Shown here piece by piece: positions 1-64,000 of a DNA stretch of 64,000 nt. The notes under the pieces were generated by a model that worked only from the letters and a program-made list of their open reading frames with translations, did no database searches and was not told where the DNA came from. Both the position numbers and the translations under genes were made by a program. Origin of the DNA: Minisyncoccota bacterium (lineage in GTDB: Bacteria > Patescibacteriota > Minisyncoccia > Minisyncoccales > JAQTVQ01); contig JAQTVQ010000002.1 of assembly GCA_028706715.1 (NCBI GenBank), positions 3,510 through 67,509 on the forward strand, written 5' to 3'. Within the stretch, counting starts at the first letter, position 1. The number at the start of each line of letters is the position of its first letter.

Positions 1-464
1 GCTGGAAAGAAATAGCAAAAAAGCTGGCCCCAAAAGAAGGAAAAACCGAAGACAAAGCTATCCAAAGACTGGAGATGCTTTTAAAGGAATGCTTTGGGTT
101 TAAGCTTTACGACGATGCCCGATTCGCTTTTGATCTTCCAATTCAAAAAGCAATTTTAACGGCTGGCAGCCGTTTTTTACTGGAGCCTTGCAATATTCCC
201 AAAAATATTGAAATCTTTACGCCTTTTGAAACAAGATTCCTTAAGCCTGATCCGAAAGCTTTTCTTTTTGTTCTTAAGCAATTAAAAATTTCGCCGAAAG
301 AAGCGGCAATGATAGGGGATGAAACAGAAAGAGATTTAATCCCGGCTTTAAATCTCGGGATGAGAGCCTTTTTGATTGAAAGAGAAGATAAAAACATCGG
401 TATTTTGCCCAACAAAATTATAAAACTAAGCTCTCTCAAAGAATTAGAAAATTACCTCCTTTGA
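1..464 (+). CDS. HAD-superfamily hydrolase, C-terminal part (5' end lies outside the window)
   Basis: The frame is open from the window edge. The translation (MIGDETERDLIPALNLGMRAFLIE...) looks like HAD-family phosphatase motifs III/IV. Confidence 0.55.
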   Translation, partial: WKEIAKKLAPKEGKTEDKAIQRLEMLLKECFGFKLYDDARFAFDLPIQKAILTAGSRFLLEPCNIPKNIEIFTPFETRFLKPDPKAFLFVLKQLKISPKEAAMIGDETERDLIPALNLGMRAFLIEREDKNIGILPNKIIKLSSLKELENYLL

Positions 465-890
465 AATATTCTTTAAAAGCTGATAACCTTTAATGATTGA
501 GGAGTTTTTGCTATGTGCGTTTATGGAGGTCCTGAAAACCGGCCCAAAGGCAAACATCTTTGCGCCAAAGGCAGGCAAAAAAGAGGATTGGCCTTAAGCG
601 ACGGCCCTGATGCCCTAAACGAAGGAGAGAGAAGAAAAAGAGAGGAAGAAGAATGAACAGCCGATCTTTTATAAACAAATACGCTCTTTGTAAGGCCGAA
701 CAGAGGCTTGCCGGCGCTGATTGCTTGCAGCCTCATTTTTTTGCTTAAACAATCTTAGCCCCTTTTTGAGTCAATGATTTTTTGATAAACTGAACCAATC
801 TTCCAATTTAACGGCGGAAAGAAACATCGGGGAAAGTATAAAATCACCGCGGAAATTTCTATATTCCGCCAACATAAAATTTTGCATGTT

Positions 891-962
891 AGGCCTGTAG
901 TCAAGCGGCAAGACGCCGCCCTCCTTCGTTAAAACTATGGCGGGCAAAGCATTCGCATTGCA
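891..962 (+). pseudogene. Partial, degenerate copy of the tRNA-Ala 5' half (acceptor/D-arm plus anticodon-stem sequence, with a ~31-nt insertion and no T-arm or 3' acceptor strand)
   Basis: AGGCCTGTAGTCAAGCGGCAAGACGCCGC ... CATTCGCATTGCA matches the first 29 nt (3 mismatches) and the anticodon stem/loop of the complete tRNA at 997..1067. No complementary 3' acceptor strand is present. Confidence 0.35.
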
Positions 963-996
963 CCCTTCCAAAACAAAATATTCAGCAGTCTTTCAT

Positions 997-1067
997 GGGC
1001 CTGTAGTCAAGTGGCACGACGCCGCATTCGCATTGCGGAAGCGCGAGTCCGATTCTCGCCAGGTCCA
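997..1067 (+). tRNA. tRNA-Ala (anticodon CGC)
   Basis: Hand-folded cloverleaf. Acceptor stem GGGCCTG/CAGGTCC carries the G3:U70 wobble that is the alanine identity element. Anticodon stem CCGCA/TGCGG with loop TTCGCAT gives anticodon CGC. T-stem GCGAG/CTCGC, discriminator A. No encoded CCA. Confidence 0.8.
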
Positions 1068-1076
1068 CAACAATAG

Positions 1077-1247
1077 AATTTTCGGGCACAAGCCCGATTT
1101 TTTGTCGTTGCCGCAATTTCTCGCAAATTAGGAGTTCGCCGAGCTTATATTGGCGGGGTTGAAAACGGAAAAAGAAACCCCACTCTTGCGACAATTCAGA
1201 AAGCAGCCAAAGCTCTTGGATTTTCGGCAGATAAATTGTTGAAATAA
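1077..1247 (+). pseudogene. 5'-truncated remnant of an XRE-family helix-turn-helix regulator gene
   Basis: The in-frame translation ...ISRKLGVRRAYIGGVENGKRNPTLATIQKAAKALGFSADKLLK* corresponds to helix 2-3 and the C-terminus of an HTH_XRE domain. There is no start codon and no N-terminal helix. The frame opens 9 nt after the tRNA. Confidence 0.5.
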
Positions 1248-1304
1248 TAATTATGCCAAAAAAGAGTTATTCAAAATTAGAAAAAGTTGATATAATAAAG
1301 CTAT

Positions 1305-2477
1305 ATGAGTAGGAGCCAAAAACATCTAAATCATATAGACGCCATTAACCTTGGATCTTATTATACTCCCGAGACTATTGTTGATTTGGCTTATTCTGTT
1401 TTGCAAAATAACATTAAAGATATTAAGGATTTTTCAATAATAGATTCTTCTTGTGGTTACGGTTCGTTTTTGACAAAAAACAACATTGCGAAAAGATTGA
1501 TTGGGGCCGATATTGATCAAAAAGCAATTTCTGAAGCAAAAAAAATAATTAGCAAAGTTGATTTTATCTGCCAAAATTCTCTTTTGAATGTTAATCGTCC
1601 AAGTTTAACGATTAAGAATGATGAAAAAATTATAACCATAGGAAACCCCCCATATAACGATACTACGTCTATAATTCGTAGTTCCATTAAAGATACTTCC
1701 ATCCAGGACAAAATTGATGTCGACATAAAAACCAGGGATTTGGGTATGTCATTTTTGTTGTCTTACGACAAACTTAAAGCGGATTATGTTTGCGTTTTGC
1801 ATCCTTTATCTTATTTAATCAAAAAAGCCAACTTTGCCCTGCTTTCAAAATTTGCTAAAAACTATAAATTAATTGACGGGATAATCATAAGTAGTCATGA
1901 ATTTTCTGATACTTCTCGCGGAATGGCCTTTCCGATTTTGATCGCCCTTTATAAAAGGGACGAAATAGGAATGAGTTATGGCTATATTCAAAATTATCAG
2001 TTTAAGGTAAAGGATGATGGCGTCTTTCGTTTAAAAGATTTTGATACGATAGTCAACTATGTTCAAAAGTATCCAAATAAAAAATTTTTAAATAAAAATG
2101 ACAAGCCGATAGCAAAGTTTTGGACACTAAGAGATATAAATGCTCTTAAACGAAACAGAACTTTTATTGATGAAGATACCTACAATACTGTTTATGTGTT
2201 GATGGAAAAACTGCCTTATTATTGCTACATTGATATTTTTAAACAATATACGGATAAGATGCCGTATTTCATTGGAAATTGTGATGTGATAATTGATAAT
2301 GAAAAATTCGGAAAAATAAAAGAATGTTTTATCGCCCAAAGTGTTCATACAAATCCGATATTAAAAAATAAATTTAAGTTTAGAGAAATTCCTGATGCCA
2401 AACTAAAAATAGATAACTATTTTAAAGAATTGCTTGGAAGTAAATTTGGGAAAAAATATGCCGCAAATTTTAATTAA
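1305..2477 (+). CDS. N6-adenine DNA methyltransferase, gamma-class (type II R-M modification subunit, M.TaqI-like architecture)
   Basis: Motif I-like DSSCGYGSFL lies upstream of motif IV IGNPPY (NPPY). This order is the gamma-class arrangement seen in M.TaqI-type enzymes. Length 390 aa. Confidence 0.75.
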   Translation: MSRSQKHLNHIDAINLGSYYTPETIVDLAYSVLQNNIKDIKDFSIIDSSCGYGSFLTKNNIAKRLIGADIDQKAISEAKKIISKVDFICQNSLLNVNRPSLTIKNDEKIITIGNPPYNDTTSIIRSSIKDTSIQDKIDVDIKTRDLGMSFLLSYDKLKADYVCVLHPLSYLIKKANFALLSKFAKNYKLIDGIIISSHEFSDTSRGMAFPILIALYKRDEIGMSYGYIQNYQFKVKDDGVFRLKDFDTIVNYVQKYPNKKFLNKNDKPIAKFWTLRDINALKRNRTFIDEDTYNTVYVLMEKLPYYCYIDIFKQYTDKMPYFIGNCDVIIDNEKFGKIKECFIAQSVHTNPILKNKFKFREIPDAKLKIDNYFKELLGSKFGKKYAANFN

Positions 2478-3219
2478 AAAAGACGAACATAAAATTGAAA
2501 TTCCAATTTTATTAACCGCTGTTAGCGGAAAGATTCGCATTAAAAACCGATCAATCGTAAATGAGTATGGGACGCCAGTTGCAACCAAAAGAGACGGTTT
2601 CTCATTAAGCAATTATGTTGAATGGCAAATTGGCTACGATGTGATTAAAAAGGAAACAGAAAAGCTCGCGGAATCATCGCTGCCTGAAACTGAATTTATT
2701 GGAGCAAACGGAAAAATCAAAGCACTTTACGAATTATCAGAATATATTTGGTATTTCTATAAATGGGATGTCATCTCCAAAGAAGAATTGGAAAATGTTA
2801 TTGCTTATCTTAATTCAATACAAGATCAAAATTTGATTGATAATAATTCTGAGTTGCAAATTGATCGTAGCCACCCAATTGAAAAAAACATAAACGGATT
2901 TGATTTTGAATATACTCAGGTTAAATATCCACTTTTGATTTACAAATTTAACGGATATGAAATAGTTACCGAAATAAAAATTACCGAAAAGCAGTATGCG
3001 GTTGGCACGCAACCAATGCTATATTTATGTTTTCCAATTACAGAATTAAAAGCAAAACATAATTTAATCGGACGATGTGCCGAAGTAAAAGAATTTACCT
3101 ATTTTGAAATTTCAAAGAGTAATATTAAAGTGTTTTTGGAGATGTTAAAAATGTTTGGTCTTCTGTCAAAAAACCATAAACACGATGTCCTACAGATTAT
3201 CAATACGATTATAAATTAG
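2434..3219 (+). CDS. Putative cognate type II restriction endonuclease (no recognisable motif; call rests on context)
   Basis: A 261-aa ORF overlaps the methyltransferase 3' end by 44 nt on the same strand. That is a classic M-then-R arrangement. I could not recognise a PD-(D/E)xK or other nuclease motif by eye. Confidence 0.35.
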   Translation: MEVNLGKNMPQILIKKDEHKIEIPILLTAVSGKIRIKNRSIVNEYGTPVATKRDGFSLSNYVEWQIGYDVIKKETEKLAESSLPETEFIGANGKIKALYELSEYIWYFYKWDVISKEELENVIAYLNSIQDQNLIDNNSELQIDRSHPIEKNINGFDFEYTQVKYPLLIYKFNGYEIVTEIKITEKQYAVGTQPMLYLCFPITELKAKHNLIGRCAEVKEFTYFEISKSNIKVFLEMLKMFGLLSKNHKHDVLQIINTIIN

Positions 3220-3500
3220 GCGGCGTGCCAGCCTTACTGGCACGAAAGATTGCGGTGGCGGAAAAAGAAAAAACGGAAAAGTTTTCTGTTTTGCCACGCG
3301 AAGCGCGGCAATCAGTCGGGGTTTTGTTCAAAATGATTTTTTTTCCAACAAACACCATCAATCGCAACTTTCGCCGTTTTGGAAAGGATCGCTTTGAGGC
3401 TTCGCCGCTCGGCAGAAAGCTTGGGAACGGCAAGAGATAAGCCGCCTTTGAGGCAAGCAAAAAGCGGGATTTTTTGCTGATTTTATGTTATAATATTAGT

Positions 3501-3773
3501 ATGATCCCAAAAGTTATTCGGCCTTTTTTGTGGTCAAACAATTTGGATGAAATGGATCTCCAAAGAGATAAAAGAAGAATAATCCTTAATATTTTGAATA
3601 TCGGCACAAAGCCCGCCACTGATTGGCTTTTTGATTTTTATCCAAGATCAGAAATCGTAAAAATAATTGTTGAGTATGGGGCAAAAGGGGAGTTAAGCGA
3701 AAAGTCTTTGAATTATTGGACATTGATGCTGGATATCCCTTTTAAAAAACTAACAAGCAAACGCTTATCTTAG
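3501..3773 (+). CDS. Small hypothetical protein, possibly the partner/antitoxin of the downstream AbiEii-like gene
   Basis: The ORF is 5 nt upstream of the nucleotidyltransferase gene on the same strand. A TATAAT hexamer lies at 3489..3494, 7 nt before the ATG, which suggests a leaderless transcript. The ORF track extends the frame to a TTG at 3474. Confidence 0.3.
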   Translation: MIPKVIRPFLWSNNLDEMDLQRDKRRIILNILNIGTKPATDWLFDFYPRSEIVKIIVEYGAKGELSEKSLNYWTLMLDIPFKKLTSKRLS

Positions 3774-3777
3774 CGAT

Positions 3778-4395
3778 ATGTTTTATAATATTTTGGATAA
3801 AAAAAGGCTGGAGACGCTGCCTTTGCTGAAAAATTTTAAAGATGGCTATTATTTAGCCGGCGAAACCGGACTGGCCTTGCAACTCGGCCGCCGCGACAGT
3901 ATTGATTTTGATTTTTTTTCGCAGAAAGAAATCAATACTGAAAAATTATTTTCTTTAATTAAAGAGGTTTTTAACGGTCGCAGAATAACTAAAGTCCAAG
4001 AAGAAAAAAATTCTCTTACGGTTTTTATTGACGAAAATATTAAATTAAGCTTTTTTTCATATAAATACAGGCTGATAGACGCTTTGGTTAAAGAAAAAGA
4101 TCTTAATATTGCTTCTGTTATGGATATCGCTTGCATGAAGCTGGCGGCAATTGTCAGCCGCGCGTCCAATAAAGACTATATTGATCTGTATTTTATTTTA
4201 AAACGCTTCTCCTTAAAAGAAATTTTGAATAAAATGAATGAAAAAATGCCTGACCTAGACGCCAATTTGGTTTTAAAAAGCCTAGTCTTCTTTAAAGACG
4301 TAGATCAAGAGCCTATAAAATTTCACAACAATAATGAGACAGATTTTGAAACAATTAAAAATTTTTTGATAAAAGAAGTTAGCAGTTTGACTTAA
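3778..4395 (+). CDS. AbiEii/AbiGii-like nucleotidyltransferase (type IV toxin-antitoxin toxin family)
   Basis: LAGETGLALQLGRRDSIDFDFF resembles the GGTAL...H/R..S.D.D motif, and KDYIDLYFIL resembles the C-terminal KDlyDl motif of the AbiEii family. Confidence 0.45.
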   Translation: MFYNILDKKRLETLPLLKNFKDGYYLAGETGLALQLGRRDSIDFDFFSQKEINTEKLFSLIKEVFNGRRITKVQEEKNSLTVFIDENIKLSFFSYKYRLIDALVKEKDLNIASVMDIACMKLAAIVSRASNKDYIDLYFILKRFSLKEILNKMNEKMPDLDANLVLKSLVFFKDVDQEPIKFHNNNETDFETIKNFLIKEVSSLT

Positions 4396-4682
4396 ACAAA
4401 AAAACTGCCGCAAACAAATCAATCCGCATCAAGAAACGATGCGAAAAAACGCTTCATAATCCGCGAATTCTTTCAAAAACCGGCAAAGCAGGCCTTTTGC
4501 CAAAAGAAAAATGGAAGAAAAACCGTCATTCAATGGAAAATAAGGCGTTCACTGAAAAATTTACGGTTCCTGCCTGCAAAACATCCATAAAATTTATTTT
4601 AAATATTTTTCCCTTAAACAATTTTGGGTTCGTTGTATAATTAAATTGCTTTTAATTAGAAAAATCCTTATTTCAAACAATT

Positions 4683-5075
4683 ATGGCGGCAAATCAAGAA
4701 ATCGGCCGGATAGGGGAAAATCTTGCCGCTCAATATTTAAAAGACAAAAAATACAAAATACTGGATCGTAATTATGTTTTCCGCCCGCTTCAAGGCCCGC
4801 CGCTCGGAGAAATAGACATTATCGCGAAAAAAGACGGAATAATCGTTTTTGTTGAAGTAAAAACATTAAGAATATCGGGAAAAGAACCTTTAATCCGGCC
4901 GGAAGAAAAGGCAAACTCAAAAAAGATGCGCAAAATAGCGATAGCGGCGGAAGGCTGGCTGGCGCGAAAAAAAATAAAGTTGGACGCGCCGTGGCAGATA
5001 GACATAATGGCCGTAAAAATTTTAAACGGCGAAAATAAAATAGTGCATTTTGAAAACGCGGTTTCCGGTTTTTGA
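4683..5075 (+). CDS. yraN: YraN/UPF0102 family endonuclease-like protein
   Basis: IGRIGENLAAQYLKDKKYKILDRNY...GEIDIIAKKDGIIVFVEVKT is the typical YraN signature. Confidence 0.8.
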   Translation: MAANQEIGRIGENLAAQYLKDKKYKILDRNYVFRPLQGPPLGEIDIIAKKDGIIVFVEVKTLRISGKEPLIRPEEKANSKKMRKIAIAAEGWLARKKIKLDAPWQIDIMAVKILNGENKIVHFENAVSGF

Positions 5076-5127
5076 TCCAATGTGGATAACCGTCATTGAC
5101 CGCCGCCTCAAATTAAATATAATTACG

Positions 5128-5153
5128 GTTGTCCGGACAATTATCCGGACAAC
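5128..5153. promoter_or_regulatory. Perfect 26-bp palindrome GTTGTCCGGACAATTATCCGGACAAC (candidate operator), 44 nt upstream of the membrane-protein gene at 5197
   Basis: 10-bp inverted arms around a 6-bp AT spacer. A perfect DnaA-box sequence (TGTGGATAA) lies 40 nt upstream at 5081..5089. Confidence 0.45.
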
Positions 5154-5196
5154 ATTTTTGCCAAACAGAATACAAGTTTGGCTTTCTAAATAAAAT

Positions 5197-5841
5197 ATGC
5201 AGATACAGCAATCTCTCTCGCAAATACAAATTATTTTAGACCAAAGGCTTTCTTTCAGAATCATTTTGGCTGTTTCGGTTTTTTTTCTCGGATGGGCGCT
5301 GTCCTGCTGGCTGGCAAAAAAGATATCCCGCATACTGGAAAAAACAAGCCTTGATAAAATCGCCAAAAGCATTCAATTGGACGGCATCCCCAGAGGAAGC
5401 CTTCACGGTTTTATCGGCGAGATATTAAAATATTCTTTTTTGCTTATAGCCTTAATGGTTGCAACGGACATCGCGGGACTGCAGCAGGTTAGCGGATTTC
5501 TTGTTTCCATTATTAAATTCCTGCCTAATATTTATATCTCTCTCGCCATTCTCTTTATCGCGCTTTTTGCCGAAAGCTTCTGCAGAAAAATCATTGTTGG
5601 AAGCGTTGAGGGAGAAAAATTCGTTTATTCCAAAATATTGGGAGAAACGGCTAGAATCTCCATCAGGATTTTGGCTATTTTAGCCGTTTTATACCAATTA
5701 AAAATAGCTCAAGCGCTGGCATTAAGCGTTTTCATCGCTTTATTGGCCACTTTGGCTTTGGCCGTCGGCATTTCTTTCGGAATGGGAGGCAAAGACATAG
5801 CAAAAAAGTTTTTGGACGAAGTCAAAAAAAAGATTTCTTGA
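5197..5841 (+). CDS. Polytopic membrane protein of unknown function
   Basis: Several hydrophobic segments. No recognisable catalytic motif. Confidence 0.35.
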   Translation: MQIQQSLSQIQIILDQRLSFRIILAVSVFFLGWALSCWLAKKISRILEKTSLDKIAKSIQLDGIPRGSLHGFIGEILKYSFLLIALMVATDIAGLQQVSGFLVSIIKFLPNIYISLAILFIALFAESFCRKIIVGSVEGEKFVYSKILGETARISIRILAILAVLYQLKIAQALALSVFIALLATLALAVGISFGMGGKDIAKKFLDEVKKKIS

Positions 5842-5894
5842 GCCTTTTAAACGGAAAAATCCGAAAGAAAGACACTCTCATTTTTTCTTAAATT

Positions 5895-7688
5895 ATGAAA
5901 AACATTACCCCAAAAGATCTTAAAAAAATGGTTCTCTATTCCTGCGAGAGGATAGAAAAAGAGAAAGAGAACATAAACAAAATTAATGTTTTTCCTATAC
6001 CGGACCAAGACACGGGGAATAATCTTGCCAAGACTCTTGCAGGAATAAAAGAAGCGATTGAAAACAAAAACTATAATTCGGCCGAAGATTTGGCCAATGA
6101 TATTTTGGAGGCATCTCTCTCCAGCGCCCAAGGAAACGCAGGAGTGATTTACACCGGTTTTTTAGCCGGTTTTTTATCGCAAATCGGCCGAAAAGATATT
6201 GACGCCAAAACTTTGGGAGAAGCCTTTCGCAAAGGAGCTGAAAGGGCGAAGCAATCAATCCAAAACCCAAAAGAAGGCACTATTCTCAATGTAATAACCG
6301 CTGCCGCTGAAAGCCTTGAAAAAGAAGCTAAAAAGCAAAAAAATATTCCCTCTGCTTTGAAAGAAGCTTCCAAGGCGGCCGGAGAGGCTCTTTTAAAAAC
6401 TCGGGAGCAAATGCCTGTTTTTAAAAAAGCCAATGTTGTTGATGCGGGAGGGCTTGGGTTTGTGATGATTTTGGAAAGCTATCTTGACGCATTAAAAGAC
6501 AAAAAAACAGCTTCTTTCTCCAAGATCAAGCCGTTGGAAAAAGCCAAGAATATCGTCCAGATAATATCCGCTCGCTTTGAAGTGGTGGCTCTCATTGAAG
6601 ATCCTAGAGCCAGCGACATTGAAATGCGCAGATTTTTATCCCGTTTTGGCAATTCTTTGGATATTGTTCAAATAAAAAACAAAATGAAAATCCACATCCA
6701 TACCGATCTTCCGGATGATGTCGTCTCCGCCATAAGGCAAAAAGGACGGATTGTTTCTTTAAGGACCGAAGATATGGCAAAAGAGATAGTGGGAGAGCCT
6801 TCAATCAAAAAAACAACAATCGGATTGGTCACCGATCCTCTTGCCAATCTGACCGATAAGATTATCAGCCGTTACGACATAGAAATAGTTAAGTATGTTT
6901 ATAGCTGGCCGGAAGAGAATATGCTAAGAGGGGAAAATATCTACCAAAAAATGAAAGACGCCGCTTCCAAGGGGATAGCCAACCTGCCCAAAACGTCCCA
7001 GCCGAGCCCGAAAGACTTCCTTGAAGCGTTTAAAAAGAAGCTGGAGCAGGGGTATAAAGACGTTCTTTGCATCAATTTCTCTTCCAAACTTTCAGGAGGA
7101 TACAATTCCGCCTGCCAAGCTAAAAACCTGTTGCCTGAAAACCAAAAGCAAAAAATCCACATTTTTGATTCTATGAACGCCAGCGCCGGACAAGCCTTAA
7201 TCGTTTTAAGGGCCATTGAGCTTATACAAACGAGAAGAAATATCAAAGAAGCGCTGTCCAGCCTCAAAAAAGAAGCGGACAAGGTAAAGATGTACGGGAT
7301 GCCTCAAGATCCCAAATGGCTGGAATGGGGCGGCCGCATCAGCAAGAGCCAAGCCCAATGGTTAAAAAGACTTCAAAAAATAAGAATCAATCCTTTGCTT
7401 GGGATCAAAAAAGGAAAGATAGAAAAAATAGGATTCAGCGCAGGGGCAAAAGAAATGTCCGAGGCTCTTTTTAAAAAAATAATGTCTGACACAAAAATTT
7501 TGAGAAAAGAAAATAAGAACATCCGCATCGTCATAACGCATTGCGACAATCTCCAAGGAGCCAAAAAGCTTAAAGAAATGCTAAGACAAGAAAATTTTGA
7601 AGTTTCTTTTGTCAATTTGACCGATTCAGTCATCGGCGTCCATACGGGACCGGGGACGCTGCTTGCCGCATGGACCGAAATAGATTAA
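5895..7688 (+). CDS. fakA: Fatty acid kinase FakA-like (DAK2 domain fused to a DegV-like domain)
   Basis: The N-terminal half is Dak2-like (DQDTGNNLAKTL...AQGNAGVIYTGF). The C-terminal half is DegV-like (SQPSPKDFLEAFKKKLEQGY...INFSSKLSGGYNSA...IFDSMNASAGQALIVL). At 597 aa, the size matches YloV/FakA. Confidence 0.65.
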   Translation: MKNITPKDLKKMVLYSCERIEKEKENINKINVFPIPDQDTGNNLAKTLAGIKEAIENKNYNSAEDLANDILEASLSSAQGNAGVIYTGFLAGFLSQIGRKDIDAKTLGEAFRKGAERAKQSIQNPKEGTILNVITAAAESLEKEAKKQKNIPSALKEASKAAGEALLKTREQMPVFKKANVVDAGGLGFVMILESYLDALKDKKTASFSKIKPLEKAKNIVQIISARFEVVALIEDPRASDIEMRRFLSRFGNSLDIVQIKNKMKIHIHTDLPDDVVSAIRQKGRIVSLRTEDMAKEIVGEPSIKKTTIGLVTDPLANLTDKIISRYDIEIVKYVYSWPEENMLRGENIYQKMKDAASKGIANLPKTSQPSPKDFLEAFKKKLEQGYKDVLCINFSSKLSGGYNSACQAKNLLPENQKQKIHIFDSMNASAGQALIVLRAIELIQTRRNIKEALSSLKKEADKVKMYGMPQDPKWLEWGGRISKSQAQWLKRLQKIRINPLLGIKKGKIEKIGFSAGAKEMSEALFKKIMSDTKILRKENKNIRIVITHCDNLQGAKKLKEMLRQENFEVSFVNLTDSVIGVHTGPGTLLAAWTEID

Positions 7689-7730
7689 CAAATAAATCAA
7701 AGTTGGAAAATCAAAATACAAGCGGGAGAA

Positions 7731-7790
7731 TATATCATCGCAAAGCGATACAATAATTTTACATTTTGATACTTGCATTTAAATTAAAGC
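7731..7790. repeat. ~60-nt intergenic repeat element, copy A
   Basis: TATATCATCGCAAAGCGATACAATAATTTTACATTTTGATACTTGCATTTAAATT matches the reverse complement of 22330..22392 nearly base for base. Confidence 0.6.
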
Positions 7791-7849
7791 GCCATTGAAG
7801 ATAAAAAGCCAGAAGTTATCTGAAATTTAATTTTATATTTAATAATACT

Positions 7850-8971
7850 ATGTACATCAAAGGCGTCGGAATGACAAAATTTGATTACAGCCAAAAACAA
7901 TGGTGGGAATTTGCTTATGAAGCGGCCTTGGACGCCTTGGAAGACGCAAAAATGAAAGCAAGCCAGCTTGACGCAATAGTATTAAGCACCATCTCCAGCG
8001 CCGGAGGAGGAGAGCACCAAACGCATAAAGTTTCTTTAATCTCCGATCTTTTTAAAACCCACATACCGATAATAGAAACTCCTTCCGTATGCTCCGGAGG
8101 GGGAGTGGCTTTTTGGACGGCAAACCGGCTCGGTTTTAAAAATGTTTTGGCTTTGAGCGGAGAGAAAGCGGTGGACAATCGCACCGAAATTACAACCGAT
8201 TTGATAATGTCCGCCGCAGACCGCTCCATAGAACAGACGGAAGGGATGATCTTTCCGGCTCAAAACGCCTTTGTTTGGCAGGAATATATGAAAAAATATA
8301 AAGCCACGATGGAAGACCTTTCTTTAATCTCTTATAAAAACCATCAGAACGCGGCTTTAAACCCAAAGGCTTATTATTATAAAAGGCAAGTGTCCTTGGA
8401 AGATATTAAAAAATCCCCGGAAGTCGCTTCTCCCTTGCGCTTAATGGACTGCTCCATGTCGGTTAACGGCGGAGCGGCCGCGATTTTAACTCAAGAAAAA
8501 ACCGACATAGAGGTGGCAGGATCGGGATTCGCAACCGATTATCTTCTTACTTTCGGAAGGGAGGAGACTCACCATTTTCGCGCTACCGAATTGGCGGCAA
8601 AAAGCGCCTACGAGCAAGCCCGGATTTCTCCTAAGGATATTGATGTCGCCGAACTCCACGACGCTTTTTCTCCCATAGAGCTTTTTTCCTATGAAGATTT
8701 GGGGTTCGTGCCGAAAGGACAAGGAGCCGAGCTTATAAGGTCGGGAAAAATAAATTTGGGAGGAGAGTTTCCAATCAACCCATCGGGAGGATTGAAAGCC
8801 AAAGGACATCCCATTTCAGTAACCGGATTGGCTCAAATTTATGAAATTACGAAACAGCTTAGAGGACAGTGCGGAGAGAGGCAGGCGAAAAACGCGCGCA
8901 TCGGATTATGCCAAAATATCGGAGGAGCGGGGGGAAGCATTACAGTGCATATCTTGAGAAAAATTAAATAA
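7850..8971 (+). CDS. Thiolase-like protein of the archaeal/SCP-x type (acetyl-CoA C-acetyltransferase family)
   Basis: GVGMTKF...LDAIVLSTISSAGGGEHQ...ETPSVCSGGGVAF. The active-site Cys context is typical of the thiolases that pair with DUF35 proteins. Confidence 0.7.
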   Translation: MYIKGVGMTKFDYSQKQWWEFAYEAALDALEDAKMKASQLDAIVLSTISSAGGGEHQTHKVSLISDLFKTHIPIIETPSVCSGGGVAFWTANRLGFKNVLALSGEKAVDNRTEITTDLIMSAADRSIEQTEGMIFPAQNAFVWQEYMKKYKATMEDLSLISYKNHQNAALNPKAYYYKRQVSLEDIKKSPEVASPLRLMDCSMSVNGGAAAILTQEKTDIEVAGSGFATDYLLTFGREETHHFRATELAAKSAYEQARISPKDIDVAELHDAFSPIELFSYEDLGFVPKGQGAELIRSGKINLGGEFPINPSGGLKAKGHPISVTGLAQIYEITKQLRGQCGERQAKNARIGLCQNIGGAGGSITVHILRKIK

Positions 8972-9464
8972 TTTTAAAATTGGAAAGAAGATCGTTAAAA
9001 TATTTTTTAATTAAAGGAGAAGATTCAATAACGCAGACCCCTTTGCCGGGCTGGCCGTATACAACGGCAAATCCTTTTTCAGACAACAGCACACAGGGAA
9101 TGGCAAGCAAATCTTCTTCACCTTCAACAAAAACGTTTTTGTTGAAAAAAATCGCTTCTTTGATAATCCTCCACGATTCCGACTGTATCGTCCCCGCCGG
9201 ATTTTCCAAAAAAAGATCATAACCCAACCCTTTTGGAACCGACATTCTCTGCGTCTTGCCGTCAAATATTTTAACATTGGAAGGCAAGTTTAAAGAACAA
9301 TAGTCTCCGACCGTAATCACTTTTTTAAAATTTCTTTGCCACGCAAGCCGGTTAAACCTTATTGATACTTCGTCGTCCGAACCGAAAATAGGAAAGCCTA
9401 TCGGCTCCCGCAATTTTTCCCTTAATGAATCCGGCAAAATGTAAGTTTGAAAGAAAACAGGCAT
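8964..9464 (-). CDS. Hypothetical protein that resembles the DUF359/COG1909 family (archaeal GTP-dependent dephospho-CoA kinase); assignment is tentative
   Basis: 166 aa with VFVEGEEDLLAIPCVLL...VVYGQPGKGVCVI. Family membership is from memory of the conserved EGEEDL-type motif. Confidence 0.3.
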   Translation of the reverse strand: MPVFFQTYILPDSLREKLREPIGFPIFGSDDEVSIRFNRLAWQRNFKKVITVGDYCSLNLPSNVKIFDGKTQRMSVPKGLGYDLFLENPAGTIQSESWRIIKEAIFFNKNVFVEGEEDLLAIPCVLLSEKGFAVVYGQPGKGVCVIESSPLIKKYFNDLLSNFKII

Positions 9465-9556
9465 AAGAAGGCGGCAAATTAAAAAATACCTTGTTTAAAA
9501 AACAAAATCAATAGAAATTAAAATGGTCCTCCAGCGGACGAAAAACCAATAATATT

Positions 9557-10588
9557 ATGTTTTACCAATGCCCGAAATGCAAAAGAAAATGGCAATATCC
9601 GGTTAAAAAATGTCCGGACTGCTTTGAAATGCTTGAAAAAATGAACTCTAAAACGGCAAAAGTTTTTGCCGTCTCCAAGATAAGCGTTCCTTCTTTGGCC
9701 CATCCCCATGTTCCTTATTTCGCTCTGCTTTTGGAAGATGAATTTAAAAACAAGTGGGCCCAAAAAAGCTTTAAAGAATATTCCGTTGGCCAATCCGTTG
9801 ATTATCCCGCTTCAGCGGACGCCAAAACCGTGGCAATTTGGCGCATCAAATATGATCTTTCCGAAGCAATTGAAAAAATCATCGGCTTAATCGGCGAACC
9901 AAACATAAAGCCAAAAAGCAAAATATTGATAATCCCGGCATTAAACGAGCCCAGGCATCCTTATTTCAAAAATAATACTTCTCCTGACTTTTTGGAGCAG
10001 ACCATTCTCCTCCTGATAAACCGCGGAGCTCAAAAAGAAAATATCCAAATAGCGGGGCAAAGCTTTAACGACATTCCCATTGAAGCATGCGCCATGAAGT
10101 CGGGATTGCTCAATGTCTGCCTTAAATACGGGATCCCTCCTTTGGATCTTTCCAAAATCCCTTTTGCCAAAAAGGATGATTTGGAGATTTCCGAAAATGT
10201 TTTTTCGGCGGATATAATTTTAAATCTTGCCATGCTTAAGACAGGAAAGGCCTGCGCTTCTGAAAATCTTTTTAAATTTTTAAATAAAAAAAATTATTTG
10301 GGATTGAAATATCTTTACGGAGAAAAAGAAATTTTTAAGAAAATACAGACCGTCCTGCCCGAAATATTGACTTTGGCGGAAGCCGACAGAATCCAAACAG
10401 AAGAAAAATTCGTCAGCTTTCTCGGTCTTGCCATGGCAAGCCGCGATTCCCTTGGGCTGGATGCCGTTTTTAACAAAATAAGACCCGGCAAGGCCTTGCC
10501 CAAAATATTGGCGGATATTAAGATGGAAGATGTTCTTATCGCCGGAAGGCAATTGGAAGAGTCCAAATTTGACAATATAAATATTTAA
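9557..10588 (+). CDS. DUF35-like Zn-ribbon/OB-fold protein (thiolase partner) fused to an uncharacterised ~230-aa C-terminal domain
   Basis: The N-terminus MFYQCPKCKRKWQYPVKKCPDCFE is a C4 zinc ribbon followed by an OB-like stretch, as in DUF35 proteins that complex with archaeal thiolase/HMG-CoA synthase. The C-terminal domain is unrecognised. Confidence 0.45.
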   Translation: MFYQCPKCKRKWQYPVKKCPDCFEMLEKMNSKTAKVFAVSKISVPSLAHPHVPYFALLLEDEFKNKWAQKSFKEYSVGQSVDYPASADAKTVAIWRIKYDLSEAIEKIIGLIGEPNIKPKSKILIIPALNEPRHPYFKNNTSPDFLEQTILLLINRGAQKENIQIAGQSFNDIPIEACAMKSGLLNVCLKYGIPPLDLSKIPFAKKDDLEISENVFSADIILNLAMLKTGKACASENLFKFLNKKNYLGLKYLYGEKEIFKKIQTVLPEILTLAEADRIQTEEKFVSFLGLAMASRDSLGLDAVFNKIRPGKALPKILADIKMEDVLIAGRQLEESKFDNINI

Positions 10589-10605
10589 AAAATAGAACAA
10601 AAAAA

Positions 10606-11349
10606 ATGAAAAATAAAATCGTTTTAGTAACAGGATCGTCTCAAGGGATAGGAAGAGCAATCGCTCTAAAATTTGCCGCTCTCGGAGCGCAAATCGCTTT
10701 AAACGATATCGCCTGCCAGGAAGAAAAATTAAAAGCCGTTAAATCAGAAATGGAAAACTTTGGGGCAAAAGCCGAATATTTCTTGGCCGACGTCTCCAAT
10801 TTTGAAGAAGTTGAAAAAATGACGGCCGCGATAAAAGAAAATTTCAGCGGATTGGACATTCTAGTAAACAACGCCGGCATCGCCAAAGACAGGACTCTTG
10901 CCAAAATGACGGCTGAAGAATGGCAAAAAGTAATTGATGTTAATCTGACCAGCGTGTTCAATTGCTCTAAAAACGCTTTGCCTCTTCTGATTGCAAGCCA
11001 AGGAAGCATAGTCAATATTTCTTCATTCTCCGCTTTAAGAGGAAATTTCGGACAGGCAAATTACACCGCGGCAAAAGCGGGAATTATCGGTTTTACCAAA
11101 ACTTTGTCAAAAGAAGTCGGAAAATTCGGAGTAAGAGTTAACGCAGTGGCCCCCGGGTTCATTGAATCAAATATGACCCAGGCAATGGATATGCCCGAAG
11201 AAATTAAAATGATGGTAAAAAAGCTCACCTCTCTCGGGAGAGCCGGCCAGCCTGAAGAAGTGGCAAACGCAGTCGCTTTTCTCGCTTCATCCGAAGCAAG
11301 TTTTATTACCGGAACAGTCTTAAACATAGACGGAGGGCTGGCGATATAA
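10606..11349 (+). CDS. fabG: 3-oxoacyl-(ACP/CoA) reductase, SDR family (FabG-like)
   Basis: VLVTGSSQGIGRAIA, NNAGI, YTAAKAG...VNAVAPGFIESNMT are the classical SDR/FabG motifs. Confidence 0.8.
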   Translation: MKNKIVLVTGSSQGIGRAIALKFAALGAQIALNDIACQEEKLKAVKSEMENFGAKAEYFLADVSNFEEVEKMTAAIKENFSGLDILVNNAGIAKDRTLAKMTAEEWQKVIDVNLTSVFNCSKNALPLLIASQGSIVNISSFSALRGNFGQANYTAAKAGIIGFTKTLSKEVGKFGVRVNAVAPGFIESNMTQAMDMPEEIKMMVKKLTSLGRAGQPEEVANAVAFLASSEASFITGTVLNIDGGLAI

Positions 11350-11515
11350 AACAATAAATAATAAATAACATAATTGACCATTGCCTCACAAGCTTTGGAA
11401 AACAAAAAAACATGTTAGCAATAAGCCAAAAACAAGTTAAAAACTTCTTCCTTTAAACAATATAAAAATCGTTATTAAAGCGGTTGAAAACGCTTTCGGC
11501 GATTACGGCAGAGAT

Positions 11516-12387
11516 TTGGTTCAGATGCCCTGCAAGCAATATCTTTATTTTACCGAAAACAACGGCGATTTAAGGGTGATGCCTTCTTATTCTTCGGTTT
11601 TAAAAATGGCCGGAACAAAAATCGTTAACGTCCATCCCGACAATCCGAAAAAAGGATTGCTGACCGTTATGGCCAGCATTCTTTTAAACGATCCCAAAAC
11701 AGGAATGCCCGTATCAATTATGGATGGAAGCTACATCACCGCCATGAGAACCGGCGCCGCCGGAGCGGTGGCAACCAAATATTTGGCTAGAGAAGACGCC
11801 ATTACTTTAGGAGTTGTCGGAGCCGGGATCCAGGCCGTCTATCAAATCGCCGCCATCTCTAAAGTCCGCAAACTTAAATCAATAGCGGTTGCCGATCCCA
11901 ATGAAAAAGCCGTAAAAACCTTAATTAAAACATTGGAGAAAGAAGGAATAGAAGTCCGCGAAGCAAAAATAGAAGAAGTTTGCGGAATGGATATTCTGAC
12001 AACAACCACCCCTGTCAGAAAGCCGATTATCAAAAAAGAGTGGATTAGGCCCGGAACGCATATCAATGCCATCGGCGCGGACGCGGAAGGCAAAGAAGAG
12101 CTTGAACCGGATATTTTAAGAGAAGCAAAATAATTATTGATGATTGGGCCCAAGCCAGCCATTCCGGAGAGATAAACGTTCCGGTCAGCCAAGGGATAAT
12201 ATCCAAAGAAAACGTTTGGGCCGGGCTTGGAGACATTGTAGCCGGAAAAAAAATTGGAAGAAACAGCCCCGAAGAGATAACTATGTTTGATTCTACCGGT
12301 TTGGGACTCCAAGATCTTTACACTGCCGTTGAAGTCTTAAAGCTGGCAAAAAAACAAGGAGTCGGCAAAGAAATAGAACTCATCTAG
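11516..12387 (+). pseudogene. Ornithine cyclodeaminase/mu-crystallin family gene with an unusual or missing 5' start and a -1 frameshift at 12127..12133
   Basis: The first frame (to the TAA at 12131..12133) encodes the Rossmann part (GVVGAGIQAVYQ...INAIGADAEGKEELEPDILREAK*). The family C-terminus (IIIDDWAQASHSGEIN...GRNSPEEITMFDSTGLGLQDL) continues in the -1 frame from 12127 to 12387. The junction is a 4-A run. The frame is open to 11441 upstream, but no ATG is present. Confidence 0.55.
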
Positions 12388-12505
12388 ATTGTAGCTTGCA
12401 GGAGTCTCTCCTTCGGAGAGAAAGGAATAATAATATCATGTCCTTCTTATCCGCTCTTAAACGGATAAAACTTCCTACAAGCTAATTCCTACAAGCTCAA
12501 AATTT

Positions 12506-14005
12506 ATGCTTTATTCCAAAGAACAAATTAAAAAAATTATTCCTTACGACGATCCCTTTCTTTGGGTTGACGAGATAGAAAAGATAGAAGGAGACACTAT
12601 CTTCGGCTATAAGCAAACCTCTCCCAACGATTCTCATTTCAAGGGCCACTTTGTTGATTTTCCCATTATGCCCGGAGTTTTAGTGGTTGAAGGCCTTGCC
12701 CAAACAGGAACCCTTTTGCTCCGCGAAAAGCTGGGCGGAAACCATCAAGAAAAACATATCCTGGCTTATCAGGTAAGAAACACCCTGTTCTATTCGCCCA
12801 TAATGCCCGGGGACAAGATTAAATACAAAGTCAGGCTTCTCGGAACATACGGCGCTAAAATCTCCAACTTTGTCGGAGAAGCTTATGTTGGAGACGCCTT
12901 AAAGTGCGAGTTAAGGTTCTCCGCGGCAATAATGGACAAAAAAGAGATGAAAGAAAAGTTTCTAGCAAAAGAAAGAGGCTCTTCCCAAGAAAAGAAAAAA
13001 TTATTCAACCTTCCGGAACTAAAAGTGGGCAGGCTAAAGGCAAAGCTTCCTATTATTCAAGGGGGAATGGCTGTAAGAGTTTCCTTGCATAAACTGGCCG
13101 GAAATGTCGCCAAAGAAGGAGGAGTCGGAATTATCGCGGTTTCAGGAATGAAAGACTCAAGAGAAGTAAAAGAAGAAATCAAAAAAGCGCGCGAAATTGC
13201 AAAGGGAAACGGCGCAATCGGCATAAACATAATGGGAGTTGTCGGCCAGTTTAAACAACTGGTGGCGGCGGCGGTTGAAGAAAAAGTTGATCTTATAGTC
13301 CAAGGAGCCGGATTTCGCACCGATATTTTTGAAATGGCAGGAAAAGAATCCATTCCGGTTTTTGCGATGGCTTCGTCGGTAAAGGTGGCCAAAAAAGCGG
13401 AAGAAGCCGGAGCGTCGGCAGTCGTCATTGAAGGATGCGATGCCGGCGGACATTTAGGATTTCCCAAAGGACGCCCGTTCAAAAAAACAATAGATATTGT
13501 TAAAGAAGCCGTAAAGGAAGTCAAAATTCCCATTATAGCGGCCGGAGGGATTTTTGACGGAAAAGATATAGTTGAAATGCTAAAAGCCGGAGCAAAAGGA
13601 GTGCAAATGGCAACCCGTTTTGTCGCCACTGAAGAATGCGACGCAGACATAAAGTTCAAGCAAGCGCATATCAATGCCAAAAAAGAAGACGTGGTGATTA
13701 TCCATTCTCCGGTAGGACTGCCCGGCAGGGCCGTCAAAACTCCTTTTGTTGAAAAGCTGCTAAAAGGCTCCGCTCCAAAACCTGATCCGATTGAGTGCCA
13801 AGGATGCATAGGCCCAGTCTGCGATAAAAGCTATTGCATATTAAAAGTCTTGGAAAACGCCAGAAAAGGAGATTTGGAAAACGGATTGGTTTTCGCCGGA
13901 TCCAATGTATGGAGAGTCAACAAAATGACAACAGTAAAAGAGCTTATCAAGGAGCTGGTTGACGAGGCGAACGGAATACTGGCAAAAGAGCCTCTCTATA
14001 TATAA
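12506..14005 (+). CDS. Fusion protein: FabZ/FabA-type hotdog 3-hydroxyacyl dehydratase (N-terminal) plus FabK/nitronate-monooxygenase-type FMN enoyl reductase (C-terminal)
   Basis: The N-terminus PYDDPFLWVDEIEKIE...SHFKGHFVDFPIMPGVLVVEGLAQTG is the FabZ signature. The C-terminus IIQGGMAVRVS...IEGCDAGGHLG...IPIIAAGGIFDGKD is NMO/FabK-like. Confidence 0.7.
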   Translation: MLYSKEQIKKIIPYDDPFLWVDEIEKIEGDTIFGYKQTSPNDSHFKGHFVDFPIMPGVLVVEGLAQTGTLLLREKLGGNHQEKHILAYQVRNTLFYSPIMPGDKIKYKVRLLGTYGAKISNFVGEAYVGDALKCELRFSAAIMDKKEMKEKFLAKERGSSQEKKKLFNLPELKVGRLKAKLPIIQGGMAVRVSLHKLAGNVAKEGGVGIIAVSGMKDSREVKEEIKKAREIAKGNGAIGINIMGVVGQFKQLVAAAVEEKVDLIVQGAGFRTDIFEMAGKESIPVFAMASSVKVAKKAEEAGASAVVIEGCDAGGHLGFPKGRPFKKTIDIVKEAVKEVKIPIIAAGGIFDGKDIVEMLKAGAKGVQMATRFVATEECDADIKFKQAHINAKKEDVVIIHSPVGLPGRAVKTPFVEKLLKGSAPKPDPIECQGCIGPVCDKSYCILKVLENARKGDLENGLVFAGSNVWRVNKMTTVKELIKELVDEANGILAKEPLYI

Positions 14006-14020
14006 AAATTTCAATAACCA

Positions 14021-14045
14021 ATTTACCTGCCTACCGGCAGGCATT
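14021..14045. promoter_or_regulatory. Conserved palindromic intergenic element, copy 1 (TTTACCTGCCTaCCGGCAGGCA)
   Basis: Between the FabZ-FabK fusion stop (14005) and the fabK start. Near-identical to the copy at 18368..18396. Confidence 0.5.
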
Positions 14046-14133
14046 GGATTTTCAATGCTTCAATGATCAAACCGCATACGCTTATTTGAGAATTGAAACA
14101 TTATATTATTTATTGAAAATTAAAAATTGAAAA

Positions 14134-15066
14134 TTGAAAATTTATTCGCAGAATATGCCTGGAGAAAACAAACTTACAAAACTTCTGAATATAGGATATC
14201 CGATCATCCAAGGAGGAATGGCCGGTATTTCCGAATCAAAACTGGTTTCCGCGGTTTCCAATTCCAACGGACTGGGAACTATAGGAGCGGGACTGATGCC
14301 GGCTTCCTGGCTGGAGCAGGAAATCGTAAAAACGCGGCAGCTGACAGAAAAGCCTTTTGCGGTAAATCTTTTTATGCAAAATCCAAAGGTTGAAGAGATA
14401 GTTAAGACCATTATCAAAAATAAAGTTTCTATCGTCTTTATCGGAGGAGGAAATCCCATGCTCGTTATGCCTTACCTGAAAAACGCCGGAATAATTACAA
14501 TCCCAGTCGTTCCCTCTCCAAGGCTCGCGAAAAAAATGGAAGATAGCGGCGCGGACGCCGTAGTTGTTGAAGGAATAGAATCGGGAGGGCATCTTGGTCC
14601 AAATACCACTTTTTGCCTCATCCCCCAAACGGCAAAGCTAGTTGAAAAAATTCCCGTTATCGCGGCCGGAGGGATTTTTGACGGAAAGACTGCAGCAATG
14701 GCTATGGATGCCGGAGCCGACGGCGTCCAAATAGGCACAAGATTTTTGGCTGCTTCGGAGTGCGTTGTTTCTGAAAGCTACAAGCAAAGAATTTTGGACG
14801 CCTCCGCAGACGATATTGAGGTCGTCTTGGCTTTTACCGGCCACCCTTTGAGAGTAATCAAAAACAAATGGGCCGAAGATATGAAAAAGCTGGAAGCAAA
14901 AAACGTCTTCCCTGAAGAATTGAACGCAGGGAAAATAGCCGGATCCTTGGGAGGGGAGAATGTAGATAATATCCCTCTTTTGGCGGGATTATGCTCGGCA
15001 AGCATCAAGGAAATAAAATCCTGCCGGGAGATTATAGAAGAAATTGCCGAATCTTTAAAAAAATGA
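14134..15066 (+). CDS. fabK: FabK-like FMN-dependent enoyl-(acyl) reductase (nitronate monooxygenase family)
   Basis: YPIIQGGMAGISESKLVSAVSNSNGLGTIGAG, GIESGGHLG, IPVIAAGGIFDGKTAAMAMDAGADGVQIGTRF. Confidence 0.7.
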   Translation: MKIYSQNMPGENKLTKLLNIGYPIIQGGMAGISESKLVSAVSNSNGLGTIGAGLMPASWLEQEIVKTRQLTEKPFAVNLFMQNPKVEEIVKTIIKNKVSIVFIGGGNPMLVMPYLKNAGIITIPVVPSPRLAKKMEDSGADAVVVEGIESGGHLGPNTTFCLIPQTAKLVEKIPVIAAGGIFDGKTAAMAMDAGADGVQIGTRFLAASECVVSESYKQRILDASADDIEVVLAFTGHPLRVIKNKWAEDMKKLEAKNVFPEELNAGKIAGSLGGENVDNIPLLAGLCSASIKEIKSCREIIEEIAESLKK

Positions 15067-15719
15067 ACAAAACAGGGGCAACAATTTGCAAAATACTCCT
15101 TAAACCGGCCATAGAAAAGACGTTCATTAATAAAATAAGAGGAGAGAAAAACATTCCGAAGGGCAATTTTATATTGGCCGCGAATCATCAAAGCAACCTT
15201 GACCATATTATTATCGGGTCTTTCCTTGTTCCGAGAAAATTCAAATTTATGGGACAAACCGACGGGCACAAAGGCGTAAAAAAAATATTGGTAAATTTAT
15301 TTTACGGCTTTTTTGGAGTAATTCCCTTAGACAGAGGCAGCAGCAAATCCAAAAAAACAGCCATTCAAAAAGCGGTGGAGGCTATAAAAAAAGGATATGT
15401 TCTAGGCATTTATCCCGAAGGCACAAGAACCCGCACAGGAACGCTGGGAGAGGCAAAACCCGGAGTGGCTAAAATATTTTTGGCCAGCGGTGCGCCGATT
15501 GTCCCGATAGCCATCAAGGGAGCCTTTGAGCTTTTTCCTCCTCACGGAAAATTAAAAATTAAAAGATCCATAGAAGTAAGGATAGGAAAGCCGATTTACT
15601 TTAAAAAAGAGCTGAAAGCGGGGCAAGGAATTCCTTACCGATCCGAAAAGTACCAAAATTTATGCAAAAAAATTTCCGAAAAAGTAATGTCTAAAATTTC
15701 GGAACTGTCCAAAAAATAA
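15064..15719 (+). CDS. plsC: 1-acyl-sn-glycerol-3-phosphate acyltransferase (PlsC family)
   Basis: The HX4D motif ANHQSNLDH and PEGTRT are present. The start was chosen at the ATG at 15064, which overlaps the upstream stop. The ORF track frame extends to 14991. Confidence 0.7.
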
Positions 15720-15723
15720 TATT

Positions 15724-17253
15724 ATGGCAAAAATAAAAAAAATACTAATAGCCAACAGGGGAGAAGTAGCTTTGCGCATAATCCGAACCTGCAAGGAAAT
15801 GGGAATAAAAACGGCGGCTCTTTGCCCTATGCCCGGACAGGAAAAGTTTTTTTTGGAAACCAAATTTGCCGATGAATATCATTTTTTAAACCAAGAAGGA
15901 AGCCATGGATACTTAAGCTCTGAAAAAATTATAAGCATAGCGAAAAAAGCAAACGCTGACGCTATCCATCCGGGATACGGATTCCTTTCTGAAAATTGGA
16001 AGTTCGCAGAGCTTTGCGAAAAAAATAAAATCAAGTTTATCGGACCCGATCCGGACATCTTAAAAATTTTTGAAGATAAAATAAAAGCTAAAAATTTTGC
16101 CGAAAGCGAAGGGCTCCCGATTTTGCCGGCAAGCAAAGGATCTATAAAAACTCAAAAAGACTTGATGGAATGGGCTCAAAAAATTGGCTCTCCTTTTGTT
16201 CTCAAAGCCCAAAGAGGAGGAGGAGGGATCGGCATAAGAATAATTGACGGAGAGATTACCGTAAACCAAATTTCTTCAATTTCTTCCGATATCCAAAGGC
16301 AAATGTCGGTTTCTTTTTCCGACGCGGATTTTTTTCTGGAAAAATATCTGCCCGAGGCCAAGCATATAGAATTTCAAATCCTCGGAGACGGAAAAAACGC
16401 CGTGCATCTCGGAGAAAGGGAATGCACTATCCAAAGAAGATTCCAAAAACTGCTTGAAGAAGCTCCTTCCTCTTTTCTAGACAGCGAGTTAAGAGAAAAA
16501 ATGGGATCGCTGGCGGCCGGACTGGCTAAAAAACTAAAGTATAAAGGAGCCGCTACGGTAGAATTTTTGGTAGACAGAAATAAAAATTTTTATTTTATGG
16601 AGGTTAATCCGCGGCTTCAAGTTGAACATCCGATTACCGAAGCGATTACCGGCATTGATATAGTCGCCGAGCAAATTAAAATAAGCCAAGGAGAAGAATT
16701 GGGCTTCAGCCAAAAAGACATTCGCCTGAACGGCTGGGCGATAGAAGCGAGAATCAACGCCGAAGATCCCCAAAAAAAATTCCGGCCATGCCCGGGGACC
16801 GTTCAAAAATATCTGCCTCCGGGAGGACAGGGAATTTTTATGCATACTTTTCTTCAACAGGGACAAAAAATTTATCCTTATTTTGATTCTATGATGGCAA
16901 AGCTGGTTGCTTGCGGTAAAAACCGGCAAGAAGCTATCGCCAAGCTTAACCGCGCGCTGGACGAATTAATTATTGAAGGAGTCCCCACCACCTCTCCCTT
17001 TTTCAAAATAGTCGCCGCTGACAGCAGCTTTTTGAAAGGAGATTTTTTTACCAATTTTATAGAGAGAAAGGACATCGCGCAGAAGCTTTCCAAGGAACCG
17101 GCTCAGCTTTTCTGCGAGGTGTGCGAAGTAGAAGAAAAAGATATCGCTGAAATTGTTTTTCATATATATAAAGAGCTGAAAAAGGAAAAGCCCGAATCTC
17201 CGCAAAAAACATCAAATTGGATTTTGGCCCAAAGATTAAAAATGCTGGAATAA
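15724..17253 (+). CDS. accC: Biotin carboxylase subunit of acetyl/acyl-CoA carboxylase
   Basis: MAKIKKILIANRGEVALRIIRTCKEMGI..., ATP-grasp motifs, 509 aa. Confidence 0.9.
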   Translation: MAKIKKILIANRGEVALRIIRTCKEMGIKTAALCPMPGQEKFFLETKFADEYHFLNQEGSHGYLSSEKIISIAKKANADAIHPGYGFLSENWKFAELCEKNKIKFIGPDPDILKIFEDKIKAKNFAESEGLPILPASKGSIKTQKDLMEWAQKIGSPFVLKAQRGGGGIGIRIIDGEITVNQISSISSDIQRQMSVSFSDADFFLEKYLPEAKHIEFQILGDGKNAVHLGERECTIQRRFQKLLEEAPSSFLDSELREKMGSLAAGLAKKLKYKGAATVEFLVDRNKNFYFMEVNPRLQVEHPITEAITGIDIVAEQIKISQGEELGFSQKDIRLNGWAIEARINAEDPQKKFRPCPGTVQKYLPPGGQGIFMHTFLQQGQKIYPYFDSMMAKLVACGKNRQEAIAKLNRALDELIIEGVPTTSPFFKIVAADSSFLKGDFFTNFIERKDIAQKLSKEPAQLFCEVCEVEEKDIAEIVFHIYKELKKEKPESPQKTSNWILAQRLKMLE

Positions 17254-17305
17254 AATATTGCGGCAGCGATGCGGCAATATGGAACAGCTTTGAATCCTCT
17301 TAAAA

Positions 17306-17689
17306 ATGCAAATAAAAATAAAAGGAAAAATTTATAACATTGAGGTTTTTGAACCGCAGAAGGGATCTGTTACGGTCAGGGTAAACGGCCAAGAATTTAA
17401 TTTCGGAGAAAAAAAGAATTCTTGCGGCCGCTTAAAAGAAAAAGGCAAAGGGAAAGGAACCTCCTCAAAAGAATCTAAAAAAGAAATAAAAGCCCCCATA
17501 ACGGGAGTTATTTCCAAGATATTTGCAAAAGAAGGAGATCCGATCCTTCCCGGACAAAAAATTTTAAATTTATGCGCTATGAAAATGGAAAACGAGATAG
17601 TGTCGGAGATAGAAGGAAAAATAAAAAAAGTCGCGGTTAAAGAGGGGCAGACGGTAAAGTCCAACGAACTGTTGGCGGAATTAGAATGA
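17306..17689 (+). CDS. accB: Biotin carboxyl carrier protein
   Basis: The C-terminal biotinyl domain carries the AMKM motif (LCAMKMENEI). Confidence 0.8.
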   Translation: MQIKIKGKIYNIEVFEPQKGSVTVRVNGQEFNFGEKKNSCGRLKEKGKGKGTSSKESKKEIKAPITGVISKIFAKEGDPILPGQKILNLCAMKMENEIVSEIEGKIKKVAVKEGQTVKSNELLAELE

Positions 17690-17728
17690 TTGCGTTATTT
17701 CCTAATTTTTAAGATAATTCAATAAAAA

Positions 17729-18277
17729 TTGAAAATTAAAACATCTATGGTCGTCAACTCTTTCCCTCTGCTAAATTCTACCAATATCAAAGCCAAAGAG
17801 CTCGCCCGGGAAGGAGCTGATCCTTGGACGGTTATTCTTGCAGAAGAACAGGCCGGCGGTTACGGCAAAGAAAAACGCCAATGGTTCTCGCCCAAAGGAG
17901 GATTGTATTTTTCAGTCATTCTTCCCAAAAGCGACATTAAGGATATCCAGATCTTAACCGTTCTAGCGGCTTTTTCCGTTGCGAGAATATTAAATGAAGA
18001 ATACAAAGTCCAAGCTTTAATCAAGCCGCCAAACGATATTTGGGTGAATAATAAGAAAATAGCCGGTATTTTAACGGAGAATATCATTGCCGGAGAAAAA
18101 GCGCAAAGTTCGGTTATAGGCATAGGGATAAACACGAATATTAAAAATTTCCCGAAAGATTTGGCTAATATCGCCGCTTCGCTTAAAATAGAAACAGGGC
18201 AAGAATCAGATAATAAAGATTTGATGAAAAAAATAACGGAAGAGCTTAAAAAGCAATTGGAAGCGATAAGCCAATAA
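17729..18277 (+). CDS. birA: Biotin--protein ligase, catalytic domain only
   Basis: ILAEEQAGGYGKEKRQWFSPKGGLYFSVIL matches the BPL signature (GRGRRGR.W.SP.G.LY.S). Confidence 0.6.
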   Translation: MKIKTSMVVNSFPLLNSTNIKAKELAREGADPWTVILAEEQAGGYGKEKRQWFSPKGGLYFSVILPKSDIKDIQILTVLAAFSVARILNEEYKVQALIKPPNDIWVNNKKIAGILTENIIAGEKAQSSVIGIGINTNIKNFPKDLANIAASLKIETGQESDNKDLMKKITEELKKQLEAISQ

Positions 18278-18367
18278 GCCGAATTAAAAATGCAAATATC
18301 AAAAATTAAAATGACAATGCAAAATGTTAAAATGATTGAAACGGAAATTTTATAATTTTACATTGTT

Positions 18368-18396
18368 ATTTTACCTGCCTGCCGGCAGGCAAGCAT
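18368..18396. promoter_or_regulatory. Conserved palindromic intergenic element, copy 2 (TTTTACCTGCCTGCCGGCAGGCAAGCATT). The core GCCTGCCGGCAGGC is a perfect 14-nt palindrome.
   Basis: Between birA and the carboxyltransferase start. Shares 22 nt with the copy at 14021..14045. Confidence 0.5.
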
Positions 18397-18418
18397 TTTG
18401 ATTTTTAAGTTATTTACT

Positions 18419-19957
18419 ATGTCTTTTGAAGAACAAATAAAAAAACTGGAACAAAAAACCGATGCTCTTGACTCTCCTGATTTTACCGTTAAGCAGCGTC
18501 AAAAAGGAAAGCTGACGGCAAGAGAAAGGATAGAAGCTCTCCTAGACAAAGACAGCTTTGTTGAACTTAATCCTTTCGCGCAATCCAGGTTTGACGATTT
18601 TGGAATGGACAAAAAGAAAGTTTCCGGAGATGCGGTCATTTCAGGCTTCGGCAAGATTAACGGACGGCAGGTCTGCCTTTACAGCCAAGACTTTTCAAAA
18701 ATAGGAGGATCTCTGGGAGAAATGCACGGACAAAAAATAATCAGCGTTCTAAAAATGGCTAGAGAAACCGGCTGTCCTTCAATCGGAATCATTGACAGCG
18801 GAGGAGCGCGCATCCAAGAAGGAATATCAAGCCTTGACGGCTATGCCGGAATCTTTAGAGAAATGATCAAATCTTCAGGAGTAATCCCTCAAATTTCCGT
18901 TATCCTGGGGCCTTCCGCCGGAGGAGCTTCTTACGCTCCGGGGCTCTCCGACTTTATTTTTATGGTTGAAGGAATTTCTCAAATGTATATTACCGGTCCG
19001 GAAGTAATTAAATCGGTAACCGGAGAAAAAATTTCTTTCAACGATCTCGGAGGAGCTTCCGTCCATGCTTTGCAGAGCGGATGCGCCCACTTTATTTTCC
19101 AAAACGAAAACGAATGTTTGGAAAATGTTAAGAAACTTTTAAGCTTCCTTCCTTCAAACAACTTGGAAAGCCCTTCCGCCGAAAAGCCCTGCGGCGCAAA
19201 AAACTCCTGCCCAAAGCTTTTGGAAATAGTGCCTGACGAAGAAGGGAAGGGATACGATATGAAAGAAGTGATTGAAGAAATTTTTGACCCGGATTCTTTT
19301 TTTGAAGTCCAAGAGGGTTTCGCTCCCAATTCAATTTCCGGTTTCGGCCGGCTGGGGGGATATGTTGTGGGAATTGCGGCCAACCAAGCCAAAACCATGG
19401 CCGGAACATTGGATGTCAATTCTTCGGATAAAATCGCCCGCTTTGTAAGATTCTGCGATTGTTTCAATATCCCAGTCATTAACTTGATTGACACTCCCGG
19501 ATATCTCCCGGGAACGGATCAAGAGCATAAAGGAATAATTCGGCACGGAGCGAAAATATTATACGCTTACGCCGAAGCCGGCGTTCCTAAAATAAGCTTG
19601 ATTTTAAGAAAAGCTTTCGGCGGAGCCTATATCGCTCTTGCGTCAAAAGAGCTTGGATATGACAAAGTCGTCGCATGGCCTTCGGCTCAAATAGGAGTAA
19701 TGGGCCCAAAGCAAGCTGTAAAAATTATTTTCCGCAAAGAGCTGGAAAAAAATCGGCACAATCCCGAATTTGAAAAAGAAAAAATTTCCGAGCTTTCCGA
19801 AACATTTTTAAGCCCGTGGCAGGCCGCCAAGCTTGGAAAGATAGACTTGATAATCAAGCCTCAAGAGACTAGAACCGTTTTGTTCAAGCTGTTGGAGTCT
19901 TTGCTTAATAAGCGCGGGAATAAAATCCCTAGAAAGCACGGGAATATTCCGCTATAA
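18419..19957 (+). CDS. Acyl-CoA carboxylase carboxyltransferase subunit (PccB/AccD5-like, fused beta-alpha carboxyltransferase)
   Basis: GKLTARERIEALLDKDSFVEL...ISGFGKINGRQVCLYSQDFSKIGGSLGE. Start taken at the ATG at 18419; the ORF track frame starts at a TTG at 18398. Confidence 0.8.
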   Translation: MSFEEQIKKLEQKTDALDSPDFTVKQRQKGKLTARERIEALLDKDSFVELNPFAQSRFDDFGMDKKKVSGDAVISGFGKINGRQVCLYSQDFSKIGGSLGEMHGQKIISVLKMARETGCPSIGIIDSGGARIQEGISSLDGYAGIFREMIKSSGVIPQISVILGPSAGGASYAPGLSDFIFMVEGISQMYITGPEVIKSVTGEKISFNDLGGASVHALQSGCAHFIFQNENECLENVKKLLSFLPSNNLESPSAEKPCGAKNSCPKLLEIVPDEEGKGYDMKEVIEEIFDPDSFFEVQEGFAPNSISGFGRLGGYVVGIAANQAKTMAGTLDVNSSDKIARFVRFCDCFNIPVINLIDTPGYLPGTDQEHKGIIRHGAKILYAYAEAGVPKISLILRKAFGGAYIALASKELGYDKVVAWPSAQIGVMGPKQAVKIIFRKELEKNRHNPEFEKEKISELSETFLSPWQAAKLGKIDLIIKPQETRTVLFKLLESLLNKRGNKIPRKHGNIPL

Positions 19958-19967
19958 TATTATTAAC

Positions 19968-20837
19968 ATGGCAAAAGTCAGCATTATTGTAGGCCAAAGC
20001 GCCTCTCTCTCCAAACAAATAATGGAAAAATATTCTTTGACAATGATTCCTTTTGTAGTTGACTGGAAGTCTGAAAAAAGCAACCTCAACCCGGAAAGCA
20101 TTTTCCAAAAGATGGCTGACGCCGAAGAAAACGGTTCGGAAGATTTGCCAAAAACCTCTCATCCGGCGCCATGGCTTTTTAAAAGCTTTTTTGAAGAAAA
20201 GCTTAAAAATTCCGATTCGGTTCTTTTTGTTTCTTTAAGTTCTAAGCTGTCAGCCACTTTTGAATCCGCCAACACCGGCAAAGAAATGCTCAATCCTTCC
20301 CTCAAGGAAAAAGTTTTTCTTTTTGACAGCCAGAATGTCAGCGCCGGAGAAGGATTGATCGCAATCAAAGCGGCAGAAATTATCGGACAAGGAAAATCAA
20401 TTCAAAAAGCCGTTGAAGAATTGCAGGATTTTAAACAAAAAATTTGTTCAGCGGCGATTGTTGAAAATATCAAATGGCTGGAAAAAGGCGGAAGGGCAAA
20501 AGGCTTGTCAAAACTTGCATTGCCTTTTTTGCAAAAAACGGGAGCGAATATCGTCCTTAAAATTAAAAACGGGAAGATAGAGCCGGCTATGCTGTCCCTA
20601 AAGAACAGCAACCAAGCCTCGGCGGTCTTTAATTTTTTTAAAAAAGACAAAAACAGGCAGAAAGCGCGAGTAGCGATAACTTATGCGCAGAACGAACAAG
20701 AAGCCAAAGACCTCAAAAATCTGATATTGAAAGAATTTCCCGAAACCGAGATAGCTTTCGTCTGTCCGATTGATAATATTATAGGGATACATACCGGTCC
20801 CAACGCCTTAATCTGCGCGTGGCATCCTTTGGAATGA
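19968..20837 (+). CDS. fakB: DegV-family fatty-acid-binding protein (FakB-like)
   Basis: SHPAPWLFKSFFEEKL...VSLSSKLSATFESA...FDSQNVSAGEGLIAIKAAE. Confidence 0.75.
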   Translation: MAKVSIIVGQSASLSKQIMEKYSLTMIPFVVDWKSEKSNLNPESIFQKMADAEENGSEDLPKTSHPAPWLFKSFFEEKLKNSDSVLFVSLSSKLSATFESANTGKEMLNPSLKEKVFLFDSQNVSAGEGLIAIKAAEIIGQGKSIQKAVEELQDFKQKICSAAIVENIKWLEKGGRAKGLSKLALPFLQKTGANIVLKIKNGKIEPAMLSLKNSNQASAVFNFFKKDKNRQKARVAITYAQNEQEAKDLKNLILKEFPETEIAFVCPIDNIIGIHTGPNALICAWHPLE

Positions 20838-20838
20838 T

Positions 20839-21498
20839 ATGCTTTTAAATTGTTATTTGCCAGCCGCTCTTATTTCTTATTTCCTCGGCTCAATTTCCGC
20901 CGCCGTTTTGGTTGGAAAGCTTTTTACCAAAAAAGATTTTCAGAAAGAGGGAAGCGGAAACCTTGGAGCCACCAACGCTTTGCGCATTGTCAGCAAAGAG
21001 AAGGGAAAAGCGTGGGGAGTTTTTGCTTTTCTTGCCGTTTTTCTTTTTGACGCCGGAAAGGCCGTCGCCGCATGCCTTATCTCTCTAAAAATTGTTCCCG
21101 ATTACAATATTGCTTTGACTTTAGCTGTTTTTTTCGCCGTTCTCGGACACAATTATTCCGTATTTCTAAAATTCCGCGGAGGAAGAGGAGCCGCATCTCT
21201 CCTCGGAGTCTTTTTGTTTTTTGACTGGCGCGTTTTCTTGGCATGGTTCGGAACTTTTTTAACAACAGCCTCCATCTTTGAAATAATTGAGAGCAAAAAA
21301 TTTGATAAAAAAACAATTGCCAGAGCCGCAAACCGCCAAATTATCGGCCGGCTTTTCGGAGAGGTATTTGCGCTCGTTCCCGTTTATTTTCTTAATCAGT
21401 CGCTTTTTTGGCCTTGTTTGCTCGCCACTCCGTTAATCCTGGTTCGGCACAAAGACAGGATAGAAAAACAGCTAAAGGAGATTGCAGAGAAAGATTAG
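20839..21498 (+). CDS. plsY: Glycerol-3-phosphate acyltransferase PlsY
   Basis: GSGNLGATNALRIVSKEKG...LGHNYSVFLKFRGGRGAASLLG. Confidence 0.8.
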   Translation: MLLNCYLPAALISYFLGSISAAVLVGKLFTKKDFQKEGSGNLGATNALRIVSKEKGKAWGVFAFLAVFLFDAGKAVAACLISLKIVPDYNIALTLAVFFAVLGHNYSVFLKFRGGRGAASLLGVFLFFDWRVFLAWFGTFLTTASIFEIIESKKFDKKTIARAANRQIIGRLFGEVFALVPVYFLNQSLFWPCLLATPLILVRHKDRIEKQLKEIAEKD

Positions 21499-21638
21499 GC
21501 CGCGAGCATAAATTTCTAAATCCAATAAGCATACCTCTTATTTAAAATCATCCAATCTCTGCCGGCGTTTCATTTTCTTTTAACGGTTAATTTATAGACT
21601 TTTTGGCTTTTTCTTGGTAAGATTTCCTTAGAAATCCA

Positions 21639-21711
21639 GCCCTCGTGGTGTAATGGATAACATGTCTGTCTTCGGAACAGAAGATTGCAGGTCCGACTCC
21701 TGCCGAGGGCA
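21639..21711 (+). tRNA. tRNA-Arg (anticodon TCG)
   Basis: Hand-folded. Acceptor GCCCTCG/CGAGGGC, anticodon stem TCTGT/ACAGA with loop CTTCGGA, T-stem GCAGG/CCTGC, discriminator A. Total 73 nt. Confidence 0.75.
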
Positions 21712-21816
21712 CGAAGAGAAAGCCACGTAAAAATCCGAAAGGATTTTGTATCGTGGCCGAGAGCGTGAAGAGAAAGAGAAAGTCTGCAAACCGCAAGCTA
21801 AGAAGCTATAAAGCAA

Positions 21817-22248
21817 ATGATATTGACTAAAAGTAAAAAAAGTTTCATTATCTTAGCAGGAGCCCTGTCTCTGTTTTTGTTTTTAGCGCCGAACGTATTG
21901 GCCGGAGGCCAAAACTGCCCGACCGAAGGGCTTGTTCCCTGCGGAACGGAAGGCTGTCCTTGCGAAATTTGCGATCTTTTCAAAATGATAAACGGGATTG
22001 TAAACTATATAATCACTGGCATAGTTCCTTTGATTGCCATATTGTTCGTGACTTACGGCGGATTTAAATATATTACCGCAGACGGCGATCCCGGAAAAAT
22101 AAAAGAAGCTAATGACGTTTTTACCGCCGCGATAATAGGATTGGTCATCATTTACGGCGCATGGATGGCCATAGGATTTGCTTTGAATTTAATCGGAGTC
22201 GCCGAGTGGACGGGACTGGGAAACTGGTACCAAATCAATTGCCCTTAA
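21817..22248 (+). CDS. Small secreted/membrane protein that resembles the T4SS-pilin (TrbC/VirB2-like) family reported in candidate phyla
   Basis: Signal peptide, a Cys-rich segment (CPTEGLVPCGTEGCPCEICD), then two hydrophobic helices (VPLIAILFVTYGGFKYITADGDPGKIKEAN ... IIGLVIIYGAWMAIG). Confidence 0.4.
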   Translation: MILTKSKKSFIILAGALSLFLFLAPNVLAGGQNCPTEGLVPCGTEGCPCEICDLFKMINGIVNYIITGIVPLIAILFVTYGGFKYITADGDPGKIKEANDVFTAAIIGLVIIYGAWMAIGFALNLIGVAEWTGLGNWYQINCP

Positions 22249-22255
22249 ATCCTTT

Positions 22256-22328
22256 GCCCTCATAGCTCAATTGGCAGAGCAGTTGCCTCTTAAGCAATTG
22301 GTTACAGGTTCAAGTCCTGTTGAGGGCA
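22256..22328 (+). tRNA. tRNA-Lys (anticodon CTT)
   Basis: Hand-folded. Acceptor GCCCTCA/TGAGGGC, anticodon loop CTCTTAA, T-arm ACAGG-TTCAAGT-CCTGT, discriminator A. Total 73 nt. Confidence 0.8.
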
Positions 22329-22329
22329 C

Positions 22330-22392
22330 AGAATGGAAATTTAAAATGTAAAAATCAAAATGTAAAATTATTGTATCGCTTCGCGACAATAT
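22330..22392. repeat. ~60-nt intergenic repeat element, copy B (inverted orientation), directly downstream of tRNA-Lys
   Basis: AATGGAAATTTAAAATGTAAAAATCAAAATGTAAAATTATTGTATCGCTTCGCGACAATATAT. Its reverse complement aligns with 7731..7790 and includes a conserved small hairpin (TCGC-GAA-GCGA versus ATCGC-AAA-GCGAT). Confidence 0.6.
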
Positions 22393-22520
22393 ATTACCCC
22401 GCGGAAGGGGATACCATAATTTTGCATTTTGATGTTTGAATTTTGCATTTTCGCGTCGAAATTTCCTCATGTTTATAACAGATTTAATAAATTCAGATTA
22501 CTAAATAATACAAAAACGAT

Positions 22521-22781
22521 ATGTTTAAACCAGAAGAAAAATTAAAAATTATAAACGATTATAAAATCCACGAAACCGATACCGGTTCAGTAGAAGTTCA
22601 AATCGCTTTGCTGACCGCTGATATCAAAAGACTGTTGGAACATTTTAAAATCCACAAAAAAGACCTTCATTCCAAAAGGGGGCTTTTAAAAATGGTGGCC
22701 AAAAGAAGAAAGCTTCTAAAAGTCTTGGCCAAAGAAGACGAAAAGAAGCACGATGCTCTTGTTAAAAAATTAGGGTTATAG
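22521..22781 (+). CDS. rpsO: 30S ribosomal protein S15
   Basis: TGSVEVQIALLTADIKRLLEHFKIHKKDLHSKRGLLKMVAKRRKLL. Confidence 0.9.
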   Translation: MFKPEEKLKIINDYKIHETDTGSVEVQIALLTADIKRLLEHFKIHKKDLHSKRGLLKMVAKRRKLLKVLAKEDEKKHDALVKKLGL

Positions 22782-22786
22782 AGCCA

Positions 22787-23293
22787 ATGTTAAAGCTAGG
22801 ACAAAAAGAACAAAGGGTGGCCGTGTTGATTGATGTTCAGAATATGTACTATTCGGCCAGAAACCTTTATCAAGCAAAAGTTAATTTTAACGAACTGCTT
22901 AAAAGCGCCGTCAACGGCCGGAAGCTTATCCGCGCCATTGCTTATGTTGTTAAAAGCGAAGGACAAGAATCCGATCCTTTTTTCAAGGCTCTTTCCCATA
23001 TCGGCATTGAGTTGAAAATGAAAGGCTTGCAGATTTTTCCGGGCGGACTTAAAAAGGGGGACTGGGATGTGGGAATCGCCATGGACGCGGTAAGGCTTAG
23101 CTCTTCCGTGGATAATATTGTGCTGGTTTCCGGAGACGGAGACTTTTTGCCGTTGATTGACTACATTAAAAACGCCACTCCCGTTTTTGTAGAAATAATG
23201 GGATTCGGGAGAACCACGTCCGGAAAGATTAAAGAAGCGGCTGACCGTTATTTTGATTTGGAAGAAAACAAAAAAAAGTACTTAATATCTTAA
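22787..23293 (+). CDS. NYN-domain (LabA/DUF88, PIN-like) protein
   Basis: RVAVLIDVQNMYYSA...IAYVV...DVGIAMDAV...IVLVSGDGDFLPLI. Confidence 0.65.
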   Translation: MLKLGQKEQRVAVLIDVQNMYYSARNLYQAKVNFNELLKSAVNGRKLIRAIAYVVKSEGQESDPFFKALSHIGIELKMKGLQIFPGGLKKGDWDVGIAMDAVRLSSSVDNIVLVSGDGDFLPLIDYIKNATPVFVEIMGFGRTTSGKIKEAADRYFDLEENKKKYLIS

Positions 23294-23297
23294 AATT

Positions 23298-25442
23298 ATG
23301 GAAGAAAAAATTTTTAAATTAGAAATCGGACCTAAAATCCTTGAAGTCAACACTCGGCCTCTCGCCAAGAACGCCAACGGATCGGTTTTGGTAAAATACG
23401 GCGACACGACTGTTTTGGCTACTTGCGTAATGTCCAAAAAACCGCTGGAAGGAATTGATTTTTTCCCTTTAACCGTTGAATATTCCGAGAGATACTACGC
23501 GGCTGGAAAAATTCTAGGATCTAGATTTATCCGCAGAGAAGGAAGGCCTACTGACGAGGCTGTTTTAATTTCCAGGATTATTGACCGCGCCCTGCGCCCG
23601 CTTTTCCCCAAAGACCTTAATTACGAAGTTCAAATAATCATTACTTGCCTTTCTTGGGACGGAGAAAATGATCCCGCAACATTGGGTCTTTTTGCCGCAT
23701 CTCTCGGCCTTTTGATTTCAGACATTCCATGGAACGGCCCGACGGCCGCCGTCCGCGTCTCTAAAAACGACCAAATGAAGCTTTTCCCGAATTATCAAGA
23801 AAGAGAAGAAAGCGTTTATGATTTAATAGCGGCCGGAGTTGATTCGGACAAAGGCGTTCTGATTAATATGATAGACGGCCAGGCGAAAGAGGCTTCCGAG
23901 CAGTCTATTTTTGAAGCTTTTGACTTTGCCAAACCTGAAATCAAAAAACTTCTTGACCTTCAAAAAGAAATTTGCGAAAAAATCGGAAAAGAAAAAATAA
24001 AAATAGAAGAAAAGCCTTCAGACAAAGATCTTGAAGAAAGCGTTAAAAAATTCCTTGCCGGTAAAATTGAGCAGGTCTTGACGACATCAACGGTCAAAGA
24101 CAATTTAAGCACCTACCAAGACTCTCCCGTAAGAGGAGGCGCGTGCAACGGATTCTCTTTGTCCGACCTTAAAAACGAGCTAAAAGACTTTCTGAAAGAC
24201 CAAGATCAGGAAAAGTTGAACTACGGAGTCAGCTTGTTTGAAAAGGAAATAGAAAAAACTTTTGAAGAAAATATTCTAAACAATGAAAAAAGGCCGGACG
24301 GCAGAAAGCTTGACCAAGTCAGGGATCTCTCCTGCGAAGTCGGATTGCTCCCCAGGACCCACGGATGCGGAATGTTTTCCCGCGGAGAGACAAGCGCCTT
24401 GTCTATCTTAACTTTAGGGTCTCCAAGCGACCATAAATTAATGGAAGGAATGGAAGTCAGAGGCAAAAAAAGATTTATGCACCATTATAATTTCCCTCCT
24501 TACTGCACAGGAGAAGTAAAACCGATCCGCGGAACCGGACGCAGGGAAATCGGGCATGGAATGCTTGGCGAAAAAGCAATATTGCCCATGATACCGGATA
24601 TTGAAGATTTTCCTTACACTATTAGAATCGTTTCAGAGGTTTTGTCTTCAAACGGATCTTCCTCAATGGCTTCAACCTGCGCCGCCAGCTTGGCTTTAAT
24701 GGACGCCGGAGTGCCCATTAAAAACCCGGTAGCCGGAATCGCGATGGGACTGGTAACCGATGGAGAAAAATATAAAATCTTAACCGACATCCAAGGCCCT
24801 GAAGACCATCACGGACATATGGACTTTAAAGTAGCCGGAACAAAAAACGGCGTTAACGCCATTCAGCTTGACGTAAAAACCTTGGGACTGACAAAAGAAA
24901 TACTGGAAGAAACAATGATTAAAGCAAAAAAAGCCCGCGAAGAAATCTTGGCTAAAATGCAATCCGTAATTGCGGAGCCTCGCAAAGAGCTCTCCCAGTA
25001 TGCCCCAAGAATATTTGTGTTCTCAATTAAACCGGAAAAAATAAGGGAAGTCATCGGATCGGGAGGAAAGGTGATAAATGAGATAATTGATACGTGCGGG
25101 GTGACGATAGACATTGAAGATTCCGGAAAAGTGTTTATCACCGGAGAGAAAGAGGAAGCGGCGAAGAAAGCTATGGACTGGATTAAAAATATCGTCAGAG
25201 AAGTAAAGGCGGGAGAGTTTTTCCCCCAAGGAAAAGTAAAAAGAATTTTGGATTTCGGAGCCTTCGTTGAGATACTGCCCGGACAAGAAGGAATGGTCCA
25301 CATTTCCCAGCTGGCAGACCGGCGAGTAGAAAAAGTTACGGACGTAGTAAGCGTCGGAGACATTATTCCGGTTAAAGTCATTTCTATTGACCAACAGGGC
25401 AGAATCAATTTATCATTAAAAGAAGCTAAGAATAAAAATTAA
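23298..25442 (+). CDS. pnp: Polynucleotide phosphorylase
   Basis: 714 aa. RNase PH-like repeats (GRPTDEAVLISRIIDRALRPLFP) plus C-terminal KH and S1 domains. Confidence 0.9.
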   Translation: MEEKIFKLEIGPKILEVNTRPLAKNANGSVLVKYGDTTVLATCVMSKKPLEGIDFFPLTVEYSERYYAAGKILGSRFIRREGRPTDEAVLISRIIDRALRPLFPKDLNYEVQIIITCLSWDGENDPATLGLFAASLGLLISDIPWNGPTAAVRVSKNDQMKLFPNYQEREESVYDLIAAGVDSDKGVLINMIDGQAKEASEQSIFEAFDFAKPEIKKLLDLQKEICEKIGKEKIKIEEKPSDKDLEESVKKFLAGKIEQVLTTSTVKDNLSTYQDSPVRGGACNGFSLSDLKNELKDFLKDQDQEKLNYGVSLFEKEIEKTFEENILNNEKRPDGRKLDQVRDLSCEVGLLPRTHGCGMFSRGETSALSILTLGSPSDHKLMEGMEVRGKKRFMHHYNFPPYCTGEVKPIRGTGRREIGHGMLGEKAILPMIPDIEDFPYTIRIVSEVLSSNGSSSMASTCAASLALMDAGVPIKNPVAGIAMGLVTDGEKYKILTDIQGPEDHHGHMDFKVAGTKNGVNAIQLDVKTLGLTKEILEETMIKAKKAREEILAKMQSVIAEPRKELSQYAPRIFVFSIKPEKIREVIGSGGKVINEIIDTCGVTIDIEDSGKVFITGEKEEAAKKAMDWIKNIVREVKAGEFFPQGKVKRILDFGAFVEILPGQEGMVHISQLADRRVEKVTDVVSVGDIIPVKVISIDQQGRINLSLKEAKNKN

Positions 25443-25461
25443 TCTAAAATCGGCGGCTTCC

Positions 25462-27180
25462 ATGTCAGAAGAAATCAGGGACCTCTTCCAAAGAGAAAAT
25501 ATAAAAACAATGAAAAAGGATTTGAGAAGCCTTGCGGAGTCGGAGACCCAAGAAAAAAAAGAGCAATTTTTAGGTTTGCCCCAAAAAGAAAAGGCGGCCG
25601 TTCCGACTCCTCCTGCTCCTCCTGCTCCTTTGGCGAAGGAAAACAAAAAGCCCCAAGTTCCGACTCCTCCCGCATTCAACAAGAAAGAGGATCTTCCAAA
25701 AAACGACCCGGAAGAAAGGCTGGCGGAAAAATTCGCCCAAATCAAAAAAGACCAAGAAGAAAAAGCAAAGATGATTGAAGAAAGGCAAACAAAAGACGTG
25801 GAAGAAACGGAAAAGGCGGAAAAGAAAATTACGGACGAAGAGAAAAGAAGACAGGAAGACCAAAAAGCCGAACAGAAAAAGAAAGAAGAAGAAAAAAAAG
25901 AAAAAGAAAGGCTAGACAGCGCGATCTCTTCCGCCCAAGAAAAAATTATTCAAACGGCAAACGTTCCTCCTTCGGAGAGGACTCTTTCCTCTGAAAAAAA
26001 TTCTTCTTCCTCCGCCGGCTCCGATCGGCCCGCTTCTTTTGAAGACAAATATAAAGAAGAAATAACGGAAGCTCCGAAGCTTCCGGACAAAAAAGGAGCT
26101 CCATTCTTTAGCTCTCCCGAAACAGAAAGCAAAAAAGAAGAGCCCCTTCCGGCCGCCAAAAATCCCCAAGAGCCTGTAAAAAGACCGTTAGACATTTCGG
26201 ACAAAAAAGCTTCAACTGAATTTAAGGCGCCGTTTCCTGCTCAAGAAGAGAAGAAAACGGAAGAAAAAGAAGACAGCCCCCATCAAGAACAAGACCGGGC
26301 AAAGGATAAAAGCGCCGAACCCGTTGGTGAAAAAGAAAGGATTAAGGCGCTGGAAGAAAAAGAAAAAGAAATAGACAAAGCTTTGGAGGAAAACGGCCAA
26401 AAGAAAATACCAATAAGCTTGCAGTCGGAAAAAATATCCAAAGAAATTGAAAAAATCAAGCAATCCCAGCTGCAGGGGATTTTAGCCGAAGAGAAAGAGA
26501 TAGAAGAAAGGGTGAAAGAACTGGAAGAGAGGGAAAAAACCGCTTCCTCGGCAGAAGAAAAAAGAAAAACCGAGACAGAACGGCAAGAATCTGAAAAAGC
26601 TAGAGAAGAAATTGAAGAGAAGAAATACCAAATTGAAGACAGCATTGCGAGCATGGAGTCCCAATTAAACGAATGCAAAAAAAATTCTTCTTTCATATTG
26701 GAGAGAGAGAAAAAACTGCTCAAAGAAAAAGAAAATATAAAAAACCAAAAAGAAGCCGTCGGGCTTCTGAAAAAGAAAGGAGAGCTGGAAAAATCTTTAG
26801 AGGAGCTTAGCGAAAAGACAGACTCTTTGAAAAAGAATCTTTCTTTGCTTCTAAGAGAAAAAGAAGAAAAGGAAAAGGCCTTGGAAGAAGCCGTTGAGGA
26901 AGAAGAGATTGTTGAAAGCAACCTCCGTCAAGTTGAACAGCAAGAAGAAAAAGAAAAAGACCAGGCTCTTTTAAGGAAAATAGAAGCTCAAAGAAAAGAA
27001 TTGTCTGAAAAAAGAAAAGAGAAAGAAAAAGCAAGATGGATGCTGGAAGACGAAAAAGGGGAGATAGAAAAAAAAGAAAAAGAAATTAAAAAAGAATATC
27101 AAAGAGCGGCCAAAAAAATAGAAGAAGAATCAAAAGAGATGAAGATAATTGAAGAAAAAACGAAATTTATCAATGGCTAA
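25462..27180 (+). CDS. Glu/Lys-rich low-complexity coiled-coil protein with an N-terminal Pro-rich repeat
   Basis: TPPAPPAPL / VPTPPAFN repeats, followed by ~450 aa of EK-rich heptad-like sequence. Confidence 0.4.
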   Translation: MSEEIRDLFQRENIKTMKKDLRSLAESETQEKKEQFLGLPQKEKAAVPTPPAPPAPLAKENKKPQVPTPPAFNKKEDLPKNDPEERLAEKFAQIKKDQEEKAKMIEERQTKDVEETEKAEKKITDEEKRRQEDQKAEQKKKEEEKKEKERLDSAISSAQEKIIQTANVPPSERTLSSEKNSSSSAGSDRPASFEDKYKEEITEAPKLPDKKGAPFFSSPETESKKEEPLPAAKNPQEPVKRPLDISDKKASTEFKAPFPAQEEKKTEEKEDSPHQEQDRAKDKSAEPVGEKERIKALEEKEKEIDKALEENGQKKIPISLQSEKISKEIEKIKQSQLQGILAEEKEIEERVKELEEREKTASSAEEKRKTETERQESEKAREEIEEKKYQIEDSIASMESQLNECKKNSSFILEREKKLLKEKENIKNQKEAVGLLKKKGELEKSLEELSEKTDSLKKNLSLLLREKEEKEKALEEAVEEEEIVESNLRQVEQQEEKEKDQALLRKIEAQRKELSEKRKEKEKARWMLEDEKGEIEKKEKEIKKEYQRAAKKIEEESKEMKIIEEKTKFING

Positions 27181-27305
27181 ACATTCTTTCTTCGCAAAAA
27201 TTTTAATCCGATTCTTAATTTTAATAATTTTGGGGGCGATGGCAGCGACGGCAATATTTTTATTTTAAAAGTCCGAGCCGGCATCCTGCCCGAAAACAAA
27301 AAATA

Positions 27306-27662
27306 ATGGAAAAAGAATTTTTAAAAAAGATACAGGAATCTCTTGAGCAAAGAAAAGAAACCATAAGAAAAGAGTTAGGCGGCTTTGCCAATGAAAGCCC
27401 TGAAACCAAGAAAGATTGGAACGCCCGATATCCCCAATTTGAGGGGAGCGGCTTGGAAGACGAAGCTGACGAGGTGGAAGAATACGAAAGCCTCCTTTCC
27501 ATTGAAAAAACCTTGGAAAAAAAACTTAAAGACATTGATGCGGCCTTGGAAAAAATACAAAAAAACAGCTACGGATTATGCGAAAAATGCGGAAAAGAAA
27601 TATCCAAAGAAAGGCTGGAAGTTTGTCCGGAAGCCAAATGGTGTTCTGATTGCATCCAATAA
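27306..27662 (+). CDS. DksA/TraR-family C4 zinc-finger protein
   Basis: C-terminal CEKCGKEI...CPEAKWCSDC. Confidence 0.55.
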   Translation: MEKEFLKKIQESLEQRKETIRKELGGFANESPETKKDWNARYPQFEGSGLEDEADEVEEYESLLSIEKTLEKKLKDIDAALEKIQKNSYGLCEKCGKEISKERLEVCPEAKWCSDCIQ

Positions 27663-27716
27663 CTTTCTGCCGACAGACAAGGCTTAGAAATTAAAAATTA
27701 GAAATTTTTAATAAAA

Positions 27717-29246
27717 GTGCCTGTTAAAATTTTTTCAGCCGCCATAAACGGCCTAGAAGCGCAAATTATTGAAGCGGAGATAGAGGCTTCTTACGGTTTG
27801 CGCTCTTTTAATATAGTAGGGCTGGCCGACAAAACAATCCAGGAATCAAGAGAAAGAATCGGATCCGCCATTAAAAGCTCCGGATTGAAAAGCCCTCTTT
27901 CTCAAGCGGTCAAGCTTTTAGTAAGCCTTGCTCCGGCAGGATTAAAAAAAGAAGGCTCTCTATACGACCTGCCCATAGCTTTAGGATATCTTTTGGCTTC
28001 AAAGCAAGCTTTATTCAAAACTGGCGGGAAAATAATAATAGGAGAGCTTTCTCTCAACGGAACTTTGCGCCCGATCAAAGGAGCGCTTATTATCGCCTCA
28101 AAAGCAAAAGAAAAAGGGTTTGAAGAAATAATCCTTCCTGAATCTAACGCCAAAGAAGCCTCTTTAATAAAAGGAATAAAAACCGTCGGAGTAAAAAGCT
28201 TAAAAGACGCCTTGGCTTATTTGGAAAACCGGCTGAAAATTTCTCCCGCTTCCAATGAGCGCGAAACGGCTGAAATCCGGCCGCCAGACAACTTTGAGGT
28301 AAATATGGATTGGATACAAGGGCAGGAGCTCGCTAAAAGAGCCTTAGAGATAGCGGCTTCAGGCGGACATAATATTTTGATGGAAGGGCCTCCGGGAACG
28401 GGAAAGACGCTTTTAGCCAAAGCCATGGCCTCTATTCTCCCTCCTCTTTCCTTTGAGGAATCATTGGAAGTTACTAAAATTTACAGCGCCAGCGGCCTTC
28501 TCCCTGAAAACAGCTTTATATTAAAAAACCGGCCTTTCCGCTCTCCTCACCATACTGCTTCAGGAGCTTCTTTAATCGGAGGAGGGAATCCTTTGTCCGC
28601 CGGAGAAATAACCTTGGCTCATCGCGGCATTTTATTTTTGGACGAATTTCCTGAATTCCATCGGGACGTTTTGGAAAGCCTTCGTCAACCCATGGAAGAA
28701 GGAACAGTTTCCATCTTGCGGTCCAGCGGCCGAGCCTCCCTTCCGGCCCGCTTCACTTTAGTGGCCGCCGCCAACCCCTGTCCTTGCGGAAACTTTGGAG
28801 ACCCTGAAAAAGAATGCTCTTGTCTTCCCGGACAAATTCTAAGATATCGCCGAAAGCTTTGCGGCCCGATAATGGATCGGATAGATTTATTTATCAAAGT
28901 CCCCCAAATAAAATTTGAAAGGCTGACAGCCCAAGAGAACAGGGGACAAAGCGAAAAGATAAAAGAAAAGGTGATTGAAGCCAGAGCCGTCCAAGAAGAA
29001 AGGCTCAAAAATATCCCCAAATCTTTTACAAACAGCGAGATGGCCGGGCCTCAAATAGAAAAATTCTGCAAGATAAGCGACAGCTCAAAGCAAATATTAA
29101 AAAAAGCGGTTGATTCAGGAACCCTTTCAGCCCGAGGCTTTCACAAGATTTTGAAAGTATCCCGCACCATAGCCGATTTGGAAAAATCAGAAGAAATAAA
29201 AAACTCCCACGTAATGGAAGCTTTGATGTACCGAAAGAAAGACTAA
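27717..29246 (+). CDS. comM: YifB/ComM-family Mg-chelatase-like AAA+ ATPase
   Basis: N-terminal Lon-like domain, Walker A GPPGTGKT, family-typical length of 509 aa. Confidence 0.85.
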   Translation: MPVKIFSAAINGLEAQIIEAEIEASYGLRSFNIVGLADKTIQESRERIGSAIKSSGLKSPLSQAVKLLVSLAPAGLKKEGSLYDLPIALGYLLASKQALFKTGGKIIIGELSLNGTLRPIKGALIIASKAKEKGFEEIILPESNAKEASLIKGIKTVGVKSLKDALAYLENRLKISPASNERETAEIRPPDNFEVNMDWIQGQELAKRALEIAASGGHNILMEGPPGTGKTLLAKAMASILPPLSFEESLEVTKIYSASGLLPENSFILKNRPFRSPHHTASGASLIGGGNPLSAGEITLAHRGILFLDEFPEFHRDVLESLRQPMEEGTVSILRSSGRASLPARFTLVAAANPCPCGNFGDPEKECSCLPGQILRYRRKLCGPIMDRIDLFIKVPQIKFERLTAQENRGQSEKIKEKVIEARAVQEERLKNIPKSFTNSEMAGPQIEKFCKISDSSKQILKKAVDSGTLSARGFHKILKVSRTIADLEKSEEIKNSHVMEALMYRKKD

Positions 29247-29251
29247 AAATT

Positions 29252-30250
29252 CTATTTCTTAAAAGAGAGCAAGGCTCCAAGCCTGTATTTGGCAAGAGGA
29301 TTGGCAGTCCCGCGGACATCAAAATGCAAATGGCATCCGGTTACGCCGATTACTCTGCCCGTATTACCGATATAACCGATGAGCTGGCCCTGGGAAACGG
29401 TTTCGCCGGCGGAAACCAAGACTTTGGACAAATGGGCATAAATAGTAACGACCCCGTTGGGATGGAGAATATTGGTATAAATTCCCAAAGGCCACTGGTT
29501 GGCAGATATTTGCACTTTCCCTCCCGCAGAAGCAAAAACGGGAGTGCCGCACTGGTTTGCAATATCAACAGCATTGTAAAAATGAAGCCTTTGGCTGATC
29601 GTTCCCGTTGTCGGGATGATAAAATATCCTTCCGGCAAGACATTCCCGGCGCTTTGAGCCAAGATCGGAGTGCTGGCCGCGGTAGGAGAAGACACTTTCC
29701 CTCCGGGAACGATAATCATATCTCCAATAATCAATTTTGAGCCTTCTTCCATTTGATTAAAGGCTATAATTTGATCTTGCTGGGCTTTGTAAGTTTTAGC
29801 TATTCCAGAAACAGTATCTTTCTCTTTAACAATATGCATTACTCCGGAAACGGGAAGAATAATCAATTTTTGCCCGGCTTTGATAAATGAGCCCTTTTTT
29901 AAATTATTGGCCCAAAGGACAGTTTCCGTGCTGATTTTAAATTTCTCCGCAATTCCCGCTAAAGTGTCTCCTTCTTTTACGGTATATTGGATAATGTCTT
30001 TTTCTTCTTTTTCTGCTTGAGCTTCTTCCCCAAAATCAGATATGCTCGCCAGCGATTGAGGCTTCACAAAAACGGGAGAGGGCACTCCTTTGAGAATAGA
30101 CCTCTCTAGAATAGTTAAATTTTGGACAGAGTCAACTGTATTTTGAGCATTTAAGAGGACGCAAGAAGCCGATTTTTCTTCTCCGCCGCTTTCCGCGCAA
30201 TGATTCTTATTGTCGGCCGCTGCCAAGCTGAAAACGGCCAAAATCCCCAA
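29252..30250 (-). CDS. LysM-domain M23 family metallopeptidase
   Basis: Two LysM repeats (YTVKEGDTLAGIAEKF ..., HIVKEKDTVSGIAKTY) and the M23 motif GCHLHFDVR. Confidence 0.8.
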   Translation of the reverse strand: MGILAVFSLAAADNKNHCAESGGEEKSASCVLLNAQNTVDSVQNLTILERSILKGVPSPVFVKPQSLASISDFGEEAQAEKEEKDIIQYTVKEGDTLAGIAEKFKISTETVLWANNLKKGSFIKAGQKLIILPVSGVMHIVKEKDTVSGIAKTYKAQQDQIIAFNQMEEGSKLIIGDMIIVPGGKVSSPTAASTPILAQSAGNVLPEGYFIIPTTGTISQRLHFYNAVDIANQCGTPVFASAGGKVQISANQWPLGIYTNILHPNGVVTIYAHLSKVLVSAGETVSQGQLIGYIGNTGRVIGVTGCHLHFDVRGTANPLAKYRLGALLSFKK

Positions 30251-30371
30251 AAAACAAAAAAGAAGGCTTCTTTTGCTTATGCCGTCTTTCGTTCCTCTTA
30301 AAATCAGACTCTTTAATAAAAATTGGATATATTTAGAAATACGCTATATAATTTAATAGTTTCAACTTCAA

Positions 30372-31211
30372 ATGTCAAGCCAATTATCCACAATTAAACA
30401 AACCAAGGATCTTTTGGAAAAATACGGCCTAAGCCCCAAAAAAAGCTTCGGGCAGAATTTCTTGGTAAGAAAAGAAGAAGTTAAAAACCTGATTAATGCC
30501 GGAGAAATAAAAAAAACCGACATTGTTTTGGAAATCGGTCCGGGCATCGGAATTTTGACCAAAGAGCTGGCTAAATCAGCCCGAAAAGTAATTGCCGTAG
30601 AGAAAGATTTCCAAATGGCTAAAATCCTTGAAGAAGAGCTTTCCCTCTTGAAGATCGGCAATGTAGAAATAGTCCGAAAAGATATTTTGGATTACTTGAA
30701 AGAAGACGGTTTAAAGCTAAAAGAATATAAAGCGGCGGGAAATATTCCTTTTTACCTGACGGCTCATTTGATCAGGCTTCTTTTAGAATCTCCCAATCCT
30801 CCAAAAAATATGGCTTTCGTCCTGCAAAAAGAAGTGGGACAGCGCATTGCCAGCCTTCCGCCAAAAATGAGCCTTCTTTCGGCTTCGGTCCAATTTTACG
30901 CCAGCCCCCGATTGTGCGGATATATTAAAAAATCTTCCTTTTGGCCCTCCCCAGCGGTTGATGCGGCAATTATTAAAATCTCCCCGAAGCCCCTTGATCC
31001 AAATGTAAATCGCGATCTTTTTTTTAAAATTTTAAAAGCCGGCTTTTCCCAGCCGCGGAAGCAAATCGCCAACAACTTATCAATTTCTTTAAAAGCTGAT
31101 AAAATAGAAATCAATAACTGGCTTTTAAAAAATAACATCCAGCCTTCCCAAAGAGCAGAAACATTATCAATAGGGGATTGGATAAATTTAACAAAAACTT
31201 TCAATGATTAA
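30372..31211 (+). CDS. rsmA: 16S rRNA (adenine1518/1519-N6)-dimethyltransferase
   Basis: KKSFGQNFLV...LEIGPGIGILT. Confidence 0.85.
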   Translation: MSSQLSTIKQTKDLLEKYGLSPKKSFGQNFLVRKEEVKNLINAGEIKKTDIVLEIGPGIGILTKELAKSARKVIAVEKDFQMAKILEEELSLLKIGNVEIVRKDILDYLKEDGLKLKEYKAAGNIPFYLTAHLIRLLLESPNPPKNMAFVLQKEVGQRIASLPPKMSLLSASVQFYASPRLCGYIKKSSFWPSPAVDAAIIKISPKPLDPNVNRDLFFKILKAGFSQPRKQIANNLSISLKADKIEINNWLLKNNIQPSQRAETLSIGDWINLTKTFND

Positions 31212-33381
31212 AAAAACGGACAAGATTCTCTTTTTCTCTGCCGTTGTTTTTATCTCTTTGTTTTTTTCCGCTTCTTTTTGCTCGGCGGCTTTTGATTTGG
31301 CCACTCCCATAATTATCGGTTTTTTGCAAATTGCCTGCCAAATTGTCCTTTTTTTGACTTCAGGGATTTTAGGCCTGGCTGGAGGCTTTTTAGAAATAAT
31401 GGCCAGCCCGCAGTTTATCGCCGCCAAATTCACCAGCAACGAATTTGTGGCGCTGGGAACGAATATCACGCTAGGGTTTGCCAATATCGTCATCCTTTTG
31501 TCTCTTTTGGCCATAGGAATCGGCACGGCTTTAAGGCTGGACAAGTTTGACGCCAGGAAAAATTTTTCCAGTTTATTGATCGTTATTTTCTTGATTAATT
31601 TTTTTGCTCCTCTTTTTTGCGGATTGATTATAGACGCTTCCAATATTGTAATGAATTTTTTTATCGGTAGCGGATTTTCAGCTTCCAAGGTTCTTTCAAA
31701 CGCCTTGGCCGCCCAAGGAAATAATCTAGCATCTCACGCCAACGGACTTGCCACGATAGTTGAGCTTTTGAATCTAAAATTTCTGATGCAGACTGTCATT
31801 ATGATTGTTTTTAACCTCTCTTTAGCTATTGTCCTCTTTCTTTTCGGCCTTCTTTTCGTTATGAGATACGCCGCGCTTTGGACACTGGTCATCCTTTCTC
31901 CTTTGGCTTTTTCTTGTTATATCCTCCCTTCCACTAGAAAGATATTCAACACTTGGATGAATCAATTCGTCAACTGGTGTTTTGTGGGAGCTATTGCTTC
32001 TTTCTTTCTTTATTTGGGCCAGCAATTAATAGGCCTTATCTCTCAAGGAAACTTGGTGCTGGTTCCTCCCGGCCAAAGCTCAAACTGGTATGGGATGGAG
32101 AGCGTAATGCCATACATAGTGGCAATTATCTTCTTATTCATAGGCTTCTTCTTCTCTCTAAGCTCAAGCGCCATGGGCTCGGGAGCCGTAATCGGATACG
32201 CGCAGGGACAAACTAAAAAACTCGGTAATTGGGGCGCGAGAAGATTTATCAAAGCTCCCGCTAAAGAAGGAGGAAAGGATGCGGTAAGATCAAGGGCGAC
32301 AGAAAAAGTCGCGAAAGGAATTTCCTCTCTCGGCTCAAGCCTTTCTCCTTCTTGGGGAGAAGGAGAAAAAGGAGTCAGCGGCTGGGCGAAAAGACAAGCC
32401 GCAAAAGGCTTGGGCGTTCCGGGAAGAGCTCTCGGAGGAGCGGGAGCGGCCTTGTCTATGGAAAGAGACAAGCAGATAGGAGAGATAACCAAAAAAGCCG
32501 AAGAGATGAAAACCAAAGAGCTGAAAGGAGCTTTAAAGGGAGGCTCTCTCGGAGAAAAAGGATCTTTAAAAAACGGCTTGATCGTGGCGTCTTTCCTTAC
32601 GGATAAAGACGAAGGAAAGAACAAAGAAGCAAGAGAGAAAATAAAAGTTATGAACAAGGGAGAGATTGAAGCTATGGTTAGGGCTCTTTTGAAAGAAGGA
32701 AAGAACAAAGAGGCTGACGCAATGGGAAGAATATCTCTTCTTATGAAAAAGACTAAAGATTTAAAAGAAATAGGATTTAAGGAATTAAGCCCCGAAGAAA
32801 GAGAAAAAAACAAAGAATGGAAAAATAAATGGAGCGGCCATGCCGACAGACTGATAGACACCGCCGACATTGATACTATTAAAAAATACGGCGGAGACAT
32901 TTCAGAGTCCGAAGAGATGATGGCCTCCGCCGCCAGGCTCTGGGGACAGGGGAAAGTTAAGGCTGCAGCGGAACAATTTGAAGACAAATTTATTAAAAAA
33001 TACTGCGAAGCGGCAGACAACATAGGCTTTAAAGAAATGCTGAAAGAAAATCCCGGAGCCGTAATGTTCAGGATAAGCAGCGCCGCGCAGGATGCCGGAT
33101 TTACCCCTCCTGTCAACAATGAAGGAAAATTGATTATGAAAAAAGAAGAAGTGCAAGCGATAAGAAGAGAGATCAAAACTCAAACAGGCTCTTTTGGATT
33201 GGCCGGACCGCACGGCGAGCCGATCAGCCAATTTAAAAAATTTCAAAGCTCGTTAAAAGACGCACAGAGAGACTTGGAAAAAGAAGTAAAAAAAACGGAA
33301 GAAAAAAAAGAAAGACGGAATCCTCCAAGAGGGACGGAAACCGGACCGAAAAGAAGCGACAAGCGGCCTCCGGGGACATAA
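31204..33381 (+). CDS. Large polytopic membrane protein with a ~400-aa charged/Gly-rich C-terminal tail; possibly VirB6/TrbL-like
   Basis: Signal peptide plus at least 6 TM helices in the first ~330 aa, then a hydrophilic K/E/G-rich tail. It sits in the T4SS-like cluster. Confidence 0.35.
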   Translation: MIKKTDKILFFSAVVFISLFFSASFCSAAFDLATPIIIGFLQIACQIVLFLTSGILGLAGGFLEIMASPQFIAAKFTSNEFVALGTNITLGFANIVILLSLLAIGIGTALRLDKFDARKNFSSLLIVIFLINFFAPLFCGLIIDASNIVMNFFIGSGFSASKVLSNALAAQGNNLASHANGLATIVELLNLKFLMQTVIMIVFNLSLAIVLFLFGLLFVMRYAALWTLVILSPLAFSCYILPSTRKIFNTWMNQFVNWCFVGAIASFFLYLGQQLIGLISQGNLVLVPPGQSSNWYGMESVMPYIVAIIFLFIGFFFSLSSSAMGSGAVIGYAQGQTKKLGNWGARRFIKAPAKEGGKDAVRSRATEKVAKGISSLGSSLSPSWGEGEKGVSGWAKRQAAKGLGVPGRALGGAGAALSMERDKQIGEITKKAEEMKTKELKGALKGGSLGEKGSLKNGLIVASFLTDKDEGKNKEAREKIKVMNKGEIEAMVRALLKEGKNKEADAMGRISLLMKKTKDLKEIGFKELSPEEREKNKEWKNKWSGHADRLIDTADIDTIKKYGGDISESEEMMASAARLWGQGKVKAAAEQFEDKFIKKYCEAADNIGFKEMLKENPGAVMFRISSAAQDAGFTPPVNNEGKLIMKKEEVQAIRREIKTQTGSFGLAGPHGEPISQFKKFQSSLKDAQRDLEKEVKKTEEKKERRNPPRGTETGPKRSDKRPPGT

Positions 33382-33415
33382 AAAAAGAAACTGAAAATTC
33401 AGTTTCTTTTTTGTT

Positions 33416-34384
33416 TTATTTGCTCTTTTTCTTTTCTGAAGCTGAAGACACCACTCTTTCAACCATTTGAGACAATCCCGGAACGACCGTCAAGCTGGCA
33501 GAAAGAGGACTTTTTTCCGCGGCCTCAAACATTCGGATAAACTTTCCGTCCTCTCCATGTTTCAGTATTGTATCATACACCTTCTCAATTCTTCCTGCTT
33601 CGGCTTCGGCCAATGCGGAAATGCCGGCGGCTTCATGTTCTTTGGTTCTTTTCGTTAATGTCACTTCCCGATATGAAGCCGGGGGATCAATTTCCTTTGA
33701 TTGCAGAGACTTGACGTCTACCCCATACTCCTTAAACTGCTCAAAAAATTTGCGCTGGGATAAAATTTCCATAAAGGTTTTGTCCAGCTCAAATTTTTTT
33801 TGATCATTTTCTCCTACCATCTCTTCATAGGAATATTCTCCTATGATGTCTTTAATCGCCGGGCCGGCTTTTACGATCGTTAATTCTAGGGAATTTTCTG
33901 CATTAAAGAGCCATTTGTAAACGTTTGACGGAGCGGCAGTCATTATCATTGTAAAATCCAAGGGGACTGAATTTTTATCTTCAGCCTCTTGGATCTTGAA
34001 AGCATAATAGTCGTCTTCAAGAAGGACATAGTCTTGCCATCTTTCTTCGTGAATTTCTATGTTCCCTTCATTGTCCAAAGTAGCCCATCTGAATTTATGG
34101 GCATATATTTTATCAAACGGATAAAATCCTACCCATCGCAAGCCTCCGAAGAAATCCCAAAAGCTTCTTTGTTCTCCTTCTACAACATTCCACTCCAAAT
34201 CAAAAGTTCTTCCTCTCCATGACATCAAGCACTTCTTAAACTTTTTTCCTCTGACGACCACTTTTGCCGTTCCTTCGTCAACAAAGGTAAAACAAATGTT
34301 ATTCGGCGCCAGATAGAACCAAATAAGACAGATAAAGAAAAAAAATATCGCAGCCAATAAGAGCAAAAATATTATTAAATCCAT
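33416..34384 (-). CDS. Membrane-anchored SPFH/band-7-like protein
   Basis: N-terminal TM helix, then a region that resembles SPFH (GVDVKSLQSKEIDPP ... AEAEAGRIEKV). Confidence 0.4.
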   Translation of the reverse strand: MDLIIFLLLLAAIFFFFICLIWFYLAPNNICFTFVDEGTAKVVVRGKKFKKCLMSWRGRTFDLEWNVVEGEQRSFWDFFGGLRWVGFYPFDKIYAHKFRWATLDNEGNIEIHEERWQDYVLLEDDYYAFKIQEAEDKNSVPLDFTMIMTAAPSNVYKWLFNAENSLELTIVKAGPAIKDIIGEYSYEEMVGENDQKKFELDKTFMEILSQRKFFEQFKEYGVDVKSLQSKEIDPPASYREVTLTKRTKEHEAAGISALAEAEAGRIEKVYDTILKHGEDGKFIRMFEAAEKSPLSASLTVVPGLSQMVERVVSSASEKKKSK

Positions 34385-34620
34385 ATTTTTCTTTTAAAAG
34401 ACCTTTTCAGCCCAGGCATAGCCCTCGGCTGGAAAAATAATCTTTTAAAGATTAATTACAGCCTTGGGTTGTCCAAGCTTTATTTCTTTTTTATAAAACA
34501 ATTTTGACATATTGTCAAATATTTTTTCCCGAAAAATTTATCGCGTCTTATTGCTTCTCTTTTTAGAACAGGGGAAAAGTTTGCTTTTGCCAAAAATTTT
34601 TTTATGTTAAAATATCTTAT

Positions 34621-35091
34621 ATGTTAAAAGAAATTTCCGAAAAGCAATTTTGGGAAACATACAAATCTCTGCCGGAAGAGCTTCAAGAAGCGATTTTTTC
34701 CGAAAAAACGGCTGAGATAATTTTTAATATATGTACGGATAACGAGATAGAAGACCTTCGTATTTCTAAAATTGCGAAATGCGTAGGAAGGACTCTTCTT
34801 GGCTTTCTCCCTCCGGAACAGCTGCAGCCCACTTTAGAATTGGATTTGGATATTGCTTCCAAGACGGCTGAAAATATCTGCCAAGCCATATACTCTTCAA
34901 TTTTAGAGCCGGTCAGAGCACAATTAACAAAACTGTATCTTACAAGCAATAAGAGAAAGGAATCTTCTTTGGAAGAAGGAGCTTCTTCGTCCGTTAAAAA
35001 ACAAACTGAAAAAAAAGAAGAAATTTCTCCGGCCGGCGGCGCCAAAGAAAAGGAAAAGTCTTTTGATTCTTACCGTGAATCCATAAATTAA
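34621..35091 (+). CDS. Acidic hypothetical protein
   Basis: ORF only; no motif recognised. Confidence 0.3.
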   Translation: MLKEISEKQFWETYKSLPEELQEAIFSEKTAEIIFNICTDNEIEDLRISKIAKCVGRTLLGFLPPEQLQPTLELDLDIASKTAENICQAIYSSILEPVRAQLTKLYLTSNKRKESSLEEGASSSVKKQTEKKEEISPAGGAKEKEKSFDSYRESIN

Positions 35092-35099
35092 ATTTACAA

Positions 35100-35516
35100 A
35101 TGCAATTTCAAGTTCCTCAATTCATTGAAAAAGAAACAGGTTTTTTAGGGCCTCTGACAATTCGGCAAACCGTTATTTTCTCCGTTGCGGCGGGAGCTGT
35201 TCTTTTTGCATGGATATTTTTCGGCAAATCCAATTTTATGATTTTTTTAATGCTTTCCGTCCTCTTTGTCTCCGGAGCCGCAGCTCTTTCTTTTTTAAAA
35301 GTAAACGGCCTTAACCTAACAATCGTCTTAAAAAACTTCCTGTCTTTTTTTTCAGCTTCCAAGCTTTATCTTTGGCAAAGAAAAGAAATCACCGTTTATT
35401 GCGAAAAAAAGGCTTCCGCCCCGTTGAAGAAAGAACCGGAAAAAGAATCTCCTTTAAAAATCAGCGGAGCAAGCAAAATAAAAGACTTAAATAAAAAAAT
35501 AGAATTTGGAGGATAG
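35100..35516 (+). CDS. PrgI/VirB3-like small membrane protein of the Gram-positive-type T4SS
   Basis: MQFQVPQFIEKETGFLGPLTIRQ followed by two TM helices. Positioned immediately upstream of VirB4. Confidence 0.45.
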   Translation: MQFQVPQFIEKETGFLGPLTIRQTVIFSVAAGAVLFAWIFFGKSNFMIFLMLSVLFVSGAAALSFLKVNGLNLTIVLKNFLSFFSASKLYLWQRKEITVYCEKKASAPLKKEPEKESPLKISGASKIKDLNKKIEFGG

Positions 35517-35519
35517 CTT

Positions 35520-36164
35520 ATGCCAAAATCGTCAACTCAACAATTTTTACCGATAGATCAAATCAGAGAGGGAGTGGCAGTAATGAAAGACAAGTCGCTA
35601 AGGGGAATTTTGCTTGTTTCTTCTTTAAATTTCGCTTTAAAATCAGACGAAGAGCAAACGGCTATAATTTATCAGTTCCAAGATTTTTTAAACTCTTTAG
35701 ACTTTTCCTGCCAAATATTGGCGCAGTCCAGGAAACTTAATATCACCGGGTATCTTGAAAAGCTTAAAGAAATTGAATCAAGGCAAGAAAACGACCTGTT
35801 AAAAACGCAGACCGTTGAATACAGAAAATTTATAGAAAAAATAATCAGCAGCGGATCAATTATGGCTAAAAACTTTTATGTGGTTGTGCCTTATTATCCT
35901 CTGATTGAAATACCGGGAGTGGCCGGAAACGCCGAAAAAAACGCCAAAGCGTCCAAAAAAGACTTAACCGAAGAAAAGTTCCAACGGGGGAAATACCAGC
36001 TTTGGCAAAGAATGGAATATGTCGTTCTAGGATTAAGGCGATGCGGCTTGAGAGCAAGCCCCTTAAGCACTCCCGAGATTATAGAAATTCTTTGGTCTTC
36101 CCATCATCCAAAAGAAGCGGAGTCGGGATACTATCCCGAACTGCCTCCTGAAATGCTGGTTTAA
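35520..36164 (+). CDS. VirB4/TrbE-family ATPase, N-terminal domain, encoded as a separate ORF
   Basis: QQFLPIDQIREGVAVMKDKSLRGILLVSSLNFALKSDEEQTAIIYQFQDFLNSLDF matches the VirB4 N-terminal region. The stop at 36162..36164 is followed 13 nt later by the ATG of the ATPase ORF, in another frame. Confidence 0.55.
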   Translation: MPKSSTQQFLPIDQIREGVAVMKDKSLRGILLVSSLNFALKSDEEQTAIIYQFQDFLNSLDFSCQILAQSRKLNITGYLEKLKEIESRQENDLLKTQTVEYRKFIEKIISSGSIMAKNFYVVVPYYPLIEIPGVAGNAEKNAKASKKDLTEEKFQRGKYQLWQRMEYVVLGLRRCGLRASPLSTPEIIEILWSSHHPKEAESGYYPELPPEMLV

Positions 36165-36177
36165 TTTTTACAAAACA

Positions 36178-37947
36178 ATGAACTTTTTTAAAAAAAACCA
36201 ACCGGAAAAACTCTTTGAAGCGGAGCATATGGACGCCAAAGATATAATCGCCCCCGCTTCCATAGAAATAAAACAAAACTCAATCAAGCTCGGCGAAAAA
36301 TTGGCCAAGACTTATTTTGTTTTTTCTTACCCGAGATATCTTACCACCGGATGGCTTTCTCCCATTATTAACTTGGACATACCTTTAGATATTTCTTTCT
36401 TCTTTCATCCCATGGAAACGGCGGACACTTTAAAAAAATTGAGACGAAAAGTTACCGAAATCCAAGTGGAAATAATCAGAAACGAAGAAAAGGGAAGAGT
36501 AAGAGACCCTTCTTTGGAAACAGCCTATAATGATTTGGAAAACTTGCGCGACAGTCTTCAGACCGCGCAAGAAAAAATGTTTAAATTCGGACTCTATATT
36601 ACCGTCTATGCCGACAGCGACTCCCAGCTTAACGATATTGAAACAACATTAAGATCTGTTTTAGAGTCGCGTCTAATATATTTGAAACCCGCCCTTTACC
36701 AGCAGAAAGAAGGCTTTCTTTCCGTTTCGCCTTACGCTATGGACAAGTTACAAGTCCATACAAGCATCAACACAGGGCCGCTATCTTCCGTTTTTCCTTT
36801 TGTTTCTTTTGACCTTAGCTCCAATGAAGGAATCTTATACGGGATGAACAAACACAACAGTTCTTTGGTCCTTTTTGACCGTTTTACTTTGGAGAACGCC
36901 AATATGGTAATTTTCGCCAAGTCCGGCTCCGGAAAATCTTATGCGGTCAAGCTTGAGATTTTAAGATCTCTAATGATGGGAGTGGAAGGCATTATTGTTG
37001 ATCCGGAAAACGAATATGAAATGCTGGCCGATGCCGTCGGAGGATCATTCTTCAAAATCTCTTTAAGCTCGGACAGCCACATCAACCCTTTTGATCTTCC
37101 CGTTCCCAGGGAAGATGAAGATCCCGAAGACGTTTTAAGGTCAAATATCATCAATTTGGTGGGATTGGTCAGGCTGATGCTTGGAGGATTAAATCCTGAA
37201 GAAGACGCAATCATTGATCGCGCCTTGGCCGAAACTTATGCCGCCAAAGATATCACTCCCGACTCCGATCCAAGCACATGGAAGGAAAAAACTCCCATTA
37301 TGTCGGATTTGGAATCGGTTTTGGAAACCATGGAAGGGGCAGATTCTCTTGTCCAAAGAATAAGAAAGTTCACTCAAGGAACTTTTGCCTCTTTTTTCAA
37401 CCAGCAATCAAACATTTCCATGGACAAATCTTTGGTCGTTTTCGGCATCAGAGACATGGAAGACGAATTAAGGCCGATGGCAATGTTTATTATTATGCGA
37501 TACATTTGGAATGAAATCAGGGCGGAGCTGAAAAAAAGGCTGCTGGTAATAGACGAAGCATGGTGGCTGATGCAGTCCGAAGACGGAGCTTCTTTTCTGT
37601 ACGGGATAGCAAAACGCGCGCGCAAATATTGGCTGGGAGTAACAACCATTACGCAGGACGTCTCCGATTTTATGAAATCTTCCTACGGCAAACCGATTAT
37701 TACCAACTCTTCTCTCCAAATACTCCTTAAGCAAAGCCCTGCCACCGTTGATATCCTGCAGCAAACATTCAACCTTACGGATCAAGAAAAATTCCTGCTT
37801 TTGGAGACGCCGGTGGGAGAGGGAATCTTTTTTGCCGGAATGAAGCATGTTTCCATTAAAATAGTCGCTTCTTATACTGAAGATCAAATCATCACTTCCA
37901 GTCCCGAACAGATATTAAAGATAAAAGAGGCTAAAAACAATCTTTAG
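36178..37947 (+). CDS. VirB4/TrbE/CagE-family T4SS ATPase (central and C-terminal ATPase part)
   Basis: Walker A VIFAKSGSGKSYAV, Walker B LLVIDEAWWL, and the family-typical region ...FVFSYPRYLTTGWLSPI. Confidence 0.75.
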   Translation: MNFFKKNQPEKLFEAEHMDAKDIIAPASIEIKQNSIKLGEKLAKTYFVFSYPRYLTTGWLSPIINLDIPLDISFFFHPMETADTLKKLRRKVTEIQVEIIRNEEKGRVRDPSLETAYNDLENLRDSLQTAQEKMFKFGLYITVYADSDSQLNDIETTLRSVLESRLIYLKPALYQQKEGFLSVSPYAMDKLQVHTSINTGPLSSVFPFVSFDLSSNEGILYGMNKHNSSLVLFDRFTLENANMVIFAKSGSGKSYAVKLEILRSLMMGVEGIIVDPENEYEMLADAVGGSFFKISLSSDSHINPFDLPVPREDEDPEDVLRSNIINLVGLVRLMLGGLNPEEDAIIDRALAETYAAKDITPDSDPSTWKEKTPIMSDLESVLETMEGADSLVQRIRKFTQGTFASFFNQQSNISMDKSLVVFGIRDMEDELRPMAMFIIMRYIWNEIRAELKKRLLVIDEAWWLMQSEDGASFLYGIAKRARKYWLGVTTITQDVSDFMKSSYGKPIITNSSLQILLKQSPATVDILQQTFNLTDQEKFLLLETPVGEGIFFAGMKHVSIKIVASYTEDQIITSSPEQILKIKEAKNNL

Positions 37948-37960
37948 TTTTTATTAAAAA

Positions 37961-38371
37961 ATGGCAGAAGAAATTAAAACAGAAGCGGAAGAAGGAAGCA
38001 AAGGAAATTTTCTAGCTTTTACGACTCCCGAAGGAATGGTAATGATGACTTCCGCGGTGATGGTGGATGTTTCGGGATTCTTTGGGTTTCCTTGGCTTTT
38101 TATTCCGGATCTATTTTTCGGATTTTGGCTGATGATGAGAGGAAGCGTAAAGTCTGCAGAGAATGGGCAAGAGCCAGTAAAAAAGCAAGAGAGAGGACAA
38201 GAGAAAAATAAAAAGCCTTCCGCTCCGCCGAAAGCGGGGAAAAGAGCAAAAAAAGTCAGACGGATTAAGTGGCTTAGGGTAGTTGTTTTTATCGGAGAGC
38301 TGATTCCCGTTATTAACATTTTGCCTCTTTGGATCATCCTTGTTTTTTCAGAATTGTTTTATAACAGCTAA
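37961..38371 (+). CDS. Small membrane protein with a basic linker
   Basis: Two hydrophobic segments separated by a K/R/E-rich stretch. Confidence 0.3.
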   Translation: MAEEIKTEAEEGSKGNFLAFTTPEGMVMMTSAVMVDVSGFFGFPWLFIPDLFFGFWLMMRGSVKSAENGQEPVKKQERGQEKNKKPSAPPKAGKRAKKVRRIKWLRVVVFIGELIPVINILPLWIILVFSELFYNS

Positions 38372-38374
38372 AAA

Positions 38375-40033
38375 ATGAAAAGAATCAAAAAATCTTTAAA
38401 GGTTTTCTTTATCTCCTGCTTTTTTGCCGGCTTTTTATTTTTTTATGTCGCCAACGCCAACGACCTTGAAATATCTTATCCTCCCATGCCGCAAGTGGAA
38501 GCTCCGACAACGACCGAAAGCAGCTTGGAAAATTATATAAAATATTTTTTTAATTTCGCCTTCTCTGCGGCAGGACTCGTCTTGCTTGCCGCTCTTATCC
38601 AAGGAGGCCTTTCTTATCTTTCTTCGGCTGGGAACGCCGCCAAAACAAAACTGGCAAAAGAAAGGATCGTCTCCGGATTTTTGGGAGTAGCCGTTATTCT
38701 TTGTTCTTGGCTCCTTTTGTATGCGCTAAACCCGCGAATAGCCTTTTTTTCTTTTGATAAAGCCCCTGTTTCCGTTTCAATTACAGTGCCTCCGGAAGAA
38801 AAAACGGACAGCAAAAGAACTTTCTTGCAAATACCTCTCGGCGTTTTAGTTGAAAAAGCTTTAACGGGCAACGAAGCCCAAATTAAACTTGACAGCGTAA
38901 AAGGACAAAATGAAGAACTGAAAGAAAAAGCAAAAAAGCTCAAAGAGCTGAATGAAGAACTGAAAGACCTCGCTCTTTCTTGCGACTGCGGCAATTCCAC
39001 CTGCGGAAGCACAGCCGATAACTGCAAAGGAAGCGGATATGGATGCCAAATTAGCTGCGACCAAAACGCGATTAACGCAAAGATAGATGAAATAAATGTA
39101 TTTATAGAAAATCTCAAATCCTTCCAAAAAGATTACTTTGTCTCTACCAGGTGGGATTTTGATGACGGCAGAAACGAATTAAAAATAGCCGCTTCTCTCT
39201 TAACGGGCGCCTGCGACTCTCCCGTAATGACTCAAAACGATATGATGGAAGCCTCTGCGATGATAGGCCGGGACGGCCTTGAGATTAAAACTTTGAGCGG
39301 ATGGCCAAGCAATAAAATCGTCTTTGACGGAAAGACAATAGACGATCCCATTACCTTCTACTGCGAGCATCCGGATATTGACAGCGCGCTGGGGTCAACC
39401 GCTTTTGAAGACATACTTGAAATAGTCGCCATAGAAGATTATCCGGACATCGCAAGCGATCAAGCTCCGGGAAACGCCGCTCCTCCCGCAGGGAGCCAAG
39501 ATTACAGAATAAGAGACAACCAAAATAATTATCCTTATCTAAGCCAAGGAGATTCCAAAACACAATGCATTAGGTGGGTAGGATGCGGACCGACTTCTTT
39601 GGCTACCGTAATAAGATACTTCGATCCTTCAGCAACGACAACGGCAGAAAGCTTGGCAAGAGAGTTTGAATCACAGGGAAGCTTCTATTATTGTTCCTGT
39701 CTAAGTAAATCATGCTCGGGAGGAATAACCTCCGCGGCTTCCGCCTCCAGCTATGTCAGCTCAAAATACAACATCCAGTATGAAAGGCTGGCAAGAGATC
39801 CGCAAACCGTAAAAAACGAGATATTAAAAAATCGGCCGGTATTAATCGCCAGCTGCGTTTTTGGCCCTTACGCCAAATATGGAGGACATCTTTTGGTAAT
39901 TAATGGAGTAAATTATACCGGAGAGACGATAAATTATTTTTACGTTATGGATCCGTGCCACTATAACTACACCACCATCAGCTTGAAAGACCTTAGCAAG
40001 TGCGGAGCTTATATTTACAGTTTTTCTAAATAA
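38375..40033 (+). CDS. Secreted/membrane protein: T4SS-pilin-like N-terminal domain fused to a C-terminal C39-like (papain-fold) cysteine peptidase domain
   Basis: The N-terminal module (signal peptide, then SYPPMP..., TM helix, SSAGNAAKTKLAKERIVSGFLGVAVILCSWLLLYALNP) is paralogous to the N-domain of 40893..42254. The C-terminus carries the C39 catalytic signatures CGPTSLATVIRYF ... NRPVLIAS ... GGHLLVINGV...YFYVMDP. Confidence 0.5.
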   Translation: MKRIKKSLKVFFISCFFAGFLFFYVANANDLEISYPPMPQVEAPTTTESSLENYIKYFFNFAFSAAGLVLLAALIQGGLSYLSSAGNAAKTKLAKERIVSGFLGVAVILCSWLLLYALNPRIAFFSFDKAPVSVSITVPPEEKTDSKRTFLQIPLGVLVEKALTGNEAQIKLDSVKGQNEELKEKAKKLKELNEELKDLALSCDCGNSTCGSTADNCKGSGYGCQISCDQNAINAKIDEINVFIENLKSFQKDYFVSTRWDFDDGRNELKIAASLLTGACDSPVMTQNDMMEASAMIGRDGLEIKTLSGWPSNKIVFDGKTIDDPITFYCEHPDIDSALGSTAFEDILEIVAIEDYPDIASDQAPGNAAPPAGSQDYRIRDNQNNYPYLSQGDSKTQCIRWVGCGPTSLATVIRYFDPSATTTAESLAREFESQGSFYYCSCLSKSCSGGITSAASASSYVSSKYNIQYERLARDPQTVKNEILKNRPVLIASCVFGPYAKYGGHLLVINGVNYTGETINYFYVMDPCHYNYTTISLKDLSKCGAYIYSFSK

Positions 40034-40036
40034 AAT

Positions 40037-40870
40037 ATGAAAAGAGCAACAAAAATATTTTTTATTTTCGCAACGATCTCCGTTTTTTCTTTAACCGCTA
40101 ATCTTTTTTTGCACAAAGCAAAAGCGGAAGAGAACACAAGTAGCGAGCCTCTTTCCTGCAACCAGGAAATACCGATAGGGGAGATAATAGAAGAGACGGT
40201 CGGCTTTATGGGAGGAGTAAGAAGCGACGCAATAGGCCTGCAATCTTTGTTAAAACAAGAGATTTCGGCTTCCCAAGAATTAATCTTGTCTGTGCAGTCT
40301 TGCGACATCGGCAATTGCTCTCCCTCGTGCGATCTCAAAAGTTATTCCGTATCAGACGGACAAGGAGGAGCGCAAGTTTTCTCTTACTGTGAAGCCAATA
40401 ACTGCAACGGACAAATTTGCCCTGAAAGCAAAATATCCTCCGATTTTGCCAAAGTAAAATCTATTTATGAAGAAATTGAACAAGCCCAAGAATCGGCAGA
40501 AAAAGCTATTACAAAAAAAGATTTTTCTTTTTCAATAAAGCCCTATGTCAACCCTCTTCTTCCTTTTCCCGTAGGACTTTATCCAGAAATAACGAATAAG
40601 ACAAAATCTGAAGCAATCCAAGCAAAGCTTGACGCATCTAGAGGCCTTTTTGACTCCTGCTTCTCAACCCCCCAAGAATGGCAAGAAGTTCTAGAAGGGA
40701 AAAAAATCGGCAAGGTTCTTCTTTCTTGCAGAGAGAGTCTTGATTTTGCAAAAGACGACTTGAGCCAAGAATGCAAAGACTCCTGCCTAAACGATCCTAA
40801 AGGAGAAAAATGTACCGAATGCTTGGGATGCAAAAGCGCCGGCAATTTTTTCTGCTGCACTACAAAATAA
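40037..40870 (+). CDS. Secreted Cys-rich protein of unknown function
   Basis: Signal peptide and ~20 cysteines including CCTTK at the C-terminus. Same operon as the pilin-like genes. Confidence 0.35.
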   Translation: MKRATKIFFIFATISVFSLTANLFLHKAKAEENTSSEPLSCNQEIPIGEIIEETVGFMGGVRSDAIGLQSLLKQEISASQELILSVQSCDIGNCSPSCDLKSYSVSDGQGGAQVFSYCEANNCNGQICPESKISSDFAKVKSIYEEIEQAQESAEKAITKKDFSFSIKPYVNPLLPFPVGLYPEITNKTKSEAIQAKLDASRGLFDSCFSTPQEWQEVLEGKKIGKVLLSCRESLDFAKDDLSQECKDSCLNDPKGEKCTECLGCKSAGNFFCCTTK

Positions 40871-40892
40871 GAAATTAAGAAATAAACGATAT

Positions 40893-42254
40893 ATGAAAAA
40901 AATAAAACAACCGTCGGCCGTATTAACATTTTTGGTTTTGATGGGGCTGTCCTCGGCCGGAATCTGCTCCGCGGCGCTTGAATTGGCGTATCCTCCTTTG
41001 GGAAGCATCCAGCTTCCTGCCAACCCGTCTTTGGTGGAATATCTAAGGTATATCTTCGCTTTTACGGTGTTGGTATCCGGCATTATCGCTTTTGGGATGA
41101 CTGTTTCCAGCGGTATCAAGTGGCTGACTTCCGCCGGGAACGTAAGCAAAACATCAGCGGCAAAAGAAGAAATGTTTTCTTCTTTTTTGGGTATTGTTAT
41201 CGTCCTTTGCTCTTGGCTGGTTCTAAACACAATAAACCCGCAGTTGACCGCTTTCAATATTTCTCCCATACAAAAAGAAGGAGTTACCGTGACTCTGGCC
41301 AATGCCAATCCAAACGACAACCTAAGAACATACGCATCTTCTGTCAGCAAGCTAGAAGAAATCAGCCATATTGATTTTGATAAAACAAAAATAGACGTTT
41401 ACTTTTATCCCGAAGAAAACTGGAAAGAAACAAGCTCTAAAAAGACCAAGGCGTTGCCGGGAGACGTAAAAGACAGCCCAAAATCAATGGAAATAGTATG
41501 GAAAACCCCGGGAGTTCAGCTTTGTTACGTCCAAGACGGAAAAGACATTTGCGATTCCTATAACTACAACACTCCCGGCTTCGGAGAAAACGACAACAAA
41601 TACACAAAAATAAAAATTATTGATGAAAGAGGCCAAGGTGGAGATGTTGTTGTAAAATATATAGCTATCGTCTTTGAAGAAGACAATTATAAGGTGGGAG
41701 GACTGGAAATATACAAGTCGCCGGACTCTTCCGGCCAATCAGGCTCCGCATGGCCCCCGCCGCAACAACAGCAAAGCACCGCATATACCAGTCCTTTGCA
41801 GTATCCGACGACACAGCAGGGTTTTAGCAGCGCCGCGACACTAGATCTGACAGCCTATGAAGAGGACATAGACAACGGATGGGCTTCTTCAATAAAAATA
41901 TATACTTATAAGCCCAATGGAGACAATAATGGAAGAGTTGACTTGTATTCCGCCATAGAGTTCGGAGGAGAAAGCTGGGGGACAGACAGCGAAGCAACGG
42001 TAAACTTGCAGTCCGTTAATTCTTCTTTAAGCCAAAACGTTTGGTCCGTCAGTATCTCGGGGAACAGAGTTGTTGTTTTTTGCGAAAATGAAAACTGCGG
42101 AGACACAAAAAATAACAAGTGCCAAATTATTGAAGCTACCGACGCCAACTTAAATGACCAATGGATAGGGAGGTGCCAATCTCATTGGTATAACATTTGG
42201 CAAAAAAACGAACCGTGTATGAAATGCGCGGACATTAGAATCTTCAACAAATAA
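40893..42254 (+). CDS. Secreted/membrane protein: T4SS-pilin-like N-terminal domain plus a large Cys-containing ectodomain
   Basis: LAYPPLGS..., TM helix, TSAGNVSKTSAAKEEMFSSFLGIVIVLCSWLVLNTINP is paralogous to 38375..40033. A Gln-rich linker (PPPQQQQS) follows. Confidence 0.45.
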   Translation: MKKIKQPSAVLTFLVLMGLSSAGICSAALELAYPPLGSIQLPANPSLVEYLRYIFAFTVLVSGIIAFGMTVSSGIKWLTSAGNVSKTSAAKEEMFSSFLGIVIVLCSWLVLNTINPQLTAFNISPIQKEGVTVTLANANPNDNLRTYASSVSKLEEISHIDFDKTKIDVYFYPEENWKETSSKKTKALPGDVKDSPKSMEIVWKTPGVQLCYVQDGKDICDSYNYNTPGFGENDNKYTKIKIIDERGQGGDVVVKYIAIVFEEDNYKVGGLEIYKSPDSSGQSGSAWPPPQQQQSTAYTSPLQYPTTQQGFSSAATLDLTAYEEDIDNGWASSIKIYTYKPNGDNNGRVDLYSAIEFGGESWGTDSEATVNLQSVNSSLSQNVWSVSISGNRVVVFCENENCGDTKNNKCQIIEATDANLNDQWIGRCQSHWYNIWQKNEPCMKCADIRIFNK

Positions 42255-42261
42255 GAAAAAC

Positions 42262-42292
42262 AAAAACGGACCTTTTAAGGTCCGTTTTTTTA
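42262..42292. terminator. Bidirectional intrinsic terminator between the pilin-like operon (+) and jag (-)
   Basis: ACGGACC-TTTTAA-GGTCCGT hairpin, flanked by an A-run upstream and a T-run downstream. Confidence 0.7.
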
Positions 42293-42306
42293 TTCTAGCT
42301 AAAAAA

Positions 42307-42750
42307 TTATAAAGGCCTTATGACTACTCTTCTTTCCGGGTTTTCTCCGATGCTTTCCGTTCTAACATCGGCGCGGTTGGCTAGCTCCAAATGGATTATC
42401 CTACGGTCAAAAGCCGAAAAGGAAGGAAGCATTTTCTCTCTTCCGGAAGATGCGACTTCATCGGCAAAGCTCCTGGCCAGTTCCTTTAAATAGTCTGTCT
42501 TTCTTTTTTTATAATCTTCTATATCCAGCTCCAAAAAAATTTCTTCTTCCGCTGTTTTTTTAATAATTTTTGACAAAAGGTGCTGGAGATCCGCCAAAGT
42601 TTGGCCGTTTTGCCCTATTAAAAGCCTTGCTTCTTCTGACTTCAAATTTACACACAAAACATTTTCTTTAAAAGAGGTTTCTGTTCCTACGGGACATCCC
42701 ATCTTGTCAAAAAAAGTTTTTATTATTTCTTCAAAGATTTTAATATCCAT
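42307..42750 (-). CDS. jag: Jag/KhpB-like R3H RNA-binding protein
   Basis: KH-like plus R3H motif (LSFAFDRRIIHLELANRADV-type: SFSAFDRRIIHLELANRADV). Confidence 0.8.
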   Translation of the reverse strand: MDIKIFEEIIKTFFDKMGCPVGTETSFKENVLCVNLKSEEARLLIGQNGQTLADLQHLLSKIIKKTAEEEIFLELDIEDYKKRKTDYLKELARSFADEVASSGREKMLPSFSAFDRRIIHLELANRADVRTESIGENPERRVVIRPL

Positions 42751-42752
42751 TT

Positions 42753-43475
42753 TTAAGCAGTTTTTTTATTAAAAACAAGATAATTTTGACCGATGGAAAA
42801 AACAGTGTTTATCAGCCAATACAGCCCCAAGCCGGAAGGAAGGGCCGCTAAAATCATTATAGTCATAATTGGAAAGAAATAAAGAGAGTATTTCTGCATC
42901 ATAAAAGAAAATTGCGCCGCTTGATCTTCGGCTCCCGGCTTTGCAGCCCCTGAAGGCATAGCGGTTTTTGTTTGGAAGTATTGAGCGGCTCCCACGACCA
43001 AAGCAAGAAGAATATTGGATTTGGAAAGATCTATCCCTAAAAACATTTGATGAATATCTTGCGGCCTTGGAATGAAAGAATATAAAAGGTCCAAGTGAGT
43101 CTGTCCCACTCCCGATTGAAAGATCTGGTAAAGGGCGATAAAAATAGGAAGCTGGATTAAAAGAGGCAAAAATCCGGAGAAAGGGTTAAACTTTTTTTCT
43201 TTATAAAGCCTCATCATCTCCTCCGCTTGCTTTTGCTTGTCTTCTTTGTATTTCTTTTGTATTTCTTTAATCTTCGGCTGAAGCTCATTCATTATTTTTT
43301 GAGACTTTAGAGCTTGCTGAGTAGGGGAGAAAAGAACTATCTTAAGAAACAATGTAGTTAAAATTATAGCCAAACCAAGACTTTGGCCCGGAAAAAAAAC
43401 ATAGAAAGAGACTATAAGGTTTACCAGGGGCTGATAGAAAAAAAGATGGAAAAAAGTACCGACAAACTCAAACAT
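42753..43475 (-). CDS. yidC: Membrane protein insertase YidC (short form)
   Basis: LGLAIILTTLFLKIVLFPL-type TM1 and a conserved C-terminal region. Positioned between jag and rnpA. Confidence 0.85.
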   Translation of the reverse strand: MFEFVGTFFHLFFYQPLVNLIVSFYVFFPGQSLGLAIILTTLFLKIVLFSPTQQALKSQKIMNELQPKIKEIQKKYKEDKQKQAEEMMRLYKEKKFNPFSGFLPLLIQLPIFIALYQIFQSGVGQTHLDLLYSFIPRPQDIHQMFLGIDLSKSNILLALVVGAAQYFQTKTAMPSGAAKPGAEDQAAQFSFMMQKYSLYFFPIMTIMILAALPSGLGLYWLINTVFSIGQNYLVFNKKTA

Positions 43476-43478
43476 AAA

Positions 43479-43823
43479 TTATTTCTCTAAAAATTTGATT
43501 TTTTTAAGACTGTTTTCAACAATAAGAGATTTTTCTTCGTAGCTTTTGTCTTTTATCTCCGGCCAAGCCATAAAGACTAAATCGTATCCTTTTCTAGCTC
43601 TGTCTATATTCCTCCAAATAATTTCTCTTATTTGACGTTTTATTTTATTCCTGTCCACCGCCCTCTTTGCCGTTTTCTTGCTTACTATTATTCCAAAACG
43701 GCTCCATGGCAAGCCGTTTTCAACGGCTTTTAAAAAAAGGGTTTTTTGTTTAAACCCTTTTCCTTTCTTCAAGACTTTTTCAAAATCCTTCTTTTTGGTT
43801 AGCCTGTTCTCTTTCGGCAACAT
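43479..43823 (-). CDS. rnpA: RNase P protein component
   Basis: LPKENRLTKKKDFEKVLKKGK...KRAVDRNKIKRQIRE. Confidence 0.8.
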   Translation of the reverse strand: MLPKENRLTKKKDFEKVLKKGKGFKQKTLFLKAVENGLPWSRFGIIVSKKTAKRAVDRNKIKRQIREIIWRNIDRARKGYDLVFMAWPEIKDKSYEEKSLIVENSLKKIKFLEK

Positions 43824-43875
43824 ATTAATTCCTAATAATTGGCTAAAATAAAAAACCGCCCAAACCCAAAGATAT

Positions 43876-44010
43876 TTAGACGGTTAGCTTCCATCGGCCT
43901 TTTTGCCTTCTTCTTGCTAGTGTTCTTTTGCCTGCCTTGGTAGATTTTCTAGCTAAAAAGCCGTGAGTTCTTGCTCTCTTTTTCTTTTTTGGACTGTAAG
44001 TTTGGCTCAT
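43876..44010 (-). CDS. rpmH: 50S ribosomal protein L34
   Basis: [44 protein letters not shown] (44 aa). The ORF track extends the frame upstream, but the L34 start is the internal Met. Confidence 0.85.
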
Positions 44011-44247
44011 GCATTTAAATATATCAAAAAATCCTTTTTTGTCAATCAAAATCGGCTTGGGAAGCTGCCAACAGCTTGTCCACAATTATTACACAGAAAA
44101 ATTAAAAACCTTGAAAAAGATACGGTTCTTTACTTATCCACAGGTTATACTCTATAATAATTTCAGACAAGAAGACTCAATTGTTTTAAACAAAAAAGCC
44201 ATAACTCTAAAATTAGAAGACAATATCATTTTAAGAATAGAGAACAT
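44011..44247. promoter_or_regulatory. rpmH-dnaA intergenic region with DnaA boxes (likely dnaA promoter/autoregulation and oriC-proximal region)
   Basis: TTGTCCACA at 44076..44084 (one mismatch) and a perfect TTATCCACA at 44134..44142. Confidence 0.55.
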
Positions 44248-45612
44248 ATGACACATCAAGAACTTTGGCAGACGGTACTGGCTCAAATCCAGTTAAACAT
44301 TTCTCCCGCTAACTTCGCTACATGGTTTACAAACACTAAAATTGTCTGCCAAGAAGAAGGAACCGTTACAGTGTCTGTCCCGAATTCTTTTGCAAAAGAA
44401 TGGCTAGAGCAAAAATACAACAAAGAAATACTAAAGATATTAAGAACTTTAGATTTATCAATTAAGGAAATCATTTATCAAATAGAGCTGCCTGCAACAA
44501 AAATAAAAGAAAACTCCAGGCGCGCTGAGACTCAAGAACTCCCCGCCGAACAGCTTGGCTTTGCCGAACTGGAAACAGACAAGGAGACAAACCTTAATTC
44601 AAAATACAGCTTCCAAAACTACATAATCGGACCGTTTAACGAGCTGGCTTATGCCGCGGCGGAAGCCATCATCAAAGAGCCCGGAAAAGCCTACAACCCT
44701 CTTTTTATTTATGGGGGAGTTGGGCTGGGAAAAACCCACCTTCTCCAGGCCGTCGGAAACGAACTGTCTAAGGGTTCTTCTCCTTACAAGGTAAAATATA
44801 TCCCTTCCGACAAATTGATTTCCGTCATTGTAAACTCTATTCGCAACAACAGTATTGAAAGCTTAAAATCAGATCTTAGAAAAGTAGACGTGTTAATCGT
44901 TGACGATGTCCAGTTTTTTGCCGGAAAAGAAAAAACACAGGAAGAGTTTTTTCATACTTTTAACGATCTTTACCAAAAAGGGAAACAAATTATCCTTTCT
45001 TCCGATCGTCCGCCAAAAGCCATTCCCGCCATAACAGAAAGACTAAAGTCGCGATTTGAAGGAGGAATGGTGGCAGATGTAAGTCTTCCGGACTACGAAA
45101 CAAGGCTGGCTATTTTAAAGCAAAAAACATTGGAAAAGAACACTGAAGTTCCTCCAAAGGTTTTAGAATATATAGCCGCAAACATCCAAAAAAATGTCAG
45201 AGAAATAGAAAGCGCTTTAAACCGGCTTTTGATTTTTCAAAAAATAAACAATAAAGTTCCCAGCTTTGAAGAGGCAAAAAAACTCTTAAGAACCATTATT
45301 GTTTCTCCTTCAAAATTCACCAATCCCACTCGCATAATACAAGCGATAAGCGAATTTTACGACCTTGAAGATAAAAGCTTGTTTTGTTCCTCTCGCAAAA
45401 AAGAATTTGTTAAGCCTCGCCAATTGGCAATGTATTTACTAAGAAAAGAGTTAAGTTTTTCTTTTCCCGCCATAGGCAGAAAATTCGGAGGGAAGGATCA
45501 CACAACCGTAATGCATGCCTGCCAGTTGATTAATCGAGAGATACAAGAGAGTGAAAGATTTTCCCAGGAGGTGGATTTGATTTTGCAAAAAATATACATT
45601 ATGGATGCTTAA
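44248..45612 (+). CDS. dnaA: Chromosomal replication initiator DnaA
   Basis: MTHQELWQTVLAQIQ...NPLFIYGGVGLGKTHLLQA...C-terminal DNA-binding domain. 454 aa. Confidence 0.95.
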   Translation: MTHQELWQTVLAQIQLNISPANFATWFTNTKIVCQEEGTVTVSVPNSFAKEWLEQKYNKEILKILRTLDLSIKEIIYQIELPATKIKENSRRAETQELPAEQLGFAELETDKETNLNSKYSFQNYIIGPFNELAYAAAEAIIKEPGKAYNPLFIYGGVGLGKTHLLQAVGNELSKGSSPYKVKYIPSDKLISVIVNSIRNNSIESLKSDLRKVDVLIVDDVQFFAGKEKTQEEFFHTFNDLYQKGKQIILSSDRPPKAIPAITERLKSRFEGGMVADVSLPDYETRLAILKQKTLEKNTEVPPKVLEYIAANIQKNVREIESALNRLLIFQKINNKVPSFEEAKKLLRTIIVSPSKFTNPTRIIQAISEFYDLEDKSLFCSSRKKEFVKPRQLAMYLLRKELSFSFPAIGRKFGGKDHTTVMHACQLINREIQESERFSQEVDLILQKIYIMDA

Positions 45613-45890
45613 TTTTTAAAAGCTGTGGATTGCTTGTTTAAAAAACTTTTACAAAACAGAGGAAAAAGAAAGAATTAAAAATGGATATTTTTACCTCTTT
45701 TTATTTTTTCTTTTCTTTATTGCAAACAACAACAAGCTACTCCTTTCTTTCCTCCTCTTACAATCCACAATTTTTTTAAATTTAAGATATTTAAAAAAAT
45801 ACATTTCCATATATTATCCACAAAGATTTTATAGGGAGTAACAATAATAATAAAATAAATTTTATAAATTAATTATTTATTATATTTATT
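45613..45890. promoter_or_regulatory. dnaA-dnaN intergenic region: candidate oriC with DnaA boxes and an AT-rich unwinding stretch
   Basis: TGTGGATTG at 45624..45632 (revcomp CAATCCACA), CAATCCACA at 45761..45769, a perfect TTATCCACA at 45814..45822, then ~70 nt of more than 90% A+T before dnaN. Confidence 0.55.
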
Positions 45891-47039
45891 ATGAAAATCA
45901 CCTTACTGGCCAAAAACCTAAAAAAGGGCTTGGGAATAGTTGAGAAAATAACAGGAAGAGTTTCAACTTTACCCATATTAAATAATGTTTTAATTGAAGT
46001 TAAATCCAATTTTATTAAACTGTCTACAACGGATTTAGAATTGGGAATTCAATGGTGGGGGCTTTGCAAAACCGAAAGAGAAGGGAAAATAACAGTGCCT
46101 GCGAAGTTCTTTTCCCAATTAATAAATTCCCTAAACGATGAAAAAATAAACATAGAAGAAAAAAATAAAACAGTTTCCATTGAGAGCGATGCTTATAACG
46201 CTAAAGTTAAAGGAATATCAGCCGAGGACTTTCCCATTATTCCGGTTTTTTCCAAGGATATTTTTATTGAGATAAACAGTAAAAAATTAAGAGACGGCTT
46301 GGCGGAAGTTATTGATTTTACCAGTTTATCTCAAGTAAGGCCGGAAATTTCAGGAGTTTTTTTCTTTTTTACAGATAAGGATTTGAAGCTTGTTACAACC
46401 GACAGTTTTCGGCTGGCTGAAAAAACCGTAAAGTTTTCTTCCGAAAAAAAAGAAGATTATAAAAATTTATTTAAAAAAGAGATCAGTTTTATTCTTCCTC
46501 AAAAAACAGCCAAGGAATTGATTTCCATTTTAAGCGAAACGGAAAAGAACACAAAGATATATTTATCAGAGTCTCAAATTATGTTTGAAACCTCATTAAA
46601 GGAAACAGATCATCCGGAGGTTAATTTGGTTTCCAGGCTGATAGAGGGAGAATATCCGGCTTATCAAGAAATAATACCGAAAGAAAGCAAAACAAAAATT
46701 ACCGCAAAAAAAGAAGACTTTGTTAAGCAATTAAAAGTGGCCAGCTTGTTTGGAGGAAAAATAAACGAAATAAAAATCAAAACCGCTCCGGAAAAAAAGA
46801 GTTTTGAAATCTTAAGCCAAGACTCTGATTTGGGAGAAAACAGATCTGTTATATCGGCGAAAGTAGAAGGAGATAAAGATGAGGTTTCTTTTAACTGGAA
46901 GTTTCTCTTGGAAGGACTAAACCATATAAAAAGCTCTGAAGTTGTTTTTGGCTTGCAAGACAATAAAGGTCCGGCGATCTTAAGGCCGGTAGGAGATGCA
47001 AGTTATCTTTATGTGGTGATGCCTATAAACCCCGACTAA
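45891..47039 (+). CDS. dnaN: DNA polymerase III beta sliding clamp
   Basis: Three-domain clamp, 382 aa (ITLLAKNLKKGLGIVEKITGRVSTLPILNNVLIEV). Confidence 0.9.
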   Translation: MKITLLAKNLKKGLGIVEKITGRVSTLPILNNVLIEVKSNFIKLSTTDLELGIQWWGLCKTEREGKITVPAKFFSQLINSLNDEKINIEEKNKTVSIESDAYNAKVKGISAEDFPIIPVFSKDIFIEINSKKLRDGLAEVIDFTSLSQVRPEISGVFFFFTDKDLKLVTTDSFRLAEKTVKFSSEKKEDYKNLFKKEISFILPQKTAKELISILSETEKNTKIYLSESQIMFETSLKETDHPEVNLVSRLIEGEYPAYQEIIPKESKTKITAKKEDFVKQLKVASLFGGKINEIKIKTAPEKKSFEILSQDSDLGENRSVISAKVEGDKDEVSFNWKFLLEGLNHIKSSEVVFGLQDNKGPAILRPVGDASYLYVVMPINPD

Positions 47040-47096
47040 TCGCGTGAAATTTATAATTTTCAGAGGCTCAATTTTAAAAAATTGAAAATTCTTAAA

Positions 47097-47127
47097 CAAA
47101 AACATCTAATAAGATAGATGTTTTTGT
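47097..47127. terminator. Bidirectional intrinsic terminator between dnaN (+) and the PBP gene (-)
   Basis: ACATCTA-ATAAGA-TAGATGT hairpin between A- and T-runs. Confidence 0.65.
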
Positions 47128-47133
47128 TTGGGA

Positions 47134-49179
47134 TTAATATATCATCTCTCCGGTGGTGGTGCTGTAAAGGTGGACAGGAGTTGTTGTTTGGTTTGGGTTT
47201 AATGAGTTTTCCGTTGCCGGAGGAGGAGAGGGATCGCTGTTTGAAGCGGGAAGATTAATCATTTGTTCTCCCACTTTTGGCAAGGCGTAAAGAAGAAACG
47301 ACCTCCAAATAGGTCCGGCTAAAGCTTCACTAATCTTCTGCATTGTTGCCCTGTTGTTGTTGCCCGTCCAAACGCCGACAGCTAAATTTGAAGTATATCC
47401 GATCGTCCAGCCGTCTTTGTTTTCTTGGGTTGTTCCGGTCTTAACGGAAACTTTGTAATTCTCAAAATAAAGATTTGATCTTGGCCCGAAAACAGGAGTT
47501 CTAGCTTCGTTGTCGGACAAAATATCGGTTATTAAACTGCAGACATCTTTTTCTAAAACTTTTTTAGGAGTGGGGCTGTTTTTGTATAAAATATTTCCGT
47601 TTGCATCTTCTATTTTTAAGATGGCGGAGGGCGGGATGCGGTATCCTCCGTTGGCAAAAACGCTATAAGCGGAAACCATATCTATTAGCTTGACGTCTCC
47701 GGCGCCGAGAACCAAAGGAAGGCCGTAAAACGAGGCCGGCTCATTGAGAGTTGTTATTCCCATTGCTTTTGCCATAGCAATGCTGTCCTCCAGTCCGGCC
47801 ATATCTCTTAAAACCTTTAAAGCCGGAATGTTGAGGGATTGAGCCAAGGCGTTTCTTAAGGTAATCGGGCCTCGGAAGTATCCGTCATAATTTTGAGGAA
47901 TATAGTGTTTTCCTCCAAAAACTCCAAAATCGGTCAATTCGTCTACAACGATGCTTTTATCGTTAAATCCTTTGCGAAAAGCTTCAGCGTAAACAAAAGG
48001 CTTGAAAGAAGATCCCGGCTGTCTGTTTCCCTGCGAGGCAACATTGAAGTCGGGAACAAACTTACAAGTGGCGGTCGGATCGCATCCTTCAGGGAAAGGA
48101 TCGGCTTCAGGGTCTGCCGAACCGACCATTGCCAGTATCTCTCCGTTCTTGGGGTTTATCGCGACGAGAGAGCCGTTATACGCTCCGTAAGCATTGTTTC
48201 TTTCTGTTCCTTCTTTGACTTCTTTTTCCGCCGCTCTTTGCAAATCCCAGTCAAGAGTTGTATAAACTTTTAATCCTTTTGTTTCCAAAAAGCTTTGGCC
48301 GTATTCTCTTTCTATTTGTTGTTTTACATAATTGACAAAATGAGGAGAGAGGGTTTTAGGGAGGCTGTTAAAGGAAAGAACTTCTTCTTTTGCCTCTTCT
48401 GCCTCCTTTTCCGTAATGTAGTGCTCTTGAGCCATTCTGTCCAAAACGTAATCTTTTCTTATTAAAAGCCTTTCCAACTTTTCTCCATAAGGGTTGTAGT
48501 AGCTGGGAGCTTGGATTATTGCCGCCAAAAGAGCGGCTTGAGCCAGGCTTATTTCAGAAACAGGCCTGTTAAAATAAGTCAAAGACGCTTCCTGGGCTCC
48601 GTAAATATTTATACCGAAAGGAACTTGATTTAAATACCATTCCAATATTTGCTCTTTGGAATATTTATTATCCAATTCAATGGCTAAAATTATTTCTTTT
48701 AATTTTCTGTCTATTGTCTTTTCGTTACTTAAAAGAGATGATCTGATTAGCTGCTGGGTGATAGTAGAGGCTCCCTGTTGAGCTTCTTTAATCTGTAAAT
48801 CCACCTTGATAGCTCTGGCTATTCCTTGAAAATCTATTCCATGGTGCTGGTAAAATCTGGCGTCTTCGGTAGATACCACCGCTTTTTGTAAAATTTCCGG
48901 CAATTTATCAATAGTTAAATATGTTCTTTTTTCTTCTCCGTAAATGCTTGAAAGAACGATTTCTCCGGTTCTGTCATAAATTTTTGTCGCTTGGTTTATT
49001 ATGTTTTCGTTAAAGTTTTCGGGGCGGGGAAGCTCTTTAGTGTAAAGAAAAAACAGGGCTGCGACCAAAACAGAGCCGGATAACGCCCCCCAAAAAGCAA
49101 CCTTAAAAACAAAAAACAAACTCTTGCCGAGGCCGTTTATTGTTTTATAAACCGTTAAAAATCTTTTTCTTTTTACCAT
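47134..49179 (-). CDS. Class A penicillin-binding protein (glycosyltransferase + transpeptidase)
   Basis: GT51 motifs (EDARFYQHHGIDFQGIARA), transpeptidase SxxK/SxN/KTG-type (KTGTT), N-terminal TM anchor. Confidence 0.85.
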   Translation of the reverse strand: MVKRKRFLTVYKTINGLGKSLFFVFKVAFWGALSGSVLVAALFFLYTKELPRPENFNENIINQATKIYDRTGEIVLSSIYGEEKRTYLTIDKLPEILQKAVVSTEDARFYQHHGIDFQGIARAIKVDLQIKEAQQGASTITQQLIRSSLLSNEKTIDRKLKEIILAIELDNKYSKEQILEWYLNQVPFGINIYGAQEASLTYFNRPVSEISLAQAALLAAIIQAPSYYNPYGEKLERLLIRKDYVLDRMAQEHYITEKEAEEAKEEVLSFNSLPKTLSPHFVNYVKQQIEREYGQSFLETKGLKVYTTLDWDLQRAAEKEVKEGTERNNAYGAYNGSLVAINPKNGEILAMVGSADPEADPFPEGCDPTATCKFVPDFNVASQGNRQPGSSFKPFVYAEAFRKGFNDKSIVVDELTDFGVFGGKHYIPQNYDGYFRGPITLRNALAQSLNIPALKVLRDMAGLEDSIAMAKAMGITTLNEPASFYGLPLVLGAGDVKLIDMVSAYSVFANGGYRIPPSAILKIEDANGNILYKNSPTPKKVLEKDVCSLITDILSDNEARTPVFGPRSNLYFENYKVSVKTGTTQENKDGWTIGYTSNLAVGVWTGNNNRATMQKISEALAGPIWRSFLLYALPKVGEQMINLPASNSDPSPPPATENSLNPNQTTTPVHLYSTTTGEMIY

Positions 49180-49286
49180 TTTTTAATTTTATCATTATAT
49201 CTTAAAACATCAACCGTTTTTACAAATAATTTTTTTTAAGATAAACTGGAAAAAGTAATTTAATAAGAAATAATGCTTATACTATT

Positions 49287-50183
49287 GTGCAGGAAAAAAT
49301 AGAAGATGTTTTAACCAGGGGAGTAAAGAAAGTTTTAAGCCAAGATCTTTTAAAAAGAGAGATTGAATCGGAAAAAATATCCATTAAAATGGGGATAGAT
49401 CCCGCTAACTCCGGTTTTCATTTAGGAGATTTGGCCTCTTTTCTTAAATTGAAGGATTTTCAAGATTTGGGCCATAAAATTATTTTGGTTATAGGGGATT
49501 TTACTTCGCAGATTGAAGATATCCCGGACAATATTGTTTCTTTCAGTCCTGTGTCAGAGAAAGAAATTGAAGCAAACATTGAGAGGTTAACGCCCCAAAT
49601 AAAAAACTTTTTAGATCCGGAGAAAACAAGAATATACCGCAATAAAGAGTGGCTAACCCGTATGACCGCAAAAAATCTATTTATGGTCTCTCAAGGGTTT
49701 GCTTTACAGAAGATGATTGAAAGAGAGAAAATTGAGGATGGATGGGAGAAGGGCCGGCCCATAAGATTGCACGAGCTTTTGCGTCCTCTTTTTCAGGGAT
49801 ACGATTCCGTAGCCGTAAGGTGCGACCTTGAAATAGGAGGAGAAGACCAGTGGCTTAGCCTTCAAGCAGGAAGAGAAGTCCAAAAATTTTTTGGACAAAA
49901 ACAGCAGAATTTAATGGCTTTAAAAACTGTCAGCGGCCTTGACGGGCAAAAGATGTCTTTTGACCGGAAAAATGCCATTGATATAGAAAGCTCTTCAGAG
50001 GAATTACGTAAAAAAATAATGCTTTTAAAAAATAATCAAGTCTTTGATTATTTTGAGTGTTGCACGAGAGTCCCAACGGAAGAGATAGAAGAAATGCAAA
50101 GATCTGCGCAGAACAGGCCGTCCGGACTTGAAGATTTGAAGAAAAAACTGTCAGAGGAAATTATAAAAATTCTAAAAGAGTAG
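49287..50183 (+). CDS. tyrS: Tyrosyl-tRNA synthetase, short archaeal/eukaryal-like form with no S4 domain
   Basis: GIDPANSGFHLGDLASFLKLKDFQDLGHKIILVIGDFTSQIEDIPD matches TyrRS HIGH-region conservation (G.DPT...LHLGH...FQ..GH....IGD.T..IGDP). KMSFD is a KMSKS-like motif. Only 298 aa. Confidence 0.6.
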   Translation: MQEKIEDVLTRGVKKVLSQDLLKREIESEKISIKMGIDPANSGFHLGDLASFLKLKDFQDLGHKIILVIGDFTSQIEDIPDNIVSFSPVSEKEIEANIERLTPQIKNFLDPEKTRIYRNKEWLTRMTAKNLFMVSQGFALQKMIEREKIEDGWEKGRPIRLHELLRPLFQGYDSVAVRCDLEIGGEDQWLSLQAGREVQKFFGQKQQNLMALKTVSGLDGQKMSFDRKNAIDIESSSEELRKKIMLLKNNQVFDYFECCTRVPTEEIEEMQRSAQNRPSGLEDLKKKLSEEIIKILKE

Positions 50184-50202
50184 AAGTTTTGGATTGTTGA
50201 AT

Positions 50203-50709
50203 TTAAGACTTTCCTGCAAGCTTTAAAGCGTCGCTTCCGCAGATTGCCGCAGCCAAAGCGTCTGCCGCATCGTCGGGTTTCGGCAGCTTTTTTAATTTTA
50301 AAAGGAACTGAACCATTTTTTGCACTTGCAGTTTTTCCGCTCGGCCGTATCCGCAAACACTGGTCTTGATCTGCAGAGGGGTAAACTCATAGATAGGGAT
50401 GCCTTTTTTTGCCGTTTCCAATAAAATAACTCCGCGCGCTTGGCTTACGGGCATAGCGGTTTTTAGATTTTTGAAAAAATAAAGGCTTTCAATAACGACA
50501 GCCCGCGGTTCGTATTTGTCAATTAACTTTACCAAGCTGGAGCTGATTTGGACCAGTCTTCTGCCCGCTTCCGATTTAGAGCTGGTTTTTATAACGCCGT
50601 AATCAACGCAAGACAAAATCCTGTCTTTCTTTTCTTTTAAGATTTTGCTCTCAATCACTCCGTAGCCGGTAGTTGCCGTTCCGGGATCTATCCCCAAAAT
50701 AATCATCAA
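50203..50709 (-). CDS. ruvC: Holliday junction resolvase RuvC
   Basis: MIILGIDPGTATTGYGVIE... Confidence 0.9.
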   Translation of the reverse strand: MMIILGIDPGTATTGYGVIESKILKEKKDRILSCVDYGVIKTSSKSEAGRRLVQISSSLVKLIDKYEPRAVVIESLYFFKNLKTAMPVSQARGVILLETAKKGIPIYEFTPLQIKTSVCGYGRAEKLQVQKMVQFLLKLKKLPKPDDAADALAAAICGSDALKLAGKS

Positions 50710-50728
50710 AGGAAAAAATTAATCTTGT

Positions 50729-51460
50729 TTAAAATTTTAAATTTGAAAAAGTCTTGGAGACGTCATCGCTGGCTTCCAATTCTTCCAAGAGTTTTTGGTT
50801 CGCCGCCATTGCTTTTTCGTCAACGGCGACTTCTTCCTTTGCAAACCAGCCCAAAGAAGATTCCTCAATTTTTATTCCTGCCGATTCAATATTTTTTTTG
50901 ACCTGGTCCAGCTCTTCCATCTTTGTAAAAACCTCTAAAATATTTTCATCCCAGCTTGTGTTTTCGGCTCCGGCTTCAATGGCCGCCATCTCAAGATCTT
51001 CTTTTGAACTTTTTTCAGGAGATTGGGAGTCAATATCAATAACTATATATCCTTTATTGTCAAACATCCAGCGAATTGCTCCTTCGTTAACAATCTTGCC
51101 GTTGTTTTTATTAAGGATATTCCTTGTTTCGCTTAAAGATCTGTTTTTGTTGTCAGTGATTCCTTCCGCTATTATGGCTGTCCCTCCCGGGCCGTAAGCC
51201 TCTATTGAGAAACACTCCAGCGCCGCGCCCGGAAGTTTTCCGGCGCCTCTTAAAATGGCGCGTTCAATGTTTTCCCTTGGCATATTAAAGCCTCGCGCCT
51301 TTTCAATAACCGCTTTTAACTTGGAGTTTGTTTCCGGGTTGTCCCCGGTCTTTGCTTCTATAGCAATTTCTCTAGCCAGTTTGGAAAAATTGGCGCTTCT
51401 CTGCGCGTCAGCCAATCCTTTTTTATGTTTTATTCCTGCCCAATGGGAATGACCGCTCAT
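50729..51460 (-). CDS. yebC: YebC/PmpR-family transcriptional regulator
   Basis: MSGHSHWAGIKHKKG... Confidence 0.9.
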   Translation of the reverse strand: MSGHSHWAGIKHKKGLADAQRSANFSKLAREIAIEAKTGDNPETNSKLKAVIEKARGFNMPRENIERAILRGAGKLPGAALECFSIEAYGPGGTAIIAEGITDNKNRSLSETRNILNKNNGKIVNEGAIRWMFDNKGYIVIDIDSQSPEKSSKEDLEMAAIEAGAENTSWDENILEVFTKMEELDQVKKNIESAGIKIEESSLGWFAKEEVAVDEKAMAANQKLLEELEASDDVSKTFSNLKF

Positions 51461-51530
51461 AGTTTTTTGATCGCCTTGCCATAGCTCCCGAAGACCTGCT
51501 CTCGGCAGGAAGAGGAGAGAAAAGGCGGAG

Positions 51531-52271
51531 TTAATAGCCTTGATTATTTAAAGACCTTTTTAAGAAAACGATAATTATTCCGCTAAAAAAAGAATAAAGA
51601 AAAGAAAAGCCCTGTTTTTTTAATCCTATTGTCTTGCGAGCTGCGTCAATGTTGCCGTCAAAGCTATAATCAGGGGAGTTTGCGGCAATGGCCTGTTCTG
51701 CGTATTCTTGCTTTTCTATAAGGCCGTTTTCTTTTTTAGGGGTTCCTCCGGCGAAAGCGCTTGTCTGCCAACTGTCAGCCGAAGATCCGTCTTTGCCGAA
51801 GCTTATTCTTTCCATGGTTTGCTTGGAAGAATTGTCTCCCTTGAACCATCCGCCGGAACAATCAACCTCGTCAACAAGAACGCCGTTTCCATCATAAAGG
51901 CCCAGTTTTTTTCCTTTATTTGACAATGGGCCCTTAAAGATAATGTCCGCGGGAATTTCCGGCAAAGATTGATCGTCGGTTCGTTCTAAAATGTAAAAGC
52001 CTTTAGCAGGGATTGTTCCTGTTAGCTCAATATTAATAGAATCTTGAGCTTTTAAGCTCCAGCTGTTTAAACTTATACCATAATTAGCGTTATTGTAAAG
52101 CTCTATCCACTCATCGTTGGCGGACTTTTCTGTTCCCATCCATGCTATTTCGTTGATTTCAACCTTTCTTTCTTCTGAAGCTAAGCATTTGGAAAAAAGA
52201 AAAAACAAGCAAAAAAACAGAAAGAAGGAAAAGAGAATCAAATCAAATAAGATTGGCTGTCTTTTTCCCAT
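51531..52271 (-). CDS. Membrane-anchored lamin-tail-domain (LTD) protein
   Basis: N-terminal TM helix, then VEINEIAWMGT...DEWIELYNNANYGISLNSWSLK (LTD signature). Confidence 0.55.
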   Translation of the reverse strand: MGKRQPILFDLILFSFFLFFCLFFLFSKCLASEERKVEINEIAWMGTEKSANDEWIELYNNANYGISLNSWSLKAQDSINIELTGTIPAKGFYILERTDDQSLPEIPADIIFKGPLSNKGKKLGLYDGNGVLVDEVDCSGGWFKGDNSSKQTMERISFGKDGSSADSWQTSAFAGGTPKKENGLIEKQEYAEQAIAANSPDYSFDGNIDAARKTIGLKKQGFSFLYSFFSGIIIVFLKRSLNNQGY

Positions 52272-53254
52272 TTTATTTTTAGGTGGTTGTAAGCCGATTT
52301 AGCGGCAATTCGGCCTTGAGAGGTTCTTTCAATCATTCCCAGCTGCATTAAATAGGGCTCGTAAAGATTTAAAATGGTTTCTTCTTCTTCCGCTGCGGCC
52401 GCAGCCAAAGATTTTATCCCCACAGGGCCTCCTTGAAATTTTTTTATCATTATTTCCAAAAGGTTTCTATCGGAAGGCCCCAGCCCTTTTTCGTCAATTT
52501 CCAAAAAACTTAAAGAGCTTTTTACTATTTTTTCAGTAACTATTCCTTCTCCTTCTATTTCGGCAAAGTCCCGAACTCTTTTTAGCAGGTTGTTGGCGAT
52601 GCGAGGAGTGAAGCGGGAACTGCGAGCCAAAAAAGACAGGGCTTCGGATTTTATTTTTATTCCAAGAATATCTGCCGATCTTTGCAGTATTCTTTCCAGT
52701 TCTTCTTGCTTATAAAAGTTCAATTGGTATACTCCTCCGAACCGGCTGTGCAGGGGAGAGGAAAGAAGGCCGGCTCTTGTGGTAGCTCCGATAAGGGTAA
52801 ATTTCGGCAAATCAATTTCCAAGGTTTTTGCCATAGGCCCCTTTCCCATCACAATGTTCATTTTGAAATCTTCAATTGCGGAATACAAGTATTCTTCAAT
52901 TGTTTTGCAAATGCGATGAATTTCGTCAATAAAAATAACATCTCCCTCGGAAAGGCTTGTCAGGAGGGCGGCGAGATCTCCAATTCTTTCAATCGCCGGG
53001 CCGGAAGTTACCCTTATGTCCGAGCCTAGCTCTTTTGCAATAAGATAAGCCAAACTTGTTTTTCCCAAACCGGCGTTGCCGTAGAAAAGAAGATGATCCG
53101 GCGCCTCTTTTCTTTTTTTTGCCGCGTCAATTATTATTTTAACGTTTCTTTTAATCTTTTCTTGGCCGATATAATCACCCCATGCTTGAGGCCTTAAAGT
53201 GGAATCTATTTTTTCGTCAGGGCCTTCTTCAATTGTTTTGTTCTTGACAGACAT
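52238..53254 (-). CDS. ruvB: Holliday junction branch-migration ATPase RuvB
   Basis: LLFYGNAGLGKTSLAYLIAKELG... Confidence 0.9.
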   Translation of the reverse strand: MSVKNKTIEEGPDEKIDSTLRPQAWGDYIGQEKIKRNVKIIIDAAKKRKEAPDHLLFYGNAGLGKTSLAYLIAKELGSDIRVTSGPAIERIGDLAALLTSLSEGDVIFIDEIHRICKTIEEYLYSAIEDFKMNIVMGKGPMAKTLEIDLPKFTLIGATTRAGLLSSPLHSRFGGVYQLNFYKQEELERILQRSADILGIKIKSEALSFLARSSRFTPRIANNLLKRVRDFAEIEGEGIVTEKIVKSSLSFLEIDEKGLGPSDRNLLEIMIKKFQGGPVGIKSLAAAAAEEEETILNLYEPYLMQLGMIERTSQGRIAAKSAYNHLKIKWEKDSQSYLI

Positions 53255-53427
53255 TTTGAATTATGTTATTTTTAGGAAACTGAAACAACTTCCAGACTGG
53301 GGGTAGGGGTTTCTTCTGATTTGGACAATCTGGATTCGTCTGGGCTGATCCTCAAAGAAATTCTGCGCCTAAGTAAGCCTATACTTAAGTCCCCCAGTCC
53401 GGGGGTTGTTTTTTTTGCTTTAAAATC

Positions 53428-54732
53428 TTACCCGGCCGCTTTTTCTATCTCTTCTATTGTTGTTGTCCCTTCTAAAACTTTTAAAAACCCGTCTGCTTTC
53501 ATAGGGATCATCCCTTTTTCTATGGCTTTTTTGGACAGCTCGGAAATGGTGGGTTCGGAAGCTATAAAGTTTTCCAAATCGCTGTCTCTTTTTATGGCTT
53601 CATATATTCCAACCCGCCCCTTGTATCCGGTATTGTTGCATTTTTCACATCCTTTAGGCTCATAGACGACAAGGTCTTCTGCTTTTGGATATCTTTTGAG
53701 TATTTCTGCGGGAACAGCGCTTAAAAAGTTTTCAATTTTAGAGATTTCTTCAATTGATGCCGGTCTTGGCTCTGCGCAGTTCTTGCAGATTTTTCTAACC
53801 AGCCTTTGGGCGATAATAAGATTGATGGCGGGGCCGATATTGCAGGCCTTTATTCCCATGCTGGCCAGCCTGGAAACGGTTCCGGCCGCGTCGTTTGTAT
53901 GGAGAGTGCTAAAGACCAAATGTCCTGTTAAGGAAGCTTGAAGAGCTATTTCAGCCGTTTCCGCGTCTCTTATTTCTCCTACCAATATAACGTCCGGATC
54001 TTGCCTCACTATTGATTTTAATCCGGAGGCAAAATCGTATCCTTTTTCAGCGGCTGTTTGCGTTTGGGAAATGTCTTTTAAATGATACTCTATCGGGTCT
54101 TCAATGGTAATGATTTTTATTTCGGGATCTTTTATTTTTTTTAAGAAAGCGTAAAGGGTGGTTGTCTTTCCGGATCCTGTCGGCCCCGTTACGATAATCA
54201 TTCCATTCGGCTTTTTAATCTCGGAGGTAAAAGTTTCGTAAAGGTCTTCTCTTAGCCCCAAATCTTCCAAATTTATTAAATTTTTAGGGTTTAATATTCT
54301 TAAAACCGCCGTTTCTCCGTATTCGGTAGGCAAAGTAGAAGCTCTTATTTCTATCTCCTCATCAGGCATAGATATTGAGAACCTTCCGTCTTGAGGCTTG
54401 TCTTCAACATTAAGCTTGAGTCCCGACAAAAGCTTGATTCTTGAGACAAGCAGAGATTGTTTTTTTGAGTCAAAAACGATAACGTCGTGGAGGCATCCGT
54501 CCAATCTTGTTCTTAATTTAGCTTGTTCTTCTTGCGCTTCCAAATGAAGGTCGGAACATCCTAAAAAAACGGATCCGGCCAAAATAGCCTGTAAGGTATA
54601 AGAAATGTCTTTATCTAAAGACGAAGATATCAGCTGATGAAAATCAGTTAAGTTTTTAACTTCGCCGGATATTTTTTCGGCAAAAGTTTTTTCAATTTCA
54701 ATTCTTCCGCTTATTTTTTGTTGCATATACAA
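53428..54732 (-). CDS. GspE/PilB-family secretion ATPase (type IV pilus/competence assembly ATPase)
   Basis: Walker A GPTGSGKTTT, the Asp and His boxes, and the C-terminal tetracysteine CKNC...CEKC. Confidence 0.8.
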   Translation of the reverse strand: MYMQQKISGRIEIEKTFAEKISGEVKNLTDFHQLISSSLDKDISYTLQAILAGSVFLGCSDLHLEAQEEQAKLRTRLDGCLHDVIVFDSKKQSLLVSRIKLLSGLKLNVEDKPQDGRFSISMPDEEIEIRASTLPTEYGETAVLRILNPKNLINLEDLGLREDLYETFTSEIKKPNGMIIVTGPTGSGKTTTLYAFLKKIKDPEIKIITIEDPIEYHLKDISQTQTAAEKGYDFASGLKSIVRQDPDVILVGEIRDAETAEIALQASLTGHLVFSTLHTNDAAGTVSRLASMGIKACNIGPAINLIIAQRLVRKICKNCAEPRPASIEEISKIENFLSAVPAEILKRYPKAEDLVVYEPKGCEKCNNTGYKGRVGIYEAIKRDSDLENFIASEPTISELSKKAIEKGMIPMKADGFLKVLEGTTTIEEIEKAAG

Positions 54733-54816
54733 TTAATTTACCATATATGAAGGGCTTAGCCCAAGAGGGCAGAGCAAGAGAAGCTTTTAAGCCTTTTGGG
54801 CGGAAGATTTTTGGAC

Positions 54817-55920
54817 TTAACTCTGCCGGCTGATAATGTTCAAAATCTCTTTTTTGGCTTGGCCTAAATCCGCGACGGGAGAAGTGAAAAGGACTCCTTT
54901 GCCTCTTCTTTTTCCTTTAAGCTCTTTTTCCGATTTTTCAACAATATCTTCGTTTTCAGAATAAAAAACTCCGGCGATTTTTTTTGGGCTGCTTTGGCCT
55001 CTTTCCTCCCATAAAAAAAGAAAAGAAGGGACATTAACGGCGTCTTTGATCTCCTTTATAACGGCTCCAAGGCTTTTTGGAGAAGTTTTTGTCTTCTCAA
55101 AGTCTTTTTCAGTCAAAGAGACGGAGAAAAAAGAACCGTTTTCGCTGATTTCCATTTTTTTGAAAATTTCGGAAAGAAGCTCGCGGTATTCGTTGTCCGT
55201 CCACAAAGAAAAATCCGCTTTTTCTTTTGCTAGCCAGCTTAAAAACGGCAAAGACCTTTGATATGAGTCTTCTTTGGCGCCGTCCAAGAAGCCGTATAGA
55301 AGAGAGCTGGCGGACTTTTCGTTGACAAGCCCTAAATTTTTTAAAAAATAAGCGCAAATACGGGACAGAGAATTATCTTTTTTAACTAAATTGAAATCAG
55401 CGTATTTTTGGTTGAGGCCGGACCTGCCGATGTTAATAATTTTTATTTGAGGCAAAGAAAGCTCCGGATTTTTTTCAGCCGCCTTTTCAACATCCTGAAA
55501 ATTTTCCAGTCCCAAAGCTATTAAAAGGTCTGCGGGAGCTTCTTGATCTTCCGCGGAAGGAAGCGTTTGCCCTTGAGAAAACGGCACAGTCTTAAAAGAA
55601 AAGTCTTCCAGGCTGATTTCTCCTTCTTTCGGAGCTATATATAAGTTAACTTTTTCTCCTTTTTTTTCATAATAAACTTCAGATATGTTTTTTTTAAAAG
55701 ATATTAAAAAAGTTTTTTGCGGTGATCTTTCCTTAAAAGAGAAGATGCTTTCCGGAGCTTTTGGAAGAAAAGGGATGTTTACAATTTTATCAATATTTTT
55801 TAAACTGAAAAAAAGCGCCAAAACGGCCCCTGAAATATCCCGGTTCAGATTGCTTTGCGTAAGAATAGTTATTCTTTTTGCGCTTTTTACAGCTTCTTTT
55901 ATCCCTTTAAAGTCGTCCAT
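54817..55920 (-). CDS. Hypothetical protein, possibly a degenerate DHH-like fold
   Basis: The N-terminus ITILTQSNLNRDISGAVLAL loosely resembles the NrnA motif I, but the catalytic DHH is absent. Confidence 0.25.
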   Translation of the reverse strand: MDDFKGIKEAVKSAKRITILTQSNLNRDISGAVLALFFSLKNIDKIVNIPFLPKAPESIFSFKERSPQKTFLISFKKNISEVYYEKKGEKVNLYIAPKEGEISLEDFSFKTVPFSQGQTLPSAEDQEAPADLLIALGLENFQDVEKAAEKNPELSLPQIKIINIGRSGLNQKYADFNLVKKDNSLSRICAYFLKNLGLVNEKSASSLLYGFLDGAKEDSYQRSLPFLSWLAKEKADFSLWTDNEYRELLSEIFKKMEISENGSFFSVSLTEKDFEKTKTSPKSLGAVIKEIKDAVNVPSFLFLWEERGQSSPKKIAGVFYSENEDIVEKSEKELKGKRRGKGVLFTSPVADLGQAKKEILNIISRQS

Positions 55921-55970
55921 AAGCTTAATCCAAGCTACTTTATTTCCGCTTAAAAGTCAATTTAAAAATC

Positions 55971-56516
55971 TTGCCTGAAACAAAGAAAAATCCGATGCAA
56001 ATTGAAACGGCCGGGCACAAAAAAACACAAGAGCTCGGCAAAATTTTTGCTCAAGAAATTTTAAGAAAAGAGCCGCAAGGGAAAGCGGTTGTTTTGGCCT
56101 TAACAGGAGATCTCGGAGGGGGAAAAACCACTTTTTGCCAAGGGATTGCCAAAGGGCTTGGAGTAAAGAATAAAATTACAAGCCCCACTTTCAATATTTT
56201 CAAAAAATTCAAGATCCCCCTATATGGAAGAGGGGCCTTCCAAAAAAAGAAATTCCAGTATTTTTATCATTTTGACTGCTACCGTCTTTTGGGGCCGAAA
56301 GATTTAAAAGAGCTAGGATTTAAAGATATTGTTTCTTCTCCTGAAAATGTCGTTTTGCTGGAGTGGGCGGAAAAGGTGGAAAAAGCCCTGCCCAAAGACT
56401 CTGTTTGGCTGCATTTTGATTTTGCCGGCAAAACCAAAAGAAAAATATTGCTGGATAAAAAAAGAGAAAAAGAACCAAAAGGAACCTCCCGGCGGCAAAA
56501 AGTTAAAAAGCCATAA
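55971..56516 (+). CDS. tsaE: tRNA t6A37 biosynthesis ATPase TsaE (YjeE)
   Basis: LALTGDLGGGKTTFCQGIAKGLG...SPTFNI...YHFDCYRL. A basic C-terminal extension follows. Confidence 0.75.
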   Translation: MPETKKNPMQIETAGHKKTQELGKIFAQEILRKEPQGKAVVLALTGDLGGGKTTFCQGIAKGLGVKNKITSPTFNIFKKFKIPLYGRGAFQKKKFQYFYHFDCYRLLGPKDLKELGFKDIVSSPENVVLLEWAEKVEKALPKDSVWLHFDFAGKTKRKILLDKKREKEPKGTSRRQKVKKP

Positions 56517-56530
56517 GCGATTTTGAAGCT

Positions 56531-57478
56531 ATGGACAAAAAAACCAACGAGAAGCTGTTAATCATTGACGGAAACGCGATAATCCATCGCGCTTATCACG
56601 CGTTGCCTCCTTTGACCAATAAAAAGGGCCGCCCTACGGGTGCGGCTTACGGATTTTTGCTTGCCTTTTTCAAGTCTTTAAATGATTTTAAGCCCGAGTA
56701 TTTGGTTTCTTGCTTTGATTTTCCCGCTCCTAATTTTAGAATGGAAATAAGCAAGGATTATAAGGCAAATCGGCAAAAAGCAGATCCGGAGCTATACGAG
56801 CAGATCCCCCTCGTCAAAAAAATCTTAGAAGCTTTGGGCGTAAAGATCTTTGAAGAAAAAGGATTTGAGGCGGACGATTTGATCGGCGCCGTAGCAAAAA
56901 AATGCATGGGAAAAAATTCTTTGGATAAAATTATTTTAAGCGGAGATCATGACGTTTTACAGCTGGTTGATAAAAACACTTTTGCCTGCCTCCTTAAGCA
57001 GGGGATTAAGGATTCGGCGCTTTTTGACGAAGAATCCGTAAAAGAGAAATATGGCATAGCTCCTTCCCAACTCGTTGATTATAAGGCTTTGAGAGGAGAT
57101 CCGTCGGACAATATTTCCGGAGTGAAAGGAATAGGTCCGAAAACCGCCGCAATGCTTCTTCAAAAATTCCAAAACTTAGAAAATCTTTACGAGGCGATTG
57201 AAAAGAATACGGAATCCGCGGGAGATATAAGCAAGAAAACAAAAGAGATGCTTTTGTCTCAAAAAGAGCAATGTTTTAAAAGCAGAATTCTTTCAAAAAT
57301 TGAAGCAGACACGCCGATTAGCTTCAGCCTTGAAGAATGCAGAAGGCAAGAAGAAAGAGAGGGCGAGGCGGAAGCGCTGGAAAAATTTGAATTTTTTAAC
57401 TTGGCAAAAAGGCTAAGAGAAGAAAAGGCGGAAGAGAAAGAGCGAAAAAGTTTTAAAAAAAATTTGGAATTGTGGTAA
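56531..57478 (+). CDS. 5'-3' exonuclease (Pol I N-terminal/FEN-like domain, stand-alone)
   Basis: LLIIDGNAIIHRAYHALP...GIGPKTAAMLL. Confidence 0.8.
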   Translation: MDKKTNEKLLIIDGNAIIHRAYHALPPLTNKKGRPTGAAYGFLLAFFKSLNDFKPEYLVSCFDFPAPNFRMEISKDYKANRQKADPELYEQIPLVKKILEALGVKIFEEKGFEADDLIGAVAKKCMGKNSLDKIILSGDHDVLQLVDKNTFACLLKQGIKDSALFDEESVKEKYGIAPSQLVDYKALRGDPSDNISGVKGIGPKTAAMLLQKFQNLENLYEAIEKNTESAGDISKKTKEMLLSQKEQCFKSRILSKIEADTPISFSLEECRRQEEREGEAEALEKFEFFNLAKRLREEKAEEKERKSFKKNLELW

Positions 57479-57518
57479 CATAAGATAGGAATTAATTTAT
57501 TTTTAAAGGAAATAAAAA

Positions 57519-58532
57519 ATGAAGTTCAGCTCTTTATATTTAAAAATACTCAGCGGAATAATTTTTTTCTGTTTTTTGATATTCGCGCTGATTTTTTATT
57601 TGATAGTTCTTTATCAAAAAGAAGCTTTTTTTGACTTCGCCAAATCACAGGCTTATTCTTCTTCAATCCATTTACAGACCGTGTTTTCCCAATCCAAAGA
57701 TGTTGCCGATAAAACAAAAGTGCAGGAGCTTGTTTATAGCTTAAGCTCCTCCTATCCAAGCTTGACGAAAATAGATGTCAACCTAATGCAAGAAGGAAAG
57801 CTGATAACATCCGCTTCTTTGGATTTTGAAAAAGTGGGGAAAGAGGCAAATATTGAAAATTATGAAGTTTTCCATAGGGGAAAGGCAGAAACAGAAGAAT
57901 TTTTTTCTTCCGTTTTCAGCAAAGATAAAAGCTTCTTTAAAGTCATTTTACCGGTTAAGCTTTCCGGCGCTATTTACGGCACTTACGAAATAGTCGCTTT
58001 TCCGGACAAATTTTCCAGCTCCTTTGAGATTGTCCAAGGGAAGATAATGCAGACCATGTTGCTTGGGGTGGCTCTTTTAGCTTTGGTTTTGTTTTTGTTT
58101 TTGGACTCCTTGGTCTTAAGGCCCATTAAAAAATTGGAAAAAGGGGTGGATTTTTTCTCCAAGGGGAAATTTGACTATAAGATTGAAGAAAAAGGGCTTG
58201 ACGAATTTAGCGGCTTGGCAAAAAAGCTTAACGAAATGTCAAAAGAGCTTTATAAATCTTATGATTCTTTAGAAGAAGCCATAGATCAAAGGACGAAAGA
58301 ACTGGAAGAAGCAAGGGCGGTTTTGGAGATTAAAGTTTCTGCGAGAACCAGGCAGCTTCAAGAAATGAATAATATGCTGGAAGACCAAGTTAGAGAACAA
58401 ACCAAGGAGCTTCAAAAAAAGATTAAAGAATTGGAAAAATTTAACAAGCTGATGATAGACAGGGAATTGAGAATGGTTGAACTAAAAAAAGAGCTGAAAA
58501 AATTTAAAGACTCTGAAAATAATAAAAGGTAA
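57519..58532 (+). CDS. Membrane sensor module (two TM helices, periplasmic loop, HAMP and coiled coil) with no kinase domain
   Basis: TM1, ~150-aa loop, TM2, HAMP-like LVLRPIKKLEKGVDFFSKGKFDYKIEEKGLDEFSGLAKKLNEM, then a coiled coil. A TAA follows in the same frame as the downstream kinase. Confidence 0.5.
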   Translation: MKFSSLYLKILSGIIFFCFLIFALIFYLIVLYQKEAFFDFAKSQAYSSSIHLQTVFSQSKDVADKTKVQELVYSLSSSYPSLTKIDVNLMQEGKLITSASLDFEKVGKEANIENYEVFHRGKAETEEFFSSVFSKDKSFFKVILPVKLSGAIYGTYEIVAFPDKFSSSFEIVQGKIMQTMLLGVALLALVLFLFLDSLVLRPIKKLEKGVDFFSKGKFDYKIEEKGLDEFSGLAKKLNEMSKELYKSYDSLEEAIDQRTKELEEARAVLEIKVSARTRQLQEMNNMLEDQVREQTKELQKKIKELEKFNKLMIDRELRMVELKKELKKFKDSENNKR

Positions 58533-58538
58533 ACCAAT

Positions 58539-59738
58539 ATGGAAGAAGAAAAAGATTTAACTTCCAACGAAGACCCCAAAGAAAAAAATCTTCATCAAGA
58601 AACGGAAGGAGAGCTTAGGCATGCCCGCAGCGCTTTGTTGAATATTTTGGACGATACGGAAGCGGCAAGAAAAGTGGCGGTGGAAGAAAGAAACAAAACA
58701 CTGGCTATTATCCAAAACTTTTCTGATGCGATTTTGGTTTTTAACGAAAACAATATTTTGGAGCTGATTAATCCTTTGGCGGAAGAATACCTGGGAGAGA
58801 AAAAAGAAAATTTAATAGGCAAAAAGGCGGAAGATCTTTTGGCTTCTCCCAAAACTAAATTATTTATGGAATTTTTGGAAGTTTCCAAAGGCTCGCCGAT
58901 TAAGCAGGTGTTTAGAAAGGAATTTATGGCGCGGCCTGATTTTTATCTTGAGATTACTTCATTGATGCTGATTATGGATTCCAAAATGAAAGGAACGCTG
59001 TTGGTTTTGCATGATATTACGAGAGAGAAGAATATTGAAAAAATGAAAACGGAATTTGTTTCCATCTCCGCCCATCAGCTTCGCACTCCTCTCTCGGCGA
59101 TAAAATGGACATTAAGAATGATTCTTGACGAGGATGTAGGAGGCATTACTCCCGAACAGAGAGAGGTTCTGCAAAAAAGCTATGCCAGCAACGAAAGAAT
59201 GATAAACCTTGTTAACGACCTTTTGAACGTTACCCGCATAGAAGAAGGCCGCTTTTTGTATAAATTGGAGGCGGCGCAGCTAGAAGACTTGGCCCAAACA
59301 AGCATTGATAACTTGCAGGAGGAAATAAAAAGAAAAGGAGCTTCGGTGGTTCTTGTCAAAGAGAATTTTCCTCTTCCTTCCGTAAAGATAGACAAAGAGA
59401 AAATGAAACTGGTTTTAGATAACCTGATTACCAATGCTTTGAAATACAACAAGAACAAAAGCGGAAAAGTGGAAGTTTTTATGGAAGACAATGAAGGAAA
59501 AGAGATTCGGGTGCAGGTAAAAGACAACGGACTTGGGATCCCTCAAAAGCAGCAATCCAGGATTTTTACAAAATTTTTCAGAGGAGAAAATGTTGTCAGG
59601 CTGGAAGTTGACGGTTCCGGGCTTGGTCTTTATACTACCAAAAATATAATTGAAGCCCACGGAGGAAAGATTTGGTTTGAATCGGAAGAAGGAAAAGGCA
59701 CTTCGTTTTACTTTACCGTCCCCATCAAAAAAGAATAA
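58539..59738 (+). CDS. Histidine kinase (PAS, HisKA and HATPase_c domains), cytoplasmic
   Basis: H-box SAHQLRTPLSAIKW. N/G boxes DNGLGIP...GSGLGLY...GGKIWFESEEGKGTSF. Confidence 0.8.
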   Translation: MEEEKDLTSNEDPKEKNLHQETEGELRHARSALLNILDDTEAARKVAVEERNKTLAIIQNFSDAILVFNENNILELINPLAEEYLGEKKENLIGKKAEDLLASPKTKLFMEFLEVSKGSPIKQVFRKEFMARPDFYLEITSLMLIMDSKMKGTLLVLHDITREKNIEKMKTEFVSISAHQLRTPLSAIKWTLRMILDEDVGGITPEQREVLQKSYASNERMINLVNDLLNVTRIEEGRFLYKLEAAQLEDLAQTSIDNLQEEIKRKGASVVLVKENFPLPSVKIDKEKMKLVLDNLITNALKYNKNKSGKVEVFMEDNEGKEIRVQVKDNGLGIPQKQQSRIFTKFFRGENVVRLEVDGSGLGLYTTKNIIEAHGGKIWFESEEGKGTSFYFTVPIKKE

Positions 59739-59806
59739 AGATGTGGATAAAAAAGTTGATTTAAAGAATAAAAAAGAAGTAAGATACAATAACAACCTTA
59801 AATTTT

Positions 59807-60178
59807 ATGGCAAAAAAAATTCTGATAATTGAAGATGAAGAAATAATGATGAATCTGCTTGAAAAAAAGCTGAAGGGGGCGGGTTACGACATAACAACAG
59901 CAAAAAACGGCCAAGAAGGATTGGACATATTGCAAACCAAAATTTTTGACTTGATATTGTCAGATATTATTATGCCGAGAATGGGAGGATTGGAGCTGAT
60001 GGAAAAAATAAGCCGCGATACGAGGCTTAAGAATATTCCTATCATTGTTGTTTCCAATTCCGGCCAGCCGGTAGAAATAGATCAGGCTAAAAAATTCGGA
60101 GCAAAAGACTGGCTGGTCAAAACAGAATTTGATCCTCAAGAAGTAATTTTTAAAGTAAAAAGAATTTTAGGGGAATAA
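59807..60178 (+). CDS. Single-domain response regulator (receiver only)
   Basis: KILIIEDEE...LILSDIIMPRMGGLEL...KDWLVK. Confidence 0.8.
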   Translation: MAKKILIIEDEEIMMNLLEKKLKGAGYDITTAKNGQEGLDILQTKIFDLILSDIIMPRMGGLELMEKISRDTRLKNIPIIVVSNSGQPVEIDQAKKFGAKDWLVKTEFDPQEVIFKVKRILGE

Positions 60179-60222
60179 TCCTTTTTAATCCCAAAAAATA
60201 ATTAATTTTTCCCAACCAAGAT

Positions 60223-60591
60223 ATGCCTCACAAAATTTTACTAGTAGAAGACGATCGTTTTTTAAGGGAGCTTATGAGCCAAAAGATTATAAAGATGGGA
60301 GACGATTTGACTGTCGCCGTTGACGGGGAAGAAGGAGTAGTGAAGGCGAAAGAAGTAAAACCGGAAATTATTTTGCTGGACTTGATGCTTCCCGGGATTG
60401 ACGGATTTGGAGTTCTTTCCCAAATTAAGGCTGATCCGGAGACGGCGGAAATTCCCGTCATTATTCTTTCCAATCTCGGACAAAGAGAAGACATAGACAG
60501 AGCCTTAAAACTTGGAGCTACCGATTTTTTGGTAAAAGCCCATTTCACTCCCCAGGAAATTATTGACAAAATAGACCAATATTTAAAATAA
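60223..60591 (+). CDS. Single-domain response regulator (receiver only), second copy
   Basis: KILLVEDDRFLREL...ILLDLMLPGIDGF...TDFLVK. Confidence 0.8.
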   Translation: MPHKILLVEDDRFLRELMSQKIIKMGDDLTVAVDGEEGVVKAKEVKPEIILLDLMLPGIDGFGVLSQIKADPETAEIPVIILSNLGQREDIDRALKLGATDFLVKAHFTPQEIIDKIDQYLK

Positions 60592-60599
60592 CCGATTAA

Positions 60600-61475
60600 T
60601 TGATGCCGGAGCTTCCAGAAGTGGAAACAATCGTTAGAGATTTAAGATTAAAGGTCCTTCAAAGGACCTTTATTGATATTTGGACCGACGCCGAAAAACT
60701 AATCAAATTTCCTGCTTTTCCTAAATTTAAAAAAGAAATTATCGGGCTAAAGGTAGAAGGCGTCAATCGCAGAGGGAAAAACATCATCTTTGAATTATCA
60801 GAGAGGAGGATCCTTTTGGTTCATTTGAAAATGACAGGGCATTTATTGCTGGGAAAATGGAGAAAGACGGGAGCTCTTTGGAGATCCGAAGTTTCGGGCC
60901 CTATGCAAGACGACCCGACGAACAGATTTCTTCACTTAATTTTTTGGCTTGACAGCGGCCAAATGATTGCCTTGTCCGATATGCGTAAATTTGCCAAAGT
61001 AGAATTGCGGAAGGCAAGCGAATTTTATTCCTCAAAATATTTTAAAGATTTGGGTCCGGAGCCTTTGAGCAAAAGTTTTTCTTCTAAAGAACTTGGAGAA
61101 AGGATCCAAAAAAGAAAAAGGAAGATAAAACAAATTCTTATGGATCAAAGCGTAATAGCCGGAATAGGGAACATCTATGCCGATGAAATTTTATGGCAGG
61201 CGAAAATTAGCCCCTTCAGGCCGGCCGAAAGCCTTTCCTTTTGGGAAGTAGAAGACCTTTGTTCCGCAATGAAAGAAGTGTTAAAAAAGGCTGTCGCAGC
61301 CAAGGGATCCAGCGTATCCGATTACAGGACCCTTTCGGGAGAAAAAGGAAAGTTTCAGGAAATTAGAAAAGTTTATCGCAAAGAAGGAGAAAGATGTCCT
61401 AAATGCGGAGAAAAAATAAAAAGGCAAAAGATAGGGGGAAGGTCGGCGCATTTTTGTCCAAAATGCCAAAAATAG
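60600..61475 (+). CDS. mutM: Formamidopyrimidine-DNA glycosylase
   Basis: MPELPEVE N-terminus and the C-terminal zinc finger CPKCGEKI...CPKCQK. Confidence 0.85.
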   Translation: MMPELPEVETIVRDLRLKVLQRTFIDIWTDAEKLIKFPAFPKFKKEIIGLKVEGVNRRGKNIIFELSERRILLVHLKMTGHLLLGKWRKTGALWRSEVSGPMQDDPTNRFLHLIFWLDSGQMIALSDMRKFAKVELRKASEFYSSKYFKDLGPEPLSKSFSSKELGERIQKRKRKIKQILMDQSVIAGIGNIYADEILWQAKISPFRPAESLSFWEVEDLCSAMKEVLKKAVAAKGSSVSDYRTLSGEKGKFQEIRKVYRKEGERCPKCGEKIKRQKIGGRSAHFCPKCQK

Positions 61476-61505
61476 CGCAAAAATTGATTATAACTTTTAT
61501 TATTT

Positions 61506-62462
61506 ATGATTATTCTTTTATACGGTCCGGATACTTATAGGAGCAAGCAAAAGCTCAAAGAAATTATTGAAGGATACAAAAAAGCCCACAAGAGCGGGTT
61601 AAATTTAAGCATTGTTGAAGGAAAGGACTTGTCTTTTCAAGAGATAAAAAACAAAACGCAGTCCGTTTCAATGTTTAAGGAAAAAAAATTAATTATAATT
61701 AAAAATTCTTTAGGCGGCAATAAAAAATTCAAAGAAGATTTTTTGGCAAACAAAGACAGCTTTTTAAAGACAGAAGACATTTTCGTTTTTTTTGAAGAGG
61801 GAAGCCTCCCCGCCAAAGACGCTTTAGCGGATTTTTTGAAGAAAAAAGCGGCAAAAAGCCAGGAGTTTTCTTTTTTGTCGGGGACTCGCCTTAAGGAATG
61901 GATACGAAAAGAGCTGGAAAAATACCAAGCTTCGGCGGAAGGCCTTGCGGTTGAAAAGCTTGGCGTTGACGTTGGCGGAGATCTTTGGCAAATGTCTAAT
62001 GAGATAAGCAAACTGGCAAGTTTCAAAAAGGGAGAAAAGATAACCGTTGAAGATGTTAATCTGCTTGTGAGGCCGAAAGTTGAAGCGGATATTTTTAAAA
62101 CAGTTGATTTTATCGCAAAAAAAGACAAAAAAAGCGCGCTCCTTTTGGTTAAAAAACATTTGGAGAAAGGGGAGTCTCCTTTCTATATTTTTTCAATGAT
62201 TAATTTTCAGTTTAGAAACTTGCTTATCGTTAAAGCAAAAAGCGAAGAAGAAAAAGAGGCCGTCCAAGGAAATCCTAATTCTTGGGCGAAAGAGCTCGGG
62301 ATGCATCCTTTTGTTTTTAGAAAAGCTCTTTCCCAGTCAAAATACTTTAAAATGGAAGATCTCAAAAAAATTTATCGGAATATTTTTAAAATAGATTTGG
62401 CAACAAAAACCGGAGAGTTGTCTCCGGAGATTGCTTTAGATATTTTTATTGCCCAGCTTTGA
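61506..62462 (+). CDS. holA: DNA polymerase III delta subunit
   Basis: MIILLYGPDTY... 318 aa, typical delta architecture. Confidence 0.65.
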   Translation: MIILLYGPDTYRSKQKLKEIIEGYKKAHKSGLNLSIVEGKDLSFQEIKNKTQSVSMFKEKKLIIIKNSLGGNKKFKEDFLANKDSFLKTEDIFVFFEEGSLPAKDALADFLKKKAAKSQEFSFLSGTRLKEWIRKELEKYQASAEGLAVEKLGVDVGGDLWQMSNEISKLASFKKGEKITVEDVNLLVRPKVEADIFKTVDFIAKKDKKSALLLVKKHLEKGESPFYIFSMINFQFRNLLIVKAKSEEEKEAVQGNPNSWAKELGMHPFVFRKALSQSKYFKMEDLKKIYRNIFKIDLATKTGELSPEIALDIFIAQL

Positions 62463-62463
62463 T

Positions 62464-62730
62464 CTATTTGCCGGTTTTGGCGACGAACTTTGAAATCCTT
62501 GATTTTCTTCGGCTGGCGTTGTTTTTTTTAATAACCCCGGCTTTTGCCGCTTTATCAAGAGCTTTATAAACTTGAGGAAGAACGGCTTTTAGCTCTTCCG
62601 TCTTTTTTTCGGCAGACAAAACTCTTACTTTTTTTAAAGATTCTTTAATTCTTTTTTTGTATTGCAAATTTCCGATCTTTCTTTTTTCGGACTGGCGGCG
62701 CGCTTTTTTGGCAGATGCTTTAATAGCCAT
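62464..62730 (-). CDS. rpsT: 30S ribosomal protein S20
   Basis: MAIKASAKKARRQSEKRK... Confidence 0.85.
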   Translation of the reverse strand: MAIKASAKKARRQSEKRKIGNLQYKKRIKESLKKVRVLSAEKKTEELKAVLPQVYKALDKAAKAGVIKKNNASRRKSRISKFVAKTGK

Positions 62731-62941
62731 AAGAGAATAAGCTAAAATTTATTTGATTTAACGATTAACTAACGGGGGAATAATAGCATAAAAGCCTAAA
62801 ATAGGCAACCTGTCCGAGGCTTTCCAATCCTCAATTTTCAATGAGCGTCTCAAATTTTGATATCCAAAATCTCGCCGCCGTCAGAAATCGCCGTTGGATC
62901 ATCCAATGTAAATTAGAACTTTTCGTGATATAATATATCCA

Positions 62942-63508
62942 ATGTTTAGCTACATCTCCGGCATTATTACAGATAAAGACGCCCGAAAAGCGGTTTTGGA
63001 AAATCGCGGCATCGGCTTTGAAATTTTTTGCTCGGCTAAAACTCTGGGAAAATTGATCATAGGAAAAGAAGCAAAAATATATGTCTTTTTGAACGTTAGC
63101 GAAAGAGCCTTGGATCTTTACGGCTTTTTGACGAAAACAGAAAAAGACTCTTTTGATGTTCTAAACAATGTTTCCGGAATCGGCCCTAAAATCGCTATGG
63201 GCCTTGCCTCTATCGGCTCAATGGAGAAAATTAAAGAAGATCTGGAAAAAGGAAAAGTTCCTTGCGACGTTAAAGGGCTGGGCCAAAAAAGACTGCAAAA
63301 AATTCTTTTAGAGCTGACAGGAAAGATTAAGGATATTTCCCGGAAAAGCGGAAAAAAATCAGAAGATCAAGACGATGCTCTAAGCGCTTTAATTTCTCTT
63401 GGTTTTCCCAGGCAGGAAGCCAAAGAAGCGTTGTCTTCCTTGCCGTTAGAGATAGAAGGAGCGAAAGAGAGAGTAAAGCAAGCCTTAAAAATATTAGGAG
63501 GAAAATAA
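62942..63508 (+). CDS. ruvA: Holliday junction DNA helicase RuvA
   Basis: MFSYISGIITDKD... HhH motifs GIGPKIAMGL. Confidence 0.85.
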   Translation: MFSYISGIITDKDARKAVLENRGIGFEIFCSAKTLGKLIIGKEAKIYVFLNVSERALDLYGFLTKTEKDSFDVLNNVSGIGPKIAMGLASIGSMEKIKEDLEKGKVPCDVKGLGQKRLQKILLELTGKIKDISRKSGKKSEDQDDALSALISLGFPRQEAKEALSSLPLEIEGAKERVKQALKILGGK

Positions 63509-63533
63509 AAGAACCGGAAGGAAAAATAAGCAA

Positions 63534-64000
63534 ATGACGATTAAAGGCTTAATTAAAAAAGCAGCGCCTAAATTTTTAATAAACTGGTATCATTTCGGGC
63601 TGGCTTTTTTAGGCGCGCTTGTTTATGGCTTCCCTTCCCGCCGGATGGAAGTTATAGGGGTAACCGGAACGAGCGGGAAGTCCACCGTTGTAAAGCTGGC
63701 TTCTGAAATTTACGAGGATGCCGGAATTCCTACGGCTTCAATCTCTTCAATAAGGTTTAGAATTAACGGCGAAGACACTCCGAACCTTTTGAAAATGACG
63801 ATGCCCGGACGATGGCGTATTCAAAAATTTTTAAAAGAAGCGGCAGACAAAGGGTGCAAAACGGCGATTATTGAGGTTACCTCCGAAGGCATCAAACAGC
63901 ACCGCCACAGGTTCATAAAATTTAAAACGGCTGTTTTTAACAATCTTGCGATGGAGCACATTGAATCTCACGGCAGTTTTGAAAAATACCGCAAGGCCAA
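63534..64000 (+). CDS. Mur ligase family protein (MurE/MurF-like), N-terminal part; continues beyond the window
   Basis: P-loop VIGVTGTSGKST, then the Mur ligase middle-domain start. Confidence 0.55.
   Translation, partial: MTIKGLIKKAAPKFLINWYHFGLAFLGALVYGFPSRRMEVIGVTGTSGKSTVVKLASEIYEDAGIPTASISSIRFRINGEDTPNLLKMTMPGRWRIQKFLKEAADKGCKTAIIEVTSEGIKQHRHRFIKFKTAVFNNLAMEHIESHGSFEKYRKA

Follow-up and report, generated by a model that had tools for sequence, protein, structure and literature searches.

A probable origin-proximal type IV secretion system with pilin-module fusion proteins in a Paceibacteria-class patescibacterium

Analysis of a 64,000-nucleotide stretch of DNA (the window) revealed an operon of eight genes with intergenic gaps of 3–22 nt, in the order DxYREPIE protein, PrgI/VirB3, TrsD, VirB4, small membrane protein, pilin–C39 peptidase fusion, Cys-rich exported protein and second pilin fusion, preceded by a VirB6-like gene and an SPFH gene within the region 31204–42254 (Table 1). 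The locus is flanked by rsmA on one side and by jag-yidC-rnpA-dnaA-dnaN on the other, and the VirB6-like gene, which overlaps the end of rsmA by 8 nt, is probably co-transcribed with it. All ORFs listed for this region by a first-pass annotation, which had proposed a Gram-positive-type T4SS-like cluster, were present at the positions given; however, the list omitted the first ORF of the operon and missed a standalone pilin gene farther upstream. The public MAG GCA_028709945.1 contains the same DNA.

Table 1 Features of the secretion locus and its surroundings, with positions in the window.
Feature	Position	Strand	Evidence or note
Standalone VirB2/TrbC-like pilin, 143 aa	21817..22248	+	HMM from fusion-type pilin modules, E 8.9e-14
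LysM + M23 peptidoglycan endopeptidase	29252..30250	-	Pfam Peptidase_M23 E 2.8e-25, LysM E 3.9e-22
Extended VirB6-like polytopic membrane protein, 725 aa	31204..33381	+	Weak TrbL profile and family-level evidence
Hairpin, 14-bp stem	33381..33412	.	Between convergent VirB6-like and SPFH genes; likely terminator
SPFH/Band-7 protein, one N-terminal TM helix (3–21)	33416..34384	-	Pfam Band_7 E 2e-8, above cut-off
156-aa cytoplasmic protein, first gene of operon	34621..35091	+	Position and C-terminal motif
PrgI/VirB3-like small membrane protein	35100..35516	+	Pfam PrgI E 3.7e-8, 34.2 bits (threshold 27)
TrsD-like protein, equivalent of VirB4 N-terminal region, separate 214-aa ORF	35520..36164	+	NCBIfam
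VirB4 ATPase, middle and C-terminal P-loop domains, 589 aa	36178..37947	+	NCBIfam CD1110, Pfam, PDB
Small membrane protein, 136 aa, basic central loop	37961..38371	+	Hydrophobic segments
Pilin-module fusion 1, 552 aa	38375..40033	+	Pfam T4SS_pilin and Peptidase_C39_2
Exported Cys-rich protein, 277 aa, 16 Cys	40037..40870	+	Signal peptide and Cys count
Pilin-module fusion 2, 453 aa	40893..42254	+	Pfam T4SS_pilin E 1e-7
Bidirectional hairpin, 12-bp stem	42262..42289	.	Between last pilin-fusion gene and convergent jag; likely operon terminator

We compared the locus with related loci in 80 MAGs of Paceibacterota, Nealsonbacteria, Staskawiczbacteria and relatives, in which VirB4 identity ranged from 60 to 89%. 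The synteny rsmA / locus / jag-yidC-rnpA-dnaA-dnaN was common to the 80 genomes, and the order common to the related loci was rsmA, VirB6-like gene, (SPFH), gene for the 156-aa protein, prgI, trsD, virB4, variable pilin fusions and jag-yidC-rnpA-dnaA-dnaN; the locus occupies a fixed core-genome site. Its surface parts diverge fast: in the closest relative (L001), VirB4 and DnaA were 89% and 86% identical, respectively, but the three exported proteins only 33–38%.

The VirB6-like protein contains about eight hydrophobic segments in residues 1–320 and, after them, a charged tail of 405 aa that has a single Cys. This topology agrees with the first-pass call of a VirB6-like protein with a charged tail, but the single sequence stayed below the threshold of Pfam TrbL/VirB6 (E 5.6e-3, 16.9 bits; threshold 25.9). 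TrbL was reached by 3 of 51 relatives (best 7e-6) and TrbL_4 by two, and a profile built from the 51 relatives had TrwI, the VirB6 of R388, as its best PDB match (E 1.6e-3 over 186 residues). The VirB6 identity is thus tentatively suggested at the level of the family rather than by the single sequence; homologues were found in 52 of the 80 related loci. The PrgI/VirB3-like protein, present in 67 of the 80, exceeds its Pfam threshold, which confirms the earlier call, and has a hydrophobic hairpin (residues 19–66). The SPFH protein, also confirmed on the opposite strand, possibly serves as a membrane scaffold for the machine; of the 49 related loci that have both a VirB6-like gene and prgI, 20 carry the SPFH gene between these two on the minus strand. 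Neither a VirB8-like nor a VirB1-like protein could be identified. The LysM + M23 gene had a tblastn match in 28 of 80 related loci, adjoining rsmA in those listed, and its product matched DipM/MepM-like NCBIfam models below cut-off. This conserved neighbour could be a VirB1-like wall-remodelling helper or, equally, a housekeeping division enzyme; VirB1-type matches with M23/LysM domains were noted in a survey of Patescibacteria T4SSs (PMC12102498).

In the 156-aa protein, about 105 aa form an all-helical domain, which is followed by a low-complexity linker and, at the C terminus, by the conserved peptide D-x-Y-R/K-E-P-I/L-E (alignment A3), which reads DxYREPIE at this locus. It had no match in Pfam, NCBIfam or PDB, and its AF2 model, confident for residues 1–110, resembled no known fold in PDB or BFVD. 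In 45 of 61 loci, the gene immediately before prgI encodes a member of this family, and in 43 of the 45 the C terminus of that member has the Y[RKLQ]E core of the motif. At E<=1e-3 and 50% identity, the family amounts to 5151 clusters. We propose that this protein is an adaptor docking on the ATPase.

Of the 752 positions in the CD1110 VirB4 model of NCBIfam, the TrsD-like ORF aligns to 2–117 and the ATPase ORF to 180–733 (the latter with E 1.7e-112, 377 bits; cut-off 325). The former also matched VirB4_plasma (E 1.5e-9) and the TrsD/TraD family (E 4.4e-4) in NCBIfam, with a precomputed Pfam match to PF26593 (TraC-like); the latter matched P-loop_TraG, AAA_10 and CagE_TrbE_VirB in Pfam and the VirB4 C-terminal domain in PDB (4ag5; E 2.8e-42). 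The VirB4 ATPase has no Cys, and its Walker A (AKSGSGKS, 247–254) and Walker B (LLVIDE, 455–460) motifs are intact.

The first-pass annotation had placed a small TM protein and three secreted proteins, two sharing a pilin-like module, after VirB4, and these descriptions hold. The 136-aa membrane protein, without a family match in Pfam or NCBIfam, has a hydrophobic segment at 108–126 in the scan and a second, Phe-rich stretch at about 25–60 as read from the sequence; homologues directly follow virB4 in 11 of 12 tblastn-positive loci. Fusion 1 is composed of a signal peptide, a VirB2-like two-helix module (T4SS_pilin at residues 49–118, 29.4 bits; threshold 26.6), a coiled-coil and Cys-knot stalk, a Pro-rich linker and a C39-like cysteine peptidase domain (residues 385–527, E 1.9e-13), with 18 Cys in total. 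This architecture recurs in seven database homologues. The peptidase triad (C404, H505, D526) is intact; among homologues, Cys and His occur in every covering row of the alignment and Asp in all but one, and the domain has a weak PDB match to a cysteine IgM protease (E 0.013). Fusion 2, identical to a protein named 'pilin' by NCBI, combines a signal peptide, a VirB2-like module (residues 47–114, 32.3 bits) and a beta-rich Cys-containing C-terminal domain; its AF2 model was poor (pLDDT 43.8), with moderate confidence for the helical hairpin only. Over 123 residues, the two modules share 35% identity (E 1e-24). The loop between the helices is basic, the C-terminal extensions contain 10–18 Cys, and the C-terminal domains are predicted to lie outside the cell. 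The 277-aa Cys-rich protein between them had no family match in Pfam or NCBIfam; homologues occurred in only 5–6 loci, in the three closest of which the gene lies between two pilin-module genes.

The standalone pilin exceeds the Pfam T4SS_pilin threshold (E 4.7e-10, 39.8 bits; threshold 26.6) and matches TrbC (E 1.2e-4). It has a signal peptide, a Cys-rich N-terminus and two TM helices, and its gene sits between tRNA-Arg (21639–21712) and tRNA-Lys (22256–22329). From there, the VirB6-like gene is 9 kb downstream and the operon 12 kb away. Family membership makes it a candidate for the major pilin of the system and is what would link it to the cluster. Fusion to a pilin module is the rule in this clade, since 101 of 102 module-bearing ORFs carry extensions of 200–2000 aa, a mixture of hydrolase and adhesin-like domains. 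These extensions, the normal signal peptide on each fusion, and the signatures LE..YP and TINP.L, which occur in fusion-type modules but are absent from the standalone pilin, would also fit a two-helix module that acts as a membrane anchor or cleavable leader for Sec-exported enzymes and adhesins, with the fusions building no T4SS pilus; a 330–430-aa extension on a VirB2-like subunit may moreover be sterically incompatible with packing. We regard this possibility as real but doubtful, given that the modules exceed the T4SS_pilin threshold, that, of the 99 module-bearing ORFs in related loci, about three quarters closely follow virB4 and the others are found a few kb upstream, and that short pilins of the same family at the same locus are essential in Southlakia (PMC10633639).

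PrgI, the two-ORF VirB4, the VirB6-like protein and the pilin-module fusions together support assignment to the Gram-positive-type (MPF-FATA-like) T4SSs, and identity to patescibacterial homologues would place VirB4 in the Patescibacteria clade. The region is, with good confidence, a chromosomal, origin-proximal T4SS of a Paceibacteria-class (Nealsonbacteria/Minisyncoccales-like) patescibacterium, belonging to a clade that is specific to Patescibacteria and descends from the MPF-FATA conjugation machines of monoderms. The locus corresponds to the MPF-FATA-like T4SS that Quinonero-Coronel 2025 describes for the Patescibacteria clade, and shares the gene set, the lack of a relaxase and the dnaA/ksgA/rnpA neighbourhood with the Paceibacteria T4SS of PMC12102498; the comparison with CPR loci called for earlier thus gave a direct match to published systems (PMC12102498, PMC10633639, PMC12857230). 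It is a typical chromosomal copy of the T4SS carried by ultrasmall Patescibacteria (CPR) beside the replication origin, which is probably used for host-cell interaction and not for plasmid transfer. The locus type is already known (described 2023–2025), and some details given here are absent from the literature consulted on it.

In such a machine, the VirB6-like protein, PrgI and TrsD/VirB4 would form the cytoplasmic-membrane translocon, and, by analogy with Gram-negative systems, VirB4 would pull VirB2-like pilins from the membrane and polymerise a tube. The standalone pilin could provide the bulk subunit, with the fusion proteins as minor subunits or membrane-anchored neighbours presenting enzymes and adhesins at the contact site, where the C39-like peptidase may cut wall or surface-layer peptides. 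The role of the machine would be host-cell contact and macromolecule transfer, with DNA or RNA import, effector export and adhesion as candidate functions. The leading idea in the literature is import of host nucleic acid or other material, not conjugation. Southlakia epibionticum cannot grow as an epibiont without its T4SS and the pilins of that system (PMC10633639; Wang 2023), and a cultured member of the phylum shows tubular connections to its host and host-RNA feeding (bioRxiv 10.64898/2026.06.21.733656).

An alternative is a competence T4SS like Helicobacter ComB or archaeal Ced, taking up environmental or host DNA for recombination or nucleotides. comM/yifB (27717–29246) lies 2 kb upstream and was found in 19 related loci, and PMC12102498, which proposes that DNA or other macromolecules are imported, notes that comF, recG and radA adjoin the T4SS in class ABY1. 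However, the VirB4 match to CedB was weak (E 1.7e-14, 53 bits; cut-off 700) compared with the 377 bits for the conjugative CD1110 model, and the cluster is without ComEC or DprA. According to the summary of the Wang 2023 work in PMC12857230, comEC deletion in Southlakia abolished competence and left viability unaffected, whereas the T4SS is essential; the essential role in Southlakia is therefore not classical transformation. A competence T4SS is an improbable reading of the present locus.

Across the 64 kb, Pfam and NCBIfam searches covering almost every ORF of 100 aa or more detected no relaxase, VirD4-type coupling protein, VirB11 or integrase, in line with the first-pass annotation, which had read a non-conjugative role from the missing VirD4, relaxase and VirB11. 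The sole T2SSE-family ATPase (53428–54732) was rejected as VirB11, scoring E 1e-131 as GspE/PilB-type against E 5e-16 as VirB11. The missing VirD4 is itself weak evidence for that role: the rest of the genome could hold VirD4 and a relaxase, and most Patescibacteria genomes carry VirD4-like genes, usually far from virB4 (PMC12102498). A stronger argument is the fixed core site beside dnaA in dozens of species without mobile-element marks, and the non-conjugative role is supported by agreement with PMC12102498, PMC10633639 and PMC12857230. A conjugative element (ICE or integrated plasmid) with relaxase and coupling protein outside the window would account for a VirB4 that passes the cut-off of an NCBIfam conjugal-transfer family, for closest non-patescibacterial systems that are conjugative, and for the restriction-modification pair and AbiEii toxin gene at the left end of the window. 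It is nevertheless very unlikely, as the rsmA / jag-yidC-rnpA-dnaA position is kept in dozens of species-level genomes, the window shows no integrase, bounding direct repeats or compositional break, and relaxases occur in only 103 of 3,035 genomes, only 15 of them near virB4 (PMC12102498).

That the two VirB4 ORFs, in different frames with 13 nt between them, reflect a frameshift, assembly error or pseudogene in a decaying system is refuted by the related loci, since TrsD and VirB4 were separate in 76 of 76, with the break at one common position, each of the three relative frames represented and no case of fusion; independent assemblies also give identical gene calls, and both parts are well conserved (TrsD 83% identical to the closest relative, alongside its VirB4). 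The split reported earlier is thus general to these loci and not peculiar to this one. By sequence, it is the known TrsD + VirB4 pair, in which stand-alone TrsD is a family of its own in NCBIfam and in PMC12102498, where this arrangement is the most abundant T4SS component of the phylum.

ORF listing and profile searches recovered the genes that the first-pass annotation had placed at 31204-42254 as a Gram-positive-type T4SS-like cluster, and its PrgI call scored above the Pfam cut-off. A 236-bp gap separates the SPFH gene from eight plus-strand genes spaced by just 3-22 nt. Core genes flank the locus on both sides: those for PNPase, a DksA-like protein, ComM/YifB, a LysM-M23 endopeptidase and rsmA on the 5' side, and jag/khpB, yidC, rnpA, rpmH, dnaA, dnaN and a class A PBP gene on the 3' side, where rnpA, dnaA and dnaN lie 1.2-3.6 kb from the operon.

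Features of the locus and of the surrounding window, with coordinates, strand and supporting matches
Feature	Coordinates	Strand	Remarks
N6 DNA methylase with R.Pab1-type restriction endonuclease; AbiEii toxin-like nucleotidyltransferase	1305-4395		left end of window
Lipid-gene run	5895-21498
Region tightly bracketed by tRNA-Arg(TCG) and tRNA-Lys(CTT)	21639-22329		holds standalone pilin gene
Standalone pilin, 143 aa	21817-22248		VirB2/TrbC-like; T4SS_pilin 39.8 bits vs cut-off 26.6
PNPase	23298-25442		6 kb 5' of T4SS
Glu/Lys-rich coiled-coil-like protein, 572 aa	25462-27180		one Cys; between PNPase and DksA-like gene
rsmA/ksgA	30372-31211	+	overlaps VirB6-like gene start by 8 nt
VirB6-like polytopic protein, 725 aa	31204-33381	+	~8 hydrophobic segments, 405-aa charged tail, single Cys
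Hairpin	33381-33412		between VirB6-like gene and convergent SPFH gene
SPFH/Band-7 protein	33416-34384	-	Band_7 E 2e-8, 34.9 bits vs cut-off 23.6; TM helix 3-21
Soluble protein, 156 aa	34621-35091	+	operon gene 1
PrgI/VirB3-like	35100-35516	+	operon gene 2; Pfam PrgI 34.2 bits vs cut-off 27
TrsD-like, 214 aa	35520-36164	+	operon gene 3
VirB4, 589 aa	36178-37947	+	operon gene 4
Membrane protein, 136 aa	37961-38371	+	operon gene 5
Fusion 1, 552 aa	38375-40033	+	operon gene 6; T4SS_pilin module and Peptidase_C39_2
Exported protein, 277 aa	40037-40870	+	operon gene 7; 16 Cys
Fusion 2, 453 aa	40893-42254	+	operon gene 8; T4SS_pilin module
Bidirectional hairpin, 12-bp stem	42262-42289		closes eight-gene unit
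Lamin-tail-domain protein	51531-52271
GspE/PilB-type ATPase	53428-54732	-	T2SSE family
ORF, 367 aa	54817-55920		no family match

With one genome per species, at least 552 VirB4 relatives were confirmed among the 600 pattern matches listed. The best 80 of these came from MAGs labelled Paceibacterota, Nealsonbacteria, Staskawiczbacteria, Minisyncoccales and similar, and their loci revealed a recurrent order of rsmA, VirB6-like gene, (SPFH), 156-aa gene, prgI, trsD, virB4, a variable block and jag-yidC-rnpA-dnaA-dnaN, the flanking core genes being shared by dozens of species. The DNA of the window itself was present, identical, in public assemblies including GCA_028709945.1 (contig JAQUTC010000007.1).

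The variable block holds genes with a VirB2-like pilin module. PF18895 modules above the cut-off were found in two genes within 3 kb 3' of virB4 (fusions 1 and 2, the latter already named 'pilin' by NCBI), and an HMM of these two modules revealed the standalone gene 5' of the cluster. The same HMM detected 102 module-bearing ORFs in 53 sources (the window and 52 related loci among the best 80 of at least 552), one to four per locus and mostly directly 3' of virB4; 101 of the 102 encode 200-2100 aa, the sole exception being the 143-aa pilin. Fusion of the pilin module to other sequence is thus the rule in the clade of related loci. Modules of the fusion type share a mature N-terminus LE..YP and, where the second helix ends, TINP.L (85-94% conserved), and the standalone pilin, which is likely the bulk subunit, carries neither. 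All three modules of the window gave weak matches to the Mbov_0395 pilin-like family (E 1.6e-6 to 2e-3, below equivalog cut-offs). In one sub-branch (related loci L003-L013, L018, L019 and L029), jag stands directly 3' of virB4 and the pilin-module genes occupy the opposite strand, 5' of the VirB6-like gene, indicating that the variable pilin block moved within the locus. Searches of the pilin genes for shufflon or phase-variation repeats returned just purine-rich low-complexity matches.

The basic inter-helix loop and the Cys-rich extensions predict a topology in which the extensions should face outward. A Pfam scan of 96 extensions gave few matches: three to a C39-like peptidase, two to LTD, and one apiece to M23, InlB B-repeat, SpaA-like and Ig-like domains. 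In fusion 1 the Peptidase C39-like domain (PF13529, clan CA) scored 51.6 bits against a cut-off of 24, and the predicted catalytic triad is in place as C404 (in GCGPTS), H505 and D526; the first two are invariant in all homologue rows covering them, and a single row lacks D526. Sequence searches of the PDB with the two fusion proteins yielded nothing useful, and the profile of fusion 1 found just a weak cysteine-protease match there. The AF2 model of fusion 2 was poor (pLDDT 43.8), and alignments for structure prediction were shallow, since word-index homologue searches gave only 7-8 matches each. A likeness of the Cys-rich 277-aa protein to the fusion 1 stalk was not significant.

The first gene of the operon encodes a protein whose family comprises 5151 clusters at 50% identity (E<=1e-3). 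A seven-helix domain was modelled with confidence (pLDDT ~90, residues 1-110) and had no match in Pfam, PDB or BFVD; in the family alignment a low-complexity linker of variable length comes next, and then a near-invariant C-terminal D-x-Y-R/K-E-P-I/L-E. Among the best 80 of at least 552 relatives, a member of this DxYREPIE-tailed family was located 5' of prgI in 45 of 61 loci, with a median gap of 5 nt, and 43 of those 45 had the Y[RKLQ]E core of the motif. In 20 of 49 loci of the same set, the SPFH gene, whose product combines the Band_7 domain with an N-terminal membrane anchor as in the SPFH/Band-7 family, separates the VirB6-like gene from prgI and lies on the other strand. A term search of the available main text of a phylum survey (Quinonero-Coronel 2025; PMC12102498) returned neither the SPFH gene nor pilin fusions, and no description of the DxYREPIE-tailed protein was found in that text.

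The VirB6 call of the first-pass annotation draws its support from the family profile, topology and position, and not from the single sequence, which fell below the Pfam cut-off (TrbL, E 5.6e-3). Among the best 80 of at least 552 relatives, 3 of 51 reached TrbL (best 7e-6) and 2 of 51 reached TrbL_4, and a profile of the 51 N-terminal regions had its best match in the whole PDB in TrwI, the VirB6 of plasmid R388 (E 1.6e-3, 186 residues). Family profile, topology and position together make the call reasonable but not strong. One VirB6-like tail (related locus L041) terminates with GYREPAEP, resembling the DxYREPIE motif.

Characterised T4SSs suggest, by analogy, a membrane translocon made of the VirB6-like protein, PrgI and TrsD/VirB4, in which VirB4 would power pilin extraction and polymerisation. 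The short pilin would build the tube, with the fusions as minor subunits or anchored neighbours that deliver a peptidase and binding domains to where the cells meet; the SPFH protein may be an assembly scaffold and the DxYREPIE protein an ATPase-docking factor. Such a machine would most likely serve contact with the host and the transfer of macromolecules, and the literature favours import of host material. A bolder and rather unlikely extension is that, in this branch of Patescibacteria, the VirB2-like module has become a portable N-terminal tag loading enzymes and adhesins onto or beside a conjugation-type pilus of a monoderm cell, which would thus be armed to cut the host envelope, with TINP.L possibly as a processing site and the DxYREPIE protein as a TrsD/VirB4-docking adaptor replacing the coupling protein. 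The cargo seen includes C39-like and M23 peptidases, LTD, Ig-like domains and many domains without a family match. If the fusions truly enter the pilus, they would represent a new way to arm a conjugation-type filament; that they are mere surface anchors with no pilus role is a possible, if somewhat doubtful, alternative.

A system dedicated to DNA uptake appears improbable. Matches to the DNA-import models stayed far below their cut-offs (CedB, 53 bits vs 700; CedD, 25 bits vs 600), and CedA and ComB partner families gave no matches. In Southlakia epibionticum, Tn-seq showed that epibiotic growth requires the T4SS genes and the pilin array (Wang 2023; PMC10633639), and a 2025 review summarising this work (PMC12857230) states that comEC deletion ended competence with viability unaffected.

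A conjugative element is very improbable. Profile scans of ORFs across the 64 kb bore out the reported lack of relaxase, VirD4 and VirB11, an absence that for VirD4 says little about the whole genome. Neither an integrase in the 64 kb (Pfam scans) nor bounding repeats or a GC/compositional break around the cluster were found, and this, together with the fixed core synteny, led to the rejection of an ICE or integrated plasmid. The non-conjugative reading put forward in the first-pass annotation agrees with the field. The one VirB11 candidate, the sole T2SSE-family ATPase in the 64 kb, proved to be of GspE/PilB type. With the neighbouring 367-aa ORF and Lamin-tail-domain protein (51531-55920), it is probably part of a type IV pilus or T2SS-like set apart from the T4SS; LTD is the C-terminal domain in two pilin-module fusions of relatives too.

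Decay of the system, as a frameshifted or pseudogenised virB4 might suggest, can be dismissed, since TrsD and VirB4 were separate ORFs in all 76 related loci with both parts (among the best 80 of at least 552), in all three possible relative frames and never fused. The 214-aa ORF aligned to positions 2-117 of the NCBIfam CD1110 VirB4 model (length 752) and the 589-aa ORF to positions 180-733 (E 1.7e-112, 377 bits vs curated cut-off 325); covering successive stretches of one model, they are collinear pieces of one VirB4-like sequence. The TrsD-like ORF, which ends 13 nt 5' of virB4, also matched the TrsD/TraD family below its cut-off (E 4.4e-4, 20 bits vs 200). Against the Mbov_0397 model, the TrsD ORF and VirB4 gave E-values of 1.5e-9 and 2.4e-85, both below equivalog cut-offs. 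VirB4 has kept Walker A AKSGSGKS (247-254) and Walker B LLVIDE (455-460), and matched the solved VirB4 C-terminal domain 4ag5 (E 2.8e-42). The constant separation and the varying frame indicated that the split noted in the first-pass annotation is ancestral and functional rather than a sequencing artefact.

Comparison with plasmid systems revealed shared parts in different settings. As in pGO1/pSK41 Trs and pIP501 Tra (the MPF-FATA subclass with TrsC, TrsD and TrsE), a separate TrsD/TraD, a homologue of the VirB4 N-terminus, lies 5' of the VirB4-like ATPase, and a VirB3-like small membrane protein occurs in a monoderm system without an outer-membrane core; in contrast to the window, those systems are plasmid-borne and conjugative, with relaxase, coupling protein and VirB1-like hydrolase, and lack a VirB2-like pilin. 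Enterococcus pCF10 Prg/Pcf (PrgH, PrgI, PrgJ, PrgK) shares the PrgI family and, in one operon, a VirB4-type ATPase with a polytopic VirB6-like protein (a tentative call in the window), but its PrgJ is a single VirB4 protein, adhesion proceeds via PrgB without a pilin, and the plasmid encodes relaxase PcfG and coupling protein PcfC. The Mycoplasma ICE T4SS (Mbov_0395, Mbov_0397) is likewise monoderm with a pilin-like component, but conjugative and on a mobile ICE. Agrobacterium VirB and R388 Trw share the VirB2-like pilin fold family and VirB3-like and VirB4 proteins; unlike them, the window has no recognised VirB7/9/10 outer-membrane core, VirB5, VirB8, VirB11 or VirD4, and its pilin modules bear long C-terminal extensions.

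The closest counterpart is patescibacterial. Southlakia epibionticum ML1 (SEML1_0006-0019) also has a TrsD-like ORF adjoining VirB4, a PrgI-family protein, large VirB6-like proteins, PF18895 pilins in the locus and wall-degrading enzymes just 3' of virB4, on the chromosome and without relaxase or coupling protein in the locus. Its six pilins, however, are short (~100-190 aa) and its lysozyme/peptidase genes encode separate proteins, whereas large exported proteins of the window and of related Minisyncoccales-like genomes begin with the pilin module, and the window has just one short pilin, 9 kb 5' of the VirB6-like gene. The available text of the phylum survey, covering 3,035 patescibacterial genomes, describes a VirB4 clade that is monophyletic and falls within the monoderm MPF-FATA class. 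Of the components that accompany it, TrsD is the most abundant; PrgI/VirB3, VirB6 and PF18895 VirB2-like pilins, frequently arrayed, are also listed. Relaxases are nearly absent, VirD4-like genes are common but mostly far from virB4, and Paceibacteria T4SS lie close to dnaA, dnaN, rnpA and ksgA (PMC12102498). TrsD next to virB4, PrgI, PF18895 pilins, the dnaA/ksgA site and the lack of a relaxase in the 64 kb match this text, and clade membership is provisional, judged from VirB4 identity (60-89% to the best 80 of at least 552 relatives; best curated model, monoderm CD1110) rather than from phylogeny. The locus is a standard member of the described Patescibacteria T4SS and no new kind of system.

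Comparison with L001, the closest locus among the matches listed, revealed 89%, 86% and 83% identity for VirB4, DnaA and TrsD, 59% for PrgI, 40% for the 156-aa protein and 33-38% for the three exported proteins. Judged from these identities, the surface parts evolve far faster than the motor, as expected of host-facing components. The Patescibacteria T4SS is one of few machines on which epibiotic life in a very large, mostly uncultured bacterial group is known to depend, and the 2025 review describes patescibacterial systems as the first T4SSs of monoderms that probably build a pilus (PMC12857230). The locus provides a compact, complete Paceibacteria-side example, and its details with testable value are the pilin fusions, a cytoplasmic partner that is very common, unannotated and tailed by a peptide motif, and the recurrent SPFH neighbour; the pilin-fusion architecture and the DxYREPIE family are most worth follow-up.

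Elsewhere in the window, the PNPase gene has counterparts within 10 kb of virB4 in 6 of the best 80 loci. A 2026 preprint describes a cultured phylum member that has tubular host connections and feeds on host RNA, and ties PNPase and VirB4 to this feeding. The 572-aa protein had no family match, and its region exhibited strong AT skew (0.3-0.4). The lipid-gene run encodes a FakA-DegV fusion, thiolase-like protein, FabG-like reductase, FabA-like hotdog fused to NMO/FabK-like, second NMO, PlsC, biotin carboxylase, BCCP, biotin ligase, carboxyltransferase, DegV and PlsY, a kind of gene set generally reported lacking in CPR, for both fatty-acid synthesis (PMC10633639) and phospholipid synthesis (OT8 preprint).

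Follow-up and report, generated by a model that had tools for sequence, protein, structure and literature searches.

Long pilins bearing a C39_2 peptidase domain or predicted crystallin-like folds in a type IV secretion operon of a Candidatus Paceibacterota bacterium

VirB2/TrbC-type pilins (PF18895) are built by a signal peptide and two hydrophobic helices with a short basic loop. In Patescibacteria, VirB2-like pilins occur in arrays encoded with VirB4, PrgI, and VirB6-like genes near dnaA, with several divergent pilin paralogues per locus (Wang et al. 2023, PMC10633639; Quinonero-Coronel et al. 2025, PMC12102498). The pilins described in these bacteria are small; the array genes of Southlakia epibionticum measure 312–558 nt, i.e., about 103–185 aa (PMC10633639). 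The locus analyzed here shares the pilin layout, the gene company near dnaA, and the divergent paralogues, but two of its pilins, encoded by genes A and C, extend at the C-terminus into ectodomains of 430 aa (A) and 330 aa (C).

Protein A also resembles the VirB1 analogues of monoderm bacteria (i.e., PrgK of pCF10, CwlT of ICEBs1, TcpG, and TrsG/CD419), which are likewise encoded within a T4SS operon, have an N-terminal membrane anchor and extracytoplasmic catalytic domains, and in many cases have a cysteine peptidase of the papain clan (CHAP or NlpC/P60). In S. epibionticum, essential multi-domain wall hydrolases are encoded next to virB4 (Table S2 of PMC10633639; PMC12102498): one combines two lysozyme domains with a cysteine proteinase, and the other contains a domain of Hedgehog/DD-peptidase fold, for which the best structural matches carry Peptidase M15B and M23 annotations. 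Gene A is nearly adjacent to virB4, with one small gene in between. However, the VirB1 analogues use a plain transmembrane (TM) helix as an anchor and an SLT, CHAP, or NlpC/P60 catalytic domain, whereas A is anchored by a complete pilin, has a C39_2 domain, and adds a novel stalk and a separate partner, B. The likeness to the minor or tip pilins of type IV pili and T2SS (CofB, GspK, ComZ) and to VirB5 at the T-pilus tip is conceptual only: a pilin-like anchor bears a functional head for a filament tip or assembly nucleation. The pilin fold and assembly machinery of CofB, GspK, and ComZ are unrelated to the T4SS of A and C, and no resemblance to VirB5 was detected in sequence or fold.

In the ultrasmall Candidatus Paceibacterota (CPR) bacterium studied here, a chromosomal type IV secretion operon close to oriC ends with genes A, B, and C (Table 1); all three are present in the ORF listing at the positions initially assigned to them. 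The operon runs PrgI, TrsD-like protein, VirB4, a two-TM protein, A, B, and C, with intergenic gaps of 3–22 nt; VirB4 and PrgI (Pfam), together with the synteny of the cluster, bear out the T4SS context first proposed. The TrsD/TraC-like protein matches the N-terminal part of NCBIfam VirB4_plasma (E 1.5e-9) and TrsD (E 4e-4), and its orthologues match PF26593 (TraC-like); orthologues of the VirB6/TrbL-like protein match PF19590 (TrbL_3). The two-TM protein had no match in family searches and always lies between virB4 and gene A, including at one of the six aligned loci that is labelled Saccharibacteria. The whole cluster, A-B-C included, is kept beside jag/yidC/rnpA/dnaA in six further loci on five other contigs (37–73% identity), and the order from PrgI to A-B-C next to dnaA holds down to 37% identity.

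Table 1. Features of the long-pilin operon and its surroundings within the window, i.e., the whole 64,000-nucleotide stretch analyzed.
Feature	Position	Strand	Evidence
Short pilin, 143 aa, sole one in the window; candidate major pilin	21817..22248	+	PF18895 E 4.7e-10; TrbC E 1.2e-4
LysM + Peptidase_M23 gene	29252..30250		Within the conserved neighbourhood
Extended VirB6/TrbL-like polytopic membrane protein	31204..33381	+	Weak PF04610 match
PrgI (VirB3-like)	35100..35516	+	PF12666 E 3.7e-8
TrsD/TraC-like protein, resembles a separate VirB4 N-terminal domain	35520..36164	+	
VirB4-type ATPase	36178..37947	+	PF19044, AAA_10, CagE_TrbE_VirB
Two-TM protein, charged loop variable	37961..38371	+	Aligned across 6 loci
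Gene A, long pilin, 552 aa	38375..40033	+	ORF, Pfam, homologues
A, pilin module, residues 29-125, complete	38459..38749	+	LExxYP motif, TM1, basic loop SSAGNAAKTKLAKE, TM2
A, IPxG/Cys-knob stalk, residues 140-345	38792..39409	+	Model helices 155-201, 230-258, 263-279
A, Peptidase_C39_2 papain-like domain, residues 385-552	39527..40030	+	Pfam
A, catalytic codon Cys404	39584..39586	+	
A, catalytic codon His505	39887..39889	+	
A, catalytic codon Asp526	39950..39952	+	
Gene B, 277 aa, Sec-secreted, 16 Cys	40037..40870	+	Signal peptide; ends GNFFCC
Gene C, long pilin, 453 aa	40893..42254	+	ORF; PF18895; orthologues at syntenic loci
C, pilin module, residues 29-120	40977..41252	+	Pfam; hydrophobic segments; AF2 helices 47-79, 84-114
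C, first beta/gamma-crystallin-like domain, residues 130-279	41280..41729	+	pLDDT 80-89; Foldseek
C, disordered Gln/Pro-rich linker, residues 280-317	41730..41843	+	pLDDT 29-44; sequence
C, second beta/gamma-crystallin-like domain, residues 320-453	41850..42251	+	pLDDT 84-91; Foldseek
Bidirectional terminator hairpin, 12-bp stem, closes the operon after C	42262..42289	.	

The initial annotation had proposed a common, pilin-like N-terminal module in A and C. The alignment set beforehand as its test is significant: residues 31–150 of A and 29–147 of C share 35% identity over 123 aa (BLASTP E 1e-24), and phmmer against all window ORFs recovers the match at 5e-24; besides A and C, only the short pilin carries the module in the 64 kb. 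Beyond it, BLASTP found no significant similarity between the two proteins. Pfam assigns PF18895 (T4SS_pilin) to residues 49–118 of A (29.4 bits) and 47–114 of C (32.3 bits), both above the curated cut-off of 26.6, which confirms the pilin nature. The layout is that of a VirB2-type pilin, i.e., a Sec signal peptide, TM1, a short Lys-rich basic loop, and TM2, which ends in LNP in A. In homologue alignments, this terminal N-P is invariant and is followed by variable low-complexity linkers. An HMM built solely from short pilins (85–172 aa), which end 1–50 residues past the INP motif they have in common with A and C, scores the two modules at 1e-33 to 1e-38. Thus, A and C are ‘long pilins’: complete VirB2-type pilins whose C-terminus runs on into a large domain.

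Protein A, named ‘C39 family peptidase’ by NCBI, has seven full-length homologues (37–99% identity). Its signal peptide and pilin hairpin are followed by a stalk in which a long helical hairpin surrounds a CxCGxSxC...C...C cluster; this region has no relative in Pfam or, as far as was found, in the PDB, and constitutes a new helical, disulfide-knotted domain. The C-terminal part, suspected from the outset of being C39/papain-like, matches PF13529 (Peptidase_C39_2) over residues 385–527 (51.6 bits, cut-off 24, E 1.9e-13), and the motifs singled out at that stage hold the catalytic residues: Cys404 in GCGPTS, His505 in GGHLLV, and Asp526 in VMDP. These align with the Cys/His/Asp of 6mpz, a double-glycine C39 protease of known structure (profile E 7.7e-7), and, together with Gln391, likely the oxyanion residue, are invariant or nearly so across the seven homologues. 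The domain is thus papain-like with an aligned Cys and His, the second point set beforehand as a test, and is predicted to be catalytically intact. It has the fold and Gln/Cys/His/Asp set of Peptidase C39/C39_2 (MEROPS clan CA; ComA and PCAT1 leader peptidase domains, B. anthracis 3erv), but, unlike the leader peptidase domains, it is predicted to be extracytoplasmic and is not fused to an ABC exporter. Overall, A is modelled with low confidence (mean pLDDT 57, below 55 in the pilin region); among its structural neighbours are staphopain, streptopain, IdeS, and a T6SS C39-like effector.

An orthologue of B is found at every syntenic locus (36% identity, E 6e-55). The early description of B as Cys-rich and secreted stands, but not its portrayal as merely interposed between A and C. 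The N-terminal half of B is probably a paralogue of A’s stalk, judging from an hhalign match to the stalk profile (84.9% probability, E 6.5e-6), and B-like sequence forms a C-terminal or internal domain of the pilin-stalk proteins P0260, P0217, P0178, P0233, and P0204. In other lineages, B is part of one polypeptide with these proteins.

Protein C, named ‘pilin’ by NCBI, was first thought to carry a Gln-rich linker and a large Cys-rich domain. The linker is present, but the ectodomain has only 8 Cys and is confidently modelled as two beta/gamma-crystallin folds joined by this flexible linker. Foldseek aligns the model with two-domain gamma- and beta-crystallins over ~250 columns (E 3e-6, target-normalised TM 0.66–0.71). 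Although C itself scores below the Pfam threshold for crystallin, its homologue P0276 matches PF00030 in the second-domain region (30.6 bits, above the cut-off of 25), and P0183 and P0223 also hit Crystall there. Greek-key crystallin domains, of which C has two, are known from microbial beta/gamma-crystallins such as Protein S, spherulin 3a, and similar domains of secreted proteins; those of C are fused to a T4SS pilin.

The head carried on A’s scaffold is exchangeable. C39_2 sits on a pilin-stalk scaffold in P0175, P0203, and P0257 (P0175 and P0257 also match PF03412, Peptidase_C39), while P0165 has pilin, stalk, and an SLT_3 lysozyme-like domain, and P0246 and P0204 have pilin and stalk (plus a B-like region) followed by NlpC/P60; SLT is carried by seven further pilin-module proteins. 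At locus L012, the gene for an SLT_3-headed protein precedes a B homologue (E 7e-16), after which comes a gene with a pilin N-terminus (E 5e-4), i.e., an A-B-C triad with a different wall-hydrolase head. Proteins with 2–11 tandem pilin modules were also found. Among the 145 best representatives in a census drawn from the top 150 matches of a profile itself built from long pilins, 97 have the long-pilin form and 21 the stalk domain of A. Long pilins are thus widespread and the ‘pilin-plus-cargo’ design is common in CPR bacteria; the arrangement, initially noted as departing from the textbook, is not rare and forms part of a large long-pilin family. We found no description of pilin fusions or long pilins in the literature searched, including PMC10633639 and PMC12102498; their presence in a CPR T4SS operon hints at the role of this secretion system.

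On balance, we favor reading A as a pilin-anchored cell-envelope hydrolase, with B as its partner and C as an adhesin-like long pilin, because heads on A’s scaffold are swapped to SLT_3 or NlpC/P60, once with the A-B-C triad. The same exchange lends partial support to the cell-wall or host-surface remodelling role suggested initially. The ectodomains of A and C would face outward, given the positive-inside rule and their many Cys. The hairpin in the membrane would dock them at the VirB3/VirB4/VirB6 pilin-handling platform and may also permit sparse or tip entry into the fibre of the short pilin. The hydrolase would thereby be sited where the machine crosses its own wall and reaches that of the host, as a functional counterpart of VirB1, CwlT, or PrgK; B likely binds or extends A’s stalk, and C likely gives an adhesive head, possibly Ca2+-stabilised. 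It also speaks for this reading that the enzymatically active domains catalogued for endolysins of phages infecting Gram-positive bacteria include Peptidase_C39_2 (PMC8223927). Counting against the hydrolase reading, the closest solved-structure sequence relatives of A’s C39_2 are double-glycine leader peptidases, and the LysM + Peptidase_M23 gene could already supply wall hydrolysis. Neither is C39_2, to our knowledge, an established peptidoglycan hydrolase family.

Several of these observations lend themselves to other readings. The pilin modules are undegenerate and indistinguishable from short pilins, and flexible linkers follow TM2, so that A and C might be minor or tip subunits copolymerizing with the short pilin, the fibre presenting the host cell with a protease and an adhesin and the C39-like domain cutting host surface proteins rather than peptidoglycan. 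Both pilin termini reportedly lie at the outer surface of solved conjugative pili, and C-terminal cargo would therefore point outward; the adhesin-type fold of C and the secreted proteases and T6SS effector among A’s structural neighbours also fit. Nevertheless, we consider such display unlikely. In solved conjugative pili, each pentameric layer of the VirB2-type helix adds a rise of only ~12 Å, and a cargo of 35–45 kDa on each subunit cannot pack into such a helix, which leaves only sparse or tip incorporation; moreover, the swapped heads are wall hydrolases, not proteases, and the pilus of this system is putative.

The resemblance to 6mpz, the PF03412 matches of P0175 and P0257, and the presence of possible substrates in the same operon would suit an enzyme that matures pilin precursors, B, or T4SS substrates, akin to C39 leader peptidases or TraF acting on TrbC. 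This role appears quite improbable: inspection of A, B, C, and the short pilin revealed neither a Gly-Gly-type leader nor a conserved cleavage motif. Classical C39 domains reside in the cytoplasm, fused to ABC exporters, whereas that of A is predicted to be extracytoplasmic, and a protease role leaves unexplained why lysozyme-like and NlpC/P60 heads can take its place. We give an equally slim chance to the hairpin being only an export carrier that directs the protein to the membrane or machine; the ectodomain would then be cut near the INP junction and freed, as a soluble enzyme in the case of A and a lectin-like protein in that of C, and the pilin part would enter the pilin pool. C-terminal extensions of conjugative pilins are removed elsewhere, as in RP4 TrbC, the invariant N-P precedes variable linkers, and tandem pilins would need processing into single ones; however, no conserved cleavage motif exists beyond INP(Q/R)L, which is also present in short pilins without cargo. 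Finally, it is virtually inconceivable that adjacent pilin and peptidase genes were wrongly merged into one ORF by annotation or assembly. The long-pilin architecture recurs in 97 of the 145 census representatives, and it is uninterrupted in independent JGI, ENA, Logan, and NCBI assemblies at 37–99% identity; an open frame kept intact in such divergent homologues refutes this artefact.

The T4SS operon of the window ends in three consecutive genes, A, B, and C, of which A and C encode ‘long pilins’, i.e., a VirB2-type pilin module (signal peptide, TM1, basic loop, TM2) followed by a large C-terminal ectodomain. The shared, pilin-like N-terminal module proposed for A and C in the initial annotation is borne out by pairwise alignment: the two N-terminal regions have 35% identity across 123 residues (BLASTP E 1e-24), with no other similarity found by BLASTP beyond the module. 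Both proteins score above the curated cut-off of 26.6 bits for PF18895 (T4SS_pilin), with 29.4 bits for A and 32.3 bits for C, and an HMM made solely from short pilins matches them at 1e-33 and 3e-38, respectively. Each has a cleavable signal peptide and two hydrophobic helices joined by a short, positively charged loop, laid out as a Sec signal peptide, an LExxYP segment, TM1, a short Lys-rich loop (S-A-G-N...K...AKE), and TM2 running to (L/I)NP. Genuine short pilins (85–172 aa) have identical motifs and end 1–50 residues past INP. Given these motifs and the scores of the short-pilin HMM, the module of A and C is a complete VirB2-type pilin that shows no degeneration, and the further domains have been appended at its C-terminus. 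From the positive-inside rule we infer these added domains to be extracytoplasmic; their many cysteines fit this placement. Among all ORFs of the window, phmmer and hmmsearch found the module at three places only: A, C, and a short pilin. This short pilin, 14 kb away from the operon, has a Cys-rich mature N-terminus (CPTEGLVPCGTEGCPCEIC) and ends ...INCP.

The operon runs in the order PrgI, TrsD/TraC-like, VirB4, two-TM protein, A, B, C, with intergenic gaps of 3–22 nt, which agrees with the T4SS-like apparatus noticed initially. A and C are thus encoded alongside VirB4, VirB3, and VirB6 machinery, as VirB2/TrbC-like pilins are. On the 3' side of A-B-C lie jag, yidC, rnpA, and rpmH, then dnaA, and the system is the MPF-FATA-like, oriC-proximal T4SS of Patescibacteria reported in Quinonero-Coronel et al. 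2025 (PMC12102498). The hairpin between the two convergent operons, T4SS and jag-yidC-rnpA-rpmH, is a terminator common to both.

Features of the T4SS neighborhood in the window, in order of position
Feature	Position	Strand	Description
Short pilin	21817–22248	+	143 aa; only short pilin in the window
LysM + Peptidase_M23 gene	29252–30250	-	just upstream of rsmA and the TrbL-like gene
Extended VirB6/TrbL-like protein	31204–33381	+	upstream of the operon
SPFH/Band_7 gene	33416–34384	-	flanked by the VirB6-like gene and the PrgI operon
PrgI/VirB3-like	35100–35516	+	first gene of the tightly packed operon
TrsD/TraC-like	35520–36164	+	second operon gene
VirB4	36178–37947	+	third operon gene
Two-TM protein, conserved	37961–38371	+	between virB4 and A
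A	38375–40033	+	552 aa; ORF
B	40037–40870	+	277 aa; ORF
C	40893–42254	+	453 aa; ORF
Bidirectional terminator	42262–42289	both	perfect 12-bp hairpin, T-runs flanking on both strands

The complete gene order, including A-B-C, is kept in six further loci on five other contigs, with A orthologues of 37–73% identity. Orthologues of B and C accompany A in each syntenic locus except L004, whose sequence stops within the gene following B; the B orthologue in this comparison has 36% identity (E 6e-55). NCBI entries for identical proteins, from Candidatus Paceibacterota MAGs, call A a ‘C39 family peptidase’, B a ‘hypothetical protein’, and C a ‘pilin’; the names of A and C reflect just one domain each.

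Protein A continues past the pilin module into a stalk (residues ~140–345) and a C-terminal head. In the stalk, long helices surround a conserved cluster (CxCGxSxC...C...C), ahead of which comes a (Q/E)IP(L/I)G motif. The stalk has no Pfam match, and its profile gave chance matches only against PDB sequences (the eL40 zinc ribbon, designed coiled coils). The head, initially read as a C39/papain-fold domain, is confirmed as such: PF13529 (Peptidase_C39_2) matches residues 385–527 with 51.6 bits (cut-off 24; E 1.9e-13), covering profile positions 2–142 of 143, and the domain is papain-like in fold. The catalytic set is intact, with Q391, C404, and H505 invariant among A homologues and D526 conserved apart from an Asn in one of them; the catalytic residues line up with the Cys/His/Asp of 6mpz and also with 3erv. 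The full-length AF2 model of A, built from a seven-sequence alignment, was poor (mean pLDDT 57) and was used for the C39 domain only.

Protein B, with a signal peptide and 16 cysteines, is indeed the secreted Cys-rich protein described between A and C, and has no match in Pfam or NCBIfam. B and A gave no significant match in pairwise BLAST (E 0.48) and a first profile comparison was marginal (47.7% probability), a probability of 84.9% (E 6.5e-6 over ~100 residues) being reached only with the broader stalk profile of 13 aligned sequences. This match spans the IPxG motif, a helix, the Cys knob, and a second helix, and thus B is, by profile similarity, a probable free-standing paralogue of the A stalk. 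The C-terminal part of B is Cys-rich, its own, and ends in FFCC.

For protein C, a model from a 15-sequence alignment reached a mean pLDDT of 71.5, with 80–91 for both ectodomains. Residues 130–279 and 320–453 match two-domain gamma-/beta-crystallins in Foldseek (E 3e-6 to 1e-3; target-normalized TM 0.6–0.71), the best matches having E 3e-6 and TM 0.66–0.71 normalized to the target, so that the model points to a paired Greek-key crystallin fold. PF00030 did not match the C ectodomain itself at E <= 1; among C homologues it scored 30.6 bits in P0276 (cut-off 25), 23.7 in P0183, and 17.9 in P0223. The Gln-rich linker attributed to C at the outset is present as a disordered segment at residues 280–317, but the ectodomain, thought to be Cys-rich, has only eight cysteines and a defined fold, modeled as two crystallin-like domains.

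A word-indexed homologue search returned seven relatives each for A and C; the pilin profile in the same kind of search gave short pilins only and is therefore unusable as a census, and a pattern-based scan of genome contigs, a restrictive method, gave five loci only. In an exhaustive search with the pilin-module profile, 61,242 representative proteins matched at E <= 1e-3, of which 10,736 still matched at E <= 1e-10. The family counts refer to the 145 newly returned proteins within the best 150 of the 61,242 matches. Here, the survey of similar fusions suggested in the initial annotation showed 97 of the 145 to have a single pilin module at the N-terminus with 100 or more residues behind it. 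Because the search profile was made from long pilins, the family counts give no estimate of the share of long forms in the whole family. Among the same 145, a C-like ectodomain occurs in 63, an A-type stalk in 21, a B-type domain in nine, and C39 in three; the Pfam domains in these best-match proteins are SLT (seven), SLT_3 (one), NlpC/P60 (two), Peptidase_C39_2 (three), and beta/gamma-crystallin (seven).

Behind the pilin and stalk, the heads are exchanged. P0175, P0203, and P0257 combine pilin, stalk, and C39_2, as A does; P0165 has a stalk with 30% identity to that of A (E 6e-24) followed by an SLT_3 lysozyme-like domain; and P0246 and P0204 carry NlpC/P60 behind the stalk (with a B-like region). 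On a single scaffold, C39_2 thus interchanges with two domains that are bona fide peptidoglycan hydrolases. In other lineages, B is itself fused to this scaffold, with P0260, P0217, P0178, and P0233 built of pilin, stalk-like region, and B domain. At L012, the gene after that of the SLT_3-headed protein encodes a B homologue (E 7e-16) sharing the IPIGE start and NFFCC end, and the next gene opens with a pilin N-terminus (E 5e-4); this is an A-B-C triad in which a lysozyme-like head replaces the peptidase. A Saccharibacteria-labelled MAG (L009, 3548–9277) encodes four consecutive long pilins of 661, 356, 387, and 491 aa after PrgI, a TrsD-like protein, VirB4, and a small TM protein, which suggests that the long-pilin design extends past Paceibacteria.

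How A might act can be framed by two known families. VirB2 pilins are small and single-domain (about 7–15 kDa when mature), a defining feature that A and C lack, with ~524 and ~425 aa in their mature forms. Like T4SS wall hydrolases (VirB1/PrgK/CwlT), A is encoded in a T4SS operon and anchored in the membrane, with its catalytic domain extracytoplasmic; VirB1-type enzymes have a recognized peptidoglycan-hydrolase domain, whereas Pfam found C39_2 as the sole enzymatic domain of A and no SLT/lysozyme, CHAP, or NlpC/P60 domain. We therefore treat A and C as acting in the manner of these families rather than as ordinary members of them. In phages of Gram-positive bacteria, Peptidase_C39_2 is listed with the catalytic domains of endolysins (PMC8223927), monoderm T4SSs require a dedicated membrane-anchored wall hydrolase, often with a papain-clan peptidase, e.g., PrgK and CwlT (PMC12102498), and in S. 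epibionticum the essential genes adjoining virB4 are multi-domain wall hydrolases (Table S2, PMC10633639).

We favor, with modest confidence, the reading of A as a putative anchored cell-wall hydrolase of the T4SS. A would be an envelope-hydrolysing component kept at the machine by its pilin hairpin, which the VirB3/VirB4/VirB6 platform could recognize; B would associate with the A stalk, and C would be an adhesin-like long pilin. That the pilin is instead a cleavable export carrier we think improbable. A protease displayed on the pilus and acting on host proteins is a rather unlikely reading. A and C may in addition enter a filament made of the distant short pilin; for steric reasons, it is unlikely that each subunit of such a filament would bear cargo. 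A maturation protease is a further, quite improbable reading: the classical C39 domain (PF03412) is a cytoplasmic, N-terminal ABC-exporter domain that cuts double-glycine leaders, whereas the domain of A follows TM2 of a Sec-exported pilin, and A has no PF03412 match at E <= 0.1 and no ABC domains. Processing of Gly-Gly leaders by A was rejected, no such leaders being seen in neighboring proteins, as was a mis-merged ORF, the frame of A being conserved across homologues.

The Patescibacteria T4SS is essential for epibiotic growth, as demonstrated in Saccharibacteria (PMC10633639), and a 2024 perspective called its role ‘completely unknown’ (PMC11665869); the present findings bear on what this essential system does. 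Earlier publications have described the T4SS, its position close to dnaA, and arrays of VirB2-like pilins, and PF18895 and PF13529 are existing families. Published surveys took VirB2-like pilins as small proteins and reported few VirB1-type hydrolases near virB4 (PMC12102498). In the literature searched, we found no mention of long pilins whose C-terminal cargo is an enzyme or a crystallin fold, of a triad of hydrolase-pilin, B, and second long pilin, or of the stalk domain. Many Patescibacteria pilins are long forms with interchangeable wall-hydrolase or crystallin-fold heads, the triad of hydrolase-pilin, Cys-rich partner, and second long pilin is a conserved operon unit, and the stalk is a new domain, recurrent in long pilins; together, these provide concrete, testable candidates for wall crossing and host contact. 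They widen the range of what conjugative-type pilins can be, and would account for why most Patescibacteria classes seem to lack VirB1. More speculatively, and we regard this as doubtful, the VirB2-type filament or stub of the CPR T4SS could be a modular ‘tool-holder’, with cargo pilins at its tip or base forming a host-binding, envelope-breaching device; the cargo would comprise wall hydrolases (C39_2, lysozyme-like, NlpC/P60), crystallin-fold adhesins, and Cys-knob stalks. If so, such a device would supply the essential function long sought for the Patescibacteria T4SS, and its enzymatic cargo would be the first known enzymes covalently displayed on a conjugative-type pilus.

Other arrangements were seen among the pilin-module proteins. 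‘Polypilins’, such as P0180 (1147 aa), P0135 (891 aa), and ~40 others, have 2–11 tandem T4SS_pilin modules per polypeptide, with 11 in P0180 (PF18895 E 7e-80; TrbC E 1e-42); they would need processing, or else represent a different use of the hairpin. In P0014 (474 aa), the pilin module is C-terminal (267–363) behind ~260 residues without an assigned domain, the order opposite to that of A and C.

Several neighboring genes recur with the operon. The two-TM protein, without a Pfam or NCBIfam match, has a highly variable charged loop and is invariably encoded between virB4 and the first long pilin, the Saccharibacteria-labelled L009 included; it may be a dedicated long-pilin partner. The LysM + Peptidase_M23 gene, conserved in three syntenic loci (L001, L005, L006), is a second candidate wall hydrolase of the T4SS neighborhood. 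The SPFH/Band_7 gene holds the same opposite-strand position in five syntenic loci out of six; the remaining one, L003, starts downstream of the site. Farther upstream, at 25462–27180 (+), a 572-aa protein without a Pfam match is extremely Glu/Lys-rich (coiled-coil or low-complexity).
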